IMG/VR virus record: IMGVR_UViG_3300021375_000006
DNA length: 64,000 nucleotides
Direction: 5' to 3' (one strand)
From: a virus
Lineage: Duplodnaviria; Caudoviricetes
In this document: piece by piece, positions 1-64,000 of the stretch
How the letters are laid out: each line of letters opens with the position of its first letter
How positions within the stretch are numbered: position 1 is the stretch's first letter
Program-made: the position numbers and the translations under genes
Notes under the pieces: generated by a model
Database searches by the model: none
The model's input: only the letters and a program-made list of their open reading frames with translations
Told to the model about the DNA's origin: nothing

Positions 1-3000
1 TGAATTACCACCATTGAAATAATAAATTGAACTATTATTAATTGTGTTACAGTTCTCTGGGCTATCACACACATTAATATCTAATCTAAGTAAATTATTT
101 ACATCTAAATTATTTGAATCAACACTAATCCACTGATTAGCATTTGCATTAGGGATTGCAATACCTGCAGATAATAGTCTATAACCTTGTACATCTGTTT
201 TAATATAGAAGTGGTCAGCTCCATCGTATGATAGTGCTGTAAACCCATTATCTATAGAATTAATAGATTTCACTATTGCACTTGTAACTTGAGGTATGGT
301 TCCTTGGTTAGAGAAATTAACTCCACCAAATTGACCTGCTGGTATATCTAAAGCAAAGAATGTATTATTATCAATATCATAAGGTACTTGTAGCTCTTCA
401 ATTCTAACAATAGAATTATTAACACCACTTAATTGCCCTGGAATAAAATCAGGCTGTAATGGTTTTAATGTAGCTCTTTTTTCTGATAATATAATAGATC
501 TATCTGACTCTACCTCAATGTTTAAATTATTGTAAAGTTCTGGATATATCTTTGCTCCAGTAAATTGGTCTTCCTCTCCAATCCTAGCTTGAATATAATT
601 AGCAACACCTTGTATACCCTGTCCATCGATATAAATAGGCCCAAACTCTAACAATTGGCCATCAGTAGGATTAACTATTGTAAATTTCCAATCCTCTTGT
701 CCTAGCGATTGTTGTGGAATTAGCCTAGTAAACTTAAGTCTATATGTTTGTTCTTTTGAAGGGAATATTGCAAACCCATCGTTTATAGCAGGGTTATCTA
801 AGATACTTACCTTTACAAAGTCACTGCCTGGTTTTCCATCAACCTTTATATCGATCGAATTTCCAGTTTCAGCTAATTTAATTTCTGAAGCAATTGAATT
901 TCTAGAATCTTCAACATTTAACTCTAGGTTACTAGGGTTGTATACTGTTTTTGAAGATATTTTATAGAATTTATCAGATGTTGCCGCGTACCCTAATGTA
1001 GGAGTTTCAGATATTAATTTATATGGTGGAATAGCAGATGAATTTTCGCTATTAATATATGAATTAATATTTTTAAACTTAAGTCTTCCTGTGTTTGCAG
1101 AATCTAATGTACCGTAACCTGAATCAATATCATTTACATATAAACCAAAATATCTACTAACAGAATAATCAGTAGCAGCGTTATCATTAAATAGGAACTC
1201 TAGGTTAATTAAATTTGCACATGCTAATTTATTTCTTTGGAACCCACTTGTAATTAACTCATTAGCATCGATTAACGTAGAATCTTGACTAATAAAATCG
1301 CTATCTAAATACTCTCCTTTAGAAGTAAACCCTCCGTTTTTTAAATCAATACCATTAAATGAAGACCTTTGTAATTTATCAAAGTTCATTGTAATTGGAG
1401 TTTTAGGGAATGACTCAGATTGTATATGGTTTCTAATATATGTACCTAATTCAGAATCTCTAGATAAATCAAATGTTTTTACAATTTCACTATTCTTTAA
1501 AATCTCTTTTATATTATCTAAATTAGATTGTGTATCAAAGTCTAAAGTACCAATAGGATCTTTTACTCTAAAGATTACAAATTTGTTAGGTATTATTTTA
1601 TCTAACCAAATAGGAGCCATCATTCTAAAGTCTTCATCATGTATCTTAGAATAGTTATAGACTGTACCGTAATGGTAATCCTCTTCTATTTGATTTTCAA
1701 AAGTATCTTGTACTGCAAAGTTTGAGTAAGACTCTTTTACTTTGTATATTTGATCTGCAGGAGTTTTAGTATTTTTAAAGAATCTTTGTAGATCGTATGA
1801 CCATTGTCCATCTTTATTAACTGCCCATTTTTTATATTCAACTGATGCTAATTCTTTTGTAGCCTCTATTGACTCAATATACATTTTACCATTACTATTA
1901 ACTACTAGCTTCGCGTTAGTTGATAATTTAGGGTTTGTTCTTAATAGTGGTTTAGAAATATCATCTAAACTATAATTCTTTTCTAAGTCAAAATTAGGAA
2001 TTGATTTGTTAATAATATCAGCATCATCAACAGTCGCTAATGTGTATGTTTGGGGCAACTCTGTTTGCATCAAACAACCTTCACAATCAGTATATCCATA
2101 ATTAATTACAGCCGCAGAGGATAGCCCTAAATCAACTGGGTTAACCTGAACAGTTCTAATAGAATCATTGTTATATTCTGTTATATTATCTAATATATCT
2201 TGAGCATCATCAATATTAACAGCAACAATTTTATGTTGCATTGACATACACTCTAATACAGTAGGACCGTTTATTATTCCTCTATCACCAATAACCTCAT
2301 GTAATTCTTTTATATAAGAACTCCCATTTTCGGTATCTTTATGTAAACCATCTATGACATATAAATTCCAATAAGGAGATCCATCTTGAAATCTTGCAAC
2401 ACATGATAAAAATGCATAAAATACATTTTCTCTAGAAGCAATCGACTGGAATATATTAAATGTAGAAGAACCTGCAGGTCTTTCAAACTGAGTACTACAT
2501 GTACCTAAAATTATATTAGTATCTTCGGTGCCAGCATTACCAGTACTACCTTGTAATAAATCTGTATCGTTTCCAACTACGCCCTTCCATACATAGTTAC
2601 CAGTATAACCACTTGAGTTATAGTTTTCCCAAACAGCAAATCGCCTATCTGTGTCTAATGAATAAGTTGCATTATTGGAACTATCAACGATAACCTTACT
2701 AGCTAAGAACGTAGTACTTGGCCATGATAATCCATAATCAACTTGGTGCGCAGCCTCTAATGAAGTAAACGGTACTATATTATGTTGTAATATGTATTGT
2801 AATTTAGCCAATTCAGATAAAGACCCTACTCCATCTTCTTGATTAGCTCTAAAATAAAGTTTTGTAAGAACTAAATCACTGTCATTAGCTAAACAAACAT
2901 TATCAATTCTAATAGGATCTACTGTATTATAGTAAACACTAACATCGTATGTTTGGTATTTTATCCTTGCCGGGCAATCTTGTGCATACCCGTTACTTCC

Positions 3001-5547
3001 TTCTACCCAAGCACCTTGTTGAAATTCAAAGTATTTGTCATCACCGGCTGAATCATCATCATTATAGTAACCTGTTAATGCCGTAAACTCGGCAGGCGCA
3101 GAATTACTAAGATATGTATTAGCTATAACTTCATCAGTAAATATCTGTCCTCCTGCTGTAATAACTTGGCTTAATAAGACTGGCTGATTACTTTGATTTG
3201 TAGCATCTATTACGTTTTGCCAAACAGTTTGGCCGCCGTACTCATAAGTGCCTGCACATAAATCATTTACATCTTCATCAAAGTTAACTGTTAGTTCCCA
3301 TGCATTCCCTAAACTAACTTGACATTCTACAATAGTTTCTATTTTATCATAACCAAATGTATCAAGCTGTATAGCTTTGGCATCACCGCCACTATCAGCC
3401 GAAATCGATAACCATCTAGCATTTGGGTTAGAAGCACTAATCGGCGTTGCAAAAGCTGCATCTAAATAAATTTGATCTCCTGGCGTTAAATCAGCTATGC
3501 TAGTATTCCCGCTAGCTGCATCTAAATAACCAGTATTACTTCTAGTTGCTGAACAAGCTTCGTCCGAGTTTGTTACAAATGCAGAATACTTTATTGCAAC
3601 AGCTGTGGTTGGGTTAACAGTTATCACTACAGTATATGGGGTAGTTGCATCTGCATACCCATCATTAACCTGTATTACAAATGTAATTTGATCCTGTTGT
3701 GTTATATTATAGTTAGCCTCATACGTCCAAGCACCAGTTGTATTATCTAAATTTAAAGAACCTGGGTTAGTAATGCCACTCGAAGAAGTTGGCCCTGATA
3801 CGATACTCCATGCTAATGTATCTCCAGTATTAGAGTCAGAAGCAGATGCTGTACCACCAGTACTACTCCATTGATCTAAAGTAGTATTAAATGAAGTATT
3901 TGAAAATGTTGGAGGATTATTACCAGGTGCTAAAGTTCTTAATGTAATTGTACCAACACCACTTGATTCTTCACCATCTGTATCAGTTACCTTGTAATAA
4001 AAATACTCTTCTAGATTACTATTATTAGGTGTTAAATTAAGACTACTCTTTTTTGTATAAGTAAACGTAAAAGCACCTACGTTTGGGTTAACTACAAAAT
4101 CACCGTTCGTTAAACTTGCTGCAACTTGTGCTTCAGTTAGTGTATTACCGGTATTATCGCATAAAGTATATGTTAATGTTATGGGAGCATCATTATCATC
4201 TGTTGAACCAGCTGAGGCAAGATCTTGTTGTGTTGATATATTAGTAATACCAAATCCATTAATAGAATATGTTGCATCTCCAGGAACTGGGGCTTGATTT
4301 TGTGGCGGGTTAACTGTAACTTTAATAGTTCCAGATGCAGTTCCACCGTCACTATCTATTGCAGTATATGAAAAAGTATCTACCGCAGCAAAACCAGTAT
4401 TTGGTGTGTATATTATAGATGGTTGATTTCCAGTTAAAACATCACCTGCCGATAAATTTGACCCCTGTGCATTTGCATCCTGAATATTACCATTTTGCGA
4501 CACACTAGTCATTTCAATAGTTAATCCATTACCAAATTGATCTTCGACATCAGATACATTACCCTGTTGCCCTTGGTCAACTGACCAACCACTACCACTA
4601 GCAAAATTTAAAGTTATTGGAGTACCATTCATAGTCATAGTCCTACTAAAATTAGGAGCTACTGGAAAGTTATTACCACCGGTTTGTGAAATTGTGAAAC
4701 TTGTTGAAGCTACACTACCATTACTATACTCTGGATGTTGTAATGTAAAAGCTTGGCTTCTACCATTAGCAGTTGGGTTAGCATTAATATTAAATTCAAT
4801 ACTACCACCAGTTACAGTTGAAGATATAGTGGCTGAAATCCAATTAACTGTACTAGGATTAGGCACAATGTTACTCGAGTTAAATGCAGTTGAGTTATTT
4901 GTAATTGTAAAAATCCTAGTTGTACTATCTGCCCCGGCCGGAGCATTATATGTGGCATCATTATTCCAAGCAATCGCTGGAGCTAAAGTTGTCGTTGTAC
5001 CTGTCGCACTAGCTTGGCATGGTATAGTCTCACCGGAATTTGAATATCCAGTAGGTGCAATAACATCAACATCATAAGTTGTACTACCTAGTTGATATTC
5101 CGAAGGTGTGATAGTGCCTACTGTACCCTCATCTACAGCTACTGTAACAGTATCTCCAACTGCACCGGCTTGTATTAATACATTAGCTTCAGAACATGTA
5201 AACAGCGGTAGTGTTGTCGTTGTTTGAGCTATAGTTGTCGTACTTGTTGTAGTTGTCGTAAGTGTACTAACTAGACCTGCTGCATCTATTTGAACTGCAG
5301 CAATAGTACCATCTGATTTTTCAAATGCAAAAAAGTCATTTGTCCCTGCAAACGCATTACTTAAAGTACCTGAATCTGCATCAGGATTTTCATCATTGTT
5401 CTCGTAAACAGTTTCTCCGTTGGCAAGATCTAGCCCTGCCATATCAGCCCAAGCAGTAATAACAGTACCAGTCCCCCAGTTTGCTATCGCACTAGGTCCA
5501 TCGGTAAATCCAGTTGTAGTATTAAGTTGAAAACTTATATTTGCCAT
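1..5547 (-). CDS. Giant virion structural/adhesin protein, >=1849 aa, runs off the window start (not in ORF track)
   Basis: I translated it by hand from the ATG at 5547 (MANISFQLNTTTG...) to base 1 and found no in-frame stop. It has a Thr-rich linker, a BACON-like domain (~4980-4678), three Ig/cadherin-like Big_9-type repeats (~4677-3604), then a core with LLRTNPKLSTN, APIWLDKIIPNKFVIFR and NLINLEFLFND motifs. Confidence 0.85.
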   Translation of the reverse strand, partial: MANISFQLNTTTGFTDGPSAIANWGTGTVITAWADMAGLDLANGETVYENNDENPDADSGTLSNAFAGTNDFFAFEKSDGTIAAVQIDAAGLVSTLTTTTTSTTTIAQTTTTLPLFTCSEANVLIQAGAVGDTVTVAVDEGTVGTITPSEYQLGSTTYDVDVIAPTGYSNSGETIPCQASATGTTTTLAPAIAWNNDATYNAPAGADSTTRIFTITNNSTAFNSSNIVPNPSTVNWISATISSTVTGGSIEFNINANPTANGRSQAFTLQHPEYSNGSVASTSFTISQTGGNNFPVAPNFSRTMTMNGTPITLNFASGSGWSVDQGQQGNVSDVEDQFGNGLTIEMTSVSQNGNIQDANAQGSNLSAGDVLTGNQPSIIYTPNTGFAAVDTFSYTAIDSDGGTASGTIKVTVNPPQNQAPVPGDATYSINGFGITNISTQQDLASAGSTDDNDAPITLTYTLCDNTGNTLTEAQVAASLTNGDFVVNPNVGAFTFTYTKKSSLNLTPNNSNLEEYFYYKVTDTDGEESSGVGTITLRTLAPGNNPPTFSNTSFNTTLDQWSSTGGTASASDSNTGDTLAWSIVSGPTSSSGITNPGSLNLDNTTGAWTYEANYNITQQDQITFVIQVNDGYADATTPYTVVITVNPTTAVAIKYSAFVTNSDEACSATRSNTGYLDAASGNTSIADLTPGDQIYLDAAFATPISASNPNARWLSISADSGGDAKAIQLDTFGYDKIETIVECQVSLGNAWELTVNFDEDVNDLCAGTYEYGGQTVWQNVIDATNQSNQPVLLSQVITAGGQIFTDEVIANTYLSNSAPAEFTALTGYYNDDDSAGDDKYFEFQQGAWVEGSNGYAQDCPARIKYQTYDVSVYYNTVDPIRIDNVCLANDSDLVLTKLYFRANQEDGVGSLSELAKLQYILQHNIVPFTSLEAAHQVDYGLSWPSTTFLASKVIVDSSNNATYSLDTDRRFAVWENYNSSGYTGNYVWKGVVGNDTDLLQGSTGNAGTEDTNIILGTCSTQFERPAGSSTFNIFQSIASRENVFYAFLSCVARFQDGSPYWNLYVIDGLHKDTENGSSYIKELHEVIGDRGIINGPTVLECMSMQHKIVAVNIDDAQDILDNITEYNNDSIRTVQVNPVDLGLSSAAVINYGYTDCEGCLMQTELPQTYTLATVDDADIINKSIPNFDLEKNYSLDDISKPLLRTNPKLSTNAKLVVNSNGKMYIESIEATKELASVEYKKWAVNKDGQWSYDLQRFFKNTKTPADQIYKVKESYSNFAVQDTFENQIEEDYHYGTVYNYSKIHDEDFRMMAPIWLDKIIPNKFVIFRVKDPIGTLDFDTQSNLDNIKEILKNSEIVKTFDLSRDSELGTYIRNHIQSESFPKTPITMNFDKLQRSSFNGIDLKNGGFTSKGEYLDSDFISQDSTLIDANELITSGFQRNKLACANLINLEFLFNDNAATDYSVSRYFGLYVNDIDSGYGTLDSANTGRLKFKNINSYINSENSSAIPPYKLISETPTLGYAATSDKFYKISSKTVYNPSNLELNVEDSRNSIASEIKLAETGNSIDIKVDGKPGSDFVKVSILDNPAINDGFAIFPSKEQTYRLKFTRLIPQQSLGQEDWKFTIVNPTDGQLLEFGPIYIDGQGIQGVANYIQARIGEEDQFTGAKIYPELYNNLNIEVESDRSIILSEKRATLKPLQPDFIPGQLSGVNNSIVRIEELQVPYDIDNNTFFALDIPAGQFGGVNFSNQGTIPQVTSAIVKSINSIDNGFTALSYDGADHFYIKTDVQGYRLLSAGIAIPNANANQWISVDSNNLDVNNLLRLDINVCDSPENCNTINNSSIYYFNGGNS
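5215..5241. repeat. 27-bp dispersed direct repeat, identical to 38880-38906
   Basis: tgtcgttgtttgagctatagttgtcgt at both loci (TTTIAQTTT). Confidence 0.85.
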
Positions 5548-5583
5548 TTAACTTTAATTCTATTTTAGAGAATTCCTTCTCTA

Positions 5584-5592
5584 GTATATATC
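5584..5592 (-). promoter_or_regulatory. Late-type motif GATATATAC
   Basis: Intergenic, upstream of the giant structural ORF. Confidence 0.5.
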
Positions 5593-5613
5593 CTCACTTT
5601 GAGATACTACTTA

Positions 5614-8600
5614 TTACTGAGATATTGGTCTAAGTAATCTTGCAGCTTTAATAGAATTTAAGTTCTTTCCTTTAGCACCGTATTTAGCAAATACTTCTAA
5701 GTCAAATGAGAATTGTTCACCATACTTATCAAAAATATCTAAACCGATTTTCTTAGTATATGTTAAATTATTAAAAGCAAGTCTAGCTAAACCACCAACT
5801 CTACCAGTATCTATTTGTTCATCATTACCAAAGTAATCAGTCATTCTATATTGAAATACAATATCTACAGAAACTGCATTAGACTCATTATCTTTTTTAG
5901 CTTTAATTGATTTTCCAGATCTTTTGGTTTCACCGCTTACTTTTAGTGTGTCAATATTAACAGGCGATACAAATAAGAATGCACCACATGATTGTCCACC
6001 TAATAGGTATTGGTCACTAGCATCAAACGACATTTTAAGAGGTCTTTCATTAGCTATATCAGAGTCTGACGTTCCCCATAGACCATTACCATCGTGGTAT
6101 GCCATTTGTTGTTTTGAACTAATTTGATTAGTAGTTAAATCATAACCAAAAATACTTAACAACTGAGAACCAGTACCTTGTGTAGCCGACTTAGTCATTG
6201 AAAAAATCATAGATTTTTTAATACTTTCTAAGTCATAATTAGCGGCGTTGTTTTCAACACTGTCCCATATATTTGCTAATAGTGGGTGGTCTTTATGTAA
6301 GAATAAACCATTATTATATGCAGTTAATCCAATTGTTGATGTAGAAGTAACTTTAATTTTATTAGTATTCCAATCCCCAGTAAAGTCCTCAAAATCACCA
6401 GACCAAATAAAATCAGAATCACTATAAGTTCCAGTTGAAGTCCAAGGTAGTACTGTATTGTTTGCGTCAGTATAAGTACTTAAATCATATTCGTAATCTG
6501 AAATTGTAGGGTCTCCAGAAATATTACTTAAAGGAGCTGTTAAATAATGTGGGTTTTGATTAGCCACATCCATATATCTACTATAAACAAATTGACCTCT
6601 TCTTTGAGCAGATTGATATGGAGCCTGATATGTTTTTTCATATAAACCTGCTCCAGAACCTGAACCTACGTTCTGATACTGAATAGGTACTAAATCATAG
6701 TTACCTTCTTCTTGATAGTAATTATCTCTATTTACTTTATTATCAATTCCTGCGCCACCTTGATCGTTTAATCCAATACCAAAATTATTAGAACTTGCAG
6801 GTAAATCATTATTAGATGTAAAAGATCTATATACTGGTTTTATTCTATCACCGATTAGTCTAGATACTAATTCTAATTTAGTAGCCTTACTATTTTCTAA
6901 TTGTAGTTTAAATGTCTTAGTAACAATATGTCCCTTTCTAACTGTTAAGTCTGCAACCTCATCCACATAGTAACCAGCAAATAGCTGCGATGTAGTGTCT
7001 TTTGCAATATTAGTAACAGTACCTTCTTCGTCAACAATCTTAACAACCAATTCACCAACCTCTGCTTCAACCTCAGACTTAAGACCTGCTATTTGAGCTT
7101 CTAGTTGTGCAATTTTATCATAGACTGAAATTGGCTTTTGCTCTGGTGATAAAAATCCAGATGCTATATTAGTTGCAACGTGTGCGTAATAGTTTTCATT
7201 AGCAGTAAATGCATCACTAACGTGAGTAAATACACCTTGTGCAGTTAATTCTTCTGTAATTTGAACTTTAGCAAGTTCTGCAGTATTAACCTCAACTACA
7301 GCAGCAACATCAGTTGTATCAATTTCTTCTTCTGGGAATGAAACTTGAATTGGCTCTGACCAATCAGATAACATTGGATTAGCAGGGAAACCAGCTTCAG
7401 AAACTGACTTAACTCTAATCTCTACTAATTCACCTTGATTAATAGCAATATCTAATTGATTAAAGTTAATCTCTTGACCATCTTCAATCCTAGTATCTTG
7501 CCATGTAAACTTGCTAGAAATATTTCCATCATTATCAATAGATTTAGCTCTATCTCTAACTTTAGTTTTAGCCTCATTCCAATTTGAGAATACCGCTGCT
7601 TTTTCTCTATCTTCTTCTGTAAATTTAAGTTGTGCAACCTCAGCGGCTTTACCAGAAGTTGATAAGTATCTATATTGTACAACAAACTGTACAACGTTTT
7701 GATCTAAAGTATCTGCAACCTGTTTCGGTGCAGGTACAGACCAAAATCCTCTAATTCTATATTTAGGAGAAATCTTAGCTACATTAGATGAAGAAGATAA
7801 TGCCTGAATTTGTGTTACAATCGAGTTGTATAATTTAGCCTCAGAAGTTCTCTCTTCGATCAGCGAGTTTAACTCAGATTTATCTTTATCTTTTTGTACT
7901 TGAGATGCGTATTTTTTAGTTGCAATTTCAGTTCTCTTCTTAGAAATAGTATCATCTAATTTCTTAACAGCCTCTTCAACTGCAGCTTTATCAGCAGATA
8001 ATTTTTTAATCTTATCAGCAGAATCATTTTCAGTTAAGTGTTTATTAATCTGAACTACTTTAAAATTATCAGCTACTAGAGTTGGAGCATTAGGAGTTAC
8101 ACCTACCGTCGCCGGAGGAATATTATCTTGTTTAATAGACGTAATAAGTCTACCAAAGTCAGCCACATTCTCTTTGTAATAATCAGCTAATAAAATAATT
8201 GAACCATCTTCTTGAAGAATCTCTAAATCATTTGAATAGAATCCAGCACCAGGTGACCAGCTTTCAGCTAATATCTTAGATTCAGGATCTACTGCTTTTA
8301 CAAACATTAAGATTCTCTCATCAAATCCAATAGGTACTTCAATCGATAAATTATTATCTTCTACCTTGTAAATAGATAAACCACCTGCACCAATCTTAAT
8401 AGCTTCATAGCCCTCTAGCAATTCTAATTCAACCTGACGCGTCGAAGCATCAAGCTTATTAATCTTATATCTTGTGTTTTTAGAACCACCAGTGACCATC
8501 AATTGATCTCCTACGCGTAGTAATTCAGTCTCATCCAGATCTTTAGTATTATCTGAATACGTTAGTCTATCTAAAGTATAAAGTTTAATAGGCTGTTTAA

Positions 8601-9291
8601 CTGTTACTCCGTTCTCAACAACTTCTCTTTTAGAGTTAGAAATTGATAGGACATCAAATCTACCAGTATATTGTGTAGTTCTATATGGCATATCTCTTAA
8701 CTCTTCATCAAGTGTATATGCAATGTTGTTATTGACAATATCTCTAATCGCAGTTAGATAGTCAATACTATCCTGGTTTCTATAATTTTCATTAAAGAAA
8801 TCTACTGCAACTTGATTTGTACCATCAAATAAAATTCTTTTTACTAAGACTCTTTCTGTATCGTTTGGAATCTGCCCACTTACATCGATTGACGTAGTTA
8901 ACATTGGGTTTAAGAAATCCTCTGCAAAATAATTAGGCTTAGACTCAAACGCAGTCGGTCTTGATAAAGTAGTAATATCGTTTGCAGGCGTCTTTAGCGA
9001 AGTAGTAACTATATTTTGAAAAGTACCATCGGCTAATTTAACCTTAGTTGTACCTTTACTTAGACCTGCTAAAGCTTTTAGATTATTATCTAATCTCTCA
9101 AGCTCTTTTTTCATATAGCCAAAGCCAGGAACTGATACTATTTTAGTGCCCTCGTCAGTTAGTATCTCTAACGGGATGTCCTTAGCATTTGTAGTTACTG
9201 CTTCATTAATACGCTCAAAAGTCTTTAGAGAATTAGTATTAATCTCTAGCAGCTTCTTCAAAGAATTGGATATAGAGTTGTTAGTGTTCAT
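5614..9291 (-). CDS. Large virion structural protein (1225 aa; central coiled coil, FN3-like segment)
   Basis: Long ORF in the tail/baseplate operon; heptad-rich KIKKLSADKAAVEEAVKK segment and FN3-like VEIRVKSVSEAG...SDWSEPI. Confidence 0.55.
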   Translation of the reverse strand: MNTNNSISNSLKKLLEINTNSLKTFERINEAVTTNAKDIPLEILTDEGTKIVSVPGFGYMKKELERLDNNLKALAGLSKGTTKVKLADGTFQNIVTTSLKTPANDITTLSRPTAFESKPNYFAEDFLNPMLTTSIDVSGQIPNDTERVLVKRILFDGTNQVAVDFFNENYRNQDSIDYLTAIRDIVNNNIAYTLDEELRDMPYRTTQYTGRFDVLSISNSKREVVENGVTVKQPIKLYTLDRLTYSDNTKDLDETELLRVGDQLMVTGGSKNTRYKINKLDASTRQVELELLEGYEAIKIGAGGLSIYKVEDNNLSIEVPIGFDERILMFVKAVDPESKILAESWSPGAGFYSNDLEILQEDGSIILLADYYKENVADFGRLITSIKQDNIPPATVGVTPNAPTLVADNFKVVQINKHLTENDSADKIKKLSADKAAVEEAVKKLDDTISKKRTEIATKKYASQVQKDKDKSELNSLIEERTSEAKLYNSIVTQIQALSSSSNVAKISPKYRIRGFWSVPAPKQVADTLDQNVVQFVVQYRYLSTSGKAAEVAQLKFTEEDREKAAVFSNWNEAKTKVRDRAKSIDNDGNISSKFTWQDTRIEDGQEINFNQLDIAINQGELVEIRVKSVSEAGFPANPMLSDWSEPIQVSFPEEEIDTTDVAAVVEVNTAELAKVQITEELTAQGVFTHVSDAFTANENYYAHVATNIASGFLSPEQKPISVYDKIAQLEAQIAGLKSEVEAEVGELVVKIVDEEGTVTNIAKDTTSQLFAGYYVDEVADLTVRKGHIVTKTFKLQLENSKATKLELVSRLIGDRIKPVYRSFTSNNDLPASSNNFGIGLNDQGGAGIDNKVNRDNYYQEEGNYDLVPIQYQNVGSGSGAGLYEKTYQAPYQSAQRRGQFVYSRYMDVANQNPHYLTAPLSNISGDPTISDYEYDLSTYTDANNTVLPWTSTGTYSDSDFIWSGDFEDFTGDWNTNKIKVTSTSTIGLTAYNNGLFLHKDHPLLANIWDSVENNAANYDLESIKKSMIFSMTKSATQGTGSQLLSIFGYDLTTNQISSKQQMAYHDGNGLWGTSDSDIANERPLKMSFDASDQYLLGGQSCGAFLFVSPVNIDTLKVSGETKRSGKSIKAKKDNESNAVSVDIVFQYRMTDYFGNDEQIDTGRVGGLARLAFNNLTYTKKIGLDIFDKYGEQFSFDLEVFAKYGAKGKNLNSIKAARLLRPISQ

Positions 9292-9292
9292 A

Positions 9293-11233
9293 TTATCTTA
9301 AAATATCTACTTCAAATACAAAGTTAACTGGATCTGTACATACCAGTTCAATGTATGGTTTATTCGTTAGTAATTGCGATGGGTCAATATCTACAATATT
9401 TTGCCAACCGCCTGATTTGTTTGTCCAAACTTTAATGTTGTGACCATCTACATCAATAGTATCAAATGCAATTCTGAAAGATTGTCCTAATGTCCAACCT
9501 GTTACTGAATCATCAACATATATATTTAGGTTCCCATTTAGTGGATCGGCACTTAATTTATTCTTTAAGCTTAATCTATTACTATAAGAATTTAATTTAG
9601 TCCAAACACCATTAATATTAGAGTTTGAGTTATCAAATAGATTAGTACCTCCTAATACGCTACCACTTACCACACCAGATGCAATATCCCATTGGAATAC
9701 ATCGTTGACTACATAGCCTTCAACAGAGTTATTAACCTTAATTTTACCAGCAATTGATTTATCAACATTAGTACCTTTACCTGCAAAGATTACATCTGTA
9801 TTATACTGTAACTCTACTGGAATTGTACCATCAATTAGCTGATTAATTTTTGTATGTGCATTATTAATTAGGCTTAATAGTGCATTTGAATCTTGTAGTT
9901 GTAGAGACGATGCTGTAAAGTCATCCTCTAACTCTTTAATTCTACCCTCAAGTGTAGCAGCTTGTGCTGTGCCTAGGATAATATTCTCTAAAGAGTCTAA
10001 TCTCTCTACAATTTTATTATATCTATTATTAGCCTGTAATAACAGATCGGTTGCATTCTCTAACGCAGTGGTTGTGTCCATAAATAGGTCCATTGAGAAA
10101 GTAGTAAAGTCATTTACACTTGTCTCAACACCCACGTTATCTAGTGATGAATTAAATTTAAGATTTAATTTTAAAGAGTATGCATTACCATTTAAACCTG
10201 TAACTTCATTTGGCTTAAACTTAATTTGTTCATGGATTTTAGATCCAGGGCCATAAGCATCTGTAATATCATCTAAGATTAAGATACCATATAGGTTTGT
10301 TGCTCTATTCGCAGGAATAGAAGAACTATATAAATCGTAATAAACTAAAACAGCATTAAATCTGAACTGTTGTCCAGTCTTTGCATAATCCAGTAGTGAT
10401 TGAACATCTGGATTATTTTGAATTGGCTCATAAGATACAGTGTCCCAGTCAATTTGAACTGAGTTTGTAGCATTAGTTTGAATATCATAATATGCTGCAG
10501 TATTTGCCGTTGAACCAGCATCCACTATAGGTAATAAGTTGATATTTGGGTCAGGGTGCGTTTGCCCTTCTCTACCCTCAACATTAGTATTATTTACATC
10601 TAAATAAAGTTTAGTTGCAGACGTATTATAGTCTGTTGGTTTAAATAAAACTAGAGGTGTATAACCTACCGATGTCGGCACGTTAATATAAACTTCATGA
10701 TAAGTATTACCTTGATATGCTACGTCGTTCTCTGCGTCAATACTACCTAAGTACTTAACTACTTTATCGTAGTTCGAGCCACCTAAGATCGCATTATCGT
10801 TCTCAGCGTAGGCTCCTGTAGAAGACTCATTAGAGTCAGTTGGTCTAAAATCAATTGCACCCAATGAAGCTAACCACTTAAAGAAAATCTTTTCTGAATC
10901 TGATTGCAGTAAGATTGGGTCATAGTCATCGTCCTTTAGAAGTAGCTCTTCTAAATTCAATGCATAATTTTGGAATGTTTGTGCGAAATCCACATTCGGC
11001 ATATTGGCGTTATATGCTGCACCAGATTGTTCTTTCAAGTTCAGTTCAAAGTCGATAGTATTAGAACCATTAACAGAGTCTGTAAAATCAGGTAAGTCTA
11101 GTAAAGCGAATTTACTAAACTCAAAATTGATGTCAGCGCTATTAAATGCTCTAGTAATATCTTTTGCTGATGAAGCAAAAGCATACATCGTGCCGCCCTG
11201 CGGTTGTGGTATTCTTACTAATGGTGTTGCCAT
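9293..11233 (-). CDS. Virion structural protein, probably fibre/baseplate-associated (646 aa)
   Basis: Operon context; central coiled coil followed by a beta-rich C-terminus. Confidence 0.5.
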   Translation of the reverse strand: MATPLVRIPQPQGGTMYAFASSAKDITRAFNSADINFEFSKFALLDLPDFTDSVNGSNTIDFELNLKEQSGAAYNANMPNVDFAQTFQNYALNLEELLLKDDDYDPILLQSDSEKIFFKWLASLGAIDFRPTDSNESSTGAYAENDNAILGGSNYDKVVKYLGSIDAENDVAYQGNTYHEVYINVPTSVGYTPLVLFKPTDYNTSATKLYLDVNNTNVEGREGQTHPDPNINLLPIVDAGSTANTAAYYDIQTNATNSVQIDWDTVSYEPIQNNPDVQSLLDYAKTGQQFRFNAVLVYYDLYSSSIPANRATNLYGILILDDITDAYGPGSKIHEQIKFKPNEVTGLNGNAYSLKLNLKFNSSLDNVGVETSVNDFTTFSMDLFMDTTTALENATDLLLQANNRYNKIVERLDSLENIILGTAQAATLEGRIKELEDDFTASSLQLQDSNALLSLINNAHTKINQLIDGTIPVELQYNTDVIFAGKGTNVDKSIAGKIKVNNSVEGYVVNDVFQWDIASGVVSGSVLGGTNLFDNSNSNINGVWTKLNSYSNRLSLKNKLSADPLNGNLNIYVDDSVTGWTLGQSFRIAFDTIDVDGHNIKVWTNKSGGWQNIVDIDPSQLLTNKPYIELVCTDPVNFVFEVDILR

Positions 11234-11258
11234 CTACAGTTTCGGTTTAATTTAATTA

Positions 11259-11816
11259 TTATGATATTGTACAAGCGTGTGCGCTAATTACATACCATAC
11301 GTTTTCAAAACATCTTAGTGTTATCGTTGAGTTATTGCCATCTAAAGAGATTGAAGCAGCTCCTAAACTAACTGTACCAGATGCTGTTACAGTAGCAGCT
11401 CCGCCGCTCTTGTTGATTAAAGTAACCTCTTGTCCGTCTACACCTGCTGGAATGTCATAGTTGCCATTCATAAAGTAAGTGCTCTTATCGATAGTCGTTG
11501 GAGCAGCTACTGGTGCACTTGCAGAACCACCTACACCTGATTTAACAATTGAACCACCAAAGCTCGTAGATGAAGAGAATGTAGCTGCTGTGCCAATTAA
11601 TGCACCTGCAGTACTTACTCTAAATAATGTAGATCCATTGACCACATTAAGTTCTTGAGATGTAGCATTTGTTAAACCGGCTAATACTGCAGTTGTTGGG
11701 TCTAATAGACCTGTAACTGTAGCTAGTTCGTCGTTTAGAAGTTCGAAGTTACTGTTGATAACTGGTCTTGAAGATGAAACCGAGTCTGTACCTAAAATTT
11801 CAGTAATGTTTGCCAT
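11259..11816 (-). CDS. Short fibre-like structural protein (185 aa)
   Basis: INSNFELLNDEL N-terminal helix, Ser/Thr/Gly-rich beta segment, tail-module context. Confidence 0.45.
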   Translation of the reverse strand: MANITEILGTDSVSSSRPVINSNFELLNDELATVTGLLDPTTAVLAGLTNATSQELNVVNGSTLFRVSTAGALIGTAATFSSSTSFGGSIVKSGVGGSASAPVAAPTTIDKSTYFMNGNYDIPAGVDGQEVTLINKSGGAATVTASGTVSLGAASISLDGNNSTITLRCFENVWYVISAHACTIS

Positions 11817-11823
11817 TTTTTGT

Positions 11824-14589
11824 TTATTTTACTTTTAACATGTTGCGTTGTACAACGTTCTTATTTCCATACGTGTCCTCCGCTTCCAGTTGTATCGAGT
11901 AATCACCCGGCTCCTGGAAAATGTACGTGAGCCACATATTATTATAGTATATATCATTCACATTTGGGTTACTTATATTAGTAATCGTCCATTTTGGGTT
12001 TCTTGCGCCCGGGAACTTAGAAATGTCGGTTGATATAGTGACATGGGTAGATCTTTCAACTTCTGCCCAGTTTTTAAATACTTTTAAATTATCCCATGAT
12101 GGGTTATATGTTACAGCGTGAACTTCACCACTTACCTCTGAATTTACGTTACCTCTAATGCTTACGCTTTCAAAATCGTATGTTTTAGAATATTCTTGTC
12201 CAGAACATAAAATAAATTGAAATTGATCTTGTGTATCAATATCATTATCGCTGTCCATATCCTTAAAAATAGCATTGTAATTAAATTTAGAAATAATAGG
12301 GTTTTGACTAGCCTCTAATTCATTTGCTATTGACTTCCATGATTCTACATCATTTACACTAGTTGGTGTTGATGACATAACCACATGCGTACCAGTTACA
12401 ACCTCATTAGTTATAGGGTTTTTATGTGTAATAGATAGTTGATCTCCCTGTTGAATCCAATCTATTTTAAAAGAAGAACTTAAATCCGGTCCTACTCTCA
12501 TATTATTCCACCAGTTATGTACTGTATCTTTCCATCTAAAAGAACACTCGTCCCATTGGTATGGTCCAGTAGTCTCCGAGTAACCAGTATCTGAGTAGAT
12601 GTCAATAAATCTTCTCACTGTTGAGAATCTTACACCCTGATCTGTAGCGTCTTTTGGATAATTAGCTCTATCTAATGTCAGATAGAAAGTAGCAATTGAA
12701 TCCTCTACTTTATTTGTATTATCTTGTGGGAAATCCCAATAACCACCAGAATGATTCCAATCTAATACTTTATTATTCCAAGGTGCTATATTATCTTTCT
12801 TATCAGTTTCTAACCAAGAGTAAATACCATATAATTCAATCTCTTTTAATTTAACATCAAAAAGATCTTTTTTCTTATAGTAAGACATGTGACCAAATAG
12901 ATCGTAATATCTTAATTCAACTGTATATGAACCTACATAGGGTAGATTAAGTGGCAATCTCTTGTAGTCATCGACAGGTCCTCTATATTCTTTGTGCCAT
13001 CCTTCTGGTCCATCAATAATCCATTCAACTTCATAGACCCATCTCTTCCACCAGTTTTCCCAGGTTACTTTAAGGTTTGCGTTAGCGTCGACGGCATCAT
13101 CCCATACAAATTGAGCCTCGTCCCATACATCATCCCAAGATTCCATCGAGTCTAAAATAACTGGACAACCAATTGGAATTAAGTTTTGACCGAAGTTCTG
13201 GTTCCATGAGTTCATCTCTCTATCATGATATGTCTCATAGAATTTTTCATAGACAGTTTTTAACTCTGTTCTTTGAGCCTCTGTTAAATTAGACTCATCA
13301 CCAATGCCTAAATTTAAGAATGTAGTGTAGTCATTAGTTAAATCGTTTTGATCTAGGTAAGACTTTAATACCATTGAAGTATCTTCAATAAATAAGTCTC
13401 TATCTTTAGGGAATACATCAAACTTTACTCTATGTCCTTCGGTGAAGAATCCAATTGGATTTTGAATCTTCCAGATGTTTAAGTTCTTCTGAGCGAAATA
13501 GTCGCCTTCCCCTGTGATGTCTACGATTTTAGCTTCGAGGGGTAAAAAATCTCGTTGTAATCTATTCTTTAAACCGTATAATTTAATTAGGACTTCTTCT
13601 GGAGTATAATCAAATACTTCATCTACATTAGCAAAATCCCACTGATCGAATGTACCATTAGGCTCATTTAATCTGTAGACTAGAGAGAATCTACTAGTTT
13701 TCTTCTGCGTAGCAGAAGGCATTTTAAACTTAAGTAGTTTTCTAGTCATCTCACCTCTTACAGATGAGTTAGGTACTGGGATTGCATGTAACTTACCGAA
13801 AGTCTTCGAGTCTTTATCTACATTAATCCAATACTCTTTAAGTGTAATCTTATCGTAACCAAAGAAGTCGATAGCATTTAGGATAGCCTTATATGTACCA
13901 ACGAATGGTTTAATATTATTTAGTTCTAATAGTAACTCCTTTCTCTTTTGGTTTAAGAGTTGATAGTCTGGATGCATTTCAGAAATGTCATGCGATTTGA
14001 ATATCATAAAGTCTTCGTCTTCTAAAGACGCACCTAAGTTACCTAATAAAACTTTTAGTCTTTCATCCTCTGCTTCTACTTCTCCGTAGAATTCAATCTC
14101 AGCGATTAGTGTTGTACCGGCTTTAACCTGCAATACTCTCTTGTGAATACCTTCGTTCTGTGAAGAGACCGCGATATTGATTTGTAGTGCAATATTCTCA
14201 TGTACATTTACATTCTTTAGATAATCACCATCCTGTGATGTTATCGTTGAATAGTCTGCTAAGTCTAATGATTGGGATTTAAGCTCCTTTATATAGGCCT
14301 TACCACCATCCATTCTCATACCATACATAATAACATCTTTCGACTGATCTTTTTCTAAAGCCTTCCAGCTAAAGTCAAATTTTGTTATTATACCATTTGG
14401 TGAGATTGGCTTATTGATTAAAGTTTGCCCTTCTTTTAAAACCTCTTCTAATACAAATAGATTAACAGTTTCATACAGATTTGCAGATACTTCAGGTAGA
14501 TAGACCTTACCAGTCCAAACACCTGCTGCGTTCTGTACCAACTGTAATTCAGAAGTAGTACCATTAAAGAATCTTAAATTATTCCACAT
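11824..14589 (-). CDS. Baseplate wedge-associated protein (gp7-like position), Trp-heptad repeats, C-terminal PKD-like domain
   Basis: YKAILNAIDFFGY helix, W-x6 periodic segments, C-terminal YIFQEPGDYSIQLEAED; adjacent to gp6-like gene. Confidence 0.5.
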   Translation of the reverse strand: MWNNLRFFNGTTSELQLVQNAAGVWTGKVYLPEVSANLYETVNLFVLEEVLKEGQTLINKPISPNGIITKFDFSWKALEKDQSKDVIMYGMRMDGGKAYIKELKSQSLDLADYSTITSQDGDYLKNVNVHENIALQINIAVSSQNEGIHKRVLQVKAGTTLIAEIEFYGEVEAEDERLKVLLGNLGASLEDEDFMIFKSHDISEMHPDYQLLNQKRKELLLELNNIKPFVGTYKAILNAIDFFGYDKITLKEYWINVDKDSKTFGKLHAIPVPNSSVRGEMTRKLLKFKMPSATQKKTSRFSLVYRLNEPNGTFDQWDFANVDEVFDYTPEEVLIKLYGLKNRLQRDFLPLEAKIVDITGEGDYFAQKNLNIWKIQNPIGFFTEGHRVKFDVFPKDRDLFIEDTSMVLKSYLDQNDLTNDYTTFLNLGIGDESNLTEAQRTELKTVYEKFYETYHDREMNSWNQNFGQNLIPIGCPVILDSMESWDDVWDEAQFVWDDAVDANANLKVTWENWWKRWVYEVEWIIDGPEGWHKEYRGPVDDYKRLPLNLPYVGSYTVELRYYDLFGHMSYYKKKDLFDVKLKEIELYGIYSWLETDKKDNIAPWNNKVLDWNHSGGYWDFPQDNTNKVEDSIATFYLTLDRANYPKDATDQGVRFSTVRRFIDIYSDTGYSETTGPYQWDECSFRWKDTVHNWWNNMRVGPDLSSSFKIDWIQQGDQLSITHKNPITNEVVTGTHVVMSSTPTSVNDVESWKSIANELEASQNPIISKFNYNAIFKDMDSDNDIDTQDQFQFILCSGQEYSKTYDFESVSIRGNVNSEVSGEVHAVTYNPSWDNLKVFKNWAEVERSTHVTISTDISKFPGARNPKWTITNISNPNVNDIYYNNMWLTYIFQEPGDYSIQLEAEDTYGNKNVVQRNMLKVK

Positions 14590-14591
14590 AG

Positions 14592-14867
14592 TTATCTAGT
14601 TGTCTCGTCGTCTTTTTGTACTGTAAAGTTTTTATAGTTCTTTAAATATCTTACTTGATCTAAAAGAGCTACCATATAATCGTTGATAAAGAGTAAAAAC
14701 TCTCTTATCGTTTGGTTTCTTTGAATATGAGGGGAAACTTGTCTACCAATTAGACCTCTTTGACCAGACTTATAGTCGTACTTGGTATTCTTAAGATCGT
14801 CTCTTCTATGCTTGGCCACTTTATACAGCCTTTTACGCTTGTAAACTAATAGGTCTTTAAATAACAT
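14592..14867 (-). CDS. Small baseplate-module hypothetical protein (91 aa)
   Basis: Tightly coupled between the gp6-like and gp7-like genes. Confidence 0.45.
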   Translation of the reverse strand: MLFKDLLVYKRKRLYKVAKHRRDDLKNTKYDYKSGQRGLIGRQVSPHIQRNQTIREFLLFINDYMVALLDQVRYLKNYKNFTVQKDDETTR

Positions 14868-16696
14868 TATTTCAAGGCTTTTCTATTTCCAGCCTGTACT
14901 CTAGTGTATATTGTTCTAGGTACCGGCGTTTCATCAAAATTCACACTAAGTGCAGCTTCAGCATTAATACGGGCGTCGTCAATAATAGGGTCACCATCTC
15001 GGTCTTGCCATCCGCCTCTAAAGACAGCGACTTCTTCTTTCTCCATGATGATGTCACCCCATTCGTCTAAGCCTGCAACTGTATAAGGAATTTGGGTAGT
15101 AGCATCTACATCCACGGTCTTAACTTCCTCAATGCGCTTAAAGAAAATATATTTTTGTTTGCCGTTACCAATATCTTCTAAAACTACAGGTTCTTGTGGA
15201 ACAACAGATACAGTTTTAGACTCATAGTAACCTAGACGTCTAGCTGTCTCTTCTGTTTCTGAGATAAATCTCACATTTACTGAATCAATACCATCAATTT
15301 CTTCTAGAATATACACAATATCAGATTTAGGCAATTTATCTCTTCTTGTAATATTCAATAAGTAGTCACTTACTCTAGCTCTAACTTCGCTAAAGATTTC
15401 TTGTTTCGTATAGCCCTCAAAATATCTAATATTAATATCTAAGCTATATTTTCTAATTTGAGGTTTAACAAATACCACTTCAGTAGTAACCATTTGTTGG
15501 CCACTATCTTGAATCACTTGTGACATTTTGTCATATTCGTTTTGGTCAAAGAACATTTCATTCTGTGGAATAGAGAAATAGTCTTGACTTGCTAATAGTT
15601 TTCTTTTTATATCTGGTACAGCAAAAATATAGATAACATTATCATCATCTAAATACTGATCCGATGTGGTATTGTAAGCATCCACATACGAGAACATACC
15701 ATATCTTGATAAGAAATACTCGTAATTGTCTGGAGTTGCTAAGACGTAAGATTTGGAAGCGAGAGGTGCCATTAACTTAGTAAACTCTATCGACTCTTTA
15801 TCTGCGCCCATTTTAGGTGAAGAAGTTACATTAACCTCTAGGTATTCATTTAAGTCAAAATCATCACCATTAGAATCTACACCATCTGATAACCATTGAA
15901 AAATAATATCTTGACCATCGTCAATATTACCTAAAGCACCTTTGTGTTTTACATATTCGATTTGAATATCAGATCCAGCTGGTGGAATTGCACCAAAATT
16001 ACCAGTACCAAAGTAAACATCTAATCCGCCTGAAATACCCGTTTTAAGTATATAGCCTTTTTCTTCGTTTAATAAGTCATACATGGACTCATGTTTAGTC
16101 CATTGCTCTCCGTTAATAGCAACTGTAACTTTTGAATGATCTGTTAACTCATTAATTTTTATATTGTAAGATTGCATTGGCTCTCCAGTTCCAGTAAATG
16201 TTTGTTGTTCAAACAGACCCTGAATAATAGCACACTTAACTTTAAGTTTATTAGATTTTTCCAATCTAAACTTTTCTTGTTGGCTTAATATAGTATATTT
16301 TAAACCATTTAATTCACATGATAGTTCTGATCTAGCATCAATATTTAAACCAGTACCTGCAATCTTACCAAGATCTGCACCTACTTTCCATCTAAATTCA
16401 ATCTCACCAGTTGCAGCAAAACCTCTAGTTGCATCATGACCAGTTAATCTTGATAGACCATATATAGACTCTGGTTGCTGAGCAGTATAAATGTTTTGTT
16501 CTACCGTAGCATCTTCTACATAGAACATAATTAGTTCACCAAGCTCTGCCATTACATTTACAATCTGAGCAAATGGTGAAGCCTCTGTAAATAGAGTACT
16601 TGCACGATTATATACTCTTGCAATATAAGTACGAGCGTCTACCTTAATTTGGTTAGCGCTGGTTCTTAGTGTACTTAAAAATTTTAATTCTGCCAT
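14867..16696 (-). CDS. Baseplate wedge subunit (T4 gp6/baseplate J-like)
   Basis: N-terminal ASPFAQIVNVMAELG...TAQQPESIYGLSRLTG and KESIEFTKLMAP...LATPDNY motifs; follows the gp25-like gene. Confidence 0.8.
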   Translation of the reverse strand: MAELKFLSTLRTSANQIKVDARTYIARVYNRASTLFTEASPFAQIVNVMAELGELIMFYVEDATVEQNIYTAQQPESIYGLSRLTGHDATRGFAATGEIEFRWKVGADLGKIAGTGLNIDARSELSCELNGLKYTILSQQEKFRLEKSNKLKVKCAIIQGLFEQQTFTGTGEPMQSYNIKINELTDHSKVTVAINGEQWTKHESMYDLLNEEKGYILKTGISGGLDVYFGTGNFGAIPPAGSDIQIEYVKHKGALGNIDDGQDIIFQWLSDGVDSNGDDFDLNEYLEVNVTSSPKMGADKESIEFTKLMAPLASKSYVLATPDNYEYFLSRYGMFSYVDAYNTTSDQYLDDDNVIYIFAVPDIKRKLLASQDYFSIPQNEMFFDQNEYDKMSQVIQDSGQQMVTTEVVFVKPQIRKYSLDINIRYFEGYTKQEIFSEVRARVSDYLLNITRRDKLPKSDIVYILEEIDGIDSVNVRFISETEETARRLGYYESKTVSVVPQEPVVLEDIGNGKQKYIFFKRIEEVKTVDVDATTQIPYTVAGLDEWGDIIMEKEEVAVFRGGWQDRDGDPIIDDARINAEAALSVNFDETPVPRTIYTRVQAGNRKALK

Positions 16697-16703
16697 TAGT
16701 TAT

Positions 16704-17060
16704 TTATCTTAAATTTACTTGGATTGTGTACTCATTATTTACAGTAATGTCTACATAACAAATATCTCTAACTTCACCTTTGAAAAACTTAACATCTACT
16801 GACGTATCGTATTTTCTAGAAAGGGGTACATAATTAGATAGTTGTTTTTCAATCTCGTTTCTAATTTGGAATTCATTTTGGTTTAAACTATACACCAAAT
16901 CTTCTAAATTACATCCAAAATCAGGTTCACCTAATACATCATTCTTTCTAGTAAAAAGAGTATTCTCGATCTGTACCAATAACTGCTCTATCTCACCGTT
17001 GTTTTGTACAACATTTGTTTGATAGTTAGGGTCACCTATATGTTTAATGTAAAAATCCAT
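16704..17060 (-). CDS. Baseplate wedge subunit gp25/gpW-like
   Basis: 118 aa with LFTRKNDVLGEPDFGCNLEDLVY, the typical GPW_gp25 signature. Confidence 0.85.
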   Translation of the reverse strand: MDFYIKHIGDPNYQTNVVQNNGEIEQLLVQIENTLFTRKNDVLGEPDFGCNLEDLVYSLNQNEFQIRNEIEKQLSNYVPLSRKYDTSVDVKFFKGEVRDICYVDITVNNEYTIQVNLR

Positions 17061-17080
17061 TTATATATGTATTCGGCTCA

Positions 17081-17923
17081 TTATGAGTGGAACATCCAGT
17101 CCACGCCTTCGTCACCCTTAATTTCCTCAATAATCGACTCTAATTCGGTGTCTCCCATGTCTTTTATTGCGTCATAATCAAATTCTACATTACCAGGTAA
17201 TGCAAATTTAAAGATACCAAGTTTGGCACCTAAAGACTGCTTTATTTTAGCAGAACAATATCTAAAAAATATTTCATCTTCATAAATAGCACAATCTGGT
17301 AGAGTTTCATATACGTGTAGAATTACATCCTTCTTTGGTGTATCACCTAAGATCTTTAACTCACCAGTTAATCTTGAGTATTGAAATGAAATAGGATTTT
17401 CCATAATTTGTCTAGACAAATCAGCTAAAGATTGATTTAATACATAGTATTGTAATTCTTCTGCAGCTTCCGCAGCTCCAGCACCTTCATACATTCCTCT
17501 AAATAACATTTTTTCTAAAGCGAAGTCTCCACCACTTTGAAATCTTACATCTAATCCACCTCCAGTAGAATTAAAACCAGAACCAGTATCATGGACACCA
17601 AATACAGAAAATACTGCACCTGAACCATCTACACTTGCATTAGGTAAATTTAAAGACCTGTGGTTTTTAAAATACGTAGAAGCAAATACTTCTGCTGGAA
17701 CATGATAATAGTTCTCTCTAACAGCGTCTTCATAGTTTTTATAGAACCATTTCTTAGCTCTTTTAACTATATTAATAATTTCTCTTTGAGGTAGGTTAAC
17801 AGGAACCATACATGCACCAGTCATGTCATCACCCAATTCTTGAAGGAATGCGTTTAAACAACTATCGCCGAATGATCTTTCGGTGCTTAAGTTAGTTTCG
17901 TTACCTGATCTTATTTCACTCAT
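17081..17923 (-). CDS. Neck/head-completion protein (T4 gp13-like)
   Basis: C-terminal YCSAKIKQSLGAKLGIFKFALPGNVEFDYDAIKDMGDTELESIIEEI resembles the gp13 C-terminus (LPGGV...). Confidence 0.7.
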   Translation of the reverse strand: MSEIRSGNETNLSTERSFGDSCLNAFLQELGDDMTGACMVPVNLPQREIINIVKRAKKWFYKNYEDAVRENYYHVPAEVFASTYFKNHRSLNLPNASVDGSGAVFSVFGVHDTGSGFNSTGGGLDVRFQSGGDFALEKMLFRGMYEGAGAAEAAEELQYYVLNQSLADLSRQIMENPISFQYSRLTGELKILGDTPKKDVILHVYETLPDCAIYEDEIFFRYCSAKIKQSLGAKLGIFKFALPGNVEFDYDAIKDMGDTELESIIEEIKGDEGVDWMFHS

Positions 17924-17924
17924 T

Positions 17925-19235
17925 TTAACTATTTATTTTTGTACTTACCACTATTTCAGTATCGTCAAATCTAGCATGTGGACCAATACCACCCTCTCTG
18001 AAAATACCTCCAACCATTCTACCTTTGAAAATACCATCCTTCCCAAAGACAAAACAATTTGTTAATTGACAACTACCGTGCACATAAGAAGACTCAACTT
18101 TTGAATCCTTTACCTCACAACCTTTATAGAGTTGTGATCTTACTATTTGTGCACCATCAACAACACCACCGTAAATACCACTATTTTCGATGTTACCTGA
18201 TAGCTCGCAATCTATAAACTCAAAGCCATCTAACAAGTATGCAGTTTTAAATTTACCGCCTTTAACCTGTACCATACCATAGTCGGAATCGTAGTTAATA
18301 ATACCTTCTTCCATACCACCGTGCGCGAGTAGCGCTAGAACTTTATGTTTAAATCTGTCCCATTGTACCTCGATTACTTGCTCGTTATCTGTTAAGTCTA
18401 CTAATATATTTATCTTCTTCCAATATTTATTTACTGCTTTGTAATCTTTTAGCATTTCCATTAGAGGTCTATTCTTCTCTAAGATGCGTTTAAGTTCAAT
18501 TTTATTCTCAGGAGTAAATTTAGGATTGAAACAAGATTTAAAAACAGACATGATAAATCCATCCGCAAGATGTAGAATATCATCTGTTCTTTTTTCATAA
18601 CCCTCACCACCTAAATATCTAAACTCTAAATAGTTCTTCTGTGCCTTTTCAAAGTTAATACCATAATATTTAGTATTAGCAAAAGTAAAGTTATCTGAAC
18701 TAATTAGATTTTCGTTATAGTAAAAAGCTTCATGTTTAGGCATAATCCATTTAATAGATTTTGCATAAGTAGAATCTTCTCTGTTTGGGAAATACTTGTA
18801 TACTCTAGCCTCATCAAACTCTAGGATAAATTTCAACACAGACATGCGTTGAACCATATTTTTATCTACTAAATAATCAGGGTTAAATGACATATTAAGG
18901 TGGATTGAAGCTCGGTCATTTGTATAACCATTCTTTTCAATCCATCTTAACATTTTTTGAATTACAATTCTAGCATTTCTATAAGGCATAGGACCCGTTA
19001 CGAGTTCAATTAAGCCTTTACCACCTGACATATCAGGTTCCATCTTAAAGACATCAGCGCTTGGCTGGAAATCAGAATGTGCTTTATCTTCTAACCTAAT
19101 CTTTCTATTTACTAACTCAGATACAGATTTTTGTGTTTCCTCTAATTCTAGATTAGAATAAAACTCAAACTCAATTCCAATCTGGCTAGCGTTTAGAATA
19201 GATTGCCTATCCGAAGATGCGTTTAATTTTTGCAT
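17925..19235 (-). CDS. Putative amidoligase (COOH-NH2 ligase, Amidoligase_2-like) with C-terminal beta-helix
   Basis: IGIEFEF, IELVTGP, ASIHLNMSF, KYYGINF and YLEFRYLGG motifs. Confidence 0.75.
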   Translation of the reverse strand: MQKLNASSDRQSILNASQIGIEFEFYSNLELEETQKSVSELVNRKIRLEDKAHSDFQPSADVFKMEPDMSGGKGLIELVTGPMPYRNARIVIQKMLRWIEKNGYTNDRASIHLNMSFNPDYLVDKNMVQRMSVLKFILEFDEARVYKYFPNREDSTYAKSIKWIMPKHEAFYYNENLISSDNFTFANTKYYGINFEKAQKNYLEFRYLGGEGYEKRTDDILHLADGFIMSVFKSCFNPKFTPENKIELKRILEKNRPLMEMLKDYKAVNKYWKKINILVDLTDNEQVIEVQWDRFKHKVLALLAHGGMEEGIINYDSDYGMVQVKGGKFKTAYLLDGFEFIDCELSGNIENSGIYGGVVDGAQIVRSQLYKGCEVKDSKVESSYVHGSCQLTNCFVFGKDGIFKGRMVGGIFREGGIGPHARFDDTEIVVSTKINS

Positions 19236-19260
19236 GTTAAGAGTATGATATTACTTTTGA

Positions 19261-19269
19261 ATATATATC
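19261..19269 (-). promoter_or_regulatory. Late-type motif GATATATAT
   Basis: Upstream of the amidoligase/neck/baseplate operon. Confidence 0.5.
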
Positions 19270-19286
19270 AAACTCTGTTGGGATAG

Positions 19287-20570
19287 TTATTGGGGTAATT
19301 TTAAAAATACCTTCATAGACGATTCATCAATTCTAGTAATTTGTACATCTAAAGAATCACCTATCATATATTCTTCAAGTTTATTATCTGGAAGCTCACT
19401 TACATGTAATAAACCAGTTACGCCCTCTTCAATATTTACAAATATACCATAATCCTTTTTAGTCTTTACTTTTGCAGCAACAATAGAAGGTATTTGGTAT
19501 CTTGATGAAATATTAATCCATGGGTTAATAGCAGTCCCCTCTTTTTGAGTTAATGTAATTTTGTTATCGCTAATAATATCTTTTACAAAGAATTTAATTG
19601 GCTCGCCAGGTTTAATATCTCTATTCTTAAATCTAATTAGAGTATCTTCATTTAATTCATTATTATGAATCATTCCAGTTAAACATTTATCAAACTCAAC
19701 AAATACTCCATATTTTGCAGTTCCTGTTACGTTACCTTCTTTAGGTTCTTGTATATTCTCTTTTAAGTTATTAATAGCCTGTGGAATTAAAGCTTGTAAA
19801 TATTTTCTATGTGATACTACAATTGTACCTCTATCTGGAGAGAAACTAACTGGTACTACATAAATTTCTTCACCGACAATAGAACTAAAGTCAGATAGTT
19901 TATTAATACCTGCAAGTGAACCTGGCATAAAGCAATCTATACCTTGTACTCTTACAATATAACCACCGTTCTCAATCATATTTTTAACCTTACCGATCCA
20001 GGCAGTATTACCCTCTTCGATACCAGCTCTTAGGTCCATGAAAGTTTTATGTTTCACTCCACCTGTAATAGATCCAGTTAATGTACCCCTTGTTTCTGTA
20101 ATTAAGACTGCAGTCTCTTCACCAGGCAACATCATTCTAACTTCTTCAGATTCTTTTGAAGCCTTTACATATACAGACTCTCTATATCCTATATCAACAG
20201 TAATCCATTCTTGGTCTACTGCATAGATATTACCTGTATGGATTTCTCCAATATTTAAACTTGGTTTAATTTCAGGGCTATTTTCAACTAAAATATCATA
20301 TAACTCTTGCGCATAAGGTTCTCTTGAATAGACCTTATCACCATGTCTAGTCTTAATATGTGGATTTGGTTTTCTGGTTTTAGTAACACACGTAGCTTCG
20401 TATGCGTCCCATAAGAATTCGCCGTTCTCATCATAGAACTGTGCATGGGGATCTTGAGTTTCCTCTTTTACTTCTTTAATTTCTTCTGTGGGTTTTTGAA
20501 TAGTTTCAACTAATTCAACTGTGCTTGCTTCTTGGGTTGCAGAAATTCTGCGTCTTTTTTTATCTGACAT
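19287..20570 (-). CDS. rpsA: 30S ribosomal protein S1-like (four S1 domains)
   Basis: Four OB/S1 repeats (e.g. GYIVRVQGIDCFMPGS, YGVFVEF...GMIH, YGIFVNIEEGVTGLLHVSEL); Bacteroidota-like FLWDAYE N-terminal motif. Confidence 0.85.
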   Translation of the reverse strand: MSDKKRRRISATQEASTVELVETIQKPTEEIKEVKEETQDPHAQFYDENGEFLWDAYEATCVTKTRKPNPHIKTRHGDKVYSREPYAQELYDILVENSPEIKPSLNIGEIHTGNIYAVDQEWITVDIGYRESVYVKASKESEEVRMMLPGEETAVLITETRGTLTGSITGGVKHKTFMDLRAGIEEGNTAWIGKVKNMIENGGYIVRVQGIDCFMPGSLAGINKLSDFSSIVGEEIYVVPVSFSPDRGTIVVSHRKYLQALIPQAINNLKENIQEPKEGNVTGTAKYGVFVEFDKCLTGMIHNNELNEDTLIRFKNRDIKPGEPIKFFVKDIISDNKITLTQKEGTAINPWINISSRYQIPSIVAAKVKTKKDYGIFVNIEEGVTGLLHVSELPDNKLEEYMIGDSLDVQITRIDESSMKVFLKLPQ

Positions 20571-20596
20571 TTATTTTAGATTAACAGTGTAACATA

Positions 20597-20623
20597 TTAT
20601 ATATCTACTTAAGTATTCGTTTT
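20597..20623 (-). promoter_or_regulatory. AAAC-N17-TATAA motif overlapping a GATATATAA motif upstream of rpsA
   Basis: AAAAC-17 nt-TATAA; GATATATAA at 20597-20605. Confidence 0.55.
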
Positions 20624-20973
20624 ATCCAAGCGTAATGTTTTCTACCACTTAGGTAACTTAAGTTATCATCGTTATCATAAGCCTCTCTTTCAAACGAGAT
20701 ATTATAGTAGGCTTTTTTACCATAAAAGAATAGTTTAATAAACCACTCAGTTACATACCAAATATAAAATGGTATAATTAACATCTCTTCTTGTTGTTTA
20801 ATATGAATAGTCTCGTGGTTAATTATCCTAGCCGCCCTTCTTCTCCACGGTGGAGTCGAATTGTAAATCTCTCTTAAGATAACATACGGCCAGAGAGTAA
20901 TACCACCGATTCGCATAAATATGCCAATTCGATCTAGAAACTTATCATTATACTTAATAATAGGTGTTTTCAT
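20605..20973 (-). CDS. Zincin-like HExxH protein (122 aa)
   Basis: INHETIHIKQ...ISFEREAY. Confidence 0.6.
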   Translation of the reverse strand: MKTPIIKYNDKFLDRIGIFMRIGGITLWPYVILREIYNSTPPWRRRAARIINHETIHIKQQEEMLIIPFYIWYVTEWFIKLFFYGKKAYYNISFEREAYDNDDNLSYLSGRKHYAWIKRILK

Positions 20974-20987
20974 ATAATTTATATATT

Positions 20988-21461
20988 CTATTTACAAACC
21001 TCCGCGCTGGGTATAAATAGCGCGTCTGTTACTTTTTCAGCATGTTGCTCCCATGGTCTATCTTCCCATGGTTGTTTCCATGTAGATATTTGACCTCTCC
21101 ACGTAACTAGGCCGAATCCTTCTTTTAATAAACCCCTTTCAAATTGATAAACATGAACTAGTTCATGAAAGAATGTTCTCTCTAATCTTTCTAACGTATA
21201 TCTACTATTTAATTGAATTAGATAAATGTTAGGTAATATTTCTGTAGTTAGTCCAATAATCCTAAAATCTAATGGGGCCATTTCTGTTTTAATCACAGGT
21301 GACATAAGAGGTGGATTTCGTAACAGGGAATCTCTTAAAAACTTTTTTGAACTTTCATTATCAATAACCTCTGCTACAGTTGGTCTTTTTTTAATTAAAA
21401 TATTACTGTGCTTCGGCGTATTATCTTCTGCAATCTGAGCTGCAAAGAGATAAAAGGCCAA
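20988..21461 (-). CDS. Zincin-like HExxH metallopeptidase (start uncertain)
   Basis: FFHELVHVYQ...PWEQHA; TTG start in track; the in-frame hydrophobic N-terminus continues upstream to ~21503. Confidence 0.6.
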   Translation of the reverse strand: MAFYLFAAQIAEDNTPKHSNILIKKRPTVAEVIDNESSKKFLRDSLLRNPPLMSPVIKTEMAPLDFRIIGLTTEILPNIYLIQLNSRYTLERLERTFFHELVHVYQFERGLLKEGFGLVTWRGQISTWKQPWEDRPWEQHAEKVTDALFIPSAEVCK

Positions 21462-21542
21462 CAGAAAGATAAATCTTTTAAGGATAATGTTAGGATTTGA
21501 TTGTTATTATATGTATCTGCAAAAAACTTTGCCATTTTAGAC

Positions 21543-21606
21543 AAAATAATTGCCTCTAGATTTTTTTATGTCAATTATTTTTCGTATATTAGTACTGTAA
21601 TTAAAA
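21543..21606 (+). promoter_or_regulatory. 64-bp early-promoter repeat, copy 1
   Basis: AAAATAATTGCCTCTAGATTTTTTTATGTCAATTATTTTTCGTATATTAGTACTGTAATTAAAA, 13 nt before the ATG. Confidence 0.75.
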
Positions 21607-21619
21607 ACAAACAATAACT

Positions 21620-22096
21620 ATGTATATTAAAGAACACAAGGGGTATAGCGACGAAACAGTCTACTCTATCGAGCAAAACATTAACGGTAAAATGCACAAG
21701 TTCCATACCAGCGAATATGGCTTCAAATGGGATGTAGAATATGACTATAGGGTCGTTACGAAATGTGTAGCCGGATGGATGACTATCTCAGAAGGTAAAT
21801 CAACTCTGCAAGCCCTAGTTAATAGGTATAAGAAGAATGCCTTACAGACGATCGAACTTAAGTCTACCCACCCAGGGTCAGATACGTATTTAACTGCTCT
21901 TGCACTTAAAGCCAATAAGTTCGCCACAGTGGCCAATTGTATCTTGGAGAATATAACTATAGGTACGATCCATAGCTCTTTCCCAAAGATGGCTGACCAC
22001 GGACACTGGAAATCTATCGGATCTAAAACTTGGGCCGACAACGCTTACAAGTTGGAAGATCAATTCAAAAATATGACAATCGAAGTTATCAAATAA
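21620..22096 (+). CDS. Hypothetical protein (158 aa), plus-strand island
   Basis: ATG with A-rich leader directly downstream of the 64-bp promoter repeat. Confidence 0.7.
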   Translation: MYIKEHKGYSDETVYSIEQNINGKMHKFHTSEYGFKWDVEYDYRVVTKCVAGWMTISEGKSTLQALVNRYKKNALQTIELKSTHPGSDTYLTALALKANKFATVANCILENITIGTIHSSFPKMADHGHWKSIGSKTWADNAYKLEDQFKNMTIEVIK

Positions 22097-22097
22097 T

Positions 22098-22508
22098 ATG
22101 AAACAATTTAACTATAAAGAAATCAAATGTAACGGTATTGGTGGCTCAGGCTACCAAGCCGTTCTTAAACACAAAGATCAAATTCAATCTATCTGTCAAG
22201 AGGTTCGAGACTTACTCGGCGATAAACTCTGGGAAAAGATGATTAAGCAAGCGTCTGAAGTAGATACTTATACTGACTATCACTCAGGTCGTAGATACAA
22301 TAGTGTAGAAGATAACTCTTACCGATTAGTTACCGGAATTGCAAAACATGTATCTTCTTACCTTAACGATGATTTGCTAATTGAGATGCACGTAGGCGCG
22401 GTTCTAAACAACCTAACTATTGACGAAAAGGTTTATATGGTTCTAGATGCTCTTCGCGACTGCGCGTCTGCAGACCATTGGTATACTTTCGAAAAGGACT
22501 GGGGTTAA
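22098..22508 (+). CDS. Hypothetical protein (136 aa), plus-strand island
   Basis: Starts 1 nt after the previous stop; converges on the 602-aa gene. Confidence 0.7.
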   Translation: MKQFNYKEIKCNGIGGSGYQAVLKHKDQIQSICQEVRDLLGDKLWEKMIKQASEVDTYTDYHSGRRYNSVEDNSYRLVTGIAKHVSSYLNDDLLIEMHVGAVLNNLTIDEKVYMVLDALRDCASADHWYTFEKDWG

Positions 22509-24313
22509 AATACAATCGGTACAAAACCTACCATTGGAACTGGTCCGACAGGAGTCGGAATACCACCAAGATAAAGCAACTTAAATTCTAGTAGATGCAG
22601 GGCATAAGCTCCTGCAACTGCTGTACTTACTGCCATCGCGGGTGGTTGTTTTGCCGGCAACTTACTAAAAGACTTACCTGTATTCCAGGCTCTTCTTAAA
22701 TTATTAGCTAGGCGATTTGCACTTCCATAATAAATTGGAATGTAGATACCTGTTAAAGGTGGAGCAATTAACGCTGGAGGAGCAGAAGGAGTTGGCTTAA
22801 ATGGCTTAACAACACAAGCATACCAATATGCAATCGTTACTCTAGCCATCATCATATATGGATCTCCAGAATAGGTCTTACCTCCAGGTGTTGAACCACT
22901 AGGATCCCATGGATGTGCTACTTCTGTTAAATCTTCTTCACATTCTTCGGCTTTCTTTTTAGCACATTTAGCTCTATGGTATTCAAATTTAAAAAGAGTG
23001 CCTTCTGGTTTTGGATTAATTTGAAAGAATGCTTTTTGTGCATCTGCCTTTTTAGAAGCAGCCCTTAATTTAGACTTTGGTACTTTTCTCCACTTCTTTT
23101 CCCATTCATTCTTTTCATACTTACTCTTTACCCAGTTTTTTGATTTAATAAACTTAGGTGCATTAGTAACTACACCGCTTGCATTTGCAGTAAAATTACC
23201 ACTTCTTACTCCAGGGTACCAACTAAAAGTAGCCACTACATTTGAGGTTAAAATCTTTGGTCTTTGGCTAGGGTTTTCCGGTGGGTAGTGTTCAAAATCA
23301 TAAGCCACTTGAATTTTATATTCATTTAATGGGCAGTCTAATTCATAAGGTAGAGTAATCGGCCCTGTTGGATCTTTTTTAATTCTATTTCTTAATAATG
23401 TAGTATTAAAGAATGTCCATGTATTCTCCTCTTCTTCAGGATGTACTTCATGAATAGCTTCAATACAAAGAGTACTAACATTATCTACTAATTCCTTCCA
23501 ATCATAACCAGCATCTTCAATATCATTTCTAGCAGTAGTATTAACATTAGGATAAGGCATGCCAGACCAACCACTGCCAAATCCACTTGAATTGCTATAG
23601 TTCTCTGAGCCAAGACATGCTAACCAAATATAGAATTCCCATTTAGTATTCTTATTTGTAATCCTTTCAAATTGCTGTAATAGTCTAGATGCAAATATCT
23701 TTTCTAATTCATCTTGAGTCTCATTACCATCAATACATGGAAATTGAAAAAATCTAAATTTATATAAGTCGTATTCCTCTTTAGCAGCATCAACGAATTG
23801 ATTAAAAGCCTTATCATTTTCTTTTTCTAATTCTGCTAATTCTTCAGCACTTGGTGGTTCTACTTCTGGGCAAAAATCAGCATAGGCAGGATGTGACTCT
23901 TTCCCCATCTCAATTAGATTACCATCTTCATCATATTGGTCTTGTAGAGGTATATCACCCTCTCTTAATAATCGTTCGAATGCAATACCATATCCCTGTT
24001 TTAACAACAGCTCAGCAGCACCATTATTAATATGGAATTCTGCAACATGGGTTTGTGCATTATTTTTTACAGCTTCAATATAATGTTCTGCAACCTGAAC
24101 TCCAAAATCATATCTACCAGATAATGGGTTTGGATTAATCGCATTTATATAATCAGCTTTATTAGATTTTAAACTATTATTAAGTGGATTACCTACCTCG
24201 GATTTGAACTCAGGAAGATCGTAAGAAACTACAGCTCCACCTGGTTTAGTAAACTGCTGACTTGTAATAGTGTTAGCCAAGTCAGGAATAAATTTAGGCC
24301 ACATTGCAGGCAT
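22505..24313 (-). CDS. Tail/baseplate-module protein of unknown function (602 aa)
   Basis: Directly downstream of the gp5-like spike; Pro-rich hydrophobic C-terminus. Confidence 0.45.
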   Translation of the reverse strand: MPAMWPKFIPDLANTITSQQFTKPGGAVVSYDLPEFKSEVGNPLNNSLKSNKADYINAINPNPLSGRYDFGVQVAEHYIEAVKNNAQTHVAEFHINNGAAELLLKQGYGIAFERLLREGDIPLQDQYDEDGNLIEMGKESHPAYADFCPEVEPPSAEELAELEKENDKAFNQFVDAAKEEYDLYKFRFFQFPCIDGNETQDELEKIFASRLLQQFERITNKNTKWEFYIWLACLGSENYSNSSGFGSGWSGMPYPNVNTTARNDIEDAGYDWKELVDNVSTLCIEAIHEVHPEEEENTWTFFNTTLLRNRIKKDPTGPITLPYELDCPLNEYKIQVAYDFEHYPPENPSQRPKILTSNVVATFSWYPGVRSGNFTANASGVVTNAPKFIKSKNWVKSKYEKNEWEKKWRKVPKSKLRAASKKADAQKAFFQINPKPEGTLFKFEYHRAKCAKKKAEECEEDLTEVAHPWDPSGSTPGGKTYSGDPYMMMARVTIAYWYACVVKPFKPTPSAPPALIAPPLTGIYIPIYYGSANRLANNLRRAWNTGKSFSKLPAKQPPAMAVSTAVAGAYALHLLEFKLLYLGGIPTPVGPVPMVGFVPIVF

Positions 24314-24316
24314 AGC

Positions 24317-25033
24317 TTACTTGTTCTTTTGTTGATAGTTAATATGTGTCGAACCTAATTTTGCAACTGTTGCCGGAGTAGGAGGCATCGGAGGACCAGA
24401 TGGCCCAACACCAGTTGGATGGATATGTGCATTGTAATCATCTAATAGAGCCTGTAACCAATCTTGTAGAGATTGACCTCTTACCGCAGGTTCTGTTTCA
24501 TCTGCTCCAGACTCACCTGTATTAGATACAAATATATCTCCACAATCTAAAAAGACTTTAGCGTCTGTAGAAATCTTAATAAAACCCTCTTCATCAATTT
24601 GAAGCATAGGTCTTTCTTTTGCGCCCTCACCTCTAGTAATGACTAAGCCATCTTCTGGTGAGTGGTAAATTCTTAAGTTACGTTCTGCATCGTAAACCAG
24701 GGATATAACATCTTGTGGTGCGTCAGATGACTCTAGGATGTCTCCCTTTAAGTCATCATTCTGATCTACTTGAAACCAGTATTCTGGGTGGTAGATATTA
24801 CCATTATCAAATCTAACTGCAACAATATCACCAACTCTAGGTACAGCATGTGCACCCACCTGATCTCTATTCATAGGAGTTGCCCATGGAATCTGGTCGT
24901 CTGGTAATTTATCAAATTTACCGAATACTTTTACTCTAACCCTACCTTGAAGAAGTGGGTCTTCATTAATAACCACTTCACCTAACCAATGAGTCTCTCG
25001 TAAATTATCTCTGTAAAGTTCATTATTATTCAT
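24317..25033 (-). CDS. Baseplate central spike (gp5/VgrG OB-fold, short form with HxH apex)
   Basis: WLGEVVINEDPLLQGRVRVKVFG...PWATP...VPRVGDIVAVRFDNGN; C-terminal AHIHPTG. Confidence 0.85.
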   Translation of the reverse strand: MNNNELYRDNLRETHWLGEVVINEDPLLQGRVRVKVFGKFDKLPDDQIPWATPMNRDQVGAHAVPRVGDIVAVRFDNGNIYHPEYWFQVDQNDDLKGDILESSDAPQDVISLVYDAERNLRIYHSPEDGLVITRGEGAKERPMLQIDEEGFIKISTDAKVFLDCGDIFVSNTGESGADETEPAVRGQSLQDWLQALLDDYNAHIHPTGVGPSGPPMPPTPATVAKLGSTHINYQQKNK

Positions 25034-26447
25034 GTACGTTTTCGTTTATTGGTCCATCAGTATCTGGTGGTGTATCACCGTGAATATTATCTGGGCCTAA
25101 TGGGGCTTCTGGTTGAAGTAGTCCATCATTAAGCTCATCATAAATTCTACCTAATTTTATATTATCTGGAGTAGAATCAGATCCAGCTAAACCTACATTA
25201 CCTAAACCACCAATACCAGGACCTCCATTACCATCGTTATTTTTACCTATTAGATTTCCTACTAGGTTGCCGACTGCATTTAAACTACCTGTTTTTAAAG
25301 CAGTTGATATATCATTTATTGTACCACCTAATCCGTGAACATTACCTAAAAGTAGAGACCCTGTTAAATCGTCAGTTGCCTTATCTAAAAGGTTTTTAAC
25401 AATACCAGGTTGATCTGGGTTAGCGAACGAATTAGCAATACTATTTGCTTGAGCAGTAGCTGCGTCTTTTGCATTTTGTAAGACAGATTCAACTTTACCA
25501 ATTGTTCTACCTCTAATAGCATCTAAATATTTCTGACCAGTGGATTGACCCGCACCGTTATCTACTCTACCAATCTTTTGAGCCTCTTCTATTCTTTTAT
25601 TAATAGGTTTATCTGAATCTTCTTTTTCGTTAAACAAGTTCGAACCTAATTTTTGATCTATTTGTCTACATGTACCCCAATTAATTTTAATGCTTGGTCT
25701 TACAGCTTCTGGGTTTTTAGTTAATTCACCAAAAAACGACGCTAAAGAGTCTTTATCAAATTCACAATGGGTAAATCTTAATCTAACAAAAGGAGTTACA
25801 TCAGCCGATGTAAAGTCTTTATTAACATAATTTTCATGTAAATCAGTTACTGTACCACCAGCAGAATTACTTGAATTACCAAAATTAGAATCTTCATTAT
25901 CAGTACTACCTAAGTTTCTAGAATTAGTATCTTTTTGAAATACTCTAATCTCAGATACAATTATATCCATTGAAAATTCTCTTAAGTTTCTAGGTACCAC
26001 CTCTACATATCTTTCAAAATCAAAACAGGCTCTTTTATATAAGTCCATCAAACCAATTGCTGTAAACTCCATGTTTTCTTCTAGACATGTAATTTCTAGT
26101 TCTGGTTTTTCAGCACCTCTCCATGGCTCTGTCATATCACCATAAGTCATAGCAGCATCTAAGCCTTTTAAACCCTGCCAAAACCAAGGCATTTCTTGAT
26201 TAACCTTTCTTAATACTCTATTAAAGTTCTTTAAATTAGCAGCAAGTTTATTTCCAACATCGTCTCTAATTACATCTTGTAGATAACGTTCTGCCGTACC
26301 ATCAAGCAGGGGCGAGTGCCCAACATCAGGGTGGTCGTCAAAATGGAATAATATAAGAAAACTCAAATACGTAGGATCTTCATCAATCAAACGTATTCGA
26401 GAGCCCTTTTTAAACTCATTCCTTGTTCTAAAATCTAAATCTGCCAT
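25026..26447 (-). CDS. Tail tube-fold protein (gp19/gp54-like candidate)
   Basis: Position between hub and spike; beta-rich N-terminal half (LEITCLEEN, VPRNLREFSMDI, FTHCEFD) and low-complexity Gly/Asn C-terminus. Confidence 0.4.
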   Translation of the reverse strand: MADLDFRTRNEFKKGSRIRLIDEDPTYLSFLILFHFDDHPDVGHSPLLDGTAERYLQDVIRDDVGNKLAANLKNFNRVLRKVNQEMPWFWQGLKGLDAAMTYGDMTEPWRGAEKPELEITCLEENMEFTAIGLMDLYKRACFDFERYVEVVPRNLREFSMDIIVSEIRVFQKDTNSRNLGSTDNEDSNFGNSSNSAGGTVTDLHENYVNKDFTSADVTPFVRLRFTHCEFDKDSLASFFGELTKNPEAVRPSIKINWGTCRQIDQKLGSNLFNEKEDSDKPINKRIEEAQKIGRVDNGAGQSTGQKYLDAIRGRTIGKVESVLQNAKDAATAQANSIANSFANPDQPGIVKNLLDKATDDLTGSLLLGNVHGLGGTINDISTALKTGSLNAVGNLVGNLIGKNNDGNGGPGIGGLGNVGLAGSDSTPDNIKLGRIYDELNDGLLQPEAPLGPDNIHGDTPPDTDGPINENVHE

Positions 26448-26467
26448 AGATTATCTATCTTACTTTT

Positions 26468-27976
26468 TTATGCTAGATTTCGAGAACGAGACGGCCACTC
26501 TCTCCTAAGTAGAGTGAAGTAGGTTATCATACCATCCTCTTTATCGTATTTATAGTCAATATTTTCTACCACGTAAAACCCAGATATAAATTTATCCATC
26601 ATCTGGTCCATTTCATTTAGGTCTACTTTAGGTTTACCAGCTTGCATAGGCCTTTCTGTTAAACCAGCCTCTTCTCTCTTTTGATCTGCCTTTTGTTCAG
26701 CTTCGATCTTAACTTTATCATAGTGATAAATGACTACAGGTACTTTAGAAAATTTATACAATGATGGATTAAAACCTTCAACTGTAAGCTTTAATTTCAT
26801 TTTCTCTAATTCCATTTGGTTTTGAGCTCTATGTAGTTTAGTAAATGCAGCGTTGGCATGTGTATTACCTAATCCATCATCACCAGCATTTTGTCTACCT
26901 ACATATTTGTACTTAACCTGATCTTTATACCTCTCGTCCTTTCTATTACCCTTTAGTGGTTCGTCTAATTCAGATAATTCTTCAGTGGTTAAAGGTTCTA
27001 TTGTAAACTCTTGGAATCTTTCTCCAGGTTCAGAATTATTATCATAAATCTGTACGTTTCTAGAGTTACCCGCCTTTAAACTTATTTTAGAAGAATTATT
27101 TACTATTTCAAAGTCTCTAATATAACAACTTAAACCTGTAAGTTCTACATGGTTAGTTAATAATAAAGGTACTTTTACGTTATCTGAATCTGTAGTATCT
27201 TCTGCAGTTCTTCTCTGTGCTTCTGAATTAGCAAACGAAGTTAATACAGACATTACTTCATCTAGCTTAGGATTTTTAGAATTGAATATCTTATTAATAT
27301 CCACATAGGTTAGATAGTAATACTGGTCAATATACCATTTAGCAAACGCGTCATCTGAAATATATGAATCTTCTACAATAGACTTAATAAAATCTAAGAA
27401 AGTTTCATAAGCTTGAATTCTAGACTGCTTATCGTCTGTGCTTTCTACATTTGTAGCCAATCCTAACTCTAAATCTCTAGCAATCTTTTCTAAATGTGCT
27501 AATGAAGTATCTGAATCTAATACTTGACAGTCTTCTCCAAATAACCTAGGTATTTTAGCAATACCCTCTAATGTTATTTCGCTACCACCTTCTACATCCG
27601 GGGAATCCGGTGCTGAAATTACTTCTATTATATCAAAATCCATGTGAACTGACTTAAAAGTCTCTTGGTGTTTTGAATTTAATAGGATTGTAAAGAAGTC
27701 ACCATCTCTGGGCATTGAATCAACTTTAAAAGCACCTAGATCTGTAAAAGATACTGAACATTTAGGTACATTACCACTTAACTCAATTTCAAAAGACTCT
27801 ATATTAACTCTTTTTACCTGTACGCCATTACATAAAATGAAAGGTTCAAATGCACCAATAGCTTTAGTTTGCTTATCTACATTATCACCCTTCTCTTCTG
27901 CTAGGGCTTCCATCTTAATCTCGGTAGGCATAAGAGCCGGCTCAACTACCGCTAATATATGATTATCTAATTCCAT
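26468..27976 (-). CDS. Baseplate hub protein (gp27-like candidate)
   Basis: Size (502 aa) and order gp53-like > hub > tube > spike; GFYVVENIDYKY C-terminal beta pattern. Confidence 0.5.
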   Translation of the reverse strand: MELDNHILAVVEPALMPTEIKMEALAEEKGDNVDKQTKAIGAFEPFILCNGVQVKRVNIESFEIELSGNVPKCSVSFTDLGAFKVDSMPRDGDFFTILLNSKHQETFKSVHMDFDIIEVISAPDSPDVEGGSEITLEGIAKIPRLFGEDCQVLDSDTSLAHLEKIARDLELGLATNVESTDDKQSRIQAYETFLDFIKSIVEDSYISDDAFAKWYIDQYYYLTYVDINKIFNSKNPKLDEVMSVLTSFANSEAQRRTAEDTTDSDNVKVPLLLTNHVELTGLSCYIRDFEIVNNSSKISLKAGNSRNVQIYDNNSEPGERFQEFTIEPLTTEELSELDEPLKGNRKDERYKDQVKYKYVGRQNAGDDGLGNTHANAAFTKLHRAQNQMELEKMKLKLTVEGFNPSLYKFSKVPVVIYHYDKVKIEAEQKADQKREEAGLTERPMQAGKPKVDLNEMDQMMDKFISGFYVVENIDYKYDKEDGMITYFTLLRREWPSRSRNLA

Positions 27977-27985
27977 CTTTTAATA

Positions 27986-28783
27986 TTAGTTACAAGGAGC
28001 GCCGTCGTTAGAAACTCCATCTGCATTACCAGTACCCTGAGGGCCATCACCAGTATTTTGATTACTAGAATTTTCTGTAGCTGTTACACCTCGGCCACCG
28101 CCTGAACCAGAAGTAAGTTTACCTTTACCAACTCCTTTATCTAATAATTTATCAAGTTGATTTTCAGTTAAACCTCTACCGCCGCCAAAACCAGATCCAC
28201 CGCCAGATTCTACGTCAGTTGGTGTAAATGTAGCGGCCAAATCAGGAGCCACATCTTCTAATATATTTTTCACTACAGGGTCATTAAGCTCTCCTCTTTG
28301 AGCCTGCGCACCAAACGTTACTAAACCTTTATCAAACTTATAGTTTTTCTTACCAATAGGTATTACGTTAGGTGGAAGTAAAACTTCTTTATTGTATTTC
28401 TTCTTTAATGCCTCTATTCTTCTATCATCTTTTTTAGAGAATCGCTTACCCTGTAAAAACTGATTTTTAATAGCATTATCTTCGCCTCCTTCTGGTCTAT
28501 CTAATTTATGAAATGCAATTCCAGATGAAGGTATTTCTAATACATCTCCAGCCTGTAATGAGAACGGATCGGAAATGCCGTTATATTTTAAAATAATATC
28601 AGTCTTAGTCTGATCTCCATAATATTCTAATGCGATCAAATCAGGTCTAGTTGCTTCATCATCTTTAACAATATGCTCGCGCACTCCAGTCTGTTCAGCT
28701 TTATTTGTAAATAACATTGTAGGCTGAGTCATTATTAATTTGACTGTATCTTTAGTCTTATTTAAAAGTGTTCTAAAATCCAT
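27986..28783 (-). CDS. Baseplate wedge gp53-like LysM protein
   Basis: HIVKDDEATRPDLIALEYYGD...IILKYNGISDPFSLQAGDVLEIP. Confidence 0.8.
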   Translation of the reverse strand: MDFRTLLNKTKDTVKLIMTQPTMLFTNKAEQTGVREHIVKDDEATRPDLIALEYYGDQTKTDIILKYNGISDPFSLQAGDVLEIPSSGIAFHKLDRPEGGEDNAIKNQFLQGKRFSKKDDRRIEALKKKYNKEVLLPPNVIPIGKKNYKFDKGLVTFGAQAQRGELNDPVVKNILEDVAPDLAATFTPTDVESGGGSGFGGGRGLTENQLDKLLDKGVGKGKLTSGSGGGRGVTATENSSNQNTGDGPQGTGNADGVSNDGAPCN

Positions 28784-28786
28784 CTA

Positions 28787-30598
28787 TTAACCTGCAGCGA
28801 AGTCTGAATTTCTAAGCGTTCTATCGCCAGTCATTCTTCTTCTATCTTTATTTCCAAATTGTGATACATCCATTACATCGTCTAGAGATTTACCTTCAAC
28901 TTCTGGTTGTAAGTACATTCTACCTCTACCTGCATTAAACATAGACTCAATTTCTGATTTATCTCTAGGTCTACCGGGTTTTAGAGTTACTACCATCTTT
29001 AACTTAGATGGAAAACCTTCAAAACCTAAAGGACCTTCAAATTCAAATTTAGCATTTTGTAATGCTAAGTTACCACAAACCAGCATAGGGTTCATAGGAT
29101 TACCTACCGTTAAGTGCCATTGACCTGTTGGATCGCCTGTTAAAAAGGCTTTTACAATATCACCACCAGAGGGAGAACCTAAATGTTTCATTAACGCACC
29201 ACCAACTAGGTTATCCATAATCTTTGAATCACCAATTGCATTGACATCACCTGATAATAAACCTTTTACACCTTTTCCTAAGTCTGCAAATCCAGATCCT
29301 AATGAAGATTTTACTTGTGTCATAACAGAACCCAAATAACCAGCATAATCACCAGACTTTAATTTGTTAAAGTCTCCAAATGGTTTACCCGTAGAACCAC
29401 TACCTGAATATCTAGTGGCACCACCCCAGAAAGGAGCATTGTTATATGTAATCGCTAGTAGATTCGACAGTACGTCCATAAATACTACCTTTGGTGATGT
29501 ATTATCAAAACCTCTTAAGTCATAGTAGAAATTAAGAGTAAATTCTTTATCAAAACTTAAACCTTTATCATCTCTTGCTAATACAGATTTAATTGCATTG
29601 TAAGGTCCATATACGTGGTTAGGATATGTGTCTGATAATGGATCGAAACCATGGCCTTTAGTAGAAATCATATCTGATTGTGCAGCGGAATAACCGTTAA
29701 CACCAGCCTCAACTCCTTTTGCAAAAGGAGACGCTTCAATCATTGCACCTAAAGTACCTCTTCTCTTATCAGCACCTGCAGTTTGAGCTGTTTGAACCGA
29801 TGACTCAACATTTGTCCAACCAAATCCAGTTCCGAATGATAGAATATCTTTCATCTCATTACCTAATTTAGGGGACATCCATGTAATTGCACGTGCTAAA
29901 TCCGGTTCTGATTTATCAAACTCTTTTCCGGCCTCATCATAAGTTACAGCATTTCTAATATCATCTCCTACTGGAAATGCAAATCTTCTTAAAGTAACTA
30001 AAAACTCATTCGAGATTTGACCATAATGTTCAGCCTGAATAAAGTCTCTATAACTATAAGAAAAACCTAAACCACCATTATTTCCAGCATACTCTACAAT
30101 ACGCTTAGCAGTTGGGTTTAAAATATTATCTTTATCTGAGTGTAGTACTGTTTTATTATAGTCTCCATATTTTGGGTTTGAATATGTAGTACCACCTGCA
30201 TAGTTTCTATAATTTAATAATGTCCATGCATTAGATTTAGATCTTATAGATTTAACACCTTCGATAGTTTTTTCCGGGTCTTTAATCTCATAAGCTCTAC
30301 TACCTAAAGCGGCGTTACCATATATTGAATTTTGTTCACCAGAACTTGTACCAGTATTTGTAGTATTACCGGGTGAAGTTACTTCTTGTGACTCAGCTGG
30401 AGTTGACCCTAATGCAGAATTTTCAGAATTAGCTTGTGCGCCTGCATCAGTATTAGCCTCTGACATTGGATTACCATTTGAATCTAATGGTGTATCACTA
30501 GTTACAACGTCTCCAGTCTCAATATTTTGATATTGAAATGCTGAAGACATTCCTCCACCTCCTAATAAAAAGCTAGTATCTATTAATTCACCGCCCAT
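28787..30598 (-). CDS. Baseplate-tail tube junction protein (gp48-like candidate)
   Basis: FTLNFYY and WHLTVGNPMNP...LALQNAKFEF...FPSKLKMVVTLKPG tube-fold pattern; late motif upstream. Confidence 0.5.
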   Translation of the reverse strand: MGGELIDTSFLLGGGGMSSAFQYQNIETGDVVTSDTPLDSNGNPMSEANTDAGAQANSENSALGSTPAESQEVTSPGNTTNTGTSSGEQNSIYGNAALGSRAYEIKDPEKTIEGVKSIRSKSNAWTLLNYRNYAGGTTYSNPKYGDYNKTVLHSDKDNILNPTAKRIVEYAGNNGGLGFSYSYRDFIQAEHYGQISNEFLVTLRRFAFPVGDDIRNAVTYDEAGKEFDKSEPDLARAITWMSPKLGNEMKDILSFGTGFGWTNVESSVQTAQTAGADKRRGTLGAMIEASPFAKGVEAGVNGYSAAQSDMISTKGHGFDPLSDTYPNHVYGPYNAIKSVLARDDKGLSFDKEFTLNFYYDLRGFDNTSPKVVFMDVLSNLLAITYNNAPFWGGATRYSGSGSTGKPFGDFNKLKSGDYAGYLGSVMTQVKSSLGSGFADLGKGVKGLLSGDVNAIGDSKIMDNLVGGALMKHLGSPSGGDIVKAFLTGDPTGQWHLTVGNPMNPMLVCGNLALQNAKFEFEGPLGFEGFPSKLKMVVTLKPGRPRDKSEIESMFNAGRGRMYLQPEVEGKSLDDVMDVSQFGNKDRRRMTGDRTLRNSDFAAG

Positions 30599-30619
30599 AT
30601 AAATATGATTTCTTTTTTA

Positions 30620-30628
30620 TTATATATC
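30620..30628 (-). promoter_or_regulatory. Late-type motif GATATATAA
   Basis: Upstream of the gp48/gp53/hub operon. Confidence 0.55.
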
Positions 30629-30652
30629 TGACTATGTATCAGGATATTATAT

Positions 30653-31249
30653 TTAGATCCACTCTCCTCGGTCTAATTCATCATGATTTGGTCTATAAAG
30701 TATAGTATCGACCCAATCTTTATCCTTAGGGTATCTATCTACTAAAAACTTTTGAAGAGCTTTAACGTATTCACCTTTACTTTGAAACTTAAATTGACCT
30801 GTATATTGAGTACGGCTTGTGAGCTCATAGAGTTCCTTTAGAGCCACTTCTACCTGAAAGTCTTGTATCTTATTGAATAGTTTATCTTGTTCGGCCTTGG
30901 TCTTCACACAAAATACTGAATCGACAGTAATAAGATATTGTTTCCATTTCTCGCCATCAAAGACTCTTTCTTCTAGTGCTTTAACAGTTTTATATTCCTG
31001 TCTTTTTAGGTTAATTCTAGTCTCTTTACCTTCAAAGTCTCTGATAAATCGGCCACCAAATAAATACGCTTTTAAAAAAACTATATTATCATAGAACTTT
31101 TTAATACGAATTTGATACCTAGGGTTTACATCGTCAAATTTAACGTCGTAAATTAGGGCTCGAACTGGAATAAGTACATTTGGGTTTTGTGTAGTAGATA
31201 TTAAAGCTTGTACGTATTCACCTTTAGTAAATATCTTATGCTTAATCAT
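30653..31249 (-). CDS. Hypothetical protein (198 aa)
   Basis: ORF track; overlaps its neighbours in operon fashion. Confidence 0.7.
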   Translation of the reverse strand: MIKHKIFTKGEYVQALISTTQNPNVLIPVRALIYDVKFDDVNPRYQIRIKKFYDNIVFLKAYLFGGRFIRDFEGKETRINLKRQEYKTVKALEERVFDGEKWKQYLITVDSVFCVKTKAEQDKLFNKIQDFQVEVALKELYELTSRTQYTGQFKFQSKGEYVKALQKFLVDRYPKDKDWVDTILYRPNHDELDRGEWI

Positions 31250-31649
31250 GGTCTATAAATCTAACATTATCAAACTTACTGAGTACACCTCTTTTAGGGT
31301 AATCGCATCTGTTGATAATAATTAGATCCATATCATAAAGTTCACCTGTTAGGTCCGCTATAAAATGTTTAAAATTTAAAACAGCATTGCTATCTAAGTT
31401 TTTAAACATATAGAGTAACTTTGCATCATTATTTTCACCTTCTAATTTATCGTTAATTAACTTTTGAATTAATTTACGAATATACAGTGAAACAATTACA
31501 TCTGATGGTTCCTCGCTATACGGGTCACTTTTAACTAGTCTATTTACAATATCGAAATAGGATATAGTTAAATCATAATCACCAGACTTTGCTAATTTTT
31601 CAAACTCAGTCCTAGTTTTACACCAAACACCTTCTATTTTTAGTGTCAT
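31242..31649 (-). CDS. Hypothetical protein (135 aa)
   Basis: ORF track; ATGA-type coupling. Confidence 0.65.
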   Translation of the reverse strand: MTLKIEGVWCKTRTEFEKLAKSGDYDLTISYFDIVNRLVKSDPYSEEPSDVIVSLYIRKLIQKLINDKLEGENNDAKLLYMFKNLDSNAVLNFKHFIADLTGELYDMDLIIINRCDYPKRGVLSKFDNVRFIDHD

Positions 31650-31969
31650 TTCTTTAGTTTAGCCTCCAGTATTTTTAGTTCTTTTTTTAATTCTGAGGCT
31701 CTTAATTTTAATTCAGCTTCATTTGGGTTATACTGTTTACCCCATTCAGTTTTGACTACTATTTTATCTCTATCTAGGTCACTGCCTGTAGCAAGACCTA
31801 AGTCTAAAACAATATCTTTTAGAAACTTAACCTGGTTTGCTCGACCTAAAGCACTGTCAAATTCATATACAACGCGAGAGGTGAATTCCTCACCTCCGCC
31901 ATTGACATTATCATCAATTAAAAACTTGACCACACCATTATCAGCCGGCTCAATTTGAATAGTAATCAT
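31646..31969 (-). CDS. Hypothetical protein (107 aa)
   Basis: ORF track; C-terminal coiled coil. Confidence 0.65.
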   Translation of the reverse strand: MITIQIEPADNGVVKFLIDDNVNGGGEEFTSRVVYEFDSALGRANQVKFLKDIVLDLGLATGSDLDRDKIVVKTEWGKQYNPNEAELKLRASELKKELKILEAKLKK

Positions 31970-31978
31970 TAACTAATA

Positions 31979-32431
31979 TTATTTTTTACGAGAATCTAAA
32001 GACGCCTTTGCCTTTTTATGAAGAGCTTTGATTTTCTTCTTATCCTCTCTATAGGTCTCTTTATCTTTTACAACAGATAATGCCCACGCTTCTTCAAGCA
32101 TTTCTATTTCTTTTGTATTGTAACCTATATTCTTCCATGTATCTTTTAAACCATCTACGTGTTCACCTTTTTCATTGGTATAACCCTCTAGCTTTCTTTC
32201 AAGCATTTCATGGTTTCTTTTTTCTTGAATATCAAGATGTCTTTGATGTAGCTTTCTACCATTCTCTATATTTGCTTGCTGAATTTTTAATCTTTCAGCT
32301 AAAGGTAGTTTGCTAATATATTTTAGCACACCTTGTTGTTTCATCATGAATCTTCTCTGCCTTCTAGTAAGTAATGTCTGGGCCTGATTCTGTTGTTGAT
32401 TCACTTCTTGTGTTTGTTCTTTTTCTGCCAT
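31979..32431 (-). CDS. Basic helical hypothetical protein (150 aa)
   Basis: ORF track; Lys/Arg/Gln-rich. Confidence 0.6.
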   Translation of the reverse strand: MAEKEQTQEVNQQQNQAQTLLTRRQRRFMMKQQGVLKYISKLPLAERLKIQQANIENGRKLHQRHLDIQEKRNHEMLERKLEGYTNEKGEHVDGLKDTWKNIGYNTKEIEMLEEAWALSVVKDKETYREDKKKIKALHKKAKASLDSRKK

Positions 32432-32954
32432 CGTAATATGATTTAATAAATTCTTCAGCTTGTGGTTTTAGTTGTTCTTGTAAGTTATCTATCTGGCTCA
32501 TTACAAGCGCTAAAATTTGCTCATTTAGATCTGACTTAGTAATATCCATCTGGTCTTTAAACAAATCATATACTTCATGTGAAGGTATATTTAATTGTAA
32601 AGGCACCTCGATTGTATTCTTAGCACTAAGCTTTCTTAGCATTTCTAACATAACATTTACCTCTACATTATCTTGAGTCACAGGTTGAGGTGTTGCCTTA
32701 ACCGGTGTTTCATCAATTGGCTCTGGGCCTGTAGATGCAACAGTACTTTTAAATGGAGCTGCTAAAGCTTTAGCATTTGAAATATCTTTAGCTTCCATTA
32801 AGAGTTCTGATATAATATTAGAGAATACTTTACTACCATCTGTAAATAAAGTAAATTCACCATCTACTTTATCAAATGTAACAATGTCTCCTGCACGTTC
32901 TGTTTTAGTCCAAACGTAAATTTGCTCTTTCTGTTCAGTTAATTGCTCTGCCAT
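32364..32954 (-). CDS. Hypothetical protein (start revised to MAEQLTEQ)
   Basis: The track's start at 33026 lies inside the AAAC-N17-TATAA motif at 33017-33043; ATG 32954 is in frame and downstream of it. Confidence 0.6.
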   Translation of the reverse strand: MAEQLTEQKEQIYVWTKTERAGDIVTFDKVDGEFTLFTDGSKVFSNIISELLMEAKDISNAKALAAPFKSTVASTGPEPIDETPVKATPQPVTQDNVEVNVMLEMLRKLSAKNTIEVPLQLNIPSHEVYDLFKDQMDITKSDLNEQILALVMSQIDNLQEQLKPQAEEFIKSYYDGRKRTNTRSESTTESGPDITY

Positions 32955-32964
32955 ATTCTTATTT

Positions 32965-33192
32965 TTAAATAATTGACCAATCAAAGTCAAACTCGAGCTG
33001 ACCAGTCTTTCTATAGTTATACTCACGATTTAAAAATTGTTTAATAAAGTCATCGGATCCGACAGGTCCCATGATAGCATCTGTCTTTTCATATCTTGCT
33101 TTCCAATGATTTGTAAACTGTTCTACTCCCTGTTCTTTTAGTTGTTTTTTTAATTCTACCAACTCTGGTAGAAATAGTTTGTTAAATCCCAT
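32965..33192 (-). CDS. Hypothetical protein (75 aa)
   Basis: ORF track; coupled to the upstream gene. Confidence 0.6.
   Translation of the reverse strand: MGFNKLFLPELVELKKQLKEQGVEQFTNHWKARYEKTDAIMGPVGSDDFIKQFLNREYNYRKTGQLEFDFDWSII
33017..33043 (-). promoter_or_regulatory. AAAC-N17-TATAA promoter motif
   Basis: TAAAC-17 nt-TATAA. Confidence 0.55.
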
Positions 33193-33193
33193 A

Positions 33194-33784
33194 TTAATTT
33201 TCTGTGTTAAAAAAGAATGTTTGAAATAATCTACCTGTTTCCAGGTCTTTACCGAAATAATCTAGTGATGCATGAAATAGATCGCCAGGATAAAGTACTA
33301 ATCTATTATAGACATTACCTACAGTATCTACCAATTCCCACTTAGTGTAGTCACGGCCATCCGCATTAAGTTTATCTAATAATTCAAAGTCTCTTTCTCC
33401 GTTTGCTAATCTAGGACATGAAATAAGCCCGGTTTCTTTATGTCTATAAATACCAGTTCCTCCAGTAACAGGAGCATCTGGAGTCAAATAACATACTCCT
33501 GCCCAGTCGTTCCACCCATCGCAATGGATCCAAGTTCTATCTGTTGCAGTTGTATATTGAAATGCACCACAATATTCTTCTTTGCCTTCTTGTGGCCAGA
33601 TAGGTTCGCCATGCACTCCTTTTAAATGATGTGCAATCCAATTTTTAATTGATGGTGATAGGAATGCTTGAGTCCTATGACCTGGATAGTTACCGTCTAC
33701 ATTAAAGTCTTGTTGTAAAGCAAAGGCTCTAACATCATCCGGATTATCGTAAAAGTTGTCTATAATAATTGCGCTATATGCCAT
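33194..33784 (-). CDS. DUF6445-family 2OG-Fe(II) oxygenase-like protein
   Basis: IIDNFYDNPD...NYPGHRT...WIHCDG...YNRLVLY...FHAS...RLFQTFFF (HxD...H...R). Confidence 0.8.
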   Translation of the reverse strand: MAYSAIIIDNFYDNPDDVRAFALQQDFNVDGNYPGHRTQAFLSPSIKNWIAHHLKGVHGEPIWPQEGKEEYCGAFQYTTATDRTWIHCDGWNDWAGVCYLTPDAPVTGGTGIYRHKETGLISCPRLANGERDFELLDKLNADGRDYTKWELVDTVGNVYNRLVLYPGDLFHASLDYFGKDLETGRLFQTFFFNTEN

Positions 33785-35520
33785 TAGTAAATTGTTTTAA
33801 TTCTTTCTTCAAATGATGGAGGGAATGACCCTTTTTTATTTATCAAGCTTCTAAAGCAAGCATCCAGGATATAAGTGACTGCCCAATCATCTTTAGATCT
33901 GATACTACGACCAGCTCCCTGTTGAATAGCAATACCTGTTTTCCAATCATACCAGCCTGGAAATGTTTTCATCTTGGCTTTCACAAGTGGATCGCCTAAT
34001 GATGGATAGGGTACTTTAAAGAAGATCTGAAATCTAGATTTATCATCTTTAAGGTCTAACCCTTCTAATAGAGATGGACCTATTAGTATTTTGCCTTCAG
34101 TTTTGTTAAACAGATCGATCGCGCCGCCTCTCTCCTTTGCCACATCGTAGGTAATAAAACTGAACTTATGTTTAGAATGTTGATTGATGAAGTTCATGAA
34201 ATCATAGGAACCGGCGTGAATAATTCCACTTTGCCCTTTATGTTTCTCTAGGATTTTGTCTAAGGTCTTTACTACATGGGGGAGATTTTGTTCGCGTTCT
34301 CTAAAAGACAATTTGTGCCTGTTGACGAAAACGATGGGGGATTTTTTGTAATCGAAATTATTACTCATTCTAATAACTCTCGCATTACCCATTGAAGTAT
34401 GTTTAGCAAATGATTTAATATCACCTAATGTTGCTGACATAAAGACTTTAAAACCACTCTTCTTCTGTAAGAATTTATCAATCATCATTGCCTCTTCCAA
34501 ACATAAGAATTGAGTTTCAGTTTCTTTTCGATTAATAACAATTGCATCATTGCCGAGCTCTTTAATTATGTCATGATAGTCATCAAACTTACACCATATA
34601 TCTTTAAGTCTATCCATTCGTCCAAAAAAAGTCTGCCATTCTTTAGGGACATCTCCATTCTGATACTGGCGTTTACTGCGGACAAGAGCTGCTGATCTGA
34701 CCTTGCGGTAAACCACGGCAATACCTCTGAACTCGCTAATGTGCCTCATTAACTCTTGGTGATCGTCTTCCCGCATTAAGCGGTCGACAATATCTTCTAT
34801 TCTGTTATTAGATACCCAGGTAGCATCAAGTGCATGTTTCTGTATAAACTTGTTTACCTCTCTAAATATCTTAGGTGTACCCACATCTATTCTAGGTGAG
34901 AAGTGTGACTGTACTATATTGTCTACCTTATGTGCTTCATCAAAGAATACAAAGTCTCTCTTAGGAAATGGTATCTCTCTATCCTGTTCTATCATCTTGT
35001 CTTCTACATAATTCCTTTGTATTAGATAATATGAATAGTTGAAGAGAGCTACAGGTAGCTCCTTCGCGCGCCGCCTAGCCTGAAGATACCCACAGGTTCC
35101 CCAGCATTTTAGTTTCTCGGCTTGTTCATACCCAATACCTTTCATCTTACAGTCAGCAAGAGAGAAGGGCAGATCGTTTACATTACAGTTATAGTTGTCT
35201 ACGCCTCTGATACTGGGCCAATCCAACTTTAGTCTTTTAAAGTCTTCTTCATACTGATCTTGTAGCATTAGATCAGAGGTTACTAAATAACCTCTTTTAC
35301 CTAATTCTTTTAGAACGTGCGCGGACCACATAGCAATTAGGGATTTACCACTTCCAGTTGGGGCATCTAAAATAATAGTTCCTTCTGGATCTTGAAGATA
35401 GTGATTGCAGATAGCTTCGACGACTTCTCTTTGCCCTGCTCTAAATTGGAAGCCTTGGCCAAATTTATTTGCCTTTAAGGCATCATCAATAATACTTTCT
35501 ACTCGTTCGCGTTCCAACAT
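33784..35520 (-). CDS. DinG/Rad3-like SF2 helicase with Fe-S cysteines
   Basis: DAPTGSGKS, four Cys after motif Ia, DEAH, MSATLG, EGLDL, QGAGRSIR. Confidence 0.85.
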   Translation of the reverse strand: MLERERVESIIDDALKANKFGQGFQFRAGQREVVEAICNHYLQDPEGTIILDAPTGSGKSLIAMWSAHVLKELGKRGYLVTSDLMLQDQYEEDFKRLKLDWPSIRGVDNYNCNVNDLPFSLADCKMKGIGYEQAEKLKCWGTCGYLQARRRAKELPVALFNYSYYLIQRNYVEDKMIEQDREIPFPKRDFVFFDEAHKVDNIVQSHFSPRIDVGTPKIFREVNKFIQKHALDATWVSNNRIEDIVDRLMREDDHQELMRHISEFRGIAVVYRKVRSAALVRSKRQYQNGDVPKEWQTFFGRMDRLKDIWCKFDDYHDIIKELGNDAIVINRKETETQFLCLEEAMMIDKFLQKKSGFKVFMSATLGDIKSFAKHTSMGNARVIRMSNNFDYKKSPIVFVNRHKLSFREREQNLPHVVKTLDKILEKHKGQSGIIHAGSYDFMNFINQHSKHKFSFITYDVAKERGGAIDLFNKTEGKILIGPSLLEGLDLKDDKSRFQIFFKVPYPSLGDPLVKAKMKTFPGWYDWKTGIAIQQGAGRSIRSKDDWAVTYILDACFRSLINKKGSFPPSFEERIKTIY

Positions 35521-36008
35521 ATAACCTCTTTAACTTCGATACCTGCCTTTTCTAAGAGTCCTATGCCAGACATATCTCTATAATCCTCTGAAAAGAATAC
35601 TCTTTTAATACCTGATTGAATAATTAATTTTGCGCAATCAAAACATGGGCATGTAGTGATATACATATCTGCGCCTTCTGCACTTAGTGTAGATTTACTT
35701 ACCTTTGCTAGAGCATTAGACTCTGCGTGTAAGACCTCTCTTTTAGTTACCTCTTTAGAACAACAAGTATCATCACATGTATAACCCTTTTCTTCTAGGA
35801 CCTGTTTATGATTTTCATTCTCAATCTCTCTGACTTGTTCCTCTTCACAGTTGTTATCAAAGCCATGTGGCGTACCGTTATATCCAGTTGATATTACCTG
35901 TGTATCTTTTACAATAATACAACCAACGCGCCTACGTTTAGCATACGAGAGCTTGGCTATCTGATAAGCCATCTGCATATAAATTAAGTCAACGGGTATT
36001 CTTGGCAT
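35499..36008 (-). CDS. dCMP deaminase
   Basis: TGYNGTP, HAESNA and PCFDC zinc motifs. Confidence 0.9.
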   Translation of the reverse strand: MPRIPVDLIYMQMAYQIAKLSYAKRRRVGCIIVKDTQVISTGYNGTPHGFDNNCEEEQVREIENENHKQVLEEKGYTCDDTCCSKEVTKREVLHAESNALAKVSKSTLSAEGADMYITTCPCFDCAKLIIQSGIKRVFFSEDYRDMSGIGLLEKAGIEVKEVICWNANE

Positions 36009-36011
36009 ACT

Positions 36012-36049
36012 AAAAAAGTCTATGTATTCAATTAATTATACATAGACTT
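36012..36049 (-). terminator. Rho-independent terminator
   Basis: 12-bp stem AAGTCTATGTAT/ATACATAGACTT followed by a T-run on the minus strand. Confidence 0.7.
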
Positions 36050-36062
36050 CTCTAAAAGTTTC
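36036..36062 (-). promoter_or_regulatory. GAAAC-N17-TATAA promoter motif (dCMP deaminase/helicase operon)
   Basis: Exact 17-nt spacer. Confidence 0.65.
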
Positions 36063-36075
36063 TAAATATGTGTAC

Positions 36076-36138
36076 CTAATATGCAGGCTTCCAGGGTTTA
36101 ATCCAATATTCCCAGAAAATTTGTTTTGCCTTTCTCAT
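36076..36138 (-). CDS. Trp-rich 20-aa micro-ORF MRKAKQIFWEYWIKPWKPAY
   Basis: The ATG overlaps the upstream stop (TAATG); TAG at 36076-36078; fills an otherwise empty gap. Confidence 0.5.
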   Translation of the reverse strand: MRKAKQIFWEYWIKPWKPAY

Positions 36139-36755
36139 TAGTATTCAAATGGAGGTGCTTCACCGTCTTGTTCCATACCGTACCACGTACCTTTATGTTC
36201 CCAGTAGTACCATCCGTATTTATCATCGATAACTACTTCAAACTTACCCTTCGGCAGCTCTATGGACTTCTTAGGCGCTCTTGCAATATACTTAAGTACT
36301 GGTACTCCATCGTCCCAAGTCTTTTTAGTAGATCTAGCATCTACACCAACACCACCGTCTGAATAAGCCATGTGGTATTCTGCGCCTTGAATCTCTTGGG
36401 CTAACATCATAGTAGGAGTTGCGTCTGACTCATTGATAACCGACTCAGCCATTTCTCTCTTATATACTTGTTGTAACTCTTTGAATTCTGCTTTTAGTTT
36501 AGAACCAATGGTTTTCTTAATACCCCAATAGTCACCAAAAATAAGTGGAGCTACTGCGCCCATTCCAGCTTTCTGAACCTGGTTAGCGTATTTTCTAGCA
36601 TAGACAGATCTATCAAACCAGTCTAATGCAGCTTGGGCCATTTCCTTTGAGATCTTCTGACCTTCAATTTCGGAAGTTGCACCATTGGCTACCATCTTAA
36701 ATAGTTTTTTAGCTGGAGCCTGTCTTGCTTCGTTAAGTGGTTTAATGTATTTCAT
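36138..36755 (-). CDS. Putative head-internal protein with MKYIKPLNE leader (205 aa)
   Basis: N-terminal leader plus internal ESVINE junction. Confidence 0.6.
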   Translation of the reverse strand: MKYIKPLNEARQAPAKKLFKMVANGATSEIEGQKISKEMAQAALDWFDRSVYARKYANQVQKAGMGAVAPLIFGDYWGIKKTIGSKLKAEFKELQQVYKREMAESVINESDATPTMMLAQEIQGAEYHMAYSDGGVGVDARSTKKTWDDGVPVLKYIARAPKKSIELPKGKFEVVIDDKYGWYYWEHKGTWYGMEQDGEAPPFEY

Positions 36756-36756
36756 A

Positions 36757-37398
36757 TTACTCTTTACCTGCGCTGTATGTTTCTTTTAACTCGTCTATCT
36801 TTTTAGCATAAGCCTCTTTCATCTCATTACAGTGAGCCTCATACATTTCTTGAGTTAATTCTGTTTCTTTAACTTCACCATAACCTTCTTCCATTGCCTT
36901 TGCAGCAAGAGTCGCTATTAGAGCAGCATTCTCTTTCATATACATTTCTAATGTGTGGTCTTGGTATTCGTCATTCTCATAAGCACATGCAGCTTCTTTT
37001 ACTTTTGCATAGCCTTCAACTAACATTTCTTCTACTGTTGATGGAGCTTCTGCTTCTCCTTCTGATTCAACTTCTTCAACTTCTTCTTCAGGAGCTTCTT
37101 CAGAATCTTCTTCATCATCATCTTCATCTTCGTCGTCATCGTCATCGTCGTCATCTTCGTCAGAATCGTCGTCATCAGACTCTTCAGAATCATCAATATC
37201 GTCGTCAGAATCATCTTCTTCGTCTTCTATTTCTTCAGCAGGTAATTCAGTGCCTTCTTCACACTCTAAACAATTACCTTCTTCGTCGGTACCACATGGG
37301 CACTCTTCGTTTTCTACTTCTTCTGTAGTATCTACGTTATCTTGCCCAGACTTTAACTGAACTTGATACTCTTCGAATGATAGGATTTTTTTAGCCAT
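36757..37398 (-). CDS. Highly acidic protein, prohead core/internal protein candidate (213 aa)
   Basis: KKILSFEEY leader, CPC...CLEC, long Asp/Glu tract; late motif upstream. Confidence 0.5.
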   Translation of the reverse strand: MAKKILSFEEYQVQLKSGQDNVDTTEEVENEECPCGTDEEGNCLECEEGTELPAEEIEDEEDDSDDDIDDSEESDDDDSDEDDDDDDDDEDEDDDEEDSEEAPEEEVEEVESEGEAEAPSTVEEMLVEGYAKVKEAACAYENDEYQDHTLEMYMKENAALIATLAAKAMEEGYGEVKETELTQEMYEAHCNEMKEAYAKKIDELKETYSAGKE

Positions 37399-37418
37399 TT
37401 TTATATTGTTTTATTTAA

Positions 37419-37427
37419 TTATATATC
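37419..37427 (-). promoter_or_regulatory. Late-type motif GATATATAA
   Basis: Upstream of the acidic core protein. Confidence 0.55.
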
Positions 37428-37433
37428 AATTTT

Positions 37434-39194
37434 TTATGCTTCAATTTTTTCGCGTAGTTCTACGTTGTGGAATAATATACCATCAGCCATATAGACATCT
37501 TCAGTTTCTACGTCAATTGAATATGTATTAACAGTTTCCGTAACATACTCAGTGCTGGTTACCTCTACCCACCCATTTGCAGTGTAGAATGAATCTCCAA
37601 CTATAACATCAGCTGCCTGCTTAAACGAAATATCATTACCAACACTCATTATTAGGATAGGGTGTTCACCAGTTACCTTTGTTAAACCGTTATTAAAGTT
37701 ATGATATGCAGTATGCTGACCTGCGATTACCCTAGTAACGGTTGCGCTACTTGAGCTAGCTGAGAATTGATTAATTTGACTTGAGTATTCTTCCCAAGTT
37801 GATTCTGTTTCATCATCGCCTAACCCTGTAATATCATAAGAAGCTAGAACGTCACCCACTTGCAGATCTTCTACTAGTTTAGTTGTACCATCAGCCAAAT
37901 TCATTACTGTACCTTCTACGTGACATGGTCCCCAATCAAAGGAGATGGTGTCTACACTAGCCGAATTCAATGTAAAACTACTATCTGGGGTAAAATCAAT
38001 ACTTAAAGCCTGACCGCCATTCTCATTATTAACTCCATCTGTGATATAAGCAGATACCGTTCCATTAAACACATCAACTGAGTCAATATATGAACTAGCA
38101 GGACTATCTGGGTTTTCTACATTGAAATATATGTAGTTCCCATTACTATTAGTCGCGGCTATATTTACATGACTCGCGCCATTCCAATTGTAACTAGCAG
38201 TTACCACTCCAGTACCTACCATCGGATTTGGTGGGCCATTAGGATAACTTAACGAAGTAAATTCAAAATTAAATTCAGGTACCGGCGCTGTTGTCGTCGT
38301 TATAGATGAATTAGGAGCTGTAATTAAAACAGAACACCAGTGGCTTGTATCATCTGGGTGTCTAACAATTAAATAAATTTGATTATACCCTAGACCTATT
38401 CCTGGAGATGCTGCTTGTGTGCTAGCACTCTCTTCTGTATAAGGTGTATTTCTAGAAAGACCACCTGAATTTGGATCAACGTGGTCATAAGAAACCTGTA
38501 CCTGTCCAGTAATCGGAGCATTATTAACTGTTAAATTTTCAATCCAATATGGATTGGGAGTCGACTGGTGGTTAGAATCATCCGGTTTTGTAGTTGACCA
38601 ATATACATCATTATCTTTTACTAAAGTTGCATCAGGGTCTAACGCAAAAGTATATGTTGTTGAGATATTTGGCATTTGTAAGCTATTATTATCACTATAT
38701 TCACTACCTCCTTGGCCAGAAATATGTTCACTTACAACAGTAGCGTTAGTGGACGTTAATAAAATACTATTTAATGGAGCGTTCGTTGTCGTTGTTTGTT
38801 CTATAGTTGTCGTTGTTTGATCTATAGTAGTCGTTGTTTGATCTATAGTTGTCGTTGTTTGATCTATAGTTGTCTGTGGTGTCGTTGTTTGAGCTATAGT
38901 TGTCGTTGTTTGATCTATAGTTGTCGTTGTGACTGTACCATCCCCAGTTTGTGTAATAGTAAAACTATCTACTAGCGTATTATCGTTAACCCAGTTCCAA
39001 TGTCTTACTTCCCATTGAGAGGTTCTAGTCACACCAGTATCGTTATCTTGAATAGCAAAGTCTGATGTACCTGTAGTTACTGTATCAGATCTTGTGATCC
39101 ATGATACACCATCCACATTAACCCATGTAAAATTTGGATTTGATGTAGTATTATTTCCTGTATAAGTAACAGATCTTTGAATTGTTGAAGGCAT
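37434..39194 (-). CDS. BACON-like / Thr-rich / Hint-domain protein (586 aa)
   Basis: N-terminal SWIT...N..G..R...FTITQ, QTTTTID repeats, C-terminal CHVEGT...TGEH...ILFHN Hint domain. Confidence 0.8.
   Translation of the reverse strand: MPSTIQRSVTYTGNNTTSNPNFTWVNVDGVSWITRSDTVTTGTSDFAIQDNDTGVTRTSQWEVRHWNWVNDNTLVDSFTITQTGDGTVTTTTIDQTTTTIAQTTTPQTTIDQTTTTIDQTTTTIDQTTTTIEQTTTTNAPLNSILLTSTNATVVSEHISGQGGSEYSDNNSLQMPNISTTYTFALDPDATLVKDNDVYWSTTKPDDSNHQSTPNPYWIENLTVNNAPITGQVQVSYDHVDPNSGGLSRNTPYTEESASTQAASPGIGLGYNQIYLIVRHPDDTSHWCSVLITAPNSSITTTTAPVPEFNFEFTSLSYPNGPPNPMVGTGVVTASYNWNGASHVNIAATNSNGNYIYFNVENPDSPASSYIDSVDVFNGTVSAYITDGVNNENGGQALSIDFTPDSSFTLNSASVDTISFDWGPCHVEGTVMNLADGTTKLVEDLQVGDVLASYDITGLGDDETESTWEEYSSQINQFSASSSSATVTRVIAGQHTAYHNFNNGLTKVTGEHPILIMSVGNDISFKQAADVIVGDSFYTANGWVEVTSTEYVTETVNTYSIDVETEDVYMADGILFHNVELREKIEA
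38785..38930. repeat. 21-bp coding tandem repeat (QTTTTID x ~6)
   Basis: Unit tctatagttgtcgttgtttga, repeated with few variants. Confidence 0.9.
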
Positions 39195-39228
39195 ATTGAC
39201 TTTATTCTATTTTTATATATATTACTTT

Positions 39229-39531
39229 TTATGCACTATTTGCATCCGCGTGTTGTGTAATTGTAAATTGCTTACTTAAACCCGGATCATTCGGATAAGC
39301 TGAAGCTTGGAAGTGGTTTACTTCATAAGTTACTGATCTAATTTCACCCGATGCACCTGTAGTCCAATCTTCTACTTCAAATTGCCAAACATTCTCTGAC
39401 ACCTCTGTTGCTGTTACCCAGCCACTGCCACCAGAAGTCCACGTTGCAGTCCAGGTATATCTATCAGTTCCCGCTGGGAGCTGATCTAAATCACCATTAA
39501 ATTCTACTACTTTTTGAATTGTTACCGACAT
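39229..39531 (-). CDS. Single BACON-like domain protein (100 aa)
   Basis: GWVT...EIRSVTYEV...FTITQ pattern shared with the N-terminus of the next gene. Confidence 0.5.
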   Translation of the reverse strand: MSVTIQKVVEFNGDLDQLPAGTDRYTWTATWTSGGSGWVTATEVSENVWQFEVEDWTTGASGEIRSVTYEVNHFQASAYPNDPGLSKQFTITQHADANSA

Positions 39532-39547
39532 AATTATTATTTAATTT

Positions 39548-41629
39548 TTATAGTGTTTCAATTTGGTTATCCTTCATCCACGCCTCTAGCTTCTCAACAG
39601 CTGCGTTAAATATTCTGCTTCTAGAAGTTTCCATACCGAAGTTATTGAAGTATTCTTTCATTAGATAATAAGCTGGTTCGATTGACTCGCCGTTCGCTTG
39701 CATATCTCTAATATGTTTACTAACTTCTAGTGCAGCCATCGCACCTTGCCAAAAGAACATAGTGTAACCAGTTATATCATTCCAGAATCTTTGAATAAAT
39801 TTGTAACCCATTTCACCGAACTCTTTCTTACCTTTATTATCATAAGCATACAGTTCAGATCTAGTCTTGTTGTCGAAAGACCCTAACCAAATAGACATAT
39901 AGTGGTGTTCACCTTTATAGACTTTATCCATAAAACCACCATCAATAATCTCTTTTGATTTTACTTTAATCCATTTTGGAAATTTAATCTTACCGTTCTC
40001 TTTAACCCAATTGTCATACTCATAAGAGCCTAGGCTTTCGTTAACTACTGATTCACTAAATAGAGTTTCTCCAGTACTAGACTCAATACTTATTACAGCA
40101 TTAGGATATTCTTTCTGTAATTCATTAAATACTGCAGGAACTGCTGCTGGAGTTTTTACTAACTCTTGTTTAACAACCATACCACTATTAATTACTACAA
40201 TACTTACAGGATAACTTCCTTTCTTTGCAGCTTTATGGATTGCACCTCTTTTAGCTTCATGCAGTGGTTTAATGTATTTCATTTGTTTTGACTCTTTCAT
40301 AGCGTCTATTTCTTTTGATTTTTCAATTGCCCAATCAACACCTTCGTCGCCACCCCAGATTAACCAGGCTACATAGCCATTATCTTTCCAAGGTTCGTCT
40401 TTATGTTCTGGTGCAATTGATGAATTTTTTCTGTGTCTATTAAATGCAGACATTCTCTTTACAGTATCTGCTGAGATCTTTTCACCTTTAGCTAGTTGAT
40501 GAGCTCTTGCCCAACCAACCGGAGTTCCAGCAGGTACTTCATCTCTACCATACTTCTCTTTCCAATCAATAGCCATTTGTGCATTCTTCTTTGCAGCGGC
40601 TGGATAATCATCATAAGAGTCTTCTTCGTTTAATACAGATTCTTTAAGATCCATATCAAGTTCTTTACTAATTTTCTTTAGATCTTTATCATTATCGTAG
40701 AATACTTTGACCCATTCAGGCTGTTGACTCTGAGGTCTCGATACAGGTATATAGTTAATTTGAACATACTTGTCACCTCTTCTAGTTTGACCATACTCAA
40801 CACCTAAATGCTGATAAACCTTTTTCTTTTCAAGGCTATCTTTAGCATTATCTAAATAATCACTATCTATAGACTCTGGTAAAGGTATTGAATCTTCGTA
40901 TCTTAGTTTTCTATATAGTTGATTAGATAGAATATAGTTACTAGCGAAATCTTCTAGCTCTTTTTCACTACCAAACCTATGACCACCTTTATCAATATCA
41001 TGTCCTTTATAGTAAAGGTTGTAATGAGCACCTCTTGAATCCTCTTTAGTTTTAAGATAGACTATCTCATCATTACCAATATATTTCTTTGGCATCTTAG
41101 CTTCATTAACAGATTCTTTAATAATGTTATCTAAAACTAGTGAATGATAAATGTCAGAACCTACACCACTTAGATCTTCACTGCCTAAATGTTTATTACC
41201 ATACTTCTTAATGTAATTATCCTCTAGGTATTCAATCTTTTCGTCTTTAGACATTCTATTAATCTTGGCTCTATTCTTGTAAACCCATTTCTGAAATTCT
41301 AAAAGGAAAAAAGAATTGTAAAGAGGCTCTTGTAAACTCTCATCCATTTTATCAATTAGGTCTTGTCTACCTAATTGTTTATAGACTTCTTTTCTTACCT
41401 TCTCCATTTTCTCTGCGTACTTAGGATCGTCACCTCTATTAAAAACTATTTGTTGAGTTAAAGAACCACTAATCTTCTTTACATCTTTCTTTCTGGTCTT
41501 AATTAACCATGCTGCAAGATCCTTGATACCCAGGTCTTTAAATCTACCTTCGGCATCAGGAGCATCCGAGTGATGAAACTCAGGAGCGCCTTTCGGCTTC
41601 TTTTCGTTAAGTGGTTTTATGTGCCTCAT
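39548..41629 (-). CDS. Multi-module head-internal polyprotein candidate (693 aa)
   Basis: MRHIKPLNE leader; junctions ESLQE, ESVNE, ESVLNE, ESKQMKYIKPLHE, ESVVNE. Confidence 0.6.
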   Translation of the reverse strand: MRHIKPLNEKKPKGAPEFHHSDAPDAEGRFKDLGIKDLAAWLIKTRKKDVKKISGSLTQQIVFNRGDDPKYAEKMEKVRKEVYKQLGRQDLIDKMDESLQEPLYNSFFLLEFQKWVYKNRAKINRMSKDEKIEYLEDNYIKKYGNKHLGSEDLSGVGSDIYHSLVLDNIIKESVNEAKMPKKYIGNDEIVYLKTKEDSRGAHYNLYYKGHDIDKGGHRFGSEKELEDFASNYILSNQLYRKLRYEDSIPLPESIDSDYLDNAKDSLEKKKVYQHLGVEYGQTRRGDKYVQINYIPVSRPQSQQPEWVKVFYDNDKDLKKISKELDMDLKESVLNEEDSYDDYPAAAKKNAQMAIDWKEKYGRDEVPAGTPVGWARAHQLAKGEKISADTVKRMSAFNRHRKNSSIAPEHKDEPWKDNGYVAWLIWGGDEGVDWAIEKSKEIDAMKESKQMKYIKPLHEAKRGAIHKAAKKGSYPVSIVVINSGMVVKQELVKTPAAVPAVFNELQKEYPNAVISIESSTGETLFSESVVNESLGSYEYDNWVKENGKIKFPKWIKVKSKEIIDGGFMDKVYKGEHHYMSIWLGSFDNKTRSELYAYDNKGKKEFGEMGYKFIQRFWNDITGYTMFFWQGAMAALEVSKHIRDMQANGESIEPAYYLMKEYFNNFGMETSRSRIFNAAVEKLEAWMKDNQIETL

Positions 41630-41632
41630 ATT

Positions 41633-42652
41633 CTATTTATCTAACTTAAATCCTAATTGTTTTGCGCGAGCTGTCCATTTGACCAAGACCTCTTCTCTTT
41701 CTTTAGATGTGATCTCTCCCATCTCTTCTTTTTGGTCTAAATATCTATTTACAGCATCAATAGTTTTTTCTTTACGTTTCTTAGCTTCAAACCTTAAGCC
41801 TTGTAGATTTGCATCTACCTCTTTAGGTAATAATAAGTAATGCATTTTAGATAGCATACCTGAATTAATCATAGCCCTCATCATATCATCTGGTTCATTA
41901 GGCTTACCCTTTCTATAGTTACCAATATCAATACCATCTTGAGTAATATGTTCGATCTCATGTCTTAGAACATCTGCTAAATGAAAGTAAATATCTGACC
42001 AATACGTAGGTAACCAATCTGGGTTACAAGCAAAGTCTACATTAATAAATGGATCTTGCCAATCACCTTCATCATCTTCATCTCTACCATCTGCGCCAGT
42101 AGAATTTAGGACTTCGAAACCTTTACCTTTAAAATAGATAGAACAGTTTAAGTCAAATGTTAGACCAGGATTCTGTACTTCAAACGAAAAGTTAGAAGAC
42201 TTCTTACCTCTCTCAAAATCTAAGACCCATTGTCTAAAACAATCACCTAGTAATTTATTAGAGATAGAATCCAGTTTGGTATATCTTTCAAATACCTTAG
42301 ACTCCATTACAAATTTATTATGTTCTAATACAAATGCAGCTGCAGTCTTTTCACCCATTCTTAACATTCTCGCTGCTCTAGAATAACCATCTAGTAATTG
42401 ACCTTTATATACAACTAATTCTTGGTATAGGTCATCACCACTAACTTCATACTCATCATAACGCTCTTCGCCAGATTTATAGTAGTCTTTAAAGTCTCTA
42501 TCTTTTAATAGATCTTTTAACTTAATAGGTTTATTCTTCCAGCCATCATTAGGTAGAATATACTTGTTAATAAAATAATCAGGCACATCAGATTCTTCTG
42601 GAGTGATATACTCAATATGATCTGCCACCTCTTTTCCAGTGAATGTATTCAT
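41633..42652 (-). CDS. ParB/Srx-like domain fused to HExxH zincin-like domain (339 aa)
   Basis: LLDGYSRAARMLRMGEKTAAAFV; VLRHEIEHITQ...EVDANLQG. Confidence 0.6.
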   Translation of the reverse strand: MNTFTGKEVADHIEYITPEESDVPDYFINKYILPNDGWKNKPIKLKDLLKDRDFKDYYKSGEERYDEYEVSGDDLYQELVVYKGQLLDGYSRAARMLRMGEKTAAAFVLEHNKFVMESKVFERYTKLDSISNKLLGDCFRQWVLDFERGKKSSNFSFEVQNPGLTFDLNCSIYFKGKGFEVLNSTGADGRDEDDEGDWQDPFINVDFACNPDWLPTYWSDIYFHLADVLRHEIEHITQDGIDIGNYRKGKPNEPDDMMRAMINSGMLSKMHYLLLPKEVDANLQGLRFEAKKRKEKTIDAVNRYLDQKEEMGEITSKEREEVLVKWTARAKQLGFKLDK

Positions 42653-42655
42653 TTA

Positions 42656-42664
42656 TTATATATC
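42656..42664 (-). promoter_or_regulatory. Late-type motif GATATATAA
   Basis: Just downstream of the terminator, 3 nt before the ATG. Confidence 0.55.
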
Positions 42665-42666
42665 AC

Positions 42667-42697
42667 AAAAAAAGAGGACCCAATATTGGGTCCTCTT
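42667..42697 (-). terminator. Rho-independent terminator
   Basis: Perfect 26-bp palindrome AAGAGGACCCAATATTGGGTCCTCTT plus T-run. Confidence 0.8.
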
Positions 42698-42730
42698 GCT
42701 CCTTAGTTATCTATGTCTAGCCTAAATAAA

Positions 42731-42979
42731 TTAACTATTAATGGAGCCTTCTTGAGCTACGTTCGATACGCCTTCTCCAGTTTGAATGAAGATTTCGTCT
42801 AACGCTTCTAAGCAATCATTTGCGTTAGCTACTTTTTCTACGAGTGTTGCCATCTCTTCGATAATTTGCGGGTGTTCTCCGATTCCGACTGCGTTCTTCA
42901 CGTATACCTCAAGTGTTGCGATTGCTTCAAGTTTTTCAGCTTGATACTTTGCTCTTAGAGCGTCTACTTTCAAGTCCAT
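42731..42979 (-). CDS. Conserved phage hypothetical protein (82 aa; GIGEH motif)
   Basis: ORF track; helical, AVGIGEHPQIIEEM. Confidence 0.65.
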   Translation of the reverse strand: MDLKVDALRAKYQAEKLEAIATLEVYVKNAVGIGEHPQIIEEMATLVEKVANANDCLEALDEIFIQTGEGVSNVAQEGSINS

Positions 42980-42981
42980 AT

Positions 42982-43194
42982 TTAATTTTTAGAATTTAAT
43001 TTAATTTCATTGATAATGTTTTGAACTCCAGTGAAAATGATTCCAAAACCAAGTACTATCCAAAATTGAGGCTTTCCAATGTAAAGGAATGATGCGAACA
43101 TCCATAATAGTCCGATAACATAGAACCATTGATTTAAAATTGAAGTTAATACTAGGTTTAATCCTGCTTTTAATGTGTTTAAAACTTTTGTCAT
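42982..43194 (-). CDS. Small membrane protein (70 aa)
   Basis: Two hydrophobic segments. Confidence 0.6.
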   Translation of the reverse strand: MTKVLNTLKAGLNLVLTSILNQWFYVIGLLWMFASFLYIGKPQFWIVLGFGIIFTGVQNIINEIKLNSKN

Positions 43195-43211
43195 GAATAA
43201 TTATTTAAGGG

Positions 43212-43239
43212 TTATACTAGCTCGTTAATGAATTGTTTC
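43212..43239 (-). promoter_or_regulatory. GAAAC-N18-TATAA promoter motif
   Basis: 18-nt spacer variant. Confidence 0.5.
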
Positions 43240-44135
43240 ATATATTTTTGAACTGCCAATTCTTTTGCCTTTGCTTCTAGTTCAATATCTAGAGTTAGGC
43301 CATAAGTATTAATATGTTCGTAAATATAGTCTGCATGTGCTCGAGCCATCACACTTGCATCCTCGTGAATTTGTTTACAAGATGAATAGTGACACAATTG
43401 CTTGACGCCTTTAGGCCAAGTAGTCGAAGCCATCTTGAGAGCCTCTTCTTGTGTTAGTTCACCAGGGTGACACCAGTGGTGATGATAATCAAATGTAATA
43501 GGAATACCAATCTTACTGTGAATACCTTGATAAAGATCTTCGACAGCATATTGCTTTTGTTTGTCGTCATTTTCTACTACAAGTCTAGTTTTGACAGAGG
43601 GATCTAATTCATGGAATGCATCGACAAACCTTTGCATTGCTTCATCTTTACCTCCTTGTGTAGTATTGACGTGAATATTGATCGCAGCATAGGGAGTACG
43701 CGGTAGACCCATAAGGTCAAATATTTCACCGTGCTTGTTAAGATCAGCAATAGATTTGGTGACAACGTTTTCATTTTTAGATGCGAGGACATCGAATGGT
43801 CCAGGGTGGAATGTAATCCTCTGACCGTACTCCCTAGCTAGATCGCCACAGTCTTCTAGAATAGTTCTGATAATTCTAAAGTCTTTTAGATCTGAGATAT
43901 TATACTCTGACATCCACGGCATAATATCTGAAGACATACGATAAAGCTTGATACCATTGGCTTCATTCCATTTGATAATCTCACGTAGATCTCGTACGTT
44001 CTGTACAATAAGTTCTGATGCGTAGTCCATGCCTTTGGCTTGGAATGTACGTTTAATCATGGAACGATTTGTAGTAATACTGGGCTTTTGTTGTCTGAGT
44101 TGCATATTGATGCAACAATATCCGTAGTTTGTCAT
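43212..44135 (-). CDS. uvsE: UV-damage endonuclease (UVDE)
   Basis: GYCCIN start (start revised to ATG 44135), YRMSS, TFHPG, NIHV, LVVENDD, FDYHHH, HADY, ELEAKAKE. Confidence 0.9.
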   Translation of the reverse strand: MTNYGYCCINMQLRQQKPSITTNRSMIKRTFQAKGMDYASELIVQNVRDLREIIKWNEANGIKLYRMSSDIMPWMSEYNISDLKDFRIIRTILEDCGDLAREYGQRITFHPGPFDVLASKNENVVTKSIADLNKHGEIFDLMGLPRTPYAAINIHVNTTQGGKDEAMQRFVDAFHELDPSVKTRLVVENDDKQKQYAVEDLYQGIHSKIGIPITFDYHHHWCHPGELTQEEALKMASTTWPKGVKQLCHYSSCKQIHEDASVMARAHADYIYEHINTYGLTLDIELEAKAKELAVQKYMKQFINELV

Positions 44136-44152
44136 AAGGCTAGATTTATTCA

Positions 44153-44179
44153 TTATATGTGGTTATTGGTAATTGTTCC
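44153..44179 (-). promoter_or_regulatory. GGAAC-N17-TATAA promoter motif (uvsE)
   Basis: 17-nt spacer. Confidence 0.55.
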
Positions 44180-44750
44180 AATTTAAGAACTCTTCCCATT
44201 TGTTTTCTTTTACTAATTTCATCCAAAGATCTACATACTTTCTCTCTTTAGGTTTAAGTATGTGTCTTGGTTGCTCAGGTATCAGTCGTTGCTGTTTATC
44301 AGGGTCAAACTTTTTACCTAAGGTTATCGATTTGATATGGAAGTAAAATTCTCTAGTTGTACCATCGAACTCTTCCATCTCTTCTTGAATTAGCTCTTGA
44401 CCAATACCAAATTCTTTATCTAATTCTTCTCTTAATTTATAGAGTAGTTTATGTTCAGCTTCAAGATGAGCTTTCATCATCAAGTTCTGTCTCTTTCTGT
44501 ATTGTTTTCTTTCTGGTTGGATTTGTTCTAAGTAAGATTCTTCAGTTAGCCAAGGCTTTTCTTTTTTAAGAGCCTTCTCTTTTTGCTCAAAGATTAGTTC
44601 TTCTAACATATACTCTCTACCGAGATTGTCTACTTCATATTCACCGAACTCAATTCTCTGTTGCAATTCACTAGCAGCCTTGTACATCATTTGCTTAGGC
44701 ATCTTTCTTACGCCCCAGAATCTACGCCACCATGTAAATTGCCTACTCAT
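44163..44750 (-). CDS. Hypothetical protein (195 aa)
   Basis: ORF track. Confidence 0.7.
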   Translation of the reverse strand: MSRQFTWWRRFWGVRKMPKQMMYKAASELQQRIEFGEYEVDNLGREYMLEELIFEQKEKALKKEKPWLTEESYLEQIQPERKQYRKRQNLMMKAHLEAEHKLLYKLREELDKEFGIGQELIQEEMEEFDGTTREFYFHIKSITLGKKFDPDKQQRLIPEQPRHILKPKERKYVDLWMKLVKENKWEEFLNWNNYQ

Positions 44751-44977
44751 TCTACTTCGTATAAATCTAAGTTACTTTCAACCATAAAACGATTGAATTC
44801 CTCTCTTACACCTTCATAGACTCTAAGTTGTTCTTTTGAGAGGGACTCATCGTACTTAATATGTTTACGAAGGTATTGGTCCATCTGCCAACAAACGTGT
44901 TTCCAATCACCACCTTTAATAGCGTTGTTGAATTCGGGTTGGTCTTCCGGAAGATTAAACTCTAAGATTGCTTTCAT
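44747..44977 (-). CDS. Conserved phage hypothetical protein (MKAILEFNLPED family, 76 aa)
   Basis: ORF track; ATGA coupling. Confidence 0.7.
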   Translation of the reverse strand: MKAILEFNLPEDQPEFNNAIKGGDWKHVCWQMDQYLRKHIKYDESLSKEQLRVYEGVREEFNRFMVESNLDLYEVE

Positions 44978-45594
44978 TTCTCTTTTGTTTTAAAAGTTTC
45001 TTCTAACTGTTTTTCTAATCGTTCAATACTGCCCCAAATAATATCTGCATTTGGATCGATCTCTTTGATTTGCTCAACCAATTCTTTTTGGCGACCTCGA
45101 CTATAAAATTCATCTTCAATAGCACTTGCTAATTCTTGTAGGTGTTCTGGTGCATGAATACTAATTCGTAAATCATAATCAGACCATTTAGTTTTCCAAT
45201 CAATAAAAGCAATACCTTTAGTGAGCTTTCGTTCTAGATTGTGTAACCTTCTATTACGAACTCTAACAATACTTCTATCACTACCGAATACATGTAGAAA
45301 ACGTAAAAACCATCTTGGACACCATTTTGGTTTGGCTTCATAATCTAATGCTAATACCAAAGGATATAGTGCTTTAAAGTAAACACTATCCTCATTCCAA
45401 ACTGAAGTTCCTAAATAACCATACTTCTCAGCAAAATCTTTAGGAAAGAAGATATAGCGAAGATCACTCCATTCTAAACTACGAGTGTGAATCATACCTT
45501 TCTTACGACCCTTCCAAAATAAAAATGAGTATTTCAGACTTGTTAGTCGCTCTTTAAATGTTGGAGGTGTATAGAATTTATTGCTACGTTTCAT
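44974..45594 (-). CDS. Hypothetical protein (206 aa)
   Basis: ORF track; ATGA coupling. Confidence 0.7.
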   Translation of the reverse strand: MKRSNKFYTPPTFKERLTSLKYSFLFWKGRKKGMIHTRSLEWSDLRYIFFPKDFAEKYGYLGTSVWNEDSVYFKALYPLVLALDYEAKPKWCPRWFLRFLHVFGSDRSIVRVRNRRLHNLERKLTKGIAFIDWKTKWSDYDLRISIHAPEHLQELASAIEDEFYSRGRQKELVEQIKEIDPNADIIWGSIERLEKQLEETFKTKEK

Positions 45595-45600
45595 ATTGTT

Positions 45601-45789
45601 TTAAATTCGATCTAGTTCTGCAATTAATTCATCGATAGAACCAACTGCTAATTCACATTCATGGGCTTCGCTGCCTCCGTCCTCAATTTCGTCCTGTGCT
45701 AGGAAGAATAGGTCTCTAACTTCGTCGTCAAGTTGTGGGTATTGTTTTGAAACCTCTTCTGCGTACTTTTTAAGATCTGATAATGTCAT
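45601..45789 (-). CDS. Small acidic hypothetical protein (62 aa)
   Basis: ORF track; promoter motif at 45795-45821. Confidence 0.65.
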   Translation of the reverse strand: MTLSDLKKYAEEVSKQYPQLDDEVRDLFFLAQDEIEDGGSEAHECELAVGSIDELIAELDRI

Positions 45790-45794
45790 ATAGT

Positions 45795-45821
45795 TTATAG
45801 TTTAAAGTTATTAATTGTTTA
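45795..45821 (-). promoter_or_regulatory. TAAAC-N17-TATAA promoter motif
   Basis: 17-nt spacer. Confidence 0.55.
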
Positions 45822-46067
45822 TGGTCTGAATCTGCCTAGGTGGCTATTGAATTCATCTTCTTCAATTTTGCGCTGGCGCTCTGTTGCTTCGCGTGCGTCT
45901 GCCCAATCATCTGCAAATTTGCACATAATCTTCTTCTCTTCGTCTAGGAATGTTCTTGCAATAGCAATCGCGTATTCCATGCCTTGCCAAACCTCCTTTG
46001 GACTACTTTCTAATTCTTCTTGCATTGCCTCTATTAACAATGCGACTGGTGTTTGTCTTTTACTCAT
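45819..46067 (-). CDS. Hypothetical protein (82 aa)
   Basis: ORF track. Confidence 0.6.
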   Translation of the reverse strand: MSKRQTPVALLIEAMQEELESSPKEVWQGMEYAIAIARTFLDEEKKIMCKFADDWADAREATERQRKIEEDEFNSHLGRFRP

Positions 46068-46581
46068 AAGCTGCGGGTGATGTTAGACCAGAATATGCAC
46101 AGTATTCTTTCTCGCTGTCATAAACTAGTGTTGCGTTAAACGTTTCGATTAATTTCTTTTCATTAAATCCTGCGTGACCGTGGATTGATTTGCCTCCAGT
46201 CGCTTTAGCTTCTAGAACTGGCATGATAACATCAGTCGGTACTTCGTAGATTTTCTTGATAGTAACTCCATCTCTGACGGCAAAGTACATATTATTCGTT
46301 TGCGCGTACTTTTCGATTTTGTTCTTTGATAGCCAATGGAACTGGAAAGTACCAGATTTACCCTTGTTTCTCATGTTGATTGCCTTATACTCTGTGGGCG
46401 TTTTAGTGGCATCTAAGGCATCGCCACCCTGAGTATTATTACCATACTCGTGACCTAAATGATTAGCCATAAACATCTCTACGAACCTCTCATTATAGAA
46501 TATGTTGTCAAGTCCTAGTTCGTCTTTGGCGATCTGTTCTGCCTCTTGCAGAAGTGATTGTATTTGTTGTATTGCTTTCAT
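46060..46581 (-). CDS. PvuII-like PD-(D/E)xK restriction endonuclease (173 aa)
   Basis: LGLDNIF...GGDALD...EYKAIN...FHW...KYAQ...FAVRDG.TIKKIY parallels PvuII (GINDIF...GNDAVD...ELKSIN...KYRQ...FAIYRGIAIEAIY), recalled from memory. Confidence 0.7.
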   Translation of the reverse strand: MKAIQQIQSLLQEAEQIAKDELGLDNIFYNERFVEMFMANHLGHEYGNNTQGGDALDATKTPTEYKAINMRNKGKSGTFQFHWLSKNKIEKYAQTNNMYFAVRDGVTIKKIYEVPTDVIMPVLEAKATGGKSIHGHAGFNEKKLIETFNATLVYDSEKEYCAYSGLTSPAAYE

Positions 46582-46611
46582 ATTAATATAATTACATGCT
46601 TTTTTTAAAAC

Positions 46612-46824
46612 TTACAAACTATGGCCAATTTTTTCATGTAATCTTTTCATGTGCTTACATGGAGAGTATGACCTGAAACTTCTTGCCGGACATTCACAGT
46701 CCACAATTTTGTAATCCGTCACTTTGACGTTATAGTATTTGAGCTTTCTAGTCTTCTTGTCTCTGGAACCCATTTCTCTGTAGTACCACGATGTACCTTT
46801 TGGATGTGTGTAGAAATCTGTCAT
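46612..46824 (-). CDS. SWIM-type zinc-finger protein (70 aa)
   Basis: CECPARSFRSYSPCKH (CxC-xn-CxH). Confidence 0.7.
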   Translation of the reverse strand: MTDFYTHPKGTSWYYREMGSRDKKTRKLKYYNVKVTDYKIVDCECPARSFRSYSPCKHMKRLHEKIGHSL

Positions 46825-47126
46825 TACGCTTCTACTCTATCGTGAACAGGAATCGGCGCATCGCCAGGGAATCTTGAATCTGAAGTGTAAACGAAGTTAC
46901 CACCCATCATAGAATGAGTATTAGATTTTACAAGTGATGCAGGTTTTGCATACCAAGCAGGTTTACCAAACAAATTTCTTTTGATTAAGACGAGTGAATC
47001 GTTTGGAATAGAATCCAAATCGTCAGTATCAAAATAAAGATCGAAGTTATCACCTACTGAAGTCAAACCATTGTTAGTACAGTCTCCGAGTGGGTGTCTA
47101 AATGGGAAAGTTAAAATTTTGTTCAT
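46824..47126 (-). CDS. Hypothetical early protein (100 aa)
   Basis: ORF directly downstream of the promoter repeat. Confidence 0.7.
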   Translation of the reverse strand: MNKILTFPFRHPLGDCTNNGLTSVGDNFDLYFDTDDLDSIPNDSLVLIKRNLFGKPAWYAKPASLVKSNTHSMMGGNFVYTSDSRFPGDAPIPVHDRVEA

Positions 47127-47136
47127 TATTGTATCG

Positions 47137-47200
47137 TTTTAATTACAGTACTAATATACGAAAAAAAAGTGACATAAAAAAATTCTATGGCACTTTTTTT
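47137..47200 (-). promoter_or_regulatory. 64-bp early-promoter repeat, copy 2
   Basis: Same TATGTCA-N11-TATATTAGTACTGTAATTAAAA core. Confidence 0.75.
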
Positions 47201-47219
47201 GTTAAAGTTATTAACAATT

Positions 47220-47678
47220 TTAGAAATCACCAGGAGCAACTTGCATACAAGTTAATCCATTATCTCTCCACATATCGACTACTTTCTGTCTGTCATCAAA
47301 GACACAGATAATATCGTTCTTGTCAGTGAAAAGTTGGTCAAACCACATTTGCTTAAGCTTGTCATCAGGCATGAACATGAAGTCCTTACTTGTAGGTCTC
47401 ATCTTCAAAATGTCAAATGGCACATCAAACTTTTTCAACCAAGCTCTAGTAGCGTCTTTGGTAGCTTTACTTCTACCAGACAAGATGATAATTCTATGGC
47501 CAGCAGCTTTAAGAGTCTGAGCCATTGCAATTACACCATGGTTAGGTTGGTCAAGATCGATGTTCTTAGGATCGAAGAATACATCCCAGTCCATCTTGCC
47601 GTTTGGCTTCTTAGAAATCTGTCTCCTATCATCGATAAGAGCAAGAGTTCCGTCAAGATCAAAAATTACGTTTTTCAT
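47220..47678 (-). CDS. HAD phosphatase, T4 PNK (PseT) 3'-phosphatase-like
   Basis: IFDLDGTL, LSGR, MRP, FDDRQKVVDMWR...CMQVAPGDF. Confidence 0.85.
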   Translation of the reverse strand: MKNVIFDLDGTLALIDDRRQISKKPNGKMDWDVFFDPKNIDLDQPNHGVIAMAQTLKAAGHRIIILSGRSKATKDATRAWLKKFDVPFDILKMRPTSKDFMFMPDDKLKQMWFDQLFTDKNDIICVFDDRQKVVDMWRDNGLTCMQVAPGDF

Positions 47679-47687
47679 TTACTTTAG

Positions 47688-47751
47688 TTTTAATTACAGT
47701 ACTAATATACGAAAAATATCTGACATAAAAAAATCTAGAGGCAATTATTTT
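47688..47751 (-). promoter_or_regulatory. 64-bp early-promoter repeat, copy 3
   Basis: 62/64 identical to copy 1. Confidence 0.75.
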
Positions 47752-47978
47752 GCCATATAATCTCTAATAGTTTGCATGTGTGTTTCTGCATTTGCCATTT
47801 CTTCTAGTGTAAATACATCTAGGTCTTGAAACCACAAGCCATCACCACATTCCACAAAGATAACATTATCATCTAACTTCATGACATCATTAACTCGATA
47901 TACAGTCATATCTTCTACTCTAACTACATGAGTAGTTGAAGCCAACCTCTCTATTCTTTCTTCAATCGACAAACTCAT
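47745..47978 (-). CDS. Hypothetical protein (77 aa)
   Basis: ORF track. Confidence 0.6.
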   Translation of the reverse strand: MSLSIEERIERLASTTHVVRVEDMTVYRVNDVMKLDDNVIFVECGDGLWFQDLDVFTLEEMANAETHMQTIRDYMAK

Positions 47979-48210
47979 TAAAAGATCTGTTTTTTAATTT
48001 AAGCATTTTTTTAAACTCTGCTAATTGTTTCTCACAGAATTGAGCTTGTCTTTCAGTCTTTTCAAAATGAGATAAGTATTTCTCTAAGTTAGCTACATAG
48101 TTATATGCACCTTCAATTTGTGTTGTATTGTGACATGAACTAATTACCTTTGAAGTCTTTCTCATTAGATCAAAGATGTAGTCCATATTAGTTTTAAAAT
48201 TCCAATCCAT
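47962..48210 (-). CDS. Hypothetical protein (82 aa)
   Basis: ORF track. Confidence 0.6.
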   Translation of the reverse strand: MDWNFKTNMDYIFDLMRKTSKVISSCHNTTQIEGAYNYVANLEKYLSHFEKTERQAQFCEKQLAEFKKMLKLKNRSFNEFVD

Positions 48211-48211
48211 T

Positions 48212-48673
48212 TTAGGGTTGTAAATAATTTAATATACTTTTCCAATCTGGAAATGAATCACTTCCAAACTGAATTAACTCACCACTGAATTCACCAGCTC
48301 CATTCTTAGTTCTATCATCGATGAGGTAGTCGCCCATGTTTAGGTTTTTATTATGAGACAGAATAAGTCTCTTGTAAGCTCCTTCACCTAGGTACTTGTC
48401 AACCCACAATCTTTTGTGCATCCATGCCGATGGGTTTTCCCATGGCGCAGTACTTAAGATGTAGCAATCATATTTGTCTGAGTTGACAAACTTATTGAAT
48501 GCATCTATTGCACCTTTCATTGGAGGTGGGTCTAAAAAGAGTGCAGGCATCTGATCTACTAGATCTAATTCCTCTGCTCTCTTAATTGCTTCTGGAGGGT
48601 ACTCGGCTATTTTAGCTGCTAGATCTACTAGCACACCATCCATATCAAAATATATTATTTTCTTATTCTCCAT
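48212..48673 (-). CDS. 5'(3')-deoxyribonucleotidase (NT5C family HAD)
   Basis: YFDMDGVLVD, LSTAPW, LSHNKNL, YLIDDR. Confidence 0.85.
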   Translation of the reverse strand: MENKKIIYFDMDGVLVDLAAKIAEYPPEAIKRAEELDLVDQMPALFLDPPPMKGAIDAFNKFVNSDKYDCYILSTAPWENPSAWMHKRLWVDKYLGEGAYKRLILSHNKNLNMGDYLIDDRTKNGAGEFSGELIQFGSDSFPDWKSILNYLQP

Positions 48674-48872
48674 CCTTTGACTTTATAGTAGCTTTTGTAC
48701 CTGGAAATAAAATGTAATACAAGAGCATTAAGCCAAACATTTGCCATGGACTAACAGGATTAGCCCAAGTAACTGCTTCAGTTAAAACAACATTCCATAA
48801 GTAGGTTGCTGTTAAAACAGCCAAAGGTACTGCTAAAAAAATAATTAGTAGTGGTCCGATTAAATTCTTCAT
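48663..48872 (-). CDS. Small membrane protein (69 aa)
   Basis: Two hydrophobic helices; downstream of the promoter repeat. Confidence 0.65.
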   Translation of the reverse strand: MKNLIGPLLIIFLAVPLAVLTATYLWNVVLTEAVTWANPVSPWQMFGLMLLYYILFPGTKATIKSKDGE

Positions 48873-48880
48873 ATATTTAG

Positions 48881-48931
48881 TTTTAATTAGAGTACTAATA
48901 TAATCAATTTTTCTGACATAGAAAAATTATT
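48881..48931 (-). promoter_or_regulatory. Early-promoter repeat, diverged copy 4
   Basis: TATGTCAGAAAAATTGATTATATTAGTACTCTAATTAAAA. Confidence 0.7.
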
Positions 48932-49058
48932 TAGTACTTTTTTTGTTTGTTTTCTTTTTCTTTAGGTTTTTTACAACTTCTTCTAACTTACTATGACCAA
49001 TGCCTTGTTTTGCCATTGCCCTTAATGTTGCTATTGATAGTTGTTTAGGTTTTTCCAT
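48927..49058 (-). CDS. Small basic protein (43 aa; start revised to MEKPKQ)
   Basis: In-frame ATG at 49058 avoids a long overlap with the upstream gene. Confidence 0.45.
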   Translation of the reverse strand: MEKPKQLSIATLRAMAKQGIGHSKLEEVVKNLKKKKTNKKSTK

Positions 49059-49302
49059 ATTTGTTAATAACCTCGTATTTCTTAATGTTATATTTCTTTT
49101 GCCATGTTTCAATAAAACTTTCACCAATCCCCATTTCTACAATGTCATATTTGTGGTCAACCACCGGTTTTGTAGCTCTTCCATTATTTAAAATATCCAC
49201 ATGAATATCAGTTACAATCATATAGTGTTTATTTCCTGTTTTGGTTTTTCTATAAACCACTACATTTGTAGGTTTTCCTTTTTCTTTCCAGGGTAATTTC
49301 AT
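49045..49302 (-). CDS. Hypothetical protein (85 aa; start revised to MKLPWK)
   Basis: ATG 49302 overlaps the upstream TGA (ATGA). Confidence 0.6.
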   Translation of the reverse strand: MKLPWKEKGKPTNVVVYRKTKTGNKHYMIVTDIHVDILNNGRATKPVVDHKYDIVEMGIGESFIETWQKKYNIKKYEVINKYGKT

Positions 49303-49643
49303 TTCCAAAATAATTGAATACTGATAATAGCCACGGCTAGAATCACACATATTGTAGTCTTCATGTTTATACCTTCACCCATTAATAACCATGTTAAAAA
49401 TGCAAAGGACGTTATACCCATTGAAAAGCCAATGAATCGACCTGGCCAAAGTAGACCACCATAATGTGCAGCAATTAGAGCGGTAGCTTTAATAAACATA
49501 TATGAAATCATAGTACCACCTACAATTGACATTATCCATGGGTGGTCTTTAGCCCATTTACTTAAAAATTGTCCGTTGGTTTGAAACCAAATTAGTATCT
49601 GCCCTGCTAAAAATAAGAGCATGCCTGCAATAAGTCCTCTCAA
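49299..49643 (-). CDS. Small multi-pass membrane protein (DMT/SMR-like size)
   Basis: About four hydrophobic helices; TTG start overlapping the rnhB stop. Confidence 0.6.
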   Translation of the reverse strand: MRGLIAGMLLFLAGQILIWFQTNGQFLSKWAKDHPWIMSIVGGTMISYMFIKATALIAAHYGGLLWPGRFIGFSMGITSFAFLTWLLMGEGINMKTTICVILAVAIISIQLFWK

Positions 49644-50266
49644 AATAATTGATTTGTGGTAGTTAATAAATGTGAGCAAAAAGATTCTCTATGGTGGTCA
49701 GTTAATCCAGACTCTTTAATAGCCGTAATATGTTGTTTAGTTCCATATCCTTTATTAGAACCCCATCCATATACATTACCACCTTCAATAGACTTCATAT
49801 ATGCATCTCTTTCAGTCTTTGCTAAAATACTTGCAGCTGCAATACTTGTATAGATATTATCTCCGCCTACTACAGTTTCAAAAGGTTTACCATCGAAGCC
49901 GTGGAATTGATCGCCATCTACTAGAATAAAATTGAATGGGTGTTTCTGGCAAGTTTCTGCTAGAGCCCTTCTCATGCCTTCTAATGTAGCTTTTAAAATG
50001 TTAGTGTTTTCTATGTCTTCCACTCCAACATGTTGAATGGAGTACGCCAACGCGTTATCTAAAACCATTTGTCTAGCCTCTGCACGCTGACCTTCATTTA
50101 GAAGTTTAGAATCTTTAATAAGTTCATGTTGGAATCCGAATGGCATAATACATGCCGCTACAGTTACTGGCCCGGCGAGTGCGCCTCTACCAGCTTCATC
50201 TACACCAACCTCTATAATATTGGGGTCGTTTAAATGACTGCTCTTTAAAATAATGCGTTTAGACAT
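49640..50266 (-). CDS. rnhB: Ribonuclease HII
   Basis: GVDEAGRG.LAGPV, DSK, ILVDG, SIAAASILAK.ERD, NKGYGT. Confidence 0.92.
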   Translation of the reverse strand: MSKRIILKSSHLNDPNIIEVGVDEAGRGALAGPVTVAACIMPFGFQHELIKDSKLLNEGQRAEARQMVLDNALAYSIQHVGVEDIENTNILKATLEGMRRALAETCQKHPFNFILVDGDQFHGFDGKPFETVVGGDNIYTSIAAASILAKTERDAYMKSIEGGNVYGWGSNKGYGTKQHITAIKESGLTDHHRESFCSHLLTTTNQLF

Positions 50267-50286
50267 AGATATAACTTGTTTAGTAG

Positions 50287-50313
50287 TTATATCCTAAAAT
50301 AGCTTATTGTTTC
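50287..50313 (-). promoter_or_regulatory. GAAAC-N17-TATAA promoter motif (rnhB)
   Basis: 17-nt spacer. Confidence 0.65.
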
Positions 50314-50776
50314 TAATTTTACTACTAGGAGATAAATCAGCTGGTCGATCCCACCTCATTTGAACTTCCTTCTGATAGAAGCCACATTTCTCATAAAAAC
50401 CTATATTATCTTCTGAACAATTAAGAACTACTTTATAGCAACCCCTTTCGACCGCTAAGTCTTTTAGTCTTTCAATTAATAGTTTACCTAGACCTCTACT
50501 TCCAGCGTGCTTAGAAACCGCAACATCTTCTATTTGAGCAACTCTGTTACCACCTCTAATTAATTTATTGATAGTAATTAATGAAGCAACGCCTACCACA
50601 TAACCACCTTCTTCTGCAACATAGTAGTGAATATTAGGATTATCTAAAATATTCCACCACTGTCTATTAGATGGATTGGTCTTACCATTAAAGGCTTCTG
50701 TATAAATATCACAGATAGGTTCTAAATCCTCGTAAGTTGCTTTACGAATCTTTACTTTTTGTTCTGAATTTTCCAT
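50294..50776 (-). CDS. GNAT acetyltransferase, glucosamine-6-phosphate N-acetyltransferase (GNA1)-like
   Basis: KLIRGG.RVAQIEDVAV...GLGKLLI...GCYKVVLNCSEDNIGFYEKCGF. Confidence 0.75.
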   Translation of the reverse strand: MENSEQKVKIRKATYEDLEPICDIYTEAFNGKTNPSNRQWWNILDNPNIHYYVAEEGGYVVGVASLITINKLIRGGNRVAQIEDVAVSKHAGSRGLGKLLIERLKDLAVERGCYKVVLNCSEDNIGFYEKCGFYQKEVQMRWDRPADLSPSSKIRNNKLF

Positions 50777-51432
50777 TTGTCGTATCGTGTCACGACCTCT
50801 TGAAGTATTTTAGCCCTAACAATATCTGACTCAGTAAAGATATGAGTACTAATGCCTCTTATACCTTCTAATAATTCTATAAAACCAGGAAGACTAACTT
50901 GCGAAGCTGCAATATCTGCTTGGCTTACATCCCCTGTAACTACCACTTTACTTGACTTACCCATTCTTGTTACAAATAACATCAACTGTTTATATGTTGC
51001 GTTCTGTGCTTCATCAAGAATCATTAGGGCATCATCAAAAGTATCTCCTCTCATATAGGCTAGTGGTTCGAATCGAATTACTTTTTTATCAAATAAGGTT
51101 TTAGTTAGCTCAACACCGATTATCTTTTCTATATTAGATTTGTAAGATCTCATATAAGGATCTACTTTATCATTAATATCTCCTGGTAAGTGACCCAACT
51201 TTTCACCCGCTTCTTGGATCGGCTTACATAATATAATTTCTTTAATCTTCTTTTCTTGCAACATTTCTAGCGCAGTATAACACGCTGTAAATGTTTTCGA
51301 AGTTCCAGCTGGTCCGTAACAAAACGTAATATCATTTTTATCAATAGTATCTACGTAATTTCTTTGGTTAGGTTTTAATTGAATTCTTTTCAATCCTGCT
51401 GCAATCGATGCTGCTCTAGAGGTTCTTGCCAT
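50752..51432 (-). CDS. phoH: PhoH-like ATPase
   Basis: GPAGTSKT, LGHLPG, PLAYMRG.TF, ILDEAQN, TGDVSQ. Confidence 0.9.
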   Translation of the reverse strand: MARTSRAASIAAGLKRIQLKPNQRNYVDTIDKNDITFCYGPAGTSKTFTACYTALEMLQEKKIKEIILCKPIQEAGEKLGHLPGDINDKVDPYMRSYKSNIEKIIGVELTKTLFDKKVIRFEPLAYMRGDTFDDALMILDEAQNATYKQLMLFVTRMGKSSKVVVTGDVSQADIAASQVSLPGFIELLEGIRGISTHIFTESDIVRAKILQEVVTRYDKWKIQNKK

Positions 51433-51445
51433 AGTTTTAATTTAT

Positions 51446-51742
51446 TTAATCACCGGCCATTATGACCAGTTCACGTAGTTTCATTAACTTATTACATTTT
51501 TCATACTCTTCTAGAGATTCAAAATATTTTATCATTAAGTCAATAAACTTAGACCTTTGTGAAATTCCATGTGGAATTTCTATTAAACGGTCCTCATCTT
51601 TAAATGCGACGAAGCGATTTACGGTCTTTGTAAAATTCCTAGTTATCTGATAATAACTCGCCCTCATTATACTGTCTTTATCGGAGTTTGATACAAATCC
51701 GCTCATCTCAATTACTATAATTTTTTGGTTGTTGCTAACCAT
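51446..51742 (-). CDS. Small protein with C-terminal UVR-like motif (EEYEKC..L)
   Basis: YFESLEEYEKCNKLMKL. Confidence 0.6.
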   Translation of the reverse strand: MVSNNQKIIVIEMSGFVSNSDKDSIMRASYYQITRNFTKTVNRFVAFKDEDRLIEIPHGISQRSKFIDLMIKYFESLEEYEKCNKLMKLRELVIMAGD

Positions 51743-51825
51743 GTTATATATTTTAGTTACTCTCTATCTAAAGCTAAATAAAGAGTTAAAATTATTAGTA
51801 TATTATTCTAATACTAGGTCAAAAA

Positions 51826-52026
51826 TTAAAGTTGTTGATCTTCTCTTGTTTTTAGCTGCTGTATGTATTTAGCTTTTTGCTTTTGCAGTCTCTTCTTTTG
51901 AGAAGGTTTTGTGAATTGTTTGCGATCTCTTAACGCACGAAGTTGTTTTGTTCTAATTACTTTAGATTTAAGTTGTTTTAGAGCTTTTTCAATATTGGTT
52001 TTCTTATCTAGTTTTATTATTAACAT
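51826..52026 (-). CDS. rpsU: 30S ribosomal protein S21 (Bacteroidota type)
   Basis: MLII...NIEKALK.LK.K...LR.LRDRKQFTKPS.KKR...KAKYIQ. Confidence 0.9.
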   Translation of the reverse strand: MLIIKLDKKTNIEKALKQLKSKVIRTKQLRALRDRKQFTKPSQKKRLQKQKAKYIQQLKTREDQQL

Positions 52027-52295
52027 AAATTTTGATTTACTTGTTGCTGCATTTCATATAATTTAGCACACTTTTCGAAATCTTCACGGTCTTCATAATA
52101 TTTTAACATATTGCCTAATAGCTCAATTTTTCGATCAGCTGGCATGTCTGATAATATAACGTATGCTGGATGTTCCATCATCGCTTGATATAATGCAGTG
52201 AAAAAAGTAGACTTATTACTAACCATTAGGCCTTCGATAATAATATCCCACCTAGAGTTCATTCTTCGTCTATTTTTTCTAAAAAATTTATCCAT
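52020..52295 (-). CDS. Small protein with C-terminal UVR-like motif
   Basis: YYEDREDFEKCAKLYEM. Confidence 0.6.
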   Translation of the reverse strand: MDKFFRKNRRRMNSRWDIIIEGLMVSNKSTFFTALYQAMMEHPAYVILSDMPADRKIELLGNMLKYYEDREDFEKCAKLYEMQQQVNQNLC

Positions 52296-52344
52296 GATTT
52301 TATTATGTACTTTCTTTATATATTCTAGCTTTATTATTTTTAAT

Positions 52345-52926
52345 TCAAAATATCTTTATGGCTTTTTTATATAAATGTCCGTTTGCCACAGCTTCATAGT
52401 TTTTAGTATACGGAAACACCACCTCTCTAGACCACATTCCATCTTTCCATTTACCATCTTCACTTAAATGTGTACTATCACCATTTTTAATAAAAGTATT
52501 TGAAAAATGATATATTGTTTTTTTAGTAGACGCCCATTCCGGTGGATTAGGATTTTCATTATGCATTTTATAGTAGCCTTGGATTTGTGGGTTTTGTTGC
52601 CATTCATATAAATCAAATAATTCATCTAAATAAACTACATCTGGGTATATCCCATGCTTAAAACCTAAATGTGTAATCCAAGTCATAACAGATCTAATAT
52701 TACTAGGAATATAGGGTCCTGTAATTACAAAATCAGCATCCCAAGAAATCCAATCTTCTAAAATACTACCAGTTAAATAAAGCTCATGTTCACTAAATAA
52801 ATATGGTTTACTTTTAATCTCTTTTAAAAAATCTTGAAACTTTTCATTTTCAAAAGAGTCAATACCATACCAGACGTCTGATTTATAGCCGCCATATTCA
52901 ATAAGAGAATTATCCTTTGGAGTCAT
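52345..52926 (-). CDS. Pol-beta-superfamily nucleotidyltransferase-like protein
   Basis: LYLTGSILEDWISWDADFVI (hGS...DxD). Confidence 0.55.
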   Translation of the reverse strand: MTPKDNSLIEYGGYKSDVWYGIDSFENEKFQDFLKEIKSKPYLFSEHELYLTGSILEDWISWDADFVITGPYIPSNIRSVMTWITHLGFKHGIYPDVVYLDELFDLYEWQQNPQIQGYYKMHNENPNPPEWASTKKTIYHFSNTFIKNGDSTHLSEDGKWKDGMWSREVVFPYTKNYEAVANGHLYKKAIKIF

Positions 52927-53710
52927 TTATTTTCTTAATATATTCAATTTGTGTATCATTTAACTCAGGGAAGCTAGCATTTATTTTACAAAGAAGACTA
53001 CCTCTAATCTGAGTATCGTAATTAGGCCATCCCTTTTCACGAACCCTTAATACTTTACCAGGTGTTGTTGCCTGTGGTACATGGATTGTAATCGGACCAT
53101 CTAATGTAGATATTGTAATTTTAGTACCTGCCATAATTTCATACCATGGTAGACTTACTTCTACCCATATATCATTATTTTGGTCTATAATAAATTCTGA
53201 ACTCATTCTTACATGAATGTTCACTAATAAGTCTCCAGGCGGTAGTGTGCTATTAAATGGATGTGCTTGCCCTTTACCTGCTAATTTAAACCTTTGTCCA
53301 GTTTTAACACCTGGTTTTAAATTAATAGTAGACTCATATCCATTTACTTGAAATGTTTTACTACACCCTTGAAATGCTTCTTCAAATGAAATGTGCATAT
53401 CTACTTTAATATCAGCACCTCTTGTTTGTTGGCGCCTTTGGCCACCAAAGAATTGATTGAATAGATCTCCGAAGTTACCATCCATTCCACCCATATTACC
53501 AAAGCTGGCAAATGGATTATCTTGCATAACATCATATTGCTGGCGTTTTTGTTCATCGCCAACTACAGCATACGCGTCTGCAATTTCTTTAAACTTATTT
53601 TCATCACCACCTCGATCTGGGTGATGCTGCATACTAAGTTTCCTATAAGCTTTCTTAATTTCTGACTGAGTTGCTGTTTTGTCTACGCCTAAAGTTGCAT
53701 AGTGACTCAC
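52910..53710 (-). CDS. dnaJ: DnaJ (type II, CbpA-like) co-chaperone
   Basis: J-domain with HPD, G/F-rich linker, DnaJ_C, no zinc finger. Confidence 0.92.
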   Translation of the reverse strand: MSHYATLGVDKTATQSEIKKAYRKLSMQHHPDRGGDENKFKEIADAYAVVGDEQKRQQYDVMQDNPFASFGNMGGMDGNFGDLFNQFFGGQRRQQTRGADIKVDMHISFEEAFQGCSKTFQVNGYESTINLKPGVKTGQRFKLAGKGQAHPFNSTLPPGDLLVNIHVRMSSEFIIDQNNDIWVEVSLPWYEIMAGTKITISTLDGPITIHVPQATTPGKVLRVREKGWPNYDTQIRGSLLCKINASFPELNDTQIEYIKKINDSKG

Positions 53711-53868
53711 TCGCTTTCAGATTTAGATTGTCTTATTTCACGAACCTGTAAGGACTCTAGTTTAGCTTTTCTTTTCTCAGCTACAGTCTCACGTTTGTTC
53801 TTTGCTTCCATTGCGTCGGCAATTCTCTTAAGTTGTTTTGCTATTTCGCTAGCTGTCTTTTCGTCCAT
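53707..53868 (-). CDS. Small coiled-coil protein (53 aa, MDEKTASEIAKQLKRIADAME...)
   Basis: Hand-translated; its TGA overlaps the dnaJ GTG start. Confidence 0.6.
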   Translation of the reverse strand: MDEKTASEIAKQLKRIADAMEAKNKRETVAEKRKAKLESLQVREIRQSKSESE

Positions 53869-54103
53869 ATCTATTCTTAATTAAATCTGACTTGCCATTT
53901 TGAAAATCTTGATAAGGTAATGACTTATCCTTCTCTTCCTTATGAGGGCCATTAACCATTATAGTATCTTTATATGGATTTGTTTCAACGCCCTGATCTT
54001 CTAACCAGGTCATCATATCCTTTACAGAACCTTTAAATTGTCTAATTCTTTCTAGCTCAGGGTGGTCTGTAGCGAAGTCTTCAAATAGTTTAATATGCTT
54101 CAT
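53849..54103 (-). CDS. Putative head-internal protein, MKHIKLFEDF leader (84 aa)
   Basis: Leader motif; coupled to the upstream gene. Confidence 0.55.
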   Translation of the reverse strand: MKHIKLFEDFATDHPELERIRQFKGSVKDMMTWLEDQGVETNPYKDTIMVNGPHKEEKDKSLPYQDFQNGKSDLIKNRYGRKDS

Positions 54104-54546
54104 TAGTCTAGGCTTCCGTATTTACCTGAGGACATATCTTTACCAAATTGGTCAATCGCCTTAGTTCTATAGTCAATATATGCTGGATCTTCGTGGTGAT
54201 TTTTACCACCAGCCCCAAAGTAAGAGTTAAATCTATATGAAGTAATTGCGTCACCCTTTTCTTTAAAAGCCTTTTCCATATCTTTAACGATCTTAATAAT
54301 CTTTCTCTTCTTCGATGAGTTAATAGGTCCTTTAAACTTCTCACTATCTGGCGCAAACGAAGAAGTACTACTAGTTACTTTAACGTATTCTAGAGTTTCT
54401 GGCGCATTTTCAATTAGCTTAATAAAGTCTTTTAGGTTATCTGCACTACCAGCCCAAGAAGACTCTATCTTCTTACCATTAATAGTAGAGTAGGCCATTT
54501 CGACCTTCTCGTTTAAAAATCTGTGATATGGTTGGATATGTTTCAT
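54103..54546 (-). CDS. Putative head-internal protein, MKHIQPYHRFLNE leader (147 aa)
   Basis: Leader motif plus GATATATAA 4 nt upstream. Confidence 0.55.
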   Translation of the reverse strand: MKHIQPYHRFLNEKVEMAYSTINGKKIESSWAGSADNLKDFIKLIENAPETLEYVKVTSSTSSFAPDSEKFKGPINSSKKRKIIKIVKDMEKAFKEKGDAITSYRFNSYFGAGGKNHHEDPAYIDYRTKAIDQFGKDMSSGKYGSLD

Positions 54547-54549
54547 AGG

Positions 54550-54558
54550 TTATATATC
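54550..54558 (-). promoter_or_regulatory. Late-type motif GATATATAA
   Basis: Between the sRNA terminator and the MKHIQP gene. Confidence 0.55.
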
Positions 54559-54561
54559 AAT

Positions 54562-54598
54562 AAAAAAACCCGCGGAAATACTAGATTTCCTACGGGTT
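54562..54598 (-). terminator. Rho-independent terminator
   Basis: AACCCG..GGAAAT/ATTTCC.CGGGTT stem plus T7. Confidence 0.75.
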
Positions 54599-54636
54599 CA
54601 TTTCGGGGGCCCGCACTTCCGTTATGGATGTGCGTT
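54562..54636 (-). ncRNA. Candidate small structured non-coding RNA (~75 nt)
   Basis: Own GATATATAA motif at 54640-54648, GC-rich hairpin 54612-54634, terminator hairpin plus U7 at 54562-54598, no usable ORF. Confidence 0.5.
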
Positions 54637-54639
54637 AAG

Positions 54640-54648
54640 TTATATATC
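54640..54648 (-). promoter_or_regulatory. Late-type motif GATATATAA upstream of the candidate sRNA
   Basis: Followed by a non-coding structured segment. Confidence 0.5.
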
Positions 54649-54944
54649 TAACAAACTCGCTCTAAAATACGTTCTACCTTTTCGAGTTCGGTTTTTAGTA
54701 CTCCACACTTCTCATATTGCTCTAGGTCAATAAAGTGTTTCGTCATATAAACAATAGTTTCTTTCAATTGAATTACCTCTTCTGTTTCCATGTGGCGTAT
54801 GTGCCAATCAGAGAGACCATTCTCTTTAATGTTATTGTAGTTCTTCTCGATGGCTTCCTCAATCATAGCGTTCTTATACGCCTCCATCTTCTGTTCGAAT
54901 TCTGGATCGTTTAGGTAGTCATCAATGTTAAAGTCATCATTCAT
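54648..54944 (-). CDS. Small protein with C-terminal UVR-like motif (start revised to MNDDF)
   Basis: HFIDLEQYEKCGVLKTEL. Confidence 0.6.
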   Translation of the reverse strand: MNDDFNIDDYLNDPEFEQKMEAYKNAMIEEAIEKNYNNIKENGLSDWHIRHMETEEVIQLKETIVYMTKHFIDLEQYEKCGVLKTELEKVERILERVC

Positions 54945-54945
54945 A

Positions 54946-55077
54946 TTAAGCAAATGTAATATTATCAGATTTGAATGCCATTTTGTATTCGTGAACTAAG
55001 TATTCAGCTTCGTCCACTGTTTCGGCCGTGTCAATTACCTCTCGGCCATAGGTTGAATCGTAGAAAATTTCGTACAT
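54946..55077 (-). CDS. Small early protein (43 aa, MYEIFYDSTYGREVIDTAET...)
   Basis: Hand-translated; first gene after the promoter repeat at 55091-55154. Confidence 0.65.
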   Translation of the reverse strand: MYEIFYDSTYGREVIDTAETVDEAEYLVHEYKMAFKSDNITFA

Positions 55078-55090
55078 AATATTTATTGAT

Positions 55091-55154
55091 TTTTAATTAC
55101 AGTACTAATATACGAAAAATAATTGACATAAAAAAATTCTAAGGCAATTATTTT
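55091..55154 (-). promoter_or_regulatory. 64-bp early-promoter repeat, copy 5
   Basis: Core identical to copy 1 from TTTTTTTATGTCA onward. Confidence 0.75.
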
Positions 55155-55169
55155 GAAGAAATCTCTATC

Positions 55170-55541
55170 TTATTTGATAGAGATTTTCTTCTTATTATCA
55201 ACTGAATCAAACTTAAGAGTTAAGATACCATTTGTCATAGTAGCGTTAATTGAATCCATATCTACTGTGCTAGGTAATCTAAACTTCTTAGTAAATGATT
55301 GTGCAAATCCTTCGTCCTTCTTTTCAGAAGAGATCGTTAAGATCTGACCTTCAACTTCAATGTTAATATCCTTCTTGCTAAATCCTGGCAAGCTAACATC
55401 TAGTTTGTTATCACCCACTTTATATTCTGGGCCTAGGATATTTAATGTGTCCCACTCTCTTCTTGGGATTACGTTAAAGAATGAATCGAATGCTCCGTCG
55501 AAAGAGTCTTGTGCTAATTTTGATAAGTTTGTTAAATACAT
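55170..55541 (-). CDS. Small heat-shock protein (Hsp20/alpha-crystallin)
   Basis: VSLPGFSKKDINIEV...ILTIS...FTKKFRLP...INATMTNGILTL. Confidence 0.92.
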   Translation of the reverse strand: MYLTNLSKLAQDSFDGAFDSFFNVIPRREWDTLNILGPEYKVGDNKLDVSLPGFSKKDINIEVEGQILTISSEKKDEGFAQSFTKKFRLPSTVDMDSINATMTNGILTLKFDSVDNKKKISIK

Positions 55542-55617
55542 GTTTTAAAATTTATTTTGTTTCTTGTGCAATATCGCACAGTAACTATAGTGAAAAAAGT
55601 GTACCAAAGCTATTTTT

Positions 55618-55632
55618 GTGACGTATTGTCAC
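55618..55632. promoter_or_regulatory. Palindromic site GTGAC-N5-GTCAC upstream of hsp20
   Basis: Perfect 5-bp arms in the intergenic gap, ~10 nt from a TTGGTACAC element. Confidence 0.35.
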
Positions 55633-55645
55633 CTTTTCTAAAATT

Positions 55646-56377
55646 TTATTGACAAATTGGCATACCAGACATCTTTAAGATGACATTTGCTGTAGCCTTA
55701 ATATCTTTTTCGCAATAAGTTTTAATCTCTTCATGTCTATCATTCCAGTAATATTCTGAAACTTCTGACCCTGACATTGCGTCTTTTGGTGAGGGAATAC
55801 CTAGGACTTCTGAGATGAGACCTAGTTTAGCTGAGTCCCAACCTCCGAATTGCCAAGTCTCTTTAGTATCGAGTAGACAGTTCTCCCAAGGTTTTTGTTT
55901 GTGTAAGTGAAAGTGTTTAGGAACAGAGACTCCATTTATTAGAGACCTCTTAATAATATATGGCATATCGAAACCTTTGATAAAGTGGCCAACCCACTTC
56001 ATCGCTGGGTACTTCTGCATGATCTTAGAGCTCATATCCTGAAAATCCTTTAGTATCTTATGTTCATCGGTACCGCTAAATGAGACAGCCTTAAAACCAT
56101 TAGGAAAGCCTGTTTCATCAAATTGAATCTGGCCAACTGAGATACAAACAATTCTACCCCACTCTGGATTTAGTCCAGCCATTCTAGGCCACATCTTATG
56201 TGGATCTGAGTAGTCTGCTAATTCAACTGGATTCTTTTGTACCAGTTGCATGGTCTTTAAATCCCAGTATTGTTCTAACTCTGGGTTCTCGTCAATTACT
56301 TCTTGAAACGTCTCTTTCTGAGTTGCTGTTTCAATGTCGATGAAAATCATCTGCTTTAATTCGTCTAATGTGTACAT
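55646..56377 (-). CDS. DEDDy 3'-5' exonuclease (PolB-exo-like standalone)
   Basis: FIDIET, GHFIKGFDMPYI, YCEKDI. Confidence 0.85.
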   Translation of the reverse strand: MYTLDELKQMIFIDIETATQKETFQEVIDENPELEQYWDLKTMQLVQKNPVELADYSDPHKMWPRMAGLNPEWGRIVCISVGQIQFDETGFPNGFKAVSFSGTDEHKILKDFQDMSSKIMQKYPAMKWVGHFIKGFDMPYIIKRSLINGVSVPKHFHLHKQKPWENCLLDTKETWQFGGWDSAKLGLISEVLGIPSPKDAMSGSEVSEYYWNDRHEEIKTYCEKDIKATANVILKMSGMPICQ

Positions 56378-56400
56378 ATCTTTAATTTCCTTTAAATACT

Positions 56401-56428
56401 AAAAAACATCTAGCGTTAACTAGATGTT
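56401..56428 (-). terminator. Rho-independent terminator
   Basis: AACATCTAG/CTAGATGTT stem, 6-nt loop, T-run. Confidence 0.65.
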
Positions 56429-56430
56429 CT

Positions 56431-56457
56431 TTATACGTTCGAAGTCTTATTTGTTTC
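56431..56457 (-). promoter_or_regulatory. GAAAC-N17-TATAA promoter motif (exonuclease)
   Basis: 17-nt spacer. Confidence 0.65.
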
Positions 56458-56551
56458 TTAAGAACTTCCAGATTAGTCCTATTAAACTATCAGCTTTAAA
56501 TTTCTTGCCCTTGTAGTTTAATAAGTAATCTTTTCTTTCATTGTTTTCCAT
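56447..56551 (-). CDS. Small protein (34 aa, MENNERKDYLLNYKGKKF...)
   Basis: Hand-translated; fills the gap, A-rich leader. Confidence 0.5.
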   Translation of the reverse strand: MENNERKDYLLNYKGKKFKADSLIGLIWKFLRNK

Positions 56552-56561
56552 AATTGTTGTT

Positions 56562-56801
56562 TTAAGTCATCCAACCGCCAGATTCTTCCCAGTCTTTATG
56601 AGAAGATAGCATTGAATATGCCTCAAAAGAAAGTGTTACTTCAACATAACCCCCGGTTATAGATTGGGGACACTTAGACTCGCTTAGGTACCAGTTAGGT
56701 GCATCTTTAATCCTACCATTCAAAAAATCAAATAGTGGATCTATGTGCATGTGGTGTACCCATATATTGATATGCATACATGTCATGTTTGCTTTACCCA
56801 T
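56562..56801 (-). CDS. Hypothetical protein (79 aa)
   Basis: ORF track. Confidence 0.55.
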   Translation of the reverse strand: MGKANMTCMHINIWVHHMHIDPLFDFLNGRIKDAPNWYLSESKCPQSITGGYVEVTLSFEAYSMLSSHKDWEESGGWMT

Positions 56802-57726
56802 TTTCTACGCTAAATCTTTTTTTGTCAAAGTTAATTGTACTTTTAATATCTTTCTTTTGGTACATATCTATCTGTTCGATTTCAGATGATTGTAATTTTT
56901 TACCGTAATGCTCTTGATAGACTTTTTTATAGATAAGTGCCATAACACCATAGAGAGGAGCAAACTCTGAAGACATTTCCACTACCCATGGTTTCCCATC
57001 TGTATCAACCATTAGGTCTATTGAGTATATGTCTAAACCTTCATGTGCCTTATTCATTTCCTGAAATACTTCATTCCATTCCTTTGGCATTTTACTAAGA
57101 TCTTTTAACACATACTTAAAGAATAGCTTGTCTTCTTTTTTCTTTGTCATCTCTTTGGTCTCCTTGTTACCATGTACTCTTTGTACCCACATAACAGGTT
57201 CACCTCTCCACATCATTATTCTGTGTTCTTCATCGATGTCTATCTTCTCGCTGAAGACTTCAAAGTCAGAAAGGTCCATATCATTAGCTTTTCTAAGGGT
57301 ATCTATTTTAATAATACCTTGGCCCGAATATCTGTTATCGGGTTTCGCTATGATAGGGAACTTTAACTGATCTAAATCTTTTGCATCTGAAACTGTCTTT
57401 GGCACATGTTTAGAATCTTTGTGAGTCTCATGCCATTTTACTTTCGATGCGATTTCCATCTTCTTCTCCTTAGGATTATAGATTAGGTCTTTAGGAGTAC
57501 CCGCATCTAATAGTCTTTTAGTGTGGATATTACAAAAGTTAATCACAGGCATATCAGACTTAAATGGCTGATCGCCCTTCGTAAAGAGTTGCATAAAATT
57601 TCTAGTGTGTGCAGATTTATCTGTTACATACTTAAAGTCTGTAAGCTCTGTAGATACACACATAACAACTTTGTGCAGTTCTCCATTTTTCTCGTTAAGA
57701 AATGTTTGGAAATCTTTAATTTTCAT
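56794..57726 (-). CDS. ATP-grasp ligase (RimK-like) with head-targeting-type leader
   Basis: FPIIAKP...SGQGI, EKID...EHRI, SIDLM...VVEMSS; N-terminal MKIKDFQTFLNE; late motif upstream. Confidence 0.75.
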   Translation of the reverse strand: MKIKDFQTFLNEKNGELHKVVMCVSTELTDFKYVTDKSAHTRNFMQLFTKGDQPFKSDMPVINFCNIHTKRLLDAGTPKDLIYNPKEKKMEIASKVKWHETHKDSKHVPKTVSDAKDLDQLKFPIIAKPDNRYSGQGIIKIDTLRKANDMDLSDFEVFSEKIDIDEEHRIMMWRGEPVMWVQRVHGNKETKEMTKKKEDKLFFKYVLKDLSKMPKEWNEVFQEMNKAHEGLDIYSIDLMVDTDGKPWVVEMSSEFAPLYGVMALIYKKVYQEHYGKKLQSSEIEQIDMYQKKDIKSTINFDKKRFSVENG

Positions 57727-57729
57727 AGA

Positions 57730-57738
57730 TTATATATC
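57730..57738 (-). promoter_or_regulatory. Late-type motif GATATATAA
   Basis: 3 nt before the ATP-grasp ATG. Confidence 0.55.
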
Positions 57739-57745
57739 TATGATT

Positions 57746-58174
57746 TTAAGACGGGAATACTTCAATCGTTCTTTCTTCTCTAACTAAATCTGCCCACTTG
57801 CCTTCGTATCTTGTACCTTTGACAATATGGTTATCAACCCAGTGATAGTTACCACCTCTTGGTTTACCCATTAGTAGACCATGGTATTTGAATCCATGTT
57901 TGTTTAACCAAGCTTCTGTAATATCTCTTACATCTTCAGTTCTTGAAGTAAAGAAAGTAATTACATGGCCTTCGTCAAACCATTTATTTAAAGTTTCTTT
58001 TGCACCTGCATAGGGTAAGACTACTGACATTCTCTCTGGCTCTTCGTTTGGTACATCATCTGTAATTGTGCCGTCAATGTCAATTAGATAGTTCTTACAC
58101 CCATCGTTTAAAACAGGAGAGACTAGGTGTCCGTCATCTCCTATTGTTTCGTTAAATTTAATTTCTCTTTTCAT
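57746..58174 (-). CDS. HAD-superfamily phosphatase (Bacteroidota so-called phosphoheptose isomerase type)
   Basis: LIDIDGTI, FFTSR, LLMGKPRGG...WVDN. Confidence 0.75.
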   Translation of the reverse strand: MKREIKFNETIGDDGHLVSPVLNDGCKNYLIDIDGTITDDVPNEEPERMSVVLPYAGAKETLNKWFDEGHVITFFTSRTEDVRDITEAWLNKHGFKYHGLLMGKPRGGNYHWVDNHIVKGTRYEGKWADLVREERTIEVFPS

Positions 58175-58187
58175 ACTTTATTGTAAA

Positions 58188-59615
58188 TTAAGGTTCTTCG
58201 TGGTTTCTAATAAATGATACAATAATATATCTCTTACCACCTGTAATTGGCCTCGCGCCATGTCTATGTGTAATCATTCCAGGGTGAAGTACTGCTGTAC
58301 CTATTTGCTCTGGATTGGATAATTTTTGATACTGAGGGAACCAAGTTCCACCGCCACTAAATTCATCATTTAATTTAATAACCATCGTTAGGTGGCTTCT
58401 ATCATGGTGTAGAGATAGGTGTGATTGTCTAGTCGTTGTATACCTAGCCATGAAGTTTTCATTTGAGAATGCGTCCCATTGTTTACCTTCTAGGTTCCAT
58501 TGGTGAATTGCAAGAGGCCTAACTACTTCATGTAATACTTTATTGTAAATTTCATCTAGGCCAATATCTTGTAGTAAGACATCATTAGTTGGATAGTGTT
58601 CGTGTCTGTCAATAGTCCACTTATCTTTAGCCTCTGCTAGAGCAATTGCTTCTCTACAGAATCTAGGAGTAAATAACGGGAATTCATATACGTTATCTCC
58701 TCTATCTGAAACCATTAAGTCATACTCTCCCTTTGATACTGATAGATTAATATACTTCTCTTTCCATTCATCCCAATTAGATATATCTAATATTTCAAAA
58801 TACTCTGATGTATCAATATCAAATTCTGGTCTTACATATTCTGTTTGAGTTTGTTCAGGTTCCTGGTTAATTATTTCACGTTGGTTTGGACTACCCACTT
58901 CTGGTTCTATTGTAGAACCTCCAAGTTTACCACCTCTATTCTGTACTATAAAATTTGGATCGCGTGTTGCTAATATAGTTAATGATTTTGGAAATAGTTC
59001 TTGAATATCATGTCTTCTATGCGGATAACCTAGTGCACTTAAATACTCATCTACAGGAATCACGTTTTCTTTTAATCCACCTGATAATAATAGTTTTGCT
59101 ACATTAGGGTTTTTAATAATATATGCATGTGCATTATACCAGTGTCTAGGATAAAGCCAAGTTTCATTAATAACCTCTTCTTCAACTTCTTTTTCAATTA
59201 TATCTCTACCTAATAAGGCAACATCCCAATTAGTATCTACTGGAGGCTCTGCCAACATTGACATTGAATTACCTTCATTAAAGAAATCTTCTTCTAATAT
59301 TAGTATTGGACCTAGCCCATCGAATACTGCAGCTTCCCATACTTTTCTATGTGAAATTGCACAACCAACCTCTCCTGGTAAAACAGACCTTCTCCACCAA
59401 TCATTCCAAGAATAAGGTGACTCAGGGCCCACATCCCATTTATCATAAACGGTATAACCCTCTTTTATATCACCTTCTCTACCATCAAATGCAGAAATAA
59501 TTTCATACGGGGTATTTTCATAAAACGCACATGATTGTAACTTTTCTTCTATTGTTTGCTGAAGACTCTCTCTATTTGAGTCTAAAGCTATAACATAAAT
59601 TTTATTAATTCTCAT
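58188..59615 (-). CDS. GT25 glycosyltransferase fused to PLOD-type 2OG-Fe(II) lysyl-hydroxylase-like domain
   Basis: GEVGCAISH, LILEED, IPVDEYL; NFMARY...HHD...GGGTWF...HPG.ITH.H...RYIIVSF. Confidence 0.85.
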   Translation of the reverse strand: MRINKIYVIALDSNRESLQQTIEEKLQSCAFYENTPYEIISAFDGREGDIKEGYTVYDKWDVGPESPYSWNDWWRRSVLPGEVGCAISHRKVWEAAVFDGLGPILILEEDFFNEGNSMSMLAEPPVDTNWDVALLGRDIIEKEVEEEVINETWLYPRHWYNAHAYIIKNPNVAKLLLSGGLKENVIPVDEYLSALGYPHRRHDIQELFPKSLTILATRDPNFIVQNRGGKLGGSTIEPEVGSPNQREIINQEPEQTQTEYVRPEFDIDTSEYFEILDISNWDEWKEKYINLSVSKGEYDLMVSDRGDNVYEFPLFTPRFCREAIALAEAKDKWTIDRHEHYPTNDVLLQDIGLDEIYNKVLHEVVRPLAIHQWNLEGKQWDAFSNENFMARYTTTRQSHLSLHHDRSHLTMVIKLNDEFSGGGTWFPQYQKLSNPEQIGTAVLHPGMITHRHGARPITGGKRYIIVSFIRNHEEP

Positions 59616-59636
59616 TATTAGTTATGAATTTTTATA

Positions 59637-59663
59637 TTATACTAAAGTAACGCGAAAAGTTTC
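59637..59663 (-). promoter_or_regulatory. GAAAC-N17-TATAA promoter motif (GT25-hydroxylase)
   Basis: 17-nt spacer. Confidence 0.65.
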
Positions 59664-61198
59664 TCGTCCTCTAATAAGCTGTTATTATTTTTTTTAATAT
59701 AGTATTGATCTACCTCTGTTAAGATACCCATAATATTTTTATAGTCTTCAGATGCTAACATTTCTTCTTTCGAATTAAAGTGTTTAATACCATCAAGATC
59801 AAAATATTTTAAATCACCATTTTCGTCTATTGCACAATTATATACATTTACTATATCAGTTAAAAGTATATTATGTTCTAGGGCTGCTTTAAAATGTTTT
59901 AAAATCTGTGGGTAAACTCCAATATCTACTGGCCACTTCCAGTCTTCCCAATCTGGATATATGTTATATTTAGCACAAAGAACTTGATCTGCTTCATACC
60001 TCTCTTGGACAGCAAATAATACACCCTTGTAGATTCCAACGTCATATAATTTAGGTACTATTCCTAAATCATATAATATTGAGTTTGTTTTTTTAATAAC
60101 TAATAATTGCTTCATAGATGAAACAGGTGATGAAGCCCCAAAAGAAAATGGGTCAAGCGTTGCTTTACATGGGTAAATAAATTTTAGTAGATAATCATCA
60201 TAATAAAAAACTTTATGATAATATCTAAAATCACCGTAATTATCAAAGTGTCCACGGTATCTGTACCTGTCTTGGATTAATTTTTTAGTATTGATATTAT
60301 CTGTATTGACCTTTATATCACATTCATTTACCTCAGCAATTACCTTTCCTGTTTCAGCCCACCAGTCTTTATATTCTAGCTTAAATTTATCTCTCTCAGG
60401 TTTGTGATATTTGTTTATTTGAACATCGTTTAAATAGCAATCAATACCTAACCCTACATCTTGCATGTATTTCTTTTGAATCTTATTACCAAGCTTAGCA
60501 TCTATAGTATCAACCCAAGTACCTACCTGTCCAATCCTAAAATCATGAGTTGTATATTTAACATCTGTATTAGACTCGTTAGGTAGTCTTACATCAACAG
60601 GTTTACTAATAGTATGTCCTAAGAATTTTGCTATCTTGTTTACAGAAGAATCATACTCATTTATTATCTCTTCAAATGAAATGATTTCCATATCAAGATC
60701 AAGAAGTTCTTTGCTCATATAAACAGAAAACCAGTTCTTGTAATAATCTATTAATAGATCTAAAAAGTTATCATGTTTTTTATCTGAAGACTTATATCCA
60801 TCAAAATCAAAGTTTTCATAAAAGTCAGAGAAAGAAGTATATTTATTTTTAATATGGGGCCTATGATAACATGAAGTCATTATATCTCTAACATCTCTAT
60901 AGATTAAGATTATTTTTGACTCAGAAAATATTTTTTGTAGTTTTTCTTCGTCACCTAAATCTACAGAATGGTTGTGTTTGTAAAAATTTCTATAGTTATG
61001 AGAATGCGTCCATGTTACTTTATTACCTTCATTCATCCACCCATATAAACCGTTAAGTCCTGGCCATTCAAACTTAGTATAATCAAGATAATTTTTATCG
61101 ATACTTTCATATCCAAAATTATTTACTATTAGATCTACTAATAAGTGAGTACCTCCTCTTCTTGCAGAAACTACTATAACATTCTTTTTAGAATCCAT
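59642..61198 (-). CDS. Sulfotransferase fused to protein-kinase-like (sugar kinase) domain
   Basis: ARRGGTHLL (5'-PSB), YRDVRDIMTS (3'-PB), FRIGQVGTW; C-terminal LLKF...VPKLYD...TDIVNVYN...YFDLD. Confidence 0.7.
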   Translation of the reverse strand: MDSKKNVIVVSARRGGTHLLVDLIVNNFGYESIDKNYLDYTKFEWPGLNGLYGWMNEGNKVTWTHSHNYRNFYKHNHSVDLGDEEKLQKIFSESKIILIYRDVRDIMTSCYHRPHIKNKYTSFSDFYENFDFDGYKSSDKKHDNFLDLLIDYYKNWFSVYMSKELLDLDMEIISFEEIINEYDSSVNKIAKFLGHTISKPVDVRLPNESNTDVKYTTHDFRIGQVGTWVDTIDAKLGNKIQKKYMQDVGLGIDCYLNDVQINKYHKPERDKFKLEYKDWWAETGKVIAEVNECDIKVNTDNINTKKLIQDRYRYRGHFDNYGDFRYYHKVFYYDDYLLKFIYPCKATLDPFSFGASSPVSSMKQLLVIKKTNSILYDLGIVPKLYDVGIYKGVLFAVQERYEADQVLCAKYNIYPDWEDWKWPVDIGVYPQILKHFKAALEHNILLTDIVNVYNCAIDENGDLKYFDLDGIKHFNSKEEMLASEDYKNIMGILTEVDQYYIKKNNNSLLEDEKLFALL

Positions 61199-63224
61199 CT
61201 ATGCCATCAGTTCTAGGGTTATCTTCTGTGATGCCGTTTCTTTCGAGCATCTTTTTATAGTCATCATTTATATTTCTGTCAAGAGTATTATATTGAGTAT
61301 GCCAGTGGTATTTTAACCATTGGAACCCACCATAATCATATTTCCACGTATCATAAAATGGTTTATATTGTTCATAGTGTGCCCTTAAAACTTCTTCACT
61401 AAAGAATGTGTGGAAATTACCCACATTTTTATGAATAGACCATTTATATTTTCTAGAATCATCTATACCAAGTGGTTCTAACTCTAAAAACTCAGAAACT
61501 TCACTTAAAAATTTACCTTGGTTCCAAAGTACATCTTCATATCTTAATACAATACAGTTATCTCCAAATTGTTTTGTATATGATTCTATTAATTCTGTTT
61601 GTTTATCTGCAATTTCATTCATGAATTCTACAACTCTAATATCGTCTGGATTATTTGTGTAGTCTTTTGAATATATGTGAAGTCCATTATCAAAATTTAA
61701 AATGTTCATAGCAACTTCTCTAGGGTCAGATATAACTAAAAATACTTTAGTTTTATTTACATCAATAAACTCATCAATAACTTTATCTTCTAATGGAACA
61801 TGGCTCTTAGACCATTTCGTTAGGTCAACTGTTTCCGGAAAGTTTTCTCTAATTAACTCTTTAGATAATTCTGAACCAACCATCCTCCAGCCTACTAAAA
61901 GATATTCATTATTTTCATTAGGTTTCCTAAGCCATGTATCAGGTCCATTTCGCCATATACCAGGTCTTTCTTCTTTCCAATCTCCCTGTAAACCCATTGA
62001 ATTTGTTACAGGCCTTACAGTCTTTTCTAATAACTTATTTTTTATTTTAAAATATTGTTCTGCATTATTTGTTATATGTGAATGCCATGCTTCTCCTGCT
62101 ACATCCCATGTAAAATACCCTGCGGAATGTTCAGCATTACGTAATGCTTTATTTTTTAATTCTGTATCTATATCTAATAAAATCTTAGCGGCAAGATCAA
62201 ACATCGTATCATAATCACTAAATGGCATAATTACCCCATCTTTAACAACTGATGGTAAAGCCGCTTTATCTGAAACTATACATAAGACCCCATTCATTTG
62301 CATTTCCAATGCGGTTATACAAAATGTTTCTTCATAATCAGAAAGATATAACCAATATGTAGCTTTTTGAGCAGCAGAATATAGTTCTTGTTTAGAAACA
62401 GATCCCATATCTGTGACTCCCTGATCCTTTAAATCATTTAATTTATCTACTACACCATCTATATTATACCAACTTTCCTGTCCAGTTTCATTTGGATCAG
62501 AATATTTTGGATAATAAACATCTAAGGTTGCATTAGGCATTACCTTTTTAATTTTATACCAATTATCTAATAAAGCTACTAAACCTCTATCTACAGCAGA
62601 TGCCCATATAAATTTATTTGGATCTTTAATAGTAGGTGCATTGTAGAAATCTTCTTTATTAATTCCATTAGGAATGGACATAAGTCCACCTCGCCATGTT
62701 GAATTATCTAGTCTAGCTGCATTTGCAATTTGGTTAGTAATTAAATTAGGATATTTATTTTGAATTATATTTTCTACAACATGGTTAGATGCCCACTCTG
62801 ATGGAGTTGTAATACATTGTATTTCGGTTAAATGTTTAAACTCTTCAAGACCTTCTATTGGTCTACCTTTATACCATGGTTCATATTCAGTATTGTGCAT
62901 CCAAATCCATTTATATTTTGGATTTAGATCAGCATCTTCTAAGTAATTTAAAAAGTTTATATAGTTTACACCTATTACTATATCAAAGTAATCACTAGGT
63001 CTATGTAAAAAATTAAATTCAAATTCACCTAGGCCATGCCAAGTAACTCCATCAATCTTTTCACCATGTGAACTTTCAACCTCTCCGGCTACATGTACTT
63101 CATGGCCAAAATTTGATAATCGTTTACTTATCTCTATTACTGCTGTTTCTGTTCCGCCTAAACCGGTAGTTGTATTACCGTTAAATGTTTCAAATCGGTA
63201 ACCTGTCCAAAATAGTATTCTCAT
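61188..63224 (-). CDS. GT4 (GT-B) glycosyltransferase fused to sulfotransferase-like domain (start revised to MRILFW)
   Basis: GLGGTE...GHEVHV, WASAVDRGL, EETFCITALE; C-terminal GWRMVGSEL, ISDPREV, LRYEDV, VGNF. Confidence 0.75.
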   Translation of the reverse strand: MRILFWTGYRFETFNGNTTTGLGGTETAVIEISKRLSNFGHEVHVAGEVESSHGEKIDGVTWHGLGEFEFNFLHRPSDYFDIVIGVNYINFLNYLEDADLNPKYKWIWMHNTEYEPWYKGRPIEGLEEFKHLTEIQCITTPSEWASNHVVENIIQNKYPNLITNQIANAARLDNSTWRGGLMSIPNGINKEDFYNAPTIKDPNKFIWASAVDRGLVALLDNWYKIKKVMPNATLDVYYPKYSDPNETGQESWYNIDGVVDKLNDLKDQGVTDMGSVSKQELYSAAQKATYWLYLSDYEETFCITALEMQMNGVLCIVSDKAALPSVVKDGVIMPFSDYDTMFDLAAKILLDIDTELKNKALRNAEHSAGYFTWDVAGEAWHSHITNNAEQYFKIKNKLLEKTVRPVTNSMGLQGDWKEERPGIWRNGPDTWLRKPNENNEYLLVGWRMVGSELSKELIRENFPETVDLTKWSKSHVPLEDKVIDEFIDVNKTKVFLVISDPREVAMNILNFDNGLHIYSKDYTNNPDDIRVVEFMNEIADKQTELIESYTKQFGDNCIVLRYEDVLWNQGKFLSEVSEFLELEPLGIDDSRKYKWSIHKNVGNFHTFFSEEVLRAHYEQYKPFYDTWKYDYGGFQWLKYHWHTQYNTLDRNINDDYKKMLERNGITEDNPRTDGIDGF

Positions 63225-63225
63225 A

Positions 63226-64000
63226 TTATTTCTTTTTCTTCTTCTTCTTACTACCACCAATACCACCGATTATCTTACCAGCTTTTTTGCCAGCATTACC
63301 GGCAGCATTACCAGCATCTTGTATAGGTTGAACTACTGGTTGAGCTGCTCTAGCGGCTTCATCTTTTTTTCTTTGTAATTCTGCTGCGGCTGCATCTGCT
63401 TGTCTTTTAGATTCTGCTGCGGCTGCATCTGCTTGTCTTTTAGATTCTGCTGCGGCTTCGTCTAATCTAAGTTTTTCTGCTGTTTCTTCTGCTAGTTTTT
63501 GAGCCGCTTCTTGTGCTGGATTAGTATTAACACTTACTGAAGTATCTACATCAACCCCGACTAAAAGTGCTACTTTTCCGTCAACACCGACTGTTGCAAC
63601 TCCATCATCCATCGTAGCTCCACCGCCAACTGCGGCTCCTGCTTGAACCCCAGCTGATACTCCAGCTCCAATTTCAGCACTATTACCATCGTCATCAGAT
63701 ACTGTATTAGATGCTCCAACTCCAACTGATGCTCCAGCTACTGCTCCTGCATGTCCTTCTGCTCCATCCATACCAACTTGTCCACCAGCCGATACTCCAG
63801 CACTTGCTTGAGCTCCTGCATGAACTTCGGTTTCATTTGAAATATCTCCATTTTCTACTGTATTAGATGCACCAACTTCTACTGATGTTCCAACTTCTGC
63901 TCCAGCTTCTACTTTGGCATTTCTACCATCGAATCCAGCTTCAGCGCCAGCTTCTACATGTGCTTCTGCATCTGCATGTGCTTCCTGTTTAAGTTCAAAG
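63226..64000 (-). CDS. Gly/Ala/Val alternating beta-repeat protein with coiled coil and poly-Lys tail (5' end outside window)
   Basis: The frame stays open from 63999 to the stop at 63226 (hand-translated extension FELKQEAHADAEAHVEAGAEAGFDG...). Confidence 0.8.
   Translation of the reverse strand, partial: FELKQEAHADAEAHVEAGAEAGFDGRNAKVEAGAEVGTSVEVGASNTVENGDISNETEVHAGAQASAGVSAGGQVGMDGAEGHAGAVAGASVGVGASNTVSDDDGNSAEIGAGVSAGVQAGAAVGGGATMDDGVATVGVDGKVALLVGVDVDTSVSVNTNPAQEAAQKLAEETAEKLRLDEAAAESKRQADAAAAESKRQADAAAAELQRKKDEAARAAQPVVQPIQDAGNAAGNAGKKAGKIIGGIGGSKKKKKKK
63378..63457. repeat. 33-bp coding tandem repeat (AAAESKRQADA, ~2.4 copies)
   Basis: Unit attctgctgcggctgcatctgcttgtcttttag. Confidence 0.9.

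Follow-up and report, generated by a model that had tools for sequence, protein, structure and literature searches.

Why would a phage of Bacteroidota carry a gene for ribosomal protein bS21 that keeps the residue by which this protein holds the anti-Shine-Dalgarno (anti-SD) sequence out of reach, with no Shine-Dalgarno (SD) sequence in front of the gene itself? The question is raised by a short gene in a stretch of 64,000 nucleotides of viral DNA (Caudoviricetes; IMG/VR record IMGVR_UViG_3300021375_000006), which is called the window below. bS21 is, to our knowledge, the ribosomal protein that phages carry most often. In the Bacteroidia, bS21 decides whether the ribosome reads SD sequences, and its own gene, rpsU, is the one SD-dependent gene of the host. 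Phage copies that have no SD leader and yet keep Tyr54 lead to a prediction, namely that bS21-free ribosomes would be filled and the translation of host rpsU depressed.

The background comes mainly from Flavobacterium johnsoniae. In its ribosome, bS21 stacks its Tyr54 on A1534 at the point from which the 3' tail of 16S rRNA turns to the platform, and Ile55 adds van der Waals contacts; the anti-SD is sequestered by Tyr54 together with bS18 and bS6 (Jha 2021, PMC7797042). The rpsU gene is autoregulated via an extended SD (McNutt 2023, PMC9976891). With Y54A ribosomes, the translation of rpsU goes up about 3-fold, and after the Y54A replacement or the loss of the C-terminus, SD-led reporters and rpsU are translated about 3- to 5-fold more (PMC9976891). 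A 13-bp SD-ASD helix on the rpsU mRNA sterically shuts out bS21 (Arpin 2026, PMC13000457). When rpsU was placed behind the SD-less tuf leader in strain FN236, the occupancy of ribosomes by bS21 rose from 0.80 in the wild type to 1.0 (Naeem 2026, PMC13000453), and the loss of autoregulation had an almost nil laboratory fitness or growth cost (PMC13000453). A counter-defence role for the autoregulation is offered by McNutt et al. only as speculation (PMC9976891). Phages of Bacteroidetes that encode bS21 have been described; their proteins keep Tyr54 in 54/61 cases and have another aromatic residue in the others, and their N-terminal helix diverges from that of bacterial bS21 at the same positions that were found independently here (Chen 2022, ISME Commun, PMC9723584). 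The initial annotation of the window had named the sequestration of the anti-SD (PMC7797042), the autoregulation of host rpsU through its own strong SD (PMC9976891) and the existence of such phages (PMC9723584), and on all three points it agrees with these papers.

The answer that we hold to be somewhat better than an even chance is that the window encodes a functional phage bS21, which is made outside the SD/anti-SD feedback of the host, fills the site on the 30S subunit and keeps the anti-SD sequestered. The positions of the gene, its neighbours and the sequence elements found in the window are collected in Table 1.

Table 1. Positions of the bS21 gene, its neighbours and sequence elements in the window.
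Feature	Positions	Strand	Remarks
bS21 coding sequence	51826..52026	(-)	66 aa; Bacteroidia type; phage-specific helix alpha1
Tyr54 codon (51865-51867, TAC on the minus strand) and Ile55 codon (51862-51864)	51862..51867	(-)	Counterparts of the two F. johnsoniae bS21 residues that touch the 3' tail of 16S rRNA
Translation initiation region of bS21	52027..52048	(-)	No SD, unstructured; is the 3' coding end of up91
ATGTTAA overlap	52020..52026	(-)	bS21 start codon and up91 stop codon share 7 nt
up91, 91-aa ORF	52020..52295	(-)	Virus-only family; C-terminal E-D-F/Y-E-K-C motif; always directly 5' of bS21 in the phage group
ATATATAA box	52316..52323	(-)	21 nt 5' of the up91 ATG; candidate promoter element for the up91-bS21 pair
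83-nt spacer 3' of bS21	51743..51825	(-)	A/U-rich hairpin and ATATATAA box at 51744-51751
down98, 98-aa ORF	51446..51742	(-)	Very conserved; C-terminal Y-E-K-C motif common to up91
PhoH-like ATPase	50752..51432	(-)	Pfam PF02562, E=1.2e-64; synteny
DnaJ-like co-chaperone	52910..53710	(-)	Pfam DnaJ and DnaJ_C; synteny
Hsp20 small heat-shock protein	55170..55541	(-)	Pfam PF00011, E=1.2e-14; synteny
TAGTACTGTAATTAAAAC copy	21590-21607	(+)	
TAGTACTGTAATTAAAAC copies	47136-47153, 47687-47704, 48880-48897, 55090-55107	(-)	

The identity of the gene is clear. Its ATG begins an ORF of 66 codons, and the start is unambiguous since an in-frame TGA lies 10 codons upstream with no ATG, GTG or TTG in between. 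The protein matches the Pfam profile Ribosomal_S21 (PF01165) with E=1.4e-11 and 44.3 bits, above the curated cutoff of 27, and its residues 4-54 are aligned on profile positions 2-52 of 55. It is also matched by PHROG 21469, "ribosomal protein S21". When all solved structures were searched, the top match was bS21 of the F. johnsoniae 70S ribosome (7jil_z, E=3.9e-10), followed by the bS21 chain 9i5v_9 (E=1.3e-9). The remaining matches, all labelled S21, were at least 7 orders of magnitude weaker than these two, and the nearest PDB match from outside the Bacteroidota was weaker by 7 orders of magnitude. Residues 1-60 align with residues 1-60 of 7jil_z with zero gaps, so that residue numbers carry over from F. 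johnsoniae to the phage protein. The phage K-A-K-Y-I-Q sits on K-A-A-Y-I-Q, with Tyr54 on Tyr54 and Ile55 on Ile55. The Pfam match and the gapless 7JIL alignment bear out what the initial annotation had claimed, a Bacteroidota-type S21 with Tyr exactly at position 54, and in the alignment with the F. johnsoniae protein this Tyr54 falls on the residue that contacts the anti-SD there. The net charge of residues 55-66, as read from the sequence, is 0. A weakly basic C-terminal part of this kind is a Bacteroidia-type trait, and the complete signature of the type (Tyr54, Ile55 and the weakly basic C-terminal part) is present.

For comparison, 72 viral and 48 cellular loci with related genes were fetched, which gave 25 phage and 39 cellular sequences that were non-redundant by protein. 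Tyr54 occurs in 39/39 of the cellular and 24/25 of the viral proteins, so its presence is due to homology and not to chance. The dN/dS ratio between the phage bS21 and the relative L001 is 0.047, with synonymous sites saturated against remoter relatives, and this value indicates strong purifying selection on the phage gene.

The second half of the question concerns the start region. The initial annotation had seen no SD before the ATG, and this holds: the 14 nt are as it quoted them, and the 22 nt 5' of the ATG give an anti-SD duplex energy of 0.0 kcal/mol. The local fold of the initiation region is -5 kcal/mol (z = +0.59). The extended SD that is the hallmark of autoregulated rpsU (about 8-13 nt, located 5-10 nt 5' of the start) is absent from the window gene. 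This absence is not a peculiarity of bS21. A strong anti-SD duplex (dG <= -6) is found at only 4/78 gene starts in the window, compared with 8.8% of random positions. SD sequences are thus missing phage-wide, at a level below background, and the lack of one at bS21 is the default of the genome rather than a gene-specific trait. The leaders of the window genes contain about 50% A and about 10% G, and initiation is of the Bacteroidia style.

The comparison with cellular genes is more telling. An anti-SD duplex of -9 kcal/mol or stronger precedes 26/39 cellular Bacteroidota rpsU genes and 0/25 phage bS21 genes. The 26 SD-bearing cellular genes have an SD of the AAAGGAGGTG or the AAAGAGGTG type, with dG from -9.6 to -16.4 kcal/mol, and those among them that carry a family label all belong to the Flavobacteriaceae. 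The other 13/39 have no SD; they include genes of the MED-G17 type, Crocinitomicaceae, Saprospiraceae, Lewinellaceae and Chitinophagaceae-like genes. Further Flavobacteriales clades without an rpsU SD are listed in the literature (PMC13000453). The contrast between host and phage in the leaders of bS21 is therefore real and general, though the hosts are not uniform. Just one phage gene of the 25 reaches -6 kcal/mol, that of L003 (AGAGGT, -7.0 kcal/mol), and its AGAGGT falls within the closing codons of the ORF before it (K-E-V-K-stop) and was read as a by-product of coding rather than as a real SD. In the library searched, no paper was found that notes the absence of an SD on phage bS21 genes, and Chen 2022 (PMC9723584) does not set phage bS21 genes against those of hosts in their SD content. 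In a second group of viral bS21 genes (L009-L012, L025-L027, L052, L053, L056 and L058), TATATTTG and GATATTTG occur within about 25 nt of the ATG. Both match the Bacteroidota promoter element TAnnTTTG. With a promoter element so close to the ATG, these genes would have a very short, SD-less leader.

An SD-less gene is not for this reason an unregulated one, and here the initial annotation, which had spoken of an "unregulated" supply of S21, has to be qualified. The ORF of up91 runs through to the bS21 ATG, so the leader of bS21 is itself coding sequence. The up91 stop codon (TAA) overlaps the bS21 start in 7/8 related phage loci. The overlap has the form ATGTTAA in the window and in L001, L002, L004, L005, L006 and L008; it is 14 nt long in L014, and in L003 there is a 1-nt gap instead. 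A conserved start/stop overlap of this sort is what would be expected of a translationally coupled pair. Within this conserved operon-like module, the translation of bS21 is probably coupled to that of up91 rather than simply left without control.

The module extends further. The genes follow one another in the order Hsp20, several small ORFs, DnaJ, up91, bS21, down98, PhoH, GNAT acetyltransferase and RNase HII, and bS21, placed between DnaJ and PhoH, has the same orientation as the genes around it. The same order is kept in 8 related marine viral loci whose bS21 proteins are 59-86% identical to that of the window. Across these loci down98 is more conserved than bS21, with 70-94% identity; it belongs to over 280 database clusters and to no Pfam family. 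The proteins up91 and down98 resemble each other (46% identity over 24 aa, E=3e-6), and the C-terminal motif E-E-Y-E-K-C-N-K-L of down98 is found again in up91 as well as in a further ORF (54648-54953). A UVR domain in these three Y-E-K-C-motif proteins received no supporting Pfam match at E <= 1; a weak lead from the Atlas is an adjoining viral cluster with PF02151 in 17% of its members. The predicted complex of up91 and bS21 scored 0.01 against a mark of 0.32, which is evidence neither way. A 193-aa ORF at 52345-52926 (-), between DnaJ and up91, has no Pfam match and no counterpart in the 8 syntenic loci, and in relatives the up91 start is overlapped by the DnaJ stop. A RimK/bS6 assignment for the ATP-grasp-like protein at 56794-57726 (-) was not adopted; Pfam gives it no support, the matches being generic and sub-threshold (YheC/D, R2K and TTL types).

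The phage protein is not a recent copy of a host protein, since viral and cellular bS21 are separate on the tree. One branch of the maximum-likelihood tree parts them with a support of 81/83, and 26 viral sequences are grouped with 2 cellular ones of the MED-G17 type with a support of 97/93, on an alignment of only 64 columns that limits the resolution. The window bS21 is placed on the viral side. Both phage and cellular proteins have Ala15, Lys20, Lys22, Lys40, Ser42, Arg46 and Ala52 without exception, and they differ systematically at positions 5, 10, 18, 19, 21, 23, 24 and 28. Position 18 is Gln in 22/25 viral proteins and Arg or Lys in 37/39 cellular ones; position 19 is Leu in 23/25 and Phe or Tyr in 37/39; position 21 is Ser, Asn or Gly in 24/25 and Arg or Lys in 36/39. 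Similarly, viral Val at position 23 (25/25) stands against cellular Phe or Tyr (38/39), Ile at position 24 (23/25) against Asp or Glu (31/39), and Gln at position 28 (25/25) against Thr, Val, Met or Ile (38/39). The viral loci were retrieved by peptide patterns from helix alpha1 of the query, which exaggerates this signature. The window protein groups with the phage clade by its place on the tree and by Ser21, Val23, Ile24 and Gln28, with the same bias from query-derived patterns in the retrieval. The phage-specific residues of the helix suggest that a ribosome carrying the phage protein would differ from that of the host.

Among cellular lineages, the phage clade has its closest relative in bS21 of marine Bacteroidota of the MED-G17 type (L098 at 1501-1689, and L101, both on contigs of cellular MAGs). 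These proteins have Gln18 and Leu19 in common with the phage proteins, and no SD stands upstream of their genes, which have cellular neighbours (DUF5723, M1 peptidase). The bS21 of L014 (5001-5192) has Phe at the position of Tyr54, in a locus with the same DnaJ-up-bS21-down-PhoH module.

The window is assigned to a large marine myovirus, probably of more than 200 kb, with Flavobacteria-like hosts. The window encodes a baseplate wedge protein, a virion structural protein, a helicase and an endonuclease, which identify it as phage DNA; its GC content is 34.8%, and it has no tRNA genes. The baseplate and helicase proteins are closest to those of the 462-kb uncultured phage LR756500 (41-44% identity). 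At 27-31% identity follow other huge uncultured phages, the Prevotella Lak phages, the Tenacibaculum jumbo myoviruses PTm1, PTm5 and pT24, Chryseobacterium phage MA9V-2 and Sphingomonas phage PAU. The relatives of the phage infect mostly Bacteroidota. A protein neighbouring bS21 has identical copies on contigs of up to 254 kb, and the DNA of the window occurs in seawater and marine metagenomes. A megablast of window positions 45000-60000 against the phage collection gave no match. An origin from a pelagiphage similar to HTVC008M, which PhoH, DnaJ and the low GC content had brought to mind, was rejected; the best matches of bS21 are Bacteroidota, and the structural and replication genes match jumbo phages of Bacteroidota.

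How such a protein could act on its host can be laid out in steps. The phage bS21 would be translated by ordinary, replete ribosomes with an occluded anti-SD, probably via coupling to up91, and its synthesis would escape the SD/anti-SD feedback that limits the bS21 of the host. It would take the single site on the 30S subunit, including that of the roughly one fifth of ribosomes that are bS21-free in the model host. The anti-SD would stay sequestered by the phage protein, a state that would suit the SD-less, A-rich leaders of the phage. By mass action there would be fewer bS21-free ribosomes, the only efficient translators of SD-led rpsU, and in hosts with an SD-led rpsU the translation of host bS21 would be lowered. 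The differences in alpha1 may add a phage-specific property, and the substituted ribosome would not be identical to that of the host. The initial annotation had proposed this consequence, namely ribosomes kept in the anti-SD-occluded state and a repressed host rpsU. It appears mechanistically plausible in view of the rise in occupancy in FN236 (PMC13000453) and the exclusion of bS21 by the SD-ASD helix (PMC13000457). The occupancy step has a direct precedent in strain FN236, in which the consequences for the cell are mild. The benefit to the phage is uncertain, given that F. johnsoniae loses rpsU autoregulation almost without cost. Overall, the interpretation in the initial annotation is partly supported.

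The explanations that compete with this one differ in what they take the protein to be for. According to Chen et al. 2022, whose proposal we regard as possible but short of probable for the window gene, the phage bS21 replaces that of the host and its N-terminal helix biases the ribosome toward phage mRNAs; Tyr54 would then only dock the protein, and the SD-less leader would have no regulatory meaning. Altered mRNA selection fits the phage protein because helix alpha1 is no plain host copy. The systematic differences between phage and cellular proteins, such as those at positions 23 and 28, argue for it, as do the single branch between viral and cellular sequences (81/83) and the same divergent positions in Chen 2022 (PMC9723584). 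However, no leader feature was found that separates phage from host, both being A-rich and SD-less; the SD-less initiation complex shows no mRNA density near bS21 upstream of position -3, and the alpha1 signature is the one inflated by the query-derived retrieval patterns. Selective translation is compatible with the explanation that we favour and does not exclude it. It is doubtful that the gene serves for maintenance alone, by replenishing a weakly bound, late-assembling protein after host shutdown while mRNA choice and host rpsU remain unaffected. The protein does retain every invariant bS21 position, bS21 is sub-stoichiometric on the ribosomes of wild-type F. johnsoniae (0.80, PMC13000453), and the gene lies among chaperone and stress genes (Hsp20, DnaJ, PhoH), not takeover genes. 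Such a supply would leave the conserved, phage-specific alpha1 unexplained, and this helix argues for a role beyond mere provision of the protein; the separation of viral and cellular bS21 on the tree also speaks against recent host copies.

The proposed repression of rpsU by the phage protein would depend in addition on the host. The chain of steps fails if the host rpsU has no SD, and the nearest cellular bS21 lineage, the MED-G17 type, is SD-less. In a host from such a lineage of Flavobacteriales, the phage would meet no SD feedback that it could evade or exploit against rpsU, which would make the contrast in leaders irrelevant to this phage. The two nearest cellular relatives, L098 and L101, with their SD-less genes flanked by cellular genes, point in this direction, as do the several Flavobacteriales clades without an rpsU SD in the literature (PMC13000453). 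We find such a host questionable, however, because the extended SD is present in 26/39 cellular genes, the family-labelled ones of which are all Flavobacteriaceae, and because the nearest cultured relatives of the phage infect Tenacibaculum, where rpsU has a dG of about -16. A role away from the ribosome is highly improbable; the small basic protein would then be an RNA chaperone, for instance, or would work together with the flanking Y-E-K-C-motif proteins. The tight and conserved position of bS21 between the two small proteins up91 and down98 would agree with such a role, but all ribosome-contact signatures are retained and dN/dS is very low. Moreover, incorporation into ribosomes has been reported for another phage bS21, that of Pelagibacter phage HTVC008M (Mizuno et al. 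2019, cited in PMC9976891). That protein is marine and phage-borne like the one studied here, but it comes from another host phylum, is of another bS21 type and is not among the tblastn matches of the window bS21 in the phage collection.

A bolder form of the favoured explanation, in which the module takes an active part, seems unlikely to us. The chaperone module (Hsp20, DnaJ, the two Y-E-K-C-motif proteins and PhoH) would load the phage bS21 on all host ribosomes, lock the anti-SD, shut off the synthesis of host bS21 via the SD/anti-SD feedback and so convert the ribosome pool progressively. If true, marine jumbo phages of Flavobacteria would have hijacked an autoregulatory loop of the ribosome. 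The marine module, with up91 overlapping bS21 and with Hsp20, DnaJ and PhoH, at any rate names candidate helper proteins.

The window gene is a marine addition to the known class of bS21 genes in phages of Bacteroidota, in a new conserved gene context. It resembles the bS21 genes of the freshwater Bacteroidetes myoviruses (PMC9723584) in being of the Bacteroidia type, in coming from large phages and in the aromatic residue 54. It also shares with the phages of Chen 2022 the divergence of alpha1 at about positions 21, 23, 24/25 and 28, a viral cluster of its own whose closest relatives among bacteria are Flavobacteriia, and the presence of Hsp20 nearby, which Chen et al. list as frequent in published phage genomes. 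[quoted passage not shown] Compared with the rpsU/bS21 circuit of F. johnsoniae, residues 1-60 are colinear, and Tyr54, Ile55, Ala15, Lys22, Lys40, Ser42, Arg46, Lys51 and Ala52 are common to both proteins. The phage gene lacks the extended SD, which is the defining cis element of that circuit; it has Gln18, Leu19, Ser21, Val23, Ile24 and Gln28 in alpha1; and it overlaps another ORF, whereas rpsU stands behind its own leader. Strain FN236 (PMC13000453) is alike in having an SD-less bS21 gene, an engineered one, in a Bacteroidia cell, but it makes the host protein from the host locus, shows almost no growth phenotype and is silent on any benefit in infection. The conservation of Tyr54 has already been published (Chen 2022, PMC9723584). 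The bypass of the rpsU feedback is apparently unpublished and is a reasonable corollary of recent work. The increment is modest, since Tyr54 is published, the lack of an SD is the default and the idea follows from recent papers.

How the pair is transcribed can be addressed from repeated boxes and from RNA libraries. All 12 copies of ATATATAA in the window occupy spacers immediately 5' of genes, virion genes included, and have the orientation of the coding strand (positions 17061, 20597, 20979, 30620, 37419, 39213, 42656, 51744, 52316, 54550, 54640 and 57730, all minus); their number is at chance level, and the bias in strand and position is complete. Of the longer form GATATATAA there are 7 copies where 2.2 are expected, again without exception in the coding orientation. 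ATATATAA is a possible promoter element for up91-bS21; several copies lie 0-3 nt from an annotated ATG, and a simple promoter reading leaves these unexplained. A scan of 51000-55200 for the sigma-70 consensus gave fewer promoter-like sites than shuffled sequences and no coding-strand terminator; such a scan is uninformative for a Bacteroidota phage. The hairpin in the spacer 3' of bS21 has a fold of -15.6 kcal/mol (z = -3.0). RNA-library contigs from three studies cover the bS21 gene. One of 545 nt, with zero mismatch, runs from the 3' part of up91 across bS21 into the start of down98, and another covers 51822-52032. These contigs, which give no strand, ends or level and leave DNA carry-over uncontrolled, are a weak indication that bS21 is transcribed in nature.

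Two further observations were made in the window. A second motif, TAGTACTGTAATTAAAAC, of 18 nt, has 5 copies against 0.2 expected and always lies 5' of genes. At its copy at about 55090-55138 there is a peak in the depth of RNA contigs, with many contigs diverging on both sides, as would be seen with a repeated promoter or leader element. At the other end of the window, an ORF of at least 1849 codons at 1-5547 (-) runs off the window start, and its 5' neighbour encodes a 1225-aa protein of PHROG 29329.

Follow-up and report, generated by a model that had tools for sequence, protein, structure and literature searches.

The capsid-targeting sequence (CTS) cargo of phage T4, with the ADP-ribosyltransferase Alt, is textbook knowledge: a ten-residue tag suffices for entry into the head and for delivery to the next cell, and Alt, the only enzyme cargo of the CTS type in T4, reshapes host transcription from time zero. 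The sequence of the T4 tag is MKTYQEFIAE; the head protease removes it, and proteins fused to it are kept in the head (PMC8442874). CTS propeptides of 10–20 residues are used by all T4 internal head proteins, and the protease gp21 cuts Alt at ITE-6 and LTE-619 (PMC5694885). ATP-grasp enzymes are also known from phages, as a putative RimK of marine T4-like phages since 2008 (Monier, Claverie and Ogata, PMC2530865) and as the R2K enzymes of jumbo phages, which are predicted to modify host proteins (Burroughs 2015, PMC4431377; Iyer 2021, PMC7824862). In the literature we found 'capsid targeting' and an ATP-grasp enzyme together in no paper and an ATP-grasp ligase reported for no virion, and a 2026 review of jumbo phages makes no mention of CTS-type cargo. 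With T4 CTS cargo, phage ATP-grasp and R2K enzymes and phage RimK homologues all already known, the ligase described here is a further cargo candidate. It is encoded in a 64,000-nt stretch of viral DNA, hereafter the window, and we propose, with a probability of roughly 0.55 for the whole chain, that it is synthesized late, loaded into the prohead, cut after Glu12 and ejected with the DNA.

Results

The window (35% G+C, with nearly all genes on the minus strand) belongs to an uncultured marine T4-related jumbo phage. Its DNA gives weak matches to the cultured Tenacibaculum phage PTm1, Sphingomonas phage PAU and Prevotella Lak phages, and what these phages have in common with the lineage is limited to capsid and other structural genes. 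The gene of interest lies on the minus strand at 56794..57726 (stop codon included), starts with ATG and encodes an ATP-grasp amide ligase precursor of 310 aa, with MKIKDFQTFLNE as its translated N-terminus. An AlphaFold2 model built on 24 relatives (pLDDT 90.8, pTM 0.87) contains the three-domain ATP-grasp fold (pre-ATP-grasp, RAGNYA and kinase-like), and Foldseek searches with this model return Ddl, LysX/ArgX, synapsin, PsnB and RimK at E values of ~1e-11 to 1e-9. The nearest solved structures are ArgX/LysX and then RimK, with ArgX/LysX scoring at least as high as RimK and Ddl close behind. Pfam matches are all sub-threshold and all to ATP-grasp families (YheCD, R2K_3, TTL, Ddl-C and R2K_2); PHROGs returns families of unknown function only, and NCBIfam no family at E<=10.

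Measured against the classical list of ATP-grasp catalytic residues of Burroughs et al. (PMC4431377), K95 is the linker lysine and K128 the lysine of RAGNYA strand 2, the Gly loop is S134-G-Q-G-I138, and E167/R169, D237 and E250 make up the rest of the set. The whole set is invariant across the 24 relatives and kept in 111–113 of 114 family representatives (K95 in 111, K128 in 112, G137 in 111, R169 in 112 and D237 in 111), and the catalytic residues also align to Ddl and an L-amino-acid ligase. The intact ATP-grasp motif set reported in the initial annotation is therefore borne out, the sole departure being Ser for Asn in the ExN motif. This motif reads E250-M-S252, with Ser at the third position in 24/24 close relatives and Asn there in 105 of the 114 family representatives; polar substitutions of the ExN Asn are known (PMC4431377), and the Ser could alter metal binding. 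From its fold and residues, the protein is probably an active ATP-grasp amide-bond ligase. It would join an amino acid or amine to a carboxylate, which most plausibly belongs to a protein, because ArgX/LysX and RimK are its structural neighbours. The 35-aa C-terminal helix has conserved D293, T297, R304 and F305; the charge of the mature protein is uninformative (ligase pI 8.2).

The ligase belongs to an unnamed, phage-restricted family. Marine metagenomes contain 113 close relatives, on contigs of up to 254 kb, and a search of 1.84 billion cluster representatives gave 151 relatives at E<=0.001. In the ESM Atlas the ligase neighbours ATP-grasp clusters with viral members only, of which several carry RimK-type Pfam labels. 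Among cultured or deposited phages the only relative is in one uncultured 462-kb record, at 33% identity. The initial annotation had called the enzyme RimK-like, which holds for the fold, given the Foldseek match to RimK, and fails for the family: PF08443 is absent from the ligase matches even at E<=10, as is any NCBIfam model, and is reached by some distant members of the family. Membership of the R2K clade was also rejected. R2K enzymes are defined by the loss of the linker Lys and the ssxGbGl loop and by a second Lys/Arg just after the strand-2 Lys (Burroughs et al. 2015, PMC4431377), and the ligase has both K95 and the loop, as SGQGI. Position 132 is Arg in the ligase subclade only and Gly in 73 of the 114 representatives. 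The scores are 23.6 bits against a cut-off of 26.3 for R2K_3 (PF14243) and 15.1 bits for R2K_2.

Codons 1–12 of the gene (57691..57726, minus strand) encode MKIKDFQTFLNE, a T4-CTS-like leader with a predicted cut after Glu12 (L-N-E↓K). In the model, pLDDT falls below 50 at residues 1–4 and 10–13 only, and the structural alignments to ArgX/LysX/RimK start with model residue ~18 opposite chain residue 1, so that 17 extra residues precede the fold proper. E12 is the same in all relatives down to 40% identity and F9 in nearly all of them, whereas residues 13–16 vary. The ligase reads F-Q-T-F-L-N-E where T4 has Y-Q-E-F-I-A-E, the common pattern being [YF]-Q/E-x-F-[IL]-x-E, and its leader ends in an aliphatic-x-Glu site outside the folded domain; [LIV]NE occurs once in the ligase, at this end. 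Orthologous leader codons differ synonymously and selection therefore acts on the peptide. The leader is present on the ligase in 18/18 loci, barring start-call artefacts and fused forms. Representatives at ~25–35% identity start with MKRIKLFEQFIAE (P0118), MKYLKLFEQFINE and MRLKTFEQFVNE, and 50 of 124 divergent full-length representatives have a loose form of the motif within their 25 N-terminal residues, compared with 7.5% of internal 25-aa windows. As a negative control, the neighbouring HAD gene has no conserved leader among its orthologues; its own start, MKREIKFNE, is leader-like and was rejected on this ground. Of the packaging leader proposed earlier, the conserved T4-CTS-like peptide outside the fold stands, and its proposed role in packaging is well supported by comparison.

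Leader-like starts also occur on four further unrelated ORFs of the window, all on the minus strand. A 147-aa protein (54103..54546) has the leader MKHIQPYHRFLNE and its own GATATATAA box at 54550-54558, and is putatively part of the same cargo set; an 84-aa protein (53849..54103) starts with the leader-like MKHIKLFEDF, comparable to the P0111 start MKYIKLFEEFLNE; a 205-aa protein (36138..36755) has the leader MKYIKPLNE and an internal ESVINE linker; and a 693-aa modular protein (39548..41629) has the leader MRHIKPLNE, linkers of the form ES-V-x-N-E and, in its interior, MKYIKPLHE. The six frames of the window contain four E[ST]x[VIL][NT]E motifs, three of them in the 693-aa and 205-aa proteins. 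Under a strict definition, the leader is found at 2 of 74 ORF N-termini in the window (p=0.009) and at 9 of 257 in G002, a 212-kb record whose ligase is 73% identical to that of the window, compared with 0.46% of internal windows (p=3.7e-6). Two adjacent ATP-grasp genes of G002 both bear leaders. As a separate observation, a 114-aa protein of the same record (L046:5799-6143, plus strand) has the leader MKHLKSLKEFLNEE and sub-threshold matches to GNAT acetyltransferases, the best at 21.7 bits, and is another candidate enzyme cargo.

Copies of the leader are also found inside polyproteins. P0116 has ligases in tandem with IKTLEHFIFE between its modules as an internal copy; in P0162 and P0163 the ligase is followed by IMNFESFSLNE or IMRFEQFNLNE, respectively, and then by a further module; and in P0198 the ligase is preceded by a 230-aa module and KKIKNFNQFLNE. 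Because such internal copies exist, an explanation of the leader by translation start is ruled out. An aliphatic-N-E rule is common to leaders, linkers (ESVVNE, ESVLNE and ESVINE) and the N-terminus of the capsid protein. In P0129 and P0176 the ligase is fused behind the first module of the window's 693-aa protein, and no fused form of the ligase has a non-ATP-grasp Pfam domain at E<=0.001.

Two features of these modular proteins stand on their own. In other phages, ATP-grasp ligases are joined to copies of the first module of the 693-aa protein (KKPKGAP..HHSDAPDAEGRFKDL...), and residues 342-474 of the 693-aa protein match phrog_2859, of unknown function, at E=8e-13. In P0136, P0165 and P0191 the ligase is followed by a C-terminal domain of ~280 aa with the pattern ...C-T-(I/V)-V...KNRDRS...YYTDQTGWIEGMNE, which we take to resemble Cys-Ntn (C45-type) hydrolases; ligase and hydrolase-like domain may form a ligase/amidase write-erase pair.

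Peptidase_S77, the family of T4 gp21, was found above the curated cut-off in 8 of 10 ligase-bearing IMG/VR records from relatives of the window phage, the two misses being fragments of 32–34% completeness, and in 0 of 14 control genomes; the evidence for a gp21-type protease is thus that of the relatives' records, not of the window genome. In G002 the head module (L051:6729-11187, plus strand) follows the T4 order of portal, a 122-aa protein, protease-scaffold and gp23-like capsid protein. The 122-aa protein, at the gp67/68 position, is acidic and starts with MKVIKTIEAFAKE. The protease (PF03420), which as a query finds 2763 relatives, continues into a long scaffold-like region of extreme acidity, the fusion being 820 aa in total, and the capsid protein, which matches the gp23-type capsid proteins of PTm1, Lak phages and T4-like cyanophages, has two I-N-E↓S sites, LINE↓S and GINE↓S, at its N-terminus.

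The ligase ATG is preceded at a distance of 3 nt by a late-type promoter box, GATATATAA (57730..57738, minus strand). All 12 copies of ATATATAA in the window lie on the coding strand and wholly within intergenic DNA, which amounts to 2,836 bases or 4.4% of the window; in 2000 trials with shuffled intergenic segments the mean was 1.2 copies and the maximum 7, versus 12 observed. Other genes behind a (G)ATATATAA box include those for a baseplate wedge (16704-17060) and for a virion structural protein (37434-39194), and the box is kept upstream of the ligase orthologues in L003 and L007. The late box of the initial annotation is hence real, with intergenic coding-strand copies far above the shuffled expectation and some of them before virion genes; we infer its 'late' timing from this association.

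The 3-nt gap between box and ATG at the ligase is an unusual promoter geometry and, like the Ser of the ExN motif, weighs against the proposed chain. Six of the 12 ATATATAA copies are 0–5 nt from an ATG, upstream of the genes ending at 17060, 20973, 42652, 51742, 54546 and 57726, and five are at 18–26 nt. Such short distances point to late mRNAs with little or no leader, or to a motif with a second role in translation initiation. A second, longer upstream element (TTTTCGTATATTAGTACTGTAATTAAAA and near copies) is found before 46824-47126, 47220-47678, 48663-48872 and 54946-55077 (minus strand), and probably represents another class of promoter, early or middle. At 54546-54650 (minus strand), upstream of the 147-aa leader protein, GATATATAA boxes at 54550-54558 and 54640-54648 flank a G+C-rich hairpin that is followed by a T run, an arrangement resembling a short transcribed unit or the junction of a terminator and a promoter.

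Immediately downstream, a conserved 79-aa ORF with no leader (56562..56801, minus strand) overlaps the ligase stop by 8 nt (ATGGGTAA) and, judging from this arrangement, is translationally coupled to the ligase. It directly follows the ligase in 10 of 18 loci, at ligase identities down to 34%. Alignment of the protein gives 19 invariant columns, including C8, H16-H17-M18, FDFLN, R30, GG and W71, and its AlphaFold2 model (pLDDT 71) has a small alpha/beta body with a floppy C-terminal tail; the searches gave no family or fold match. The protein is likely a partner of the ligase, and may act as its partner, inhibitor or substrate. Ten loci have the order HAD, ligase, 79-aa ORF, exonuclease and Hsp20. 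A second clade, which lacks the 79-aa gene, has its ligase flanked by thymidylate synthase and a phosphoesterase and keeps the leader.

This neighbourhood argues against packaging, in that the ligase sits among non-structural genes, beside fibre-modifying enzymes, and in that the leaderless 79-aa neighbour, tightly linked to it, would suit a function in the producing cell. The ligase could accordingly be a late cytoplasmic enzyme that stays unpackaged and acts where it is made, for example by adding an amino acid to carboxylates on the 79-aa partner or on glycans or collagen-like fibres, namely those handled by the HAD, GT25-hydroxylase and sulfotransferase neighbours, with the N-terminal motif serving another common purpose, for instance docking, folding or turnover. 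The order GT/sulfotransferase, GT25-hydroxylase, HAD, ligase and 79-aa ORF, conserved in 8–9 loci, fits such a role, as do the matches of P0191 (34.5 bits) and P0257 (47 bits) to the sugar-transfer-associated ATP-grasp family PF14397. We nevertheless regard this as unlikely. The synteny is confined to one lineage, whereas the thymidylate synthase/phosphoesterase clade keeps the leader; the leader matches the T4 CTS, has a protease-type end and recurs as an internal polyprotein boundary; and the fibre-modifying neighbours themselves have no conserved leader.

All of the leader and protease evidence applies equally to an enzyme that is packaged and cut but acts in the assembling head or on phage proteins, for instance by tagging core or internal proteins, and the Cys-Ntn-hydrolase-like fusions of P0136, P0165 and P0191 would then suggest a write/erase pair for phage cargo. 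We consider this improbable: a sealed head has no obvious supply of ATP, and the CTS-tagged enzyme that provides the precedent, T4 Alt, acts in the newly infected cell (PMC5694885).

A further reading takes the 79-aa neighbour as the acceptor, a carrier like LysW or a tail protein like S6; the ligase would lengthen its flexible acidic tail (..KDWEESGGWMT). In favour of this, the genes are closely coupled through the 8-nt overlap and occur together in 10 loci, the modelled floppy tail has a conserved W-[ED], and the best structural matches of the ligase, ArgX/LysX, have been solved with LysW. However, the LysW/LysX system is marked by a Zn-binding Cys cluster and a C-terminal EDWGE in the carrier, read by a GSWGR loop in the ligase (PMC10433800), and here the ligase loop is SGQGI, and the 79-aa protein has one invariant Cys in place of a four-Cys zinc site, no C-terminal Glu and a tail end that varies. 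A LysW-like carrier was rejected on these features; with no fold match for the protein and the gene missing from other clades, the acceptor reading as a whole is very improbable.

The least probable reading is that of the initial annotation, in which an injected RimK-type Glu ligase tags host bS6 (or bS18) and, in a three-part system with phage bS21 and S1, reprograms Bacteroidota ribosomes: the ligase matches no RimK model in Pfam or NCBIfam at E<=10, the ArgX/LysX structures are at least as near as RimK with Ddl close, and the phage bS21 gene (51826-52026, PF01165), separated from the ligase gene by ~5 kb that includes exonuclease, Hsp20 and DnaJ genes, is linked by synteny within one lineage only and is missing in other clades. 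Neither the ribosomal target nor the three-part system is upheld by these results, and the idea, attractive as the phage also has bS21, remains a guess.

Discussion

We favour packaging and injection of the ligase. The gene would be transcribed late, from the (G)ATATATAA box that also precedes virion genes, and residues 1–12 would be the T4-type capsid-targeting sequence by which the precursor binds to the scaffolding core of the prohead. A gp21-type head protease would then cut after Glu12, and the 298-aa mature enzyme would stay in the filled head and be ejected with the DNA, like T4 Alt and the internal proteins. In the new cell host ATP would drive the ligation of an amino acid or amine to a carboxylate, a chemistry predicted from the fold and the catalytic residues.

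More tentatively, ATP-grasp ligases could be a standard, mobile module of injected head cargo in marine T4-related jumbo phages that adds amino-acid or peptide tags to host proteins before phage genes are expressed, to which some lineages would add a controlling hydrolase-like domain or a small leaderless partner. If the tag works as it does in T4, the injected cargo of abundant uncultured marine phages becomes readable from sequence. If the proposal is true, virion cargo gains ATP-dependent amide ligation, a chemistry not known to be delivered by any virion, and the ligase would become the first case of a protein-ligating enzyme injected by a phage. A further gain would be a handle on the role of an unnamed ATP-grasp family, whose target should already be modified in the first minutes of infection.

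Compared with known ATP-grasp enzymes, the ligase is like the R2K clade (CDC123, R2K.2/DUF4343 and R2K.3) in being phage-borne, in its weak Pfam similarity and in the host-protein modification proposed for both, but differs in its linker lysine and loop. The RimK, LysX and ArgX structures (PDB 3vpb, 5k2m, 3vpd, 5zct and 4iwx) are only 10–14% identical to it, and relative to this group it has SGQGI rather than GSWGR in the loop, E-M-S in place of ExN, and both a 12-aa leader and a 35-aa C-terminal helix as extra parts. The phage RimK proteins of Monier et al. 2008 (PMC2530865) also come from marine T4-like contigs and are ATP-grasp ligases thought to touch host translation; they align to E. coli RimK over the full length, whereas the present ligase reaches no RimK model, and no leader was described for them.

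The closest likeness in packaging is to the gp21-processed CTS cargo of T4 (IPI, IPII, IPIII and Alt). Here, as in T4, a short N-terminal peptide with the same pattern and an aliphatic-x-Glu end is common to unrelated proteins of one phage, and the relatives have a Peptidase_S77 protease, a gp23-type capsid protein and a T4-like order of head genes. T4 Alt is the precedent for an enzyme that is carried in the head and acts on host proteins at injection. Unlike T4, the phages in question are jumbo phages of the marine Bacteroidota type, in which packaging is predicted from sequence comparison; and in contrast to the T4 cargo, the protein behind the tag is an ATP-grasp ligase and the tag doubles as an internal linker of polyproteins.

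Follow-up and report, generated by a model that had tools for sequence, protein, structure and literature searches.

A marine phage gene joining a PAPS-type sulfotransferase to a divergent protein-kinase-like domain, and its possible role in glycan tailoring

The DNA analysed here, a stretch of 64,000 nucleotides from a large uncultured marine phage (IMG/VR record IMGVR_UViG_3300021375_000006) that we refer to as the window, carries a gene whose product joins a sulfotransferase domain to a protein-kinase-like (PKL) domain, together with the following co-directional neighbours:

61188..63266, minus strand: upstream partner, a GT4 glycosyltransferase fused to a sulfotransferase-like domain (the sulfotransferase-like part at about 61191-62009)
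59642..61198, minus strand: whole sulfotransferase/protein-kinase-like fusion gene, open reading frame with ATG start, 518 amino acids
58188..59615, minus strand: GT25 glycosyltransferase fused to a 2OG-Fe(II) oxygenase, filling the slot of a plain GT25 in relatives
57746..58174, minus strand: HAD-family phosphatase, 13 nt downstream of the preceding gene

A preliminary description had singled out this reading frame and a series of motifs within it, all of which were found at verified coordinates, and the motif set far exceeds chance expectation. From the ATG of the fusion gene to the stop of the upstream gene the two reading frames share 11 nt, and the protein has no signal peptide. The architecture had been described as unfamiliar from characterised phages, and this holds in the sources searched: no PHROGs family could be assigned, tblastn found no match in 50,697 deposited phage genomes, no homologue was found in the nearest phage record (G001) and no phage sulfotransferase-kinase fusion was found in the literature. 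Conservation was assessed over 26 homologues, reaching down to 33% identity, and over a second set that adds the most divergent members (32-34%). The sulfotransferase and kinase-like motifs are invariant or nearly so across the 26, and the catalytic residue sets of both domains stay invariant down to 32% identity.

The N-terminal half comprises these features:

60461..61198, minus strand: PAPS-type sulfotransferase domain, residues 1-246, from Pfam PF00685, PDB profile and Foldseek matches
61145..61165, minus strand: 5'-phosphosulfate-binding (5'-PSB) loop ARRGGTH, residues 12-18, aligned to QRSGTT of retinol dehydratase
61004..61006, minus strand: H65, an invariant histidine and candidate catalytic base, the role being proposed from position only
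60872..60898, minus strand: 3'-phosphate-binding motif RDVRDIMTS, residues 101-109, aligned to RDPRDVAVS of retinol dehydratase
60515..60541, minus strand: FRIGQVGTW, residues 220-228, equivalent of the RKGxxGxW PAPS-binding motif, aligned to IRKGKAGCW

Pfam Sulfotransfer_1 (PF00685) matches this domain with E=1.1e-11 and 45.1 bits (cut-off 22) over profile positions 2-249 of 255, and is present in all full-length homologues. Likewise, a profile of the domain matches retinol dehydratase and SULT2A in the PDB, Foldseek retrieves SULT1C1, SULT7A1, retinol dehydratase and heparan sulfate (HS) 3-O-sulfotransferase-1 at probability 1.0, and the full-length predicted model (pLDDT 87) shows the sulfotransferase fold. 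The cytosolic SULTs and retinol dehydratase (PF00685; PDB 1x8j, 3bfx, 5x2b) and HS 3-O-sulfotransferase-1 (1vkj) share with the phage domain this fold and the three PAPS-binding motifs, and retinol dehydratase has a matching Arg-type 5'-PSB loop (RSGT); they differ in that identity is 12-18%, that none is fused to a kinase and that they act on small molecules or heparan sulfate. Within the phage family the 5'-PSB loop reads ARR(G/S)GTH, with R13, R14, G16, T17 and H18 invariant in the 26 homologues, as are F220 and W228, while R101, D102, D105 and S109 are invariant even in the most divergent members. H65, on the strand that follows the first pair of helices, is invariant in both homologue sets. 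The PAPS-binding residues named in the preliminary description are therefore intact and conserved rather than degenerate, and the N-terminal domain matches PAPS-dependent sulfotransferases in fold and in all of their cofactor-binding motifs.

The nearest solved relatives (retinol dehydratase, SULT1C, SULT2A, SULT7A) act on small molecules, an observation that counts against the glycan-tailoring role considered below and could instead mean that the fusion acts on a metabolite, to detoxify or tailor it in the way of cytosolic SULTs and APH-type kinases. Such a role is highly improbable in view of the conserved synteny with glycosyltransferases and fibre genes, and Pfam gives no APH or ChoK family match.

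With regard to cofactor supply, a search for cysC and cysDN had been proposed and was answered in part: of the five related phage records two encode an APS kinase, one of these being the only complete record, none was found within the 64-kb window, and ATP sulfurylase (PF01747) is absent from all five. PAPS would at least partly come from such a phage-encoded APS kinase.

The remainder of the protein consists of a linker and a second domain:

60269..60460, minus strand: helical linker, residues 247-310, from predicted secondary structure, with conserved H265 and P267
59645..60268, minus strand: protein-kinase-like domain, residues ~311-518, from AF2, Foldseek and VIA, with a weak PF12260 match
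60182..60184, minus strand: K339 of LLK, candidate ATP-binding beta-3 lysine, invariant, on the second N-lobe strand (residues 336-341)
59837..59857, minus strand: DIVNVYN (D448 to N454), equivalent of the catalytic loop, invariant, after strand 444-446
59789..59800, minus strand: DLDG (D467-G470), equivalent of the metal-binding DFG, after strand 463-465

The pTM of the full-length model (0.88) suggests that the two domains are held in a fixed arrangement. For the C-terminal domain the preliminary description had proposed a small kinase of the Kdo/WaaP/APH type, of which the kinase fold stands, while the family membership finds no significant support in profile comparisons. The AF2 model of this domain (pLDDT 89, pTM 0.88) has kinases as its best Foldseek matches in the PDB, with CDK1, WbdD, RIOK2 and CurKC at probability 1.0 and WbdD chains at ranks 2, 4, 5 and 11. 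In a VIA search, which is independent of Foldseek, the best 50 rows are all kinases, the best Z being 9.8 over 180-193 aligned residues, and a second look gave a Z of at least 5 in 993 of 1000 chains. Rio2 scores 9.8, Rio1 and Bud32 8.9 and WaaP 8.0, and because IRAK4 ties at 9.8 no single kinase family stands out; the ESM Atlas neighbours of the domain include WaaY and RIO1 clusters.

Sequence comparison places the domain far from all of these. A domain-architecture search had been suggested, and whereas PF00685 lies above threshold, the C-terminal domain reaches the threshold of no kinase family in Pfam; the only one touched is PF12260 (FAM69/PIP49), in 6 of 13 members and with a sub-threshold best E of 4e-4. 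PDB sequence searches with the whole protein and with a profile of the domain found no kinase, only chance matches. As hhalign of the domain profile against WaaP (E=0.47), WaaY (E=0.089) and an 18-sequence WaaY profile (E=0.13) is likewise non-significant, we dropped the filing of the domain in the Kdo/WaaP family.

The active-site roles of K339, D448, N454 and D467 were assigned by secondary-structure position and by the weak, non-significant hhalign register with WaaY, in which DIVNVYN falls on GDPHRGN and DLDG on IDLSG. D467 and D469 are invariant, including in the most divergent members, and two further motifs of the preliminary description, VPKLYD (residues 381-386) and QE (residues 398-399), are present in the translation. 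The C-terminal domain thus has a protein-kinase-like fold with a conserved lysine, catalytic Asp/Asn and metal-binding aspartate. Searching 1.84 billion proteins with its profile found 27, all of them the same fusion or fragments of it, and a pattern-based scan of the genomes of 185,579 species found no cellular homologue of the domain. Fusion to the sulfotransferase is obligate for this very divergent kinase-like family, which is invisible to sequence searches and confined to that setting.

Rio1/Rio2 and Bud32/PRPK, mostly ATPases, serve the biogenesis of ribosomes and tRNA. Their structures (PDB 1tqi, 1zp9, 3en9, 7sza) give the highest structural scores (Z 8.9-9.8 over 165-181 aligned residues) and resemble the phage domain in small size and trimmed C-lobe, but identity is 8-15% and there is no profile match. 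That the best structural neighbours, Rio2 and Bud32/PRPK, are largely ATPase-type PKLs is an observation that counts against glycan tailoring, and the fusion could be a sulfotransferase only, its second domain acting as an ATPase, a nucleotide-sensing regulator or a docking module in the manner of Rio and Bud32, or performing other PKL chemistry such as AMPylation. A glycine-rich loop (G-x-G-x-x-G) was not found in the alignment or the model, the segment ahead of strand 330-332 reading D-x-R-Y-x-H-K at lower model confidence; the homologue alignment shows no conserved acidic residue in helix 350-377 that could be the alpha-C glutamate; and both absences fit this explanation, as does the want of a significant sequence link to bona fide kinase families. 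Some active PKLs, however, likewise have neither a glycine-rich loop nor an alpha-C glutamate. A kinase without the loop, 6m7z, is among the VIA matches, and the full Lys/Asp/Asn/Asp set is invariant family-wide, which is unusual for pseudokinases, so that we consider an exclusively sulfate-transferring protein quite unlikely.

Sugar phosphorylation by PKL-fold enzymes has precedents, with which the phage domain may be compared. FAM20B xylose kinase, POMK and FAM69/PIP49 have this fold and phosphorylate sugars in glycans that are also sulfated; unlike the phage domain, to which the PF12260 match is sub-threshold, they are eukaryotic enzymes, the first two being glycan kinases of the animal secretory pathway, they work on the lumenal side, and they carry no fused sulfotransferase. 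The LPS core heptose kinases WaaP and WaaY, and Kdo kinase (PF06293, PF06176; PDB 6dfl), are small single-domain PKL sugar kinases encoded among GT4-type glycosyltransferases, much as the fusion lies among glycosyltransferases, but they carry an H-x-D histidine where the phage domain has T-D and lacks the glycine-rich loop, and they are not known to occur in fusion with a sulfotransferase. In E. coli O9a the O-antigen is capped by WbdD, a bifunctional kinase-methyltransferase (PMC3482155; PDB 4azw, 4azs, 4azt) that also combines a PKL sugar kinase and a second group-transfer domain on one chain; its acceptor is a glycan that neighbouring glycosyltransferases produce, as may be the case for the fusion. 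The second domain of WbdD is a SAM methyltransferase instead of a sulfotransferase, the domain order is reversed, no sequence similarity is detectable, and WbdD is bacterial and membrane-associated via a coiled coil whereas the fusion belongs to a phage. The fusion is therefore an analogue of WbdD in logic and not a member of the WbdD-type enzymes.

The genomic setting bears on the acceptor. A second sulfotransferase-like gene always directly precedes the fusion gene; in relatives its sulfotransferase-like domain is a separate gene or a GT25 fusion, the latter in L008, L010 and L013. Its identity as a sulfotransferase is suggested by weak Pfam matches in 4 of 10 members and by ESM Atlas neighbours, and a PDB profile search returned chance matches to eIF1 only. 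At least 15 related phage contigs carry the pair flanked by GT25 glycosyltransferases and downstream of Ser/Thr-rich tail-fibre genes, with GT25 genes directly up- and downstream in L001, L004, L007, L008 and others, and at least 15 loci have an S74-chaperone tail fibre 1.5-3 kb upstream. In the most distant clade (L017, L019; 39-43% identity) the pair is flanked by VWA-domain and ribonucleotide reductase genes and, in L019, adjoined by a carbohydrate-type Sulfotransfer_2 gene. No glycosyltransferase occurs within 8 kb of the pair in L017 and L019, which counts against the glycan-tailoring role.

A tie of the module to collagen modification was also considered and is ruled out, because neither the window nor the 8 kb around each related locus contains a collagen-like reading frame (eight or more G-X-Y repeats), and in the complete 327-kb relative both a collagen Pfam match and a GT25-oxygenase homologue are lacking.

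We propose, with a probability of about one half, that the fusion is a bifunctional cytoplasmic glycan-tailoring enzyme that would add sulfate and phosphate to a glycan, most likely one on the phage's own fibres. Its N-terminal domain would transfer sulfate from PAPS and its C-terminal domain phosphate from ATP, the targets being hydroxyl groups on a short sugar chain that the flanking glycosyltransferases (GT4 and GT25 here, two GT25 enzymes in most relatives) would assemble. The conserved presence of these glycosyltransferases lends independent support to a glycan acceptor. The fusion may work jointly with its sulfotransferase-like partner, to which it is probably translationally coupled, and the fibre glycan appears the likeliest acceptor because in most relatives Ser/Thr-rich tail-fibre genes immediately precede the cassette; the result would be an anionic coat.

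The acceptor could also be a host glycan, since GT25, GT4 and PKL kinases are also typical of LPS-core operons. The Pfam description of GT25 presents it mainly as a family of LPS/LOS galactosyltransferases, GT4 enzymes occur together with WaaP and WaaY in the E. coli waa operon, and the neighbours of the C-terminal domain in fold or features include WaaP, WaaY and WbdD; the missing signal peptide is what would be expected of enzymes at the cytoplasmic membrane face, where the same chemistries could modify LPS/LOS core, O-antigen or capsule intermediates and so remodel the surface during infection, for example blocking superinfection or re-adsorption of progeny. This possibility is weakened by the synteny of cassette and tail-fibre genes, seen in at least 15 loci, by the downstream GT25-oxygenase fusion in the window, which points to a protein-linked glycan, and by the examined loci showing no genes for a flippase, a ligase or polyprenol-linked sugars, and we hold it to be unlikely.

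Alternatively, the fusion could be a protein sulfotransferase and protein kinase in one, modifying amino-acid side chains in a structural protein of the phage (Ser/Thr/Tyr, or hydroxylysine from the neighbouring oxygenase). Most fold neighbours of the C-terminal domain are protein kinases, the weak FAM69/PIP49 match is to a secretory-pathway kinase family, the fibres nearby are rich in Ser/Thr, and an arginine in the 5'-PSB loop occurs in tyrosylprotein sulfotransferases too. Yet PF13469, which we take to be the family holding the latter enzymes, scores far below PF00685 for the N-terminal domain, and fusions of the partner's sulfotransferase-like domain with glycosyltransferases recur and involve two different families, making direct modification of protein very unlikely.

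Extending the fibre-glycan proposal from this gene to its relatives, it is possible, though we put this forward only tentatively, that a clade of large marine phages decorates its tail fibres with short glycans that are both sulfated and phosphorylated, a polyanionic coat reminiscent of glycosaminoglycans, using its own enzymes, the fusion among them, and its own PAPS supply. The addition of sulfate and phosphate to a phage sugar coat is undescribed for phages in the papers and databases searched. To our knowledge, sulfation is barely known in phage biology, and we know of no sulfated glycoconjugate made by a bacteriophage.

The C-terminal domain, unseen by sequence searches and confined to the fusion, constitutes a clean target for structural and biochemical work, and the repeated fusion of the partner domain to two glycosyltransferase families designates candidate enzymes that may act in sequence. 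If the fusion does sulfate and phosphorylate a tail-fibre glycan, it would, as far as we know, provide the first sulfated glycoconjugate of bacteriophage make together with a new, phage-only family of glycan kinases, and a phage route leading from sulfate activation to sulfated and phosphorylated fibre glycans would add a layer to the tuning of adsorption, the avoidance of aggregation and the evasion of recognition in seawater.

Translation of the exact coordinates of the fusion gene yielded a 518-aa protein carrying, at their reported positions, all motifs quoted in the preliminary description. The gene starts with ATG, and its first 11 nt overlap the end of the upstream gene, stop codon included. 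The fusion and its neighbours in the window are arranged as follows:

61188-63266, minus strand: GT4 glycosyltransferase with a C-terminal domain of ~270 aa (the partner), upstream of the fusion
59642-61198, minus strand: sulfotransferase-kinase fusion, 518 aa
58188-59615: GT25 glycosyltransferase fused to a 2OG-Fe(II) oxygenase, downstream of the fusion

The window is AT-rich (G+C 30-38%), holds almost all of its genes on the minus strand and includes phage genes such as baseplate, helicase and PhoH. Its helicase has its nearest relatives in an uncultured phage of 462 kb and in jumbo phages such as Lak; the source is a large uncultured phage, whose relatives originate from marine metagenomes.

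The N-terminal part is an intact PAPS-sulfotransferase domain. Residues 5-246 matched Pfam PF00685 (Sulfotransfer_1) over profile positions 2-249 of 255 (E=1.1e-11), and a profile built from the N-domains alone matched retinol dehydratase and SULT2A-type enzymes in the PDB. In this alignment the 5'-phosphosulfate loop ARR[S/G]GTH is in register with QRSGTT of retinol dehydratase, the 3'-phosphate motif YRDxRDxxxS with ARDPRDVAVS, and FRxGxxGxW with IRKGKAGCW; the Arg that replaces Lys in the loop is shared with retinol dehydratase, an active enzyme. The full-length model (pLDDT 87, pTM 0.88) retrieved cytosolic SULTs, retinol dehydratase and heparan sulfate 3-O-sulfotransferase-1 in a structure search. 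Because R13, R14, G16, T17, H18, H65, R101, D102, D105 and S109 vary little or not at all, even with the most divergent members (32-34% identity) included, the PAPS site is not degenerate.

The proposed kinase fold of the C-terminal part was borne out by structure prediction. Residues 250-518, modelled alone with 36 homologues, gave a confident model (pLDDT 89.3, pTM 0.88) whose best Foldseek matches in the PDB were all protein-kinase-like, namely CDK1, WbdD, LKB1-STRAD, CurKC and RIOK2 (E ~3e-4, probability 1.0). A Foldseek-independent VIA search of 48,161 chains returned only kinases among its best 50 rows (Rio2, Z 9.8; IRAK4, 9.0; Rio1 and Bud32, 8.9; WaaP, 8.0), and in a second look 993 of 1000 chains had Z of at least 5 (IRAK4, 9.8; PRPK/Bud32, 9.2). 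No one kinase family stands out, and the domain is therefore a deep outlier of the kinase superfamily. Sequence methods detected almost nothing beyond a sub-threshold match to PF12260 (FAM69/PIP49 kinase domain; best E=4e-4, six of 13 family members), and a PDB profile search with the C-domain found no kinase; among the ESM Atlas neighbours of the domain, those that bear a name are WaaY and viral RIO1-type clusters. The homologue alignment and the model lack both a glycine-rich loop and a conserved alpha-C glutamate, and the domain may have a non-kinase role, as an ATPase or a regulator. The catalytic residues are conserved: according to the full-length model, the invariant K339 lies in the second N-lobe strand, D448 and N454 directly after strand 444-446, and D467 directly after strand 463-465, all positions that a kinase requires. 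In hhalign, D448, N454 and D467 are in register with GD...GN...IDLSG of WaaY, at a non-significant E of 0.09-0.13.

A profile of the C-domain only, searched against 1.84 billion representative proteins (E<=0.001), matched 27 proteins, all of them either truncated pieces or proteins of ~500 aa in which the domain spans residues ~240-500, and every full-length match tested carried PF00685 at its N-terminus. The fusion is thus obligate, the C-domain family being the fusion family. The full-length protein forms 69 clusters (90% identity) in metagenomes, on contigs of up to 193 kb, and IMG/VR yielded 26 loci. When one genome for each of 185,579 prokaryotic species was scanned by pattern, no homologue of the C-domain was found, and no structure in the PDB or BFVD matched both domains at once.

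The sequence encoding the partner domain immediately precedes the fusion gene in relatives too. Its motifs (R-x-SGS, DPRE, RYED), sub-threshold PF00685 matches in four of 10 members and named ESM Atlas neighbours, nearly all Sulfotransfer_1 clusters, indicate that it is probably a second sulfotransferase, more diverged than that of the fusion. Since it is joined to GT4 in the window and to GT25 in three related loci, two glycosyltransferase families were joined to it independently. Upstream, the GT4 fusion gene adjoins a Gly/Ala/Val/Glu-rich low-complexity protein (63226-63999, minus strand) that runs off the window, contains AAAESKRQAD repeats and eight consecutive lysines at its C-terminus, and has no PHROG match. 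The features of related loci, in local coordinates, are:

L008:2531-4087, L010:6440-8008, L013:6422-8008: partner and, upstream of it, GT25 in one open frame, without ATG at its start
L013:3892-5886: Ser/Thr/Ala-rich tail fibre with C-terminal Peptidase_S74 (endosialidase-type) chaperone
L017:6300-7112, 12694-14940; L019:3186-3926, 6895-9198: flanking genes of the distant clade (VWA-domain, class I ribonucleotide reductase; Sulfotransfer_2 in L019)
L029:4743-6598 (phage record G002), L028:4694-5290 (record G004): APS kinase in related phages with the fusion

A GT25 gene lies immediately upstream of the partner in L001, L004 and L007, and a second follows the fusion in L001, L003/L004, L007, L008, L010 and L012-L014/L018; the common cassette is therefore GT25, partner, fusion, GT25. 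In the lineage of the window, GT4 stands in for the upstream GT25, and the downstream one carries the oxygenase fusion. Immediately downstream of the cassette, a HAD phosphatase (57746-58174, minus strand) and an ATP-grasp protein (56794-57726, minus strand; R2K/YheCD-like, sub-threshold) are co-directional and tightly spaced, and may belong to the same operon. A role specific to collagen modification was ruled out, since a complete genome carrying the fusion has neither a collagen match nor a GT25-oxygenase homologue.

A Ser/Thr-rich tail fibre with the S74 chaperone, encoded 1.5-3 kb upstream of the cassette in at least 15 loci, is a candidate acceptor protein, although the acceptors may instead be host LPS or capsule, protein side chains or small molecules. 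The fusion is coupled in a conserved way to the partner, to fibre genes and to two families of glycosyltransferases. In the most distant clade (L017, from a complete 327-kb genome, and L019), VWA-domain and class I ribonucleotide reductase genes replace the glycosyltransferases around the pair, which in L019 also adjoins a Sulfotransfer_2 (PF03567) gene.

As to sulfate donor supply, two of five related phage records, one of them the sole complete record, encode APS kinase (PF01583), and no Sat-type ATP sulfurylase was found in the five. In the 128-kb record (G002), the genes after the kinase encode an SGNH-like ORF, a small HxGH nucleotidyltransferase of 117 aa and a DUF2061-like membrane protein of 73 aa, and together these may constitute a compact sulfate-activation module.

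The preliminary description, in which one polypeptide adds both sulfate and phosphate to a glycan, holds in its essentials: both domains are present, while the double transfer is what motifs and synteny suggest. On the favoured reading both domains would be active, the fusion would both sulfate and phosphorylate a glycan, and the glycan so modified would decorate the fibres of the phage. In its logic the fusion most resembles WbdD, in which a protein-kinase-like sugar kinase is joined to a second group-transfer domain that completes a glycan (PMC3482155). In function, the kinase domain by itself comes closest to WaaP and WaaY as analogues. The fusion represents a new domain architecture from two known folds, and its C-terminal domain a new, sequence-orphan family of protein-kinase-like domains confined to phages.
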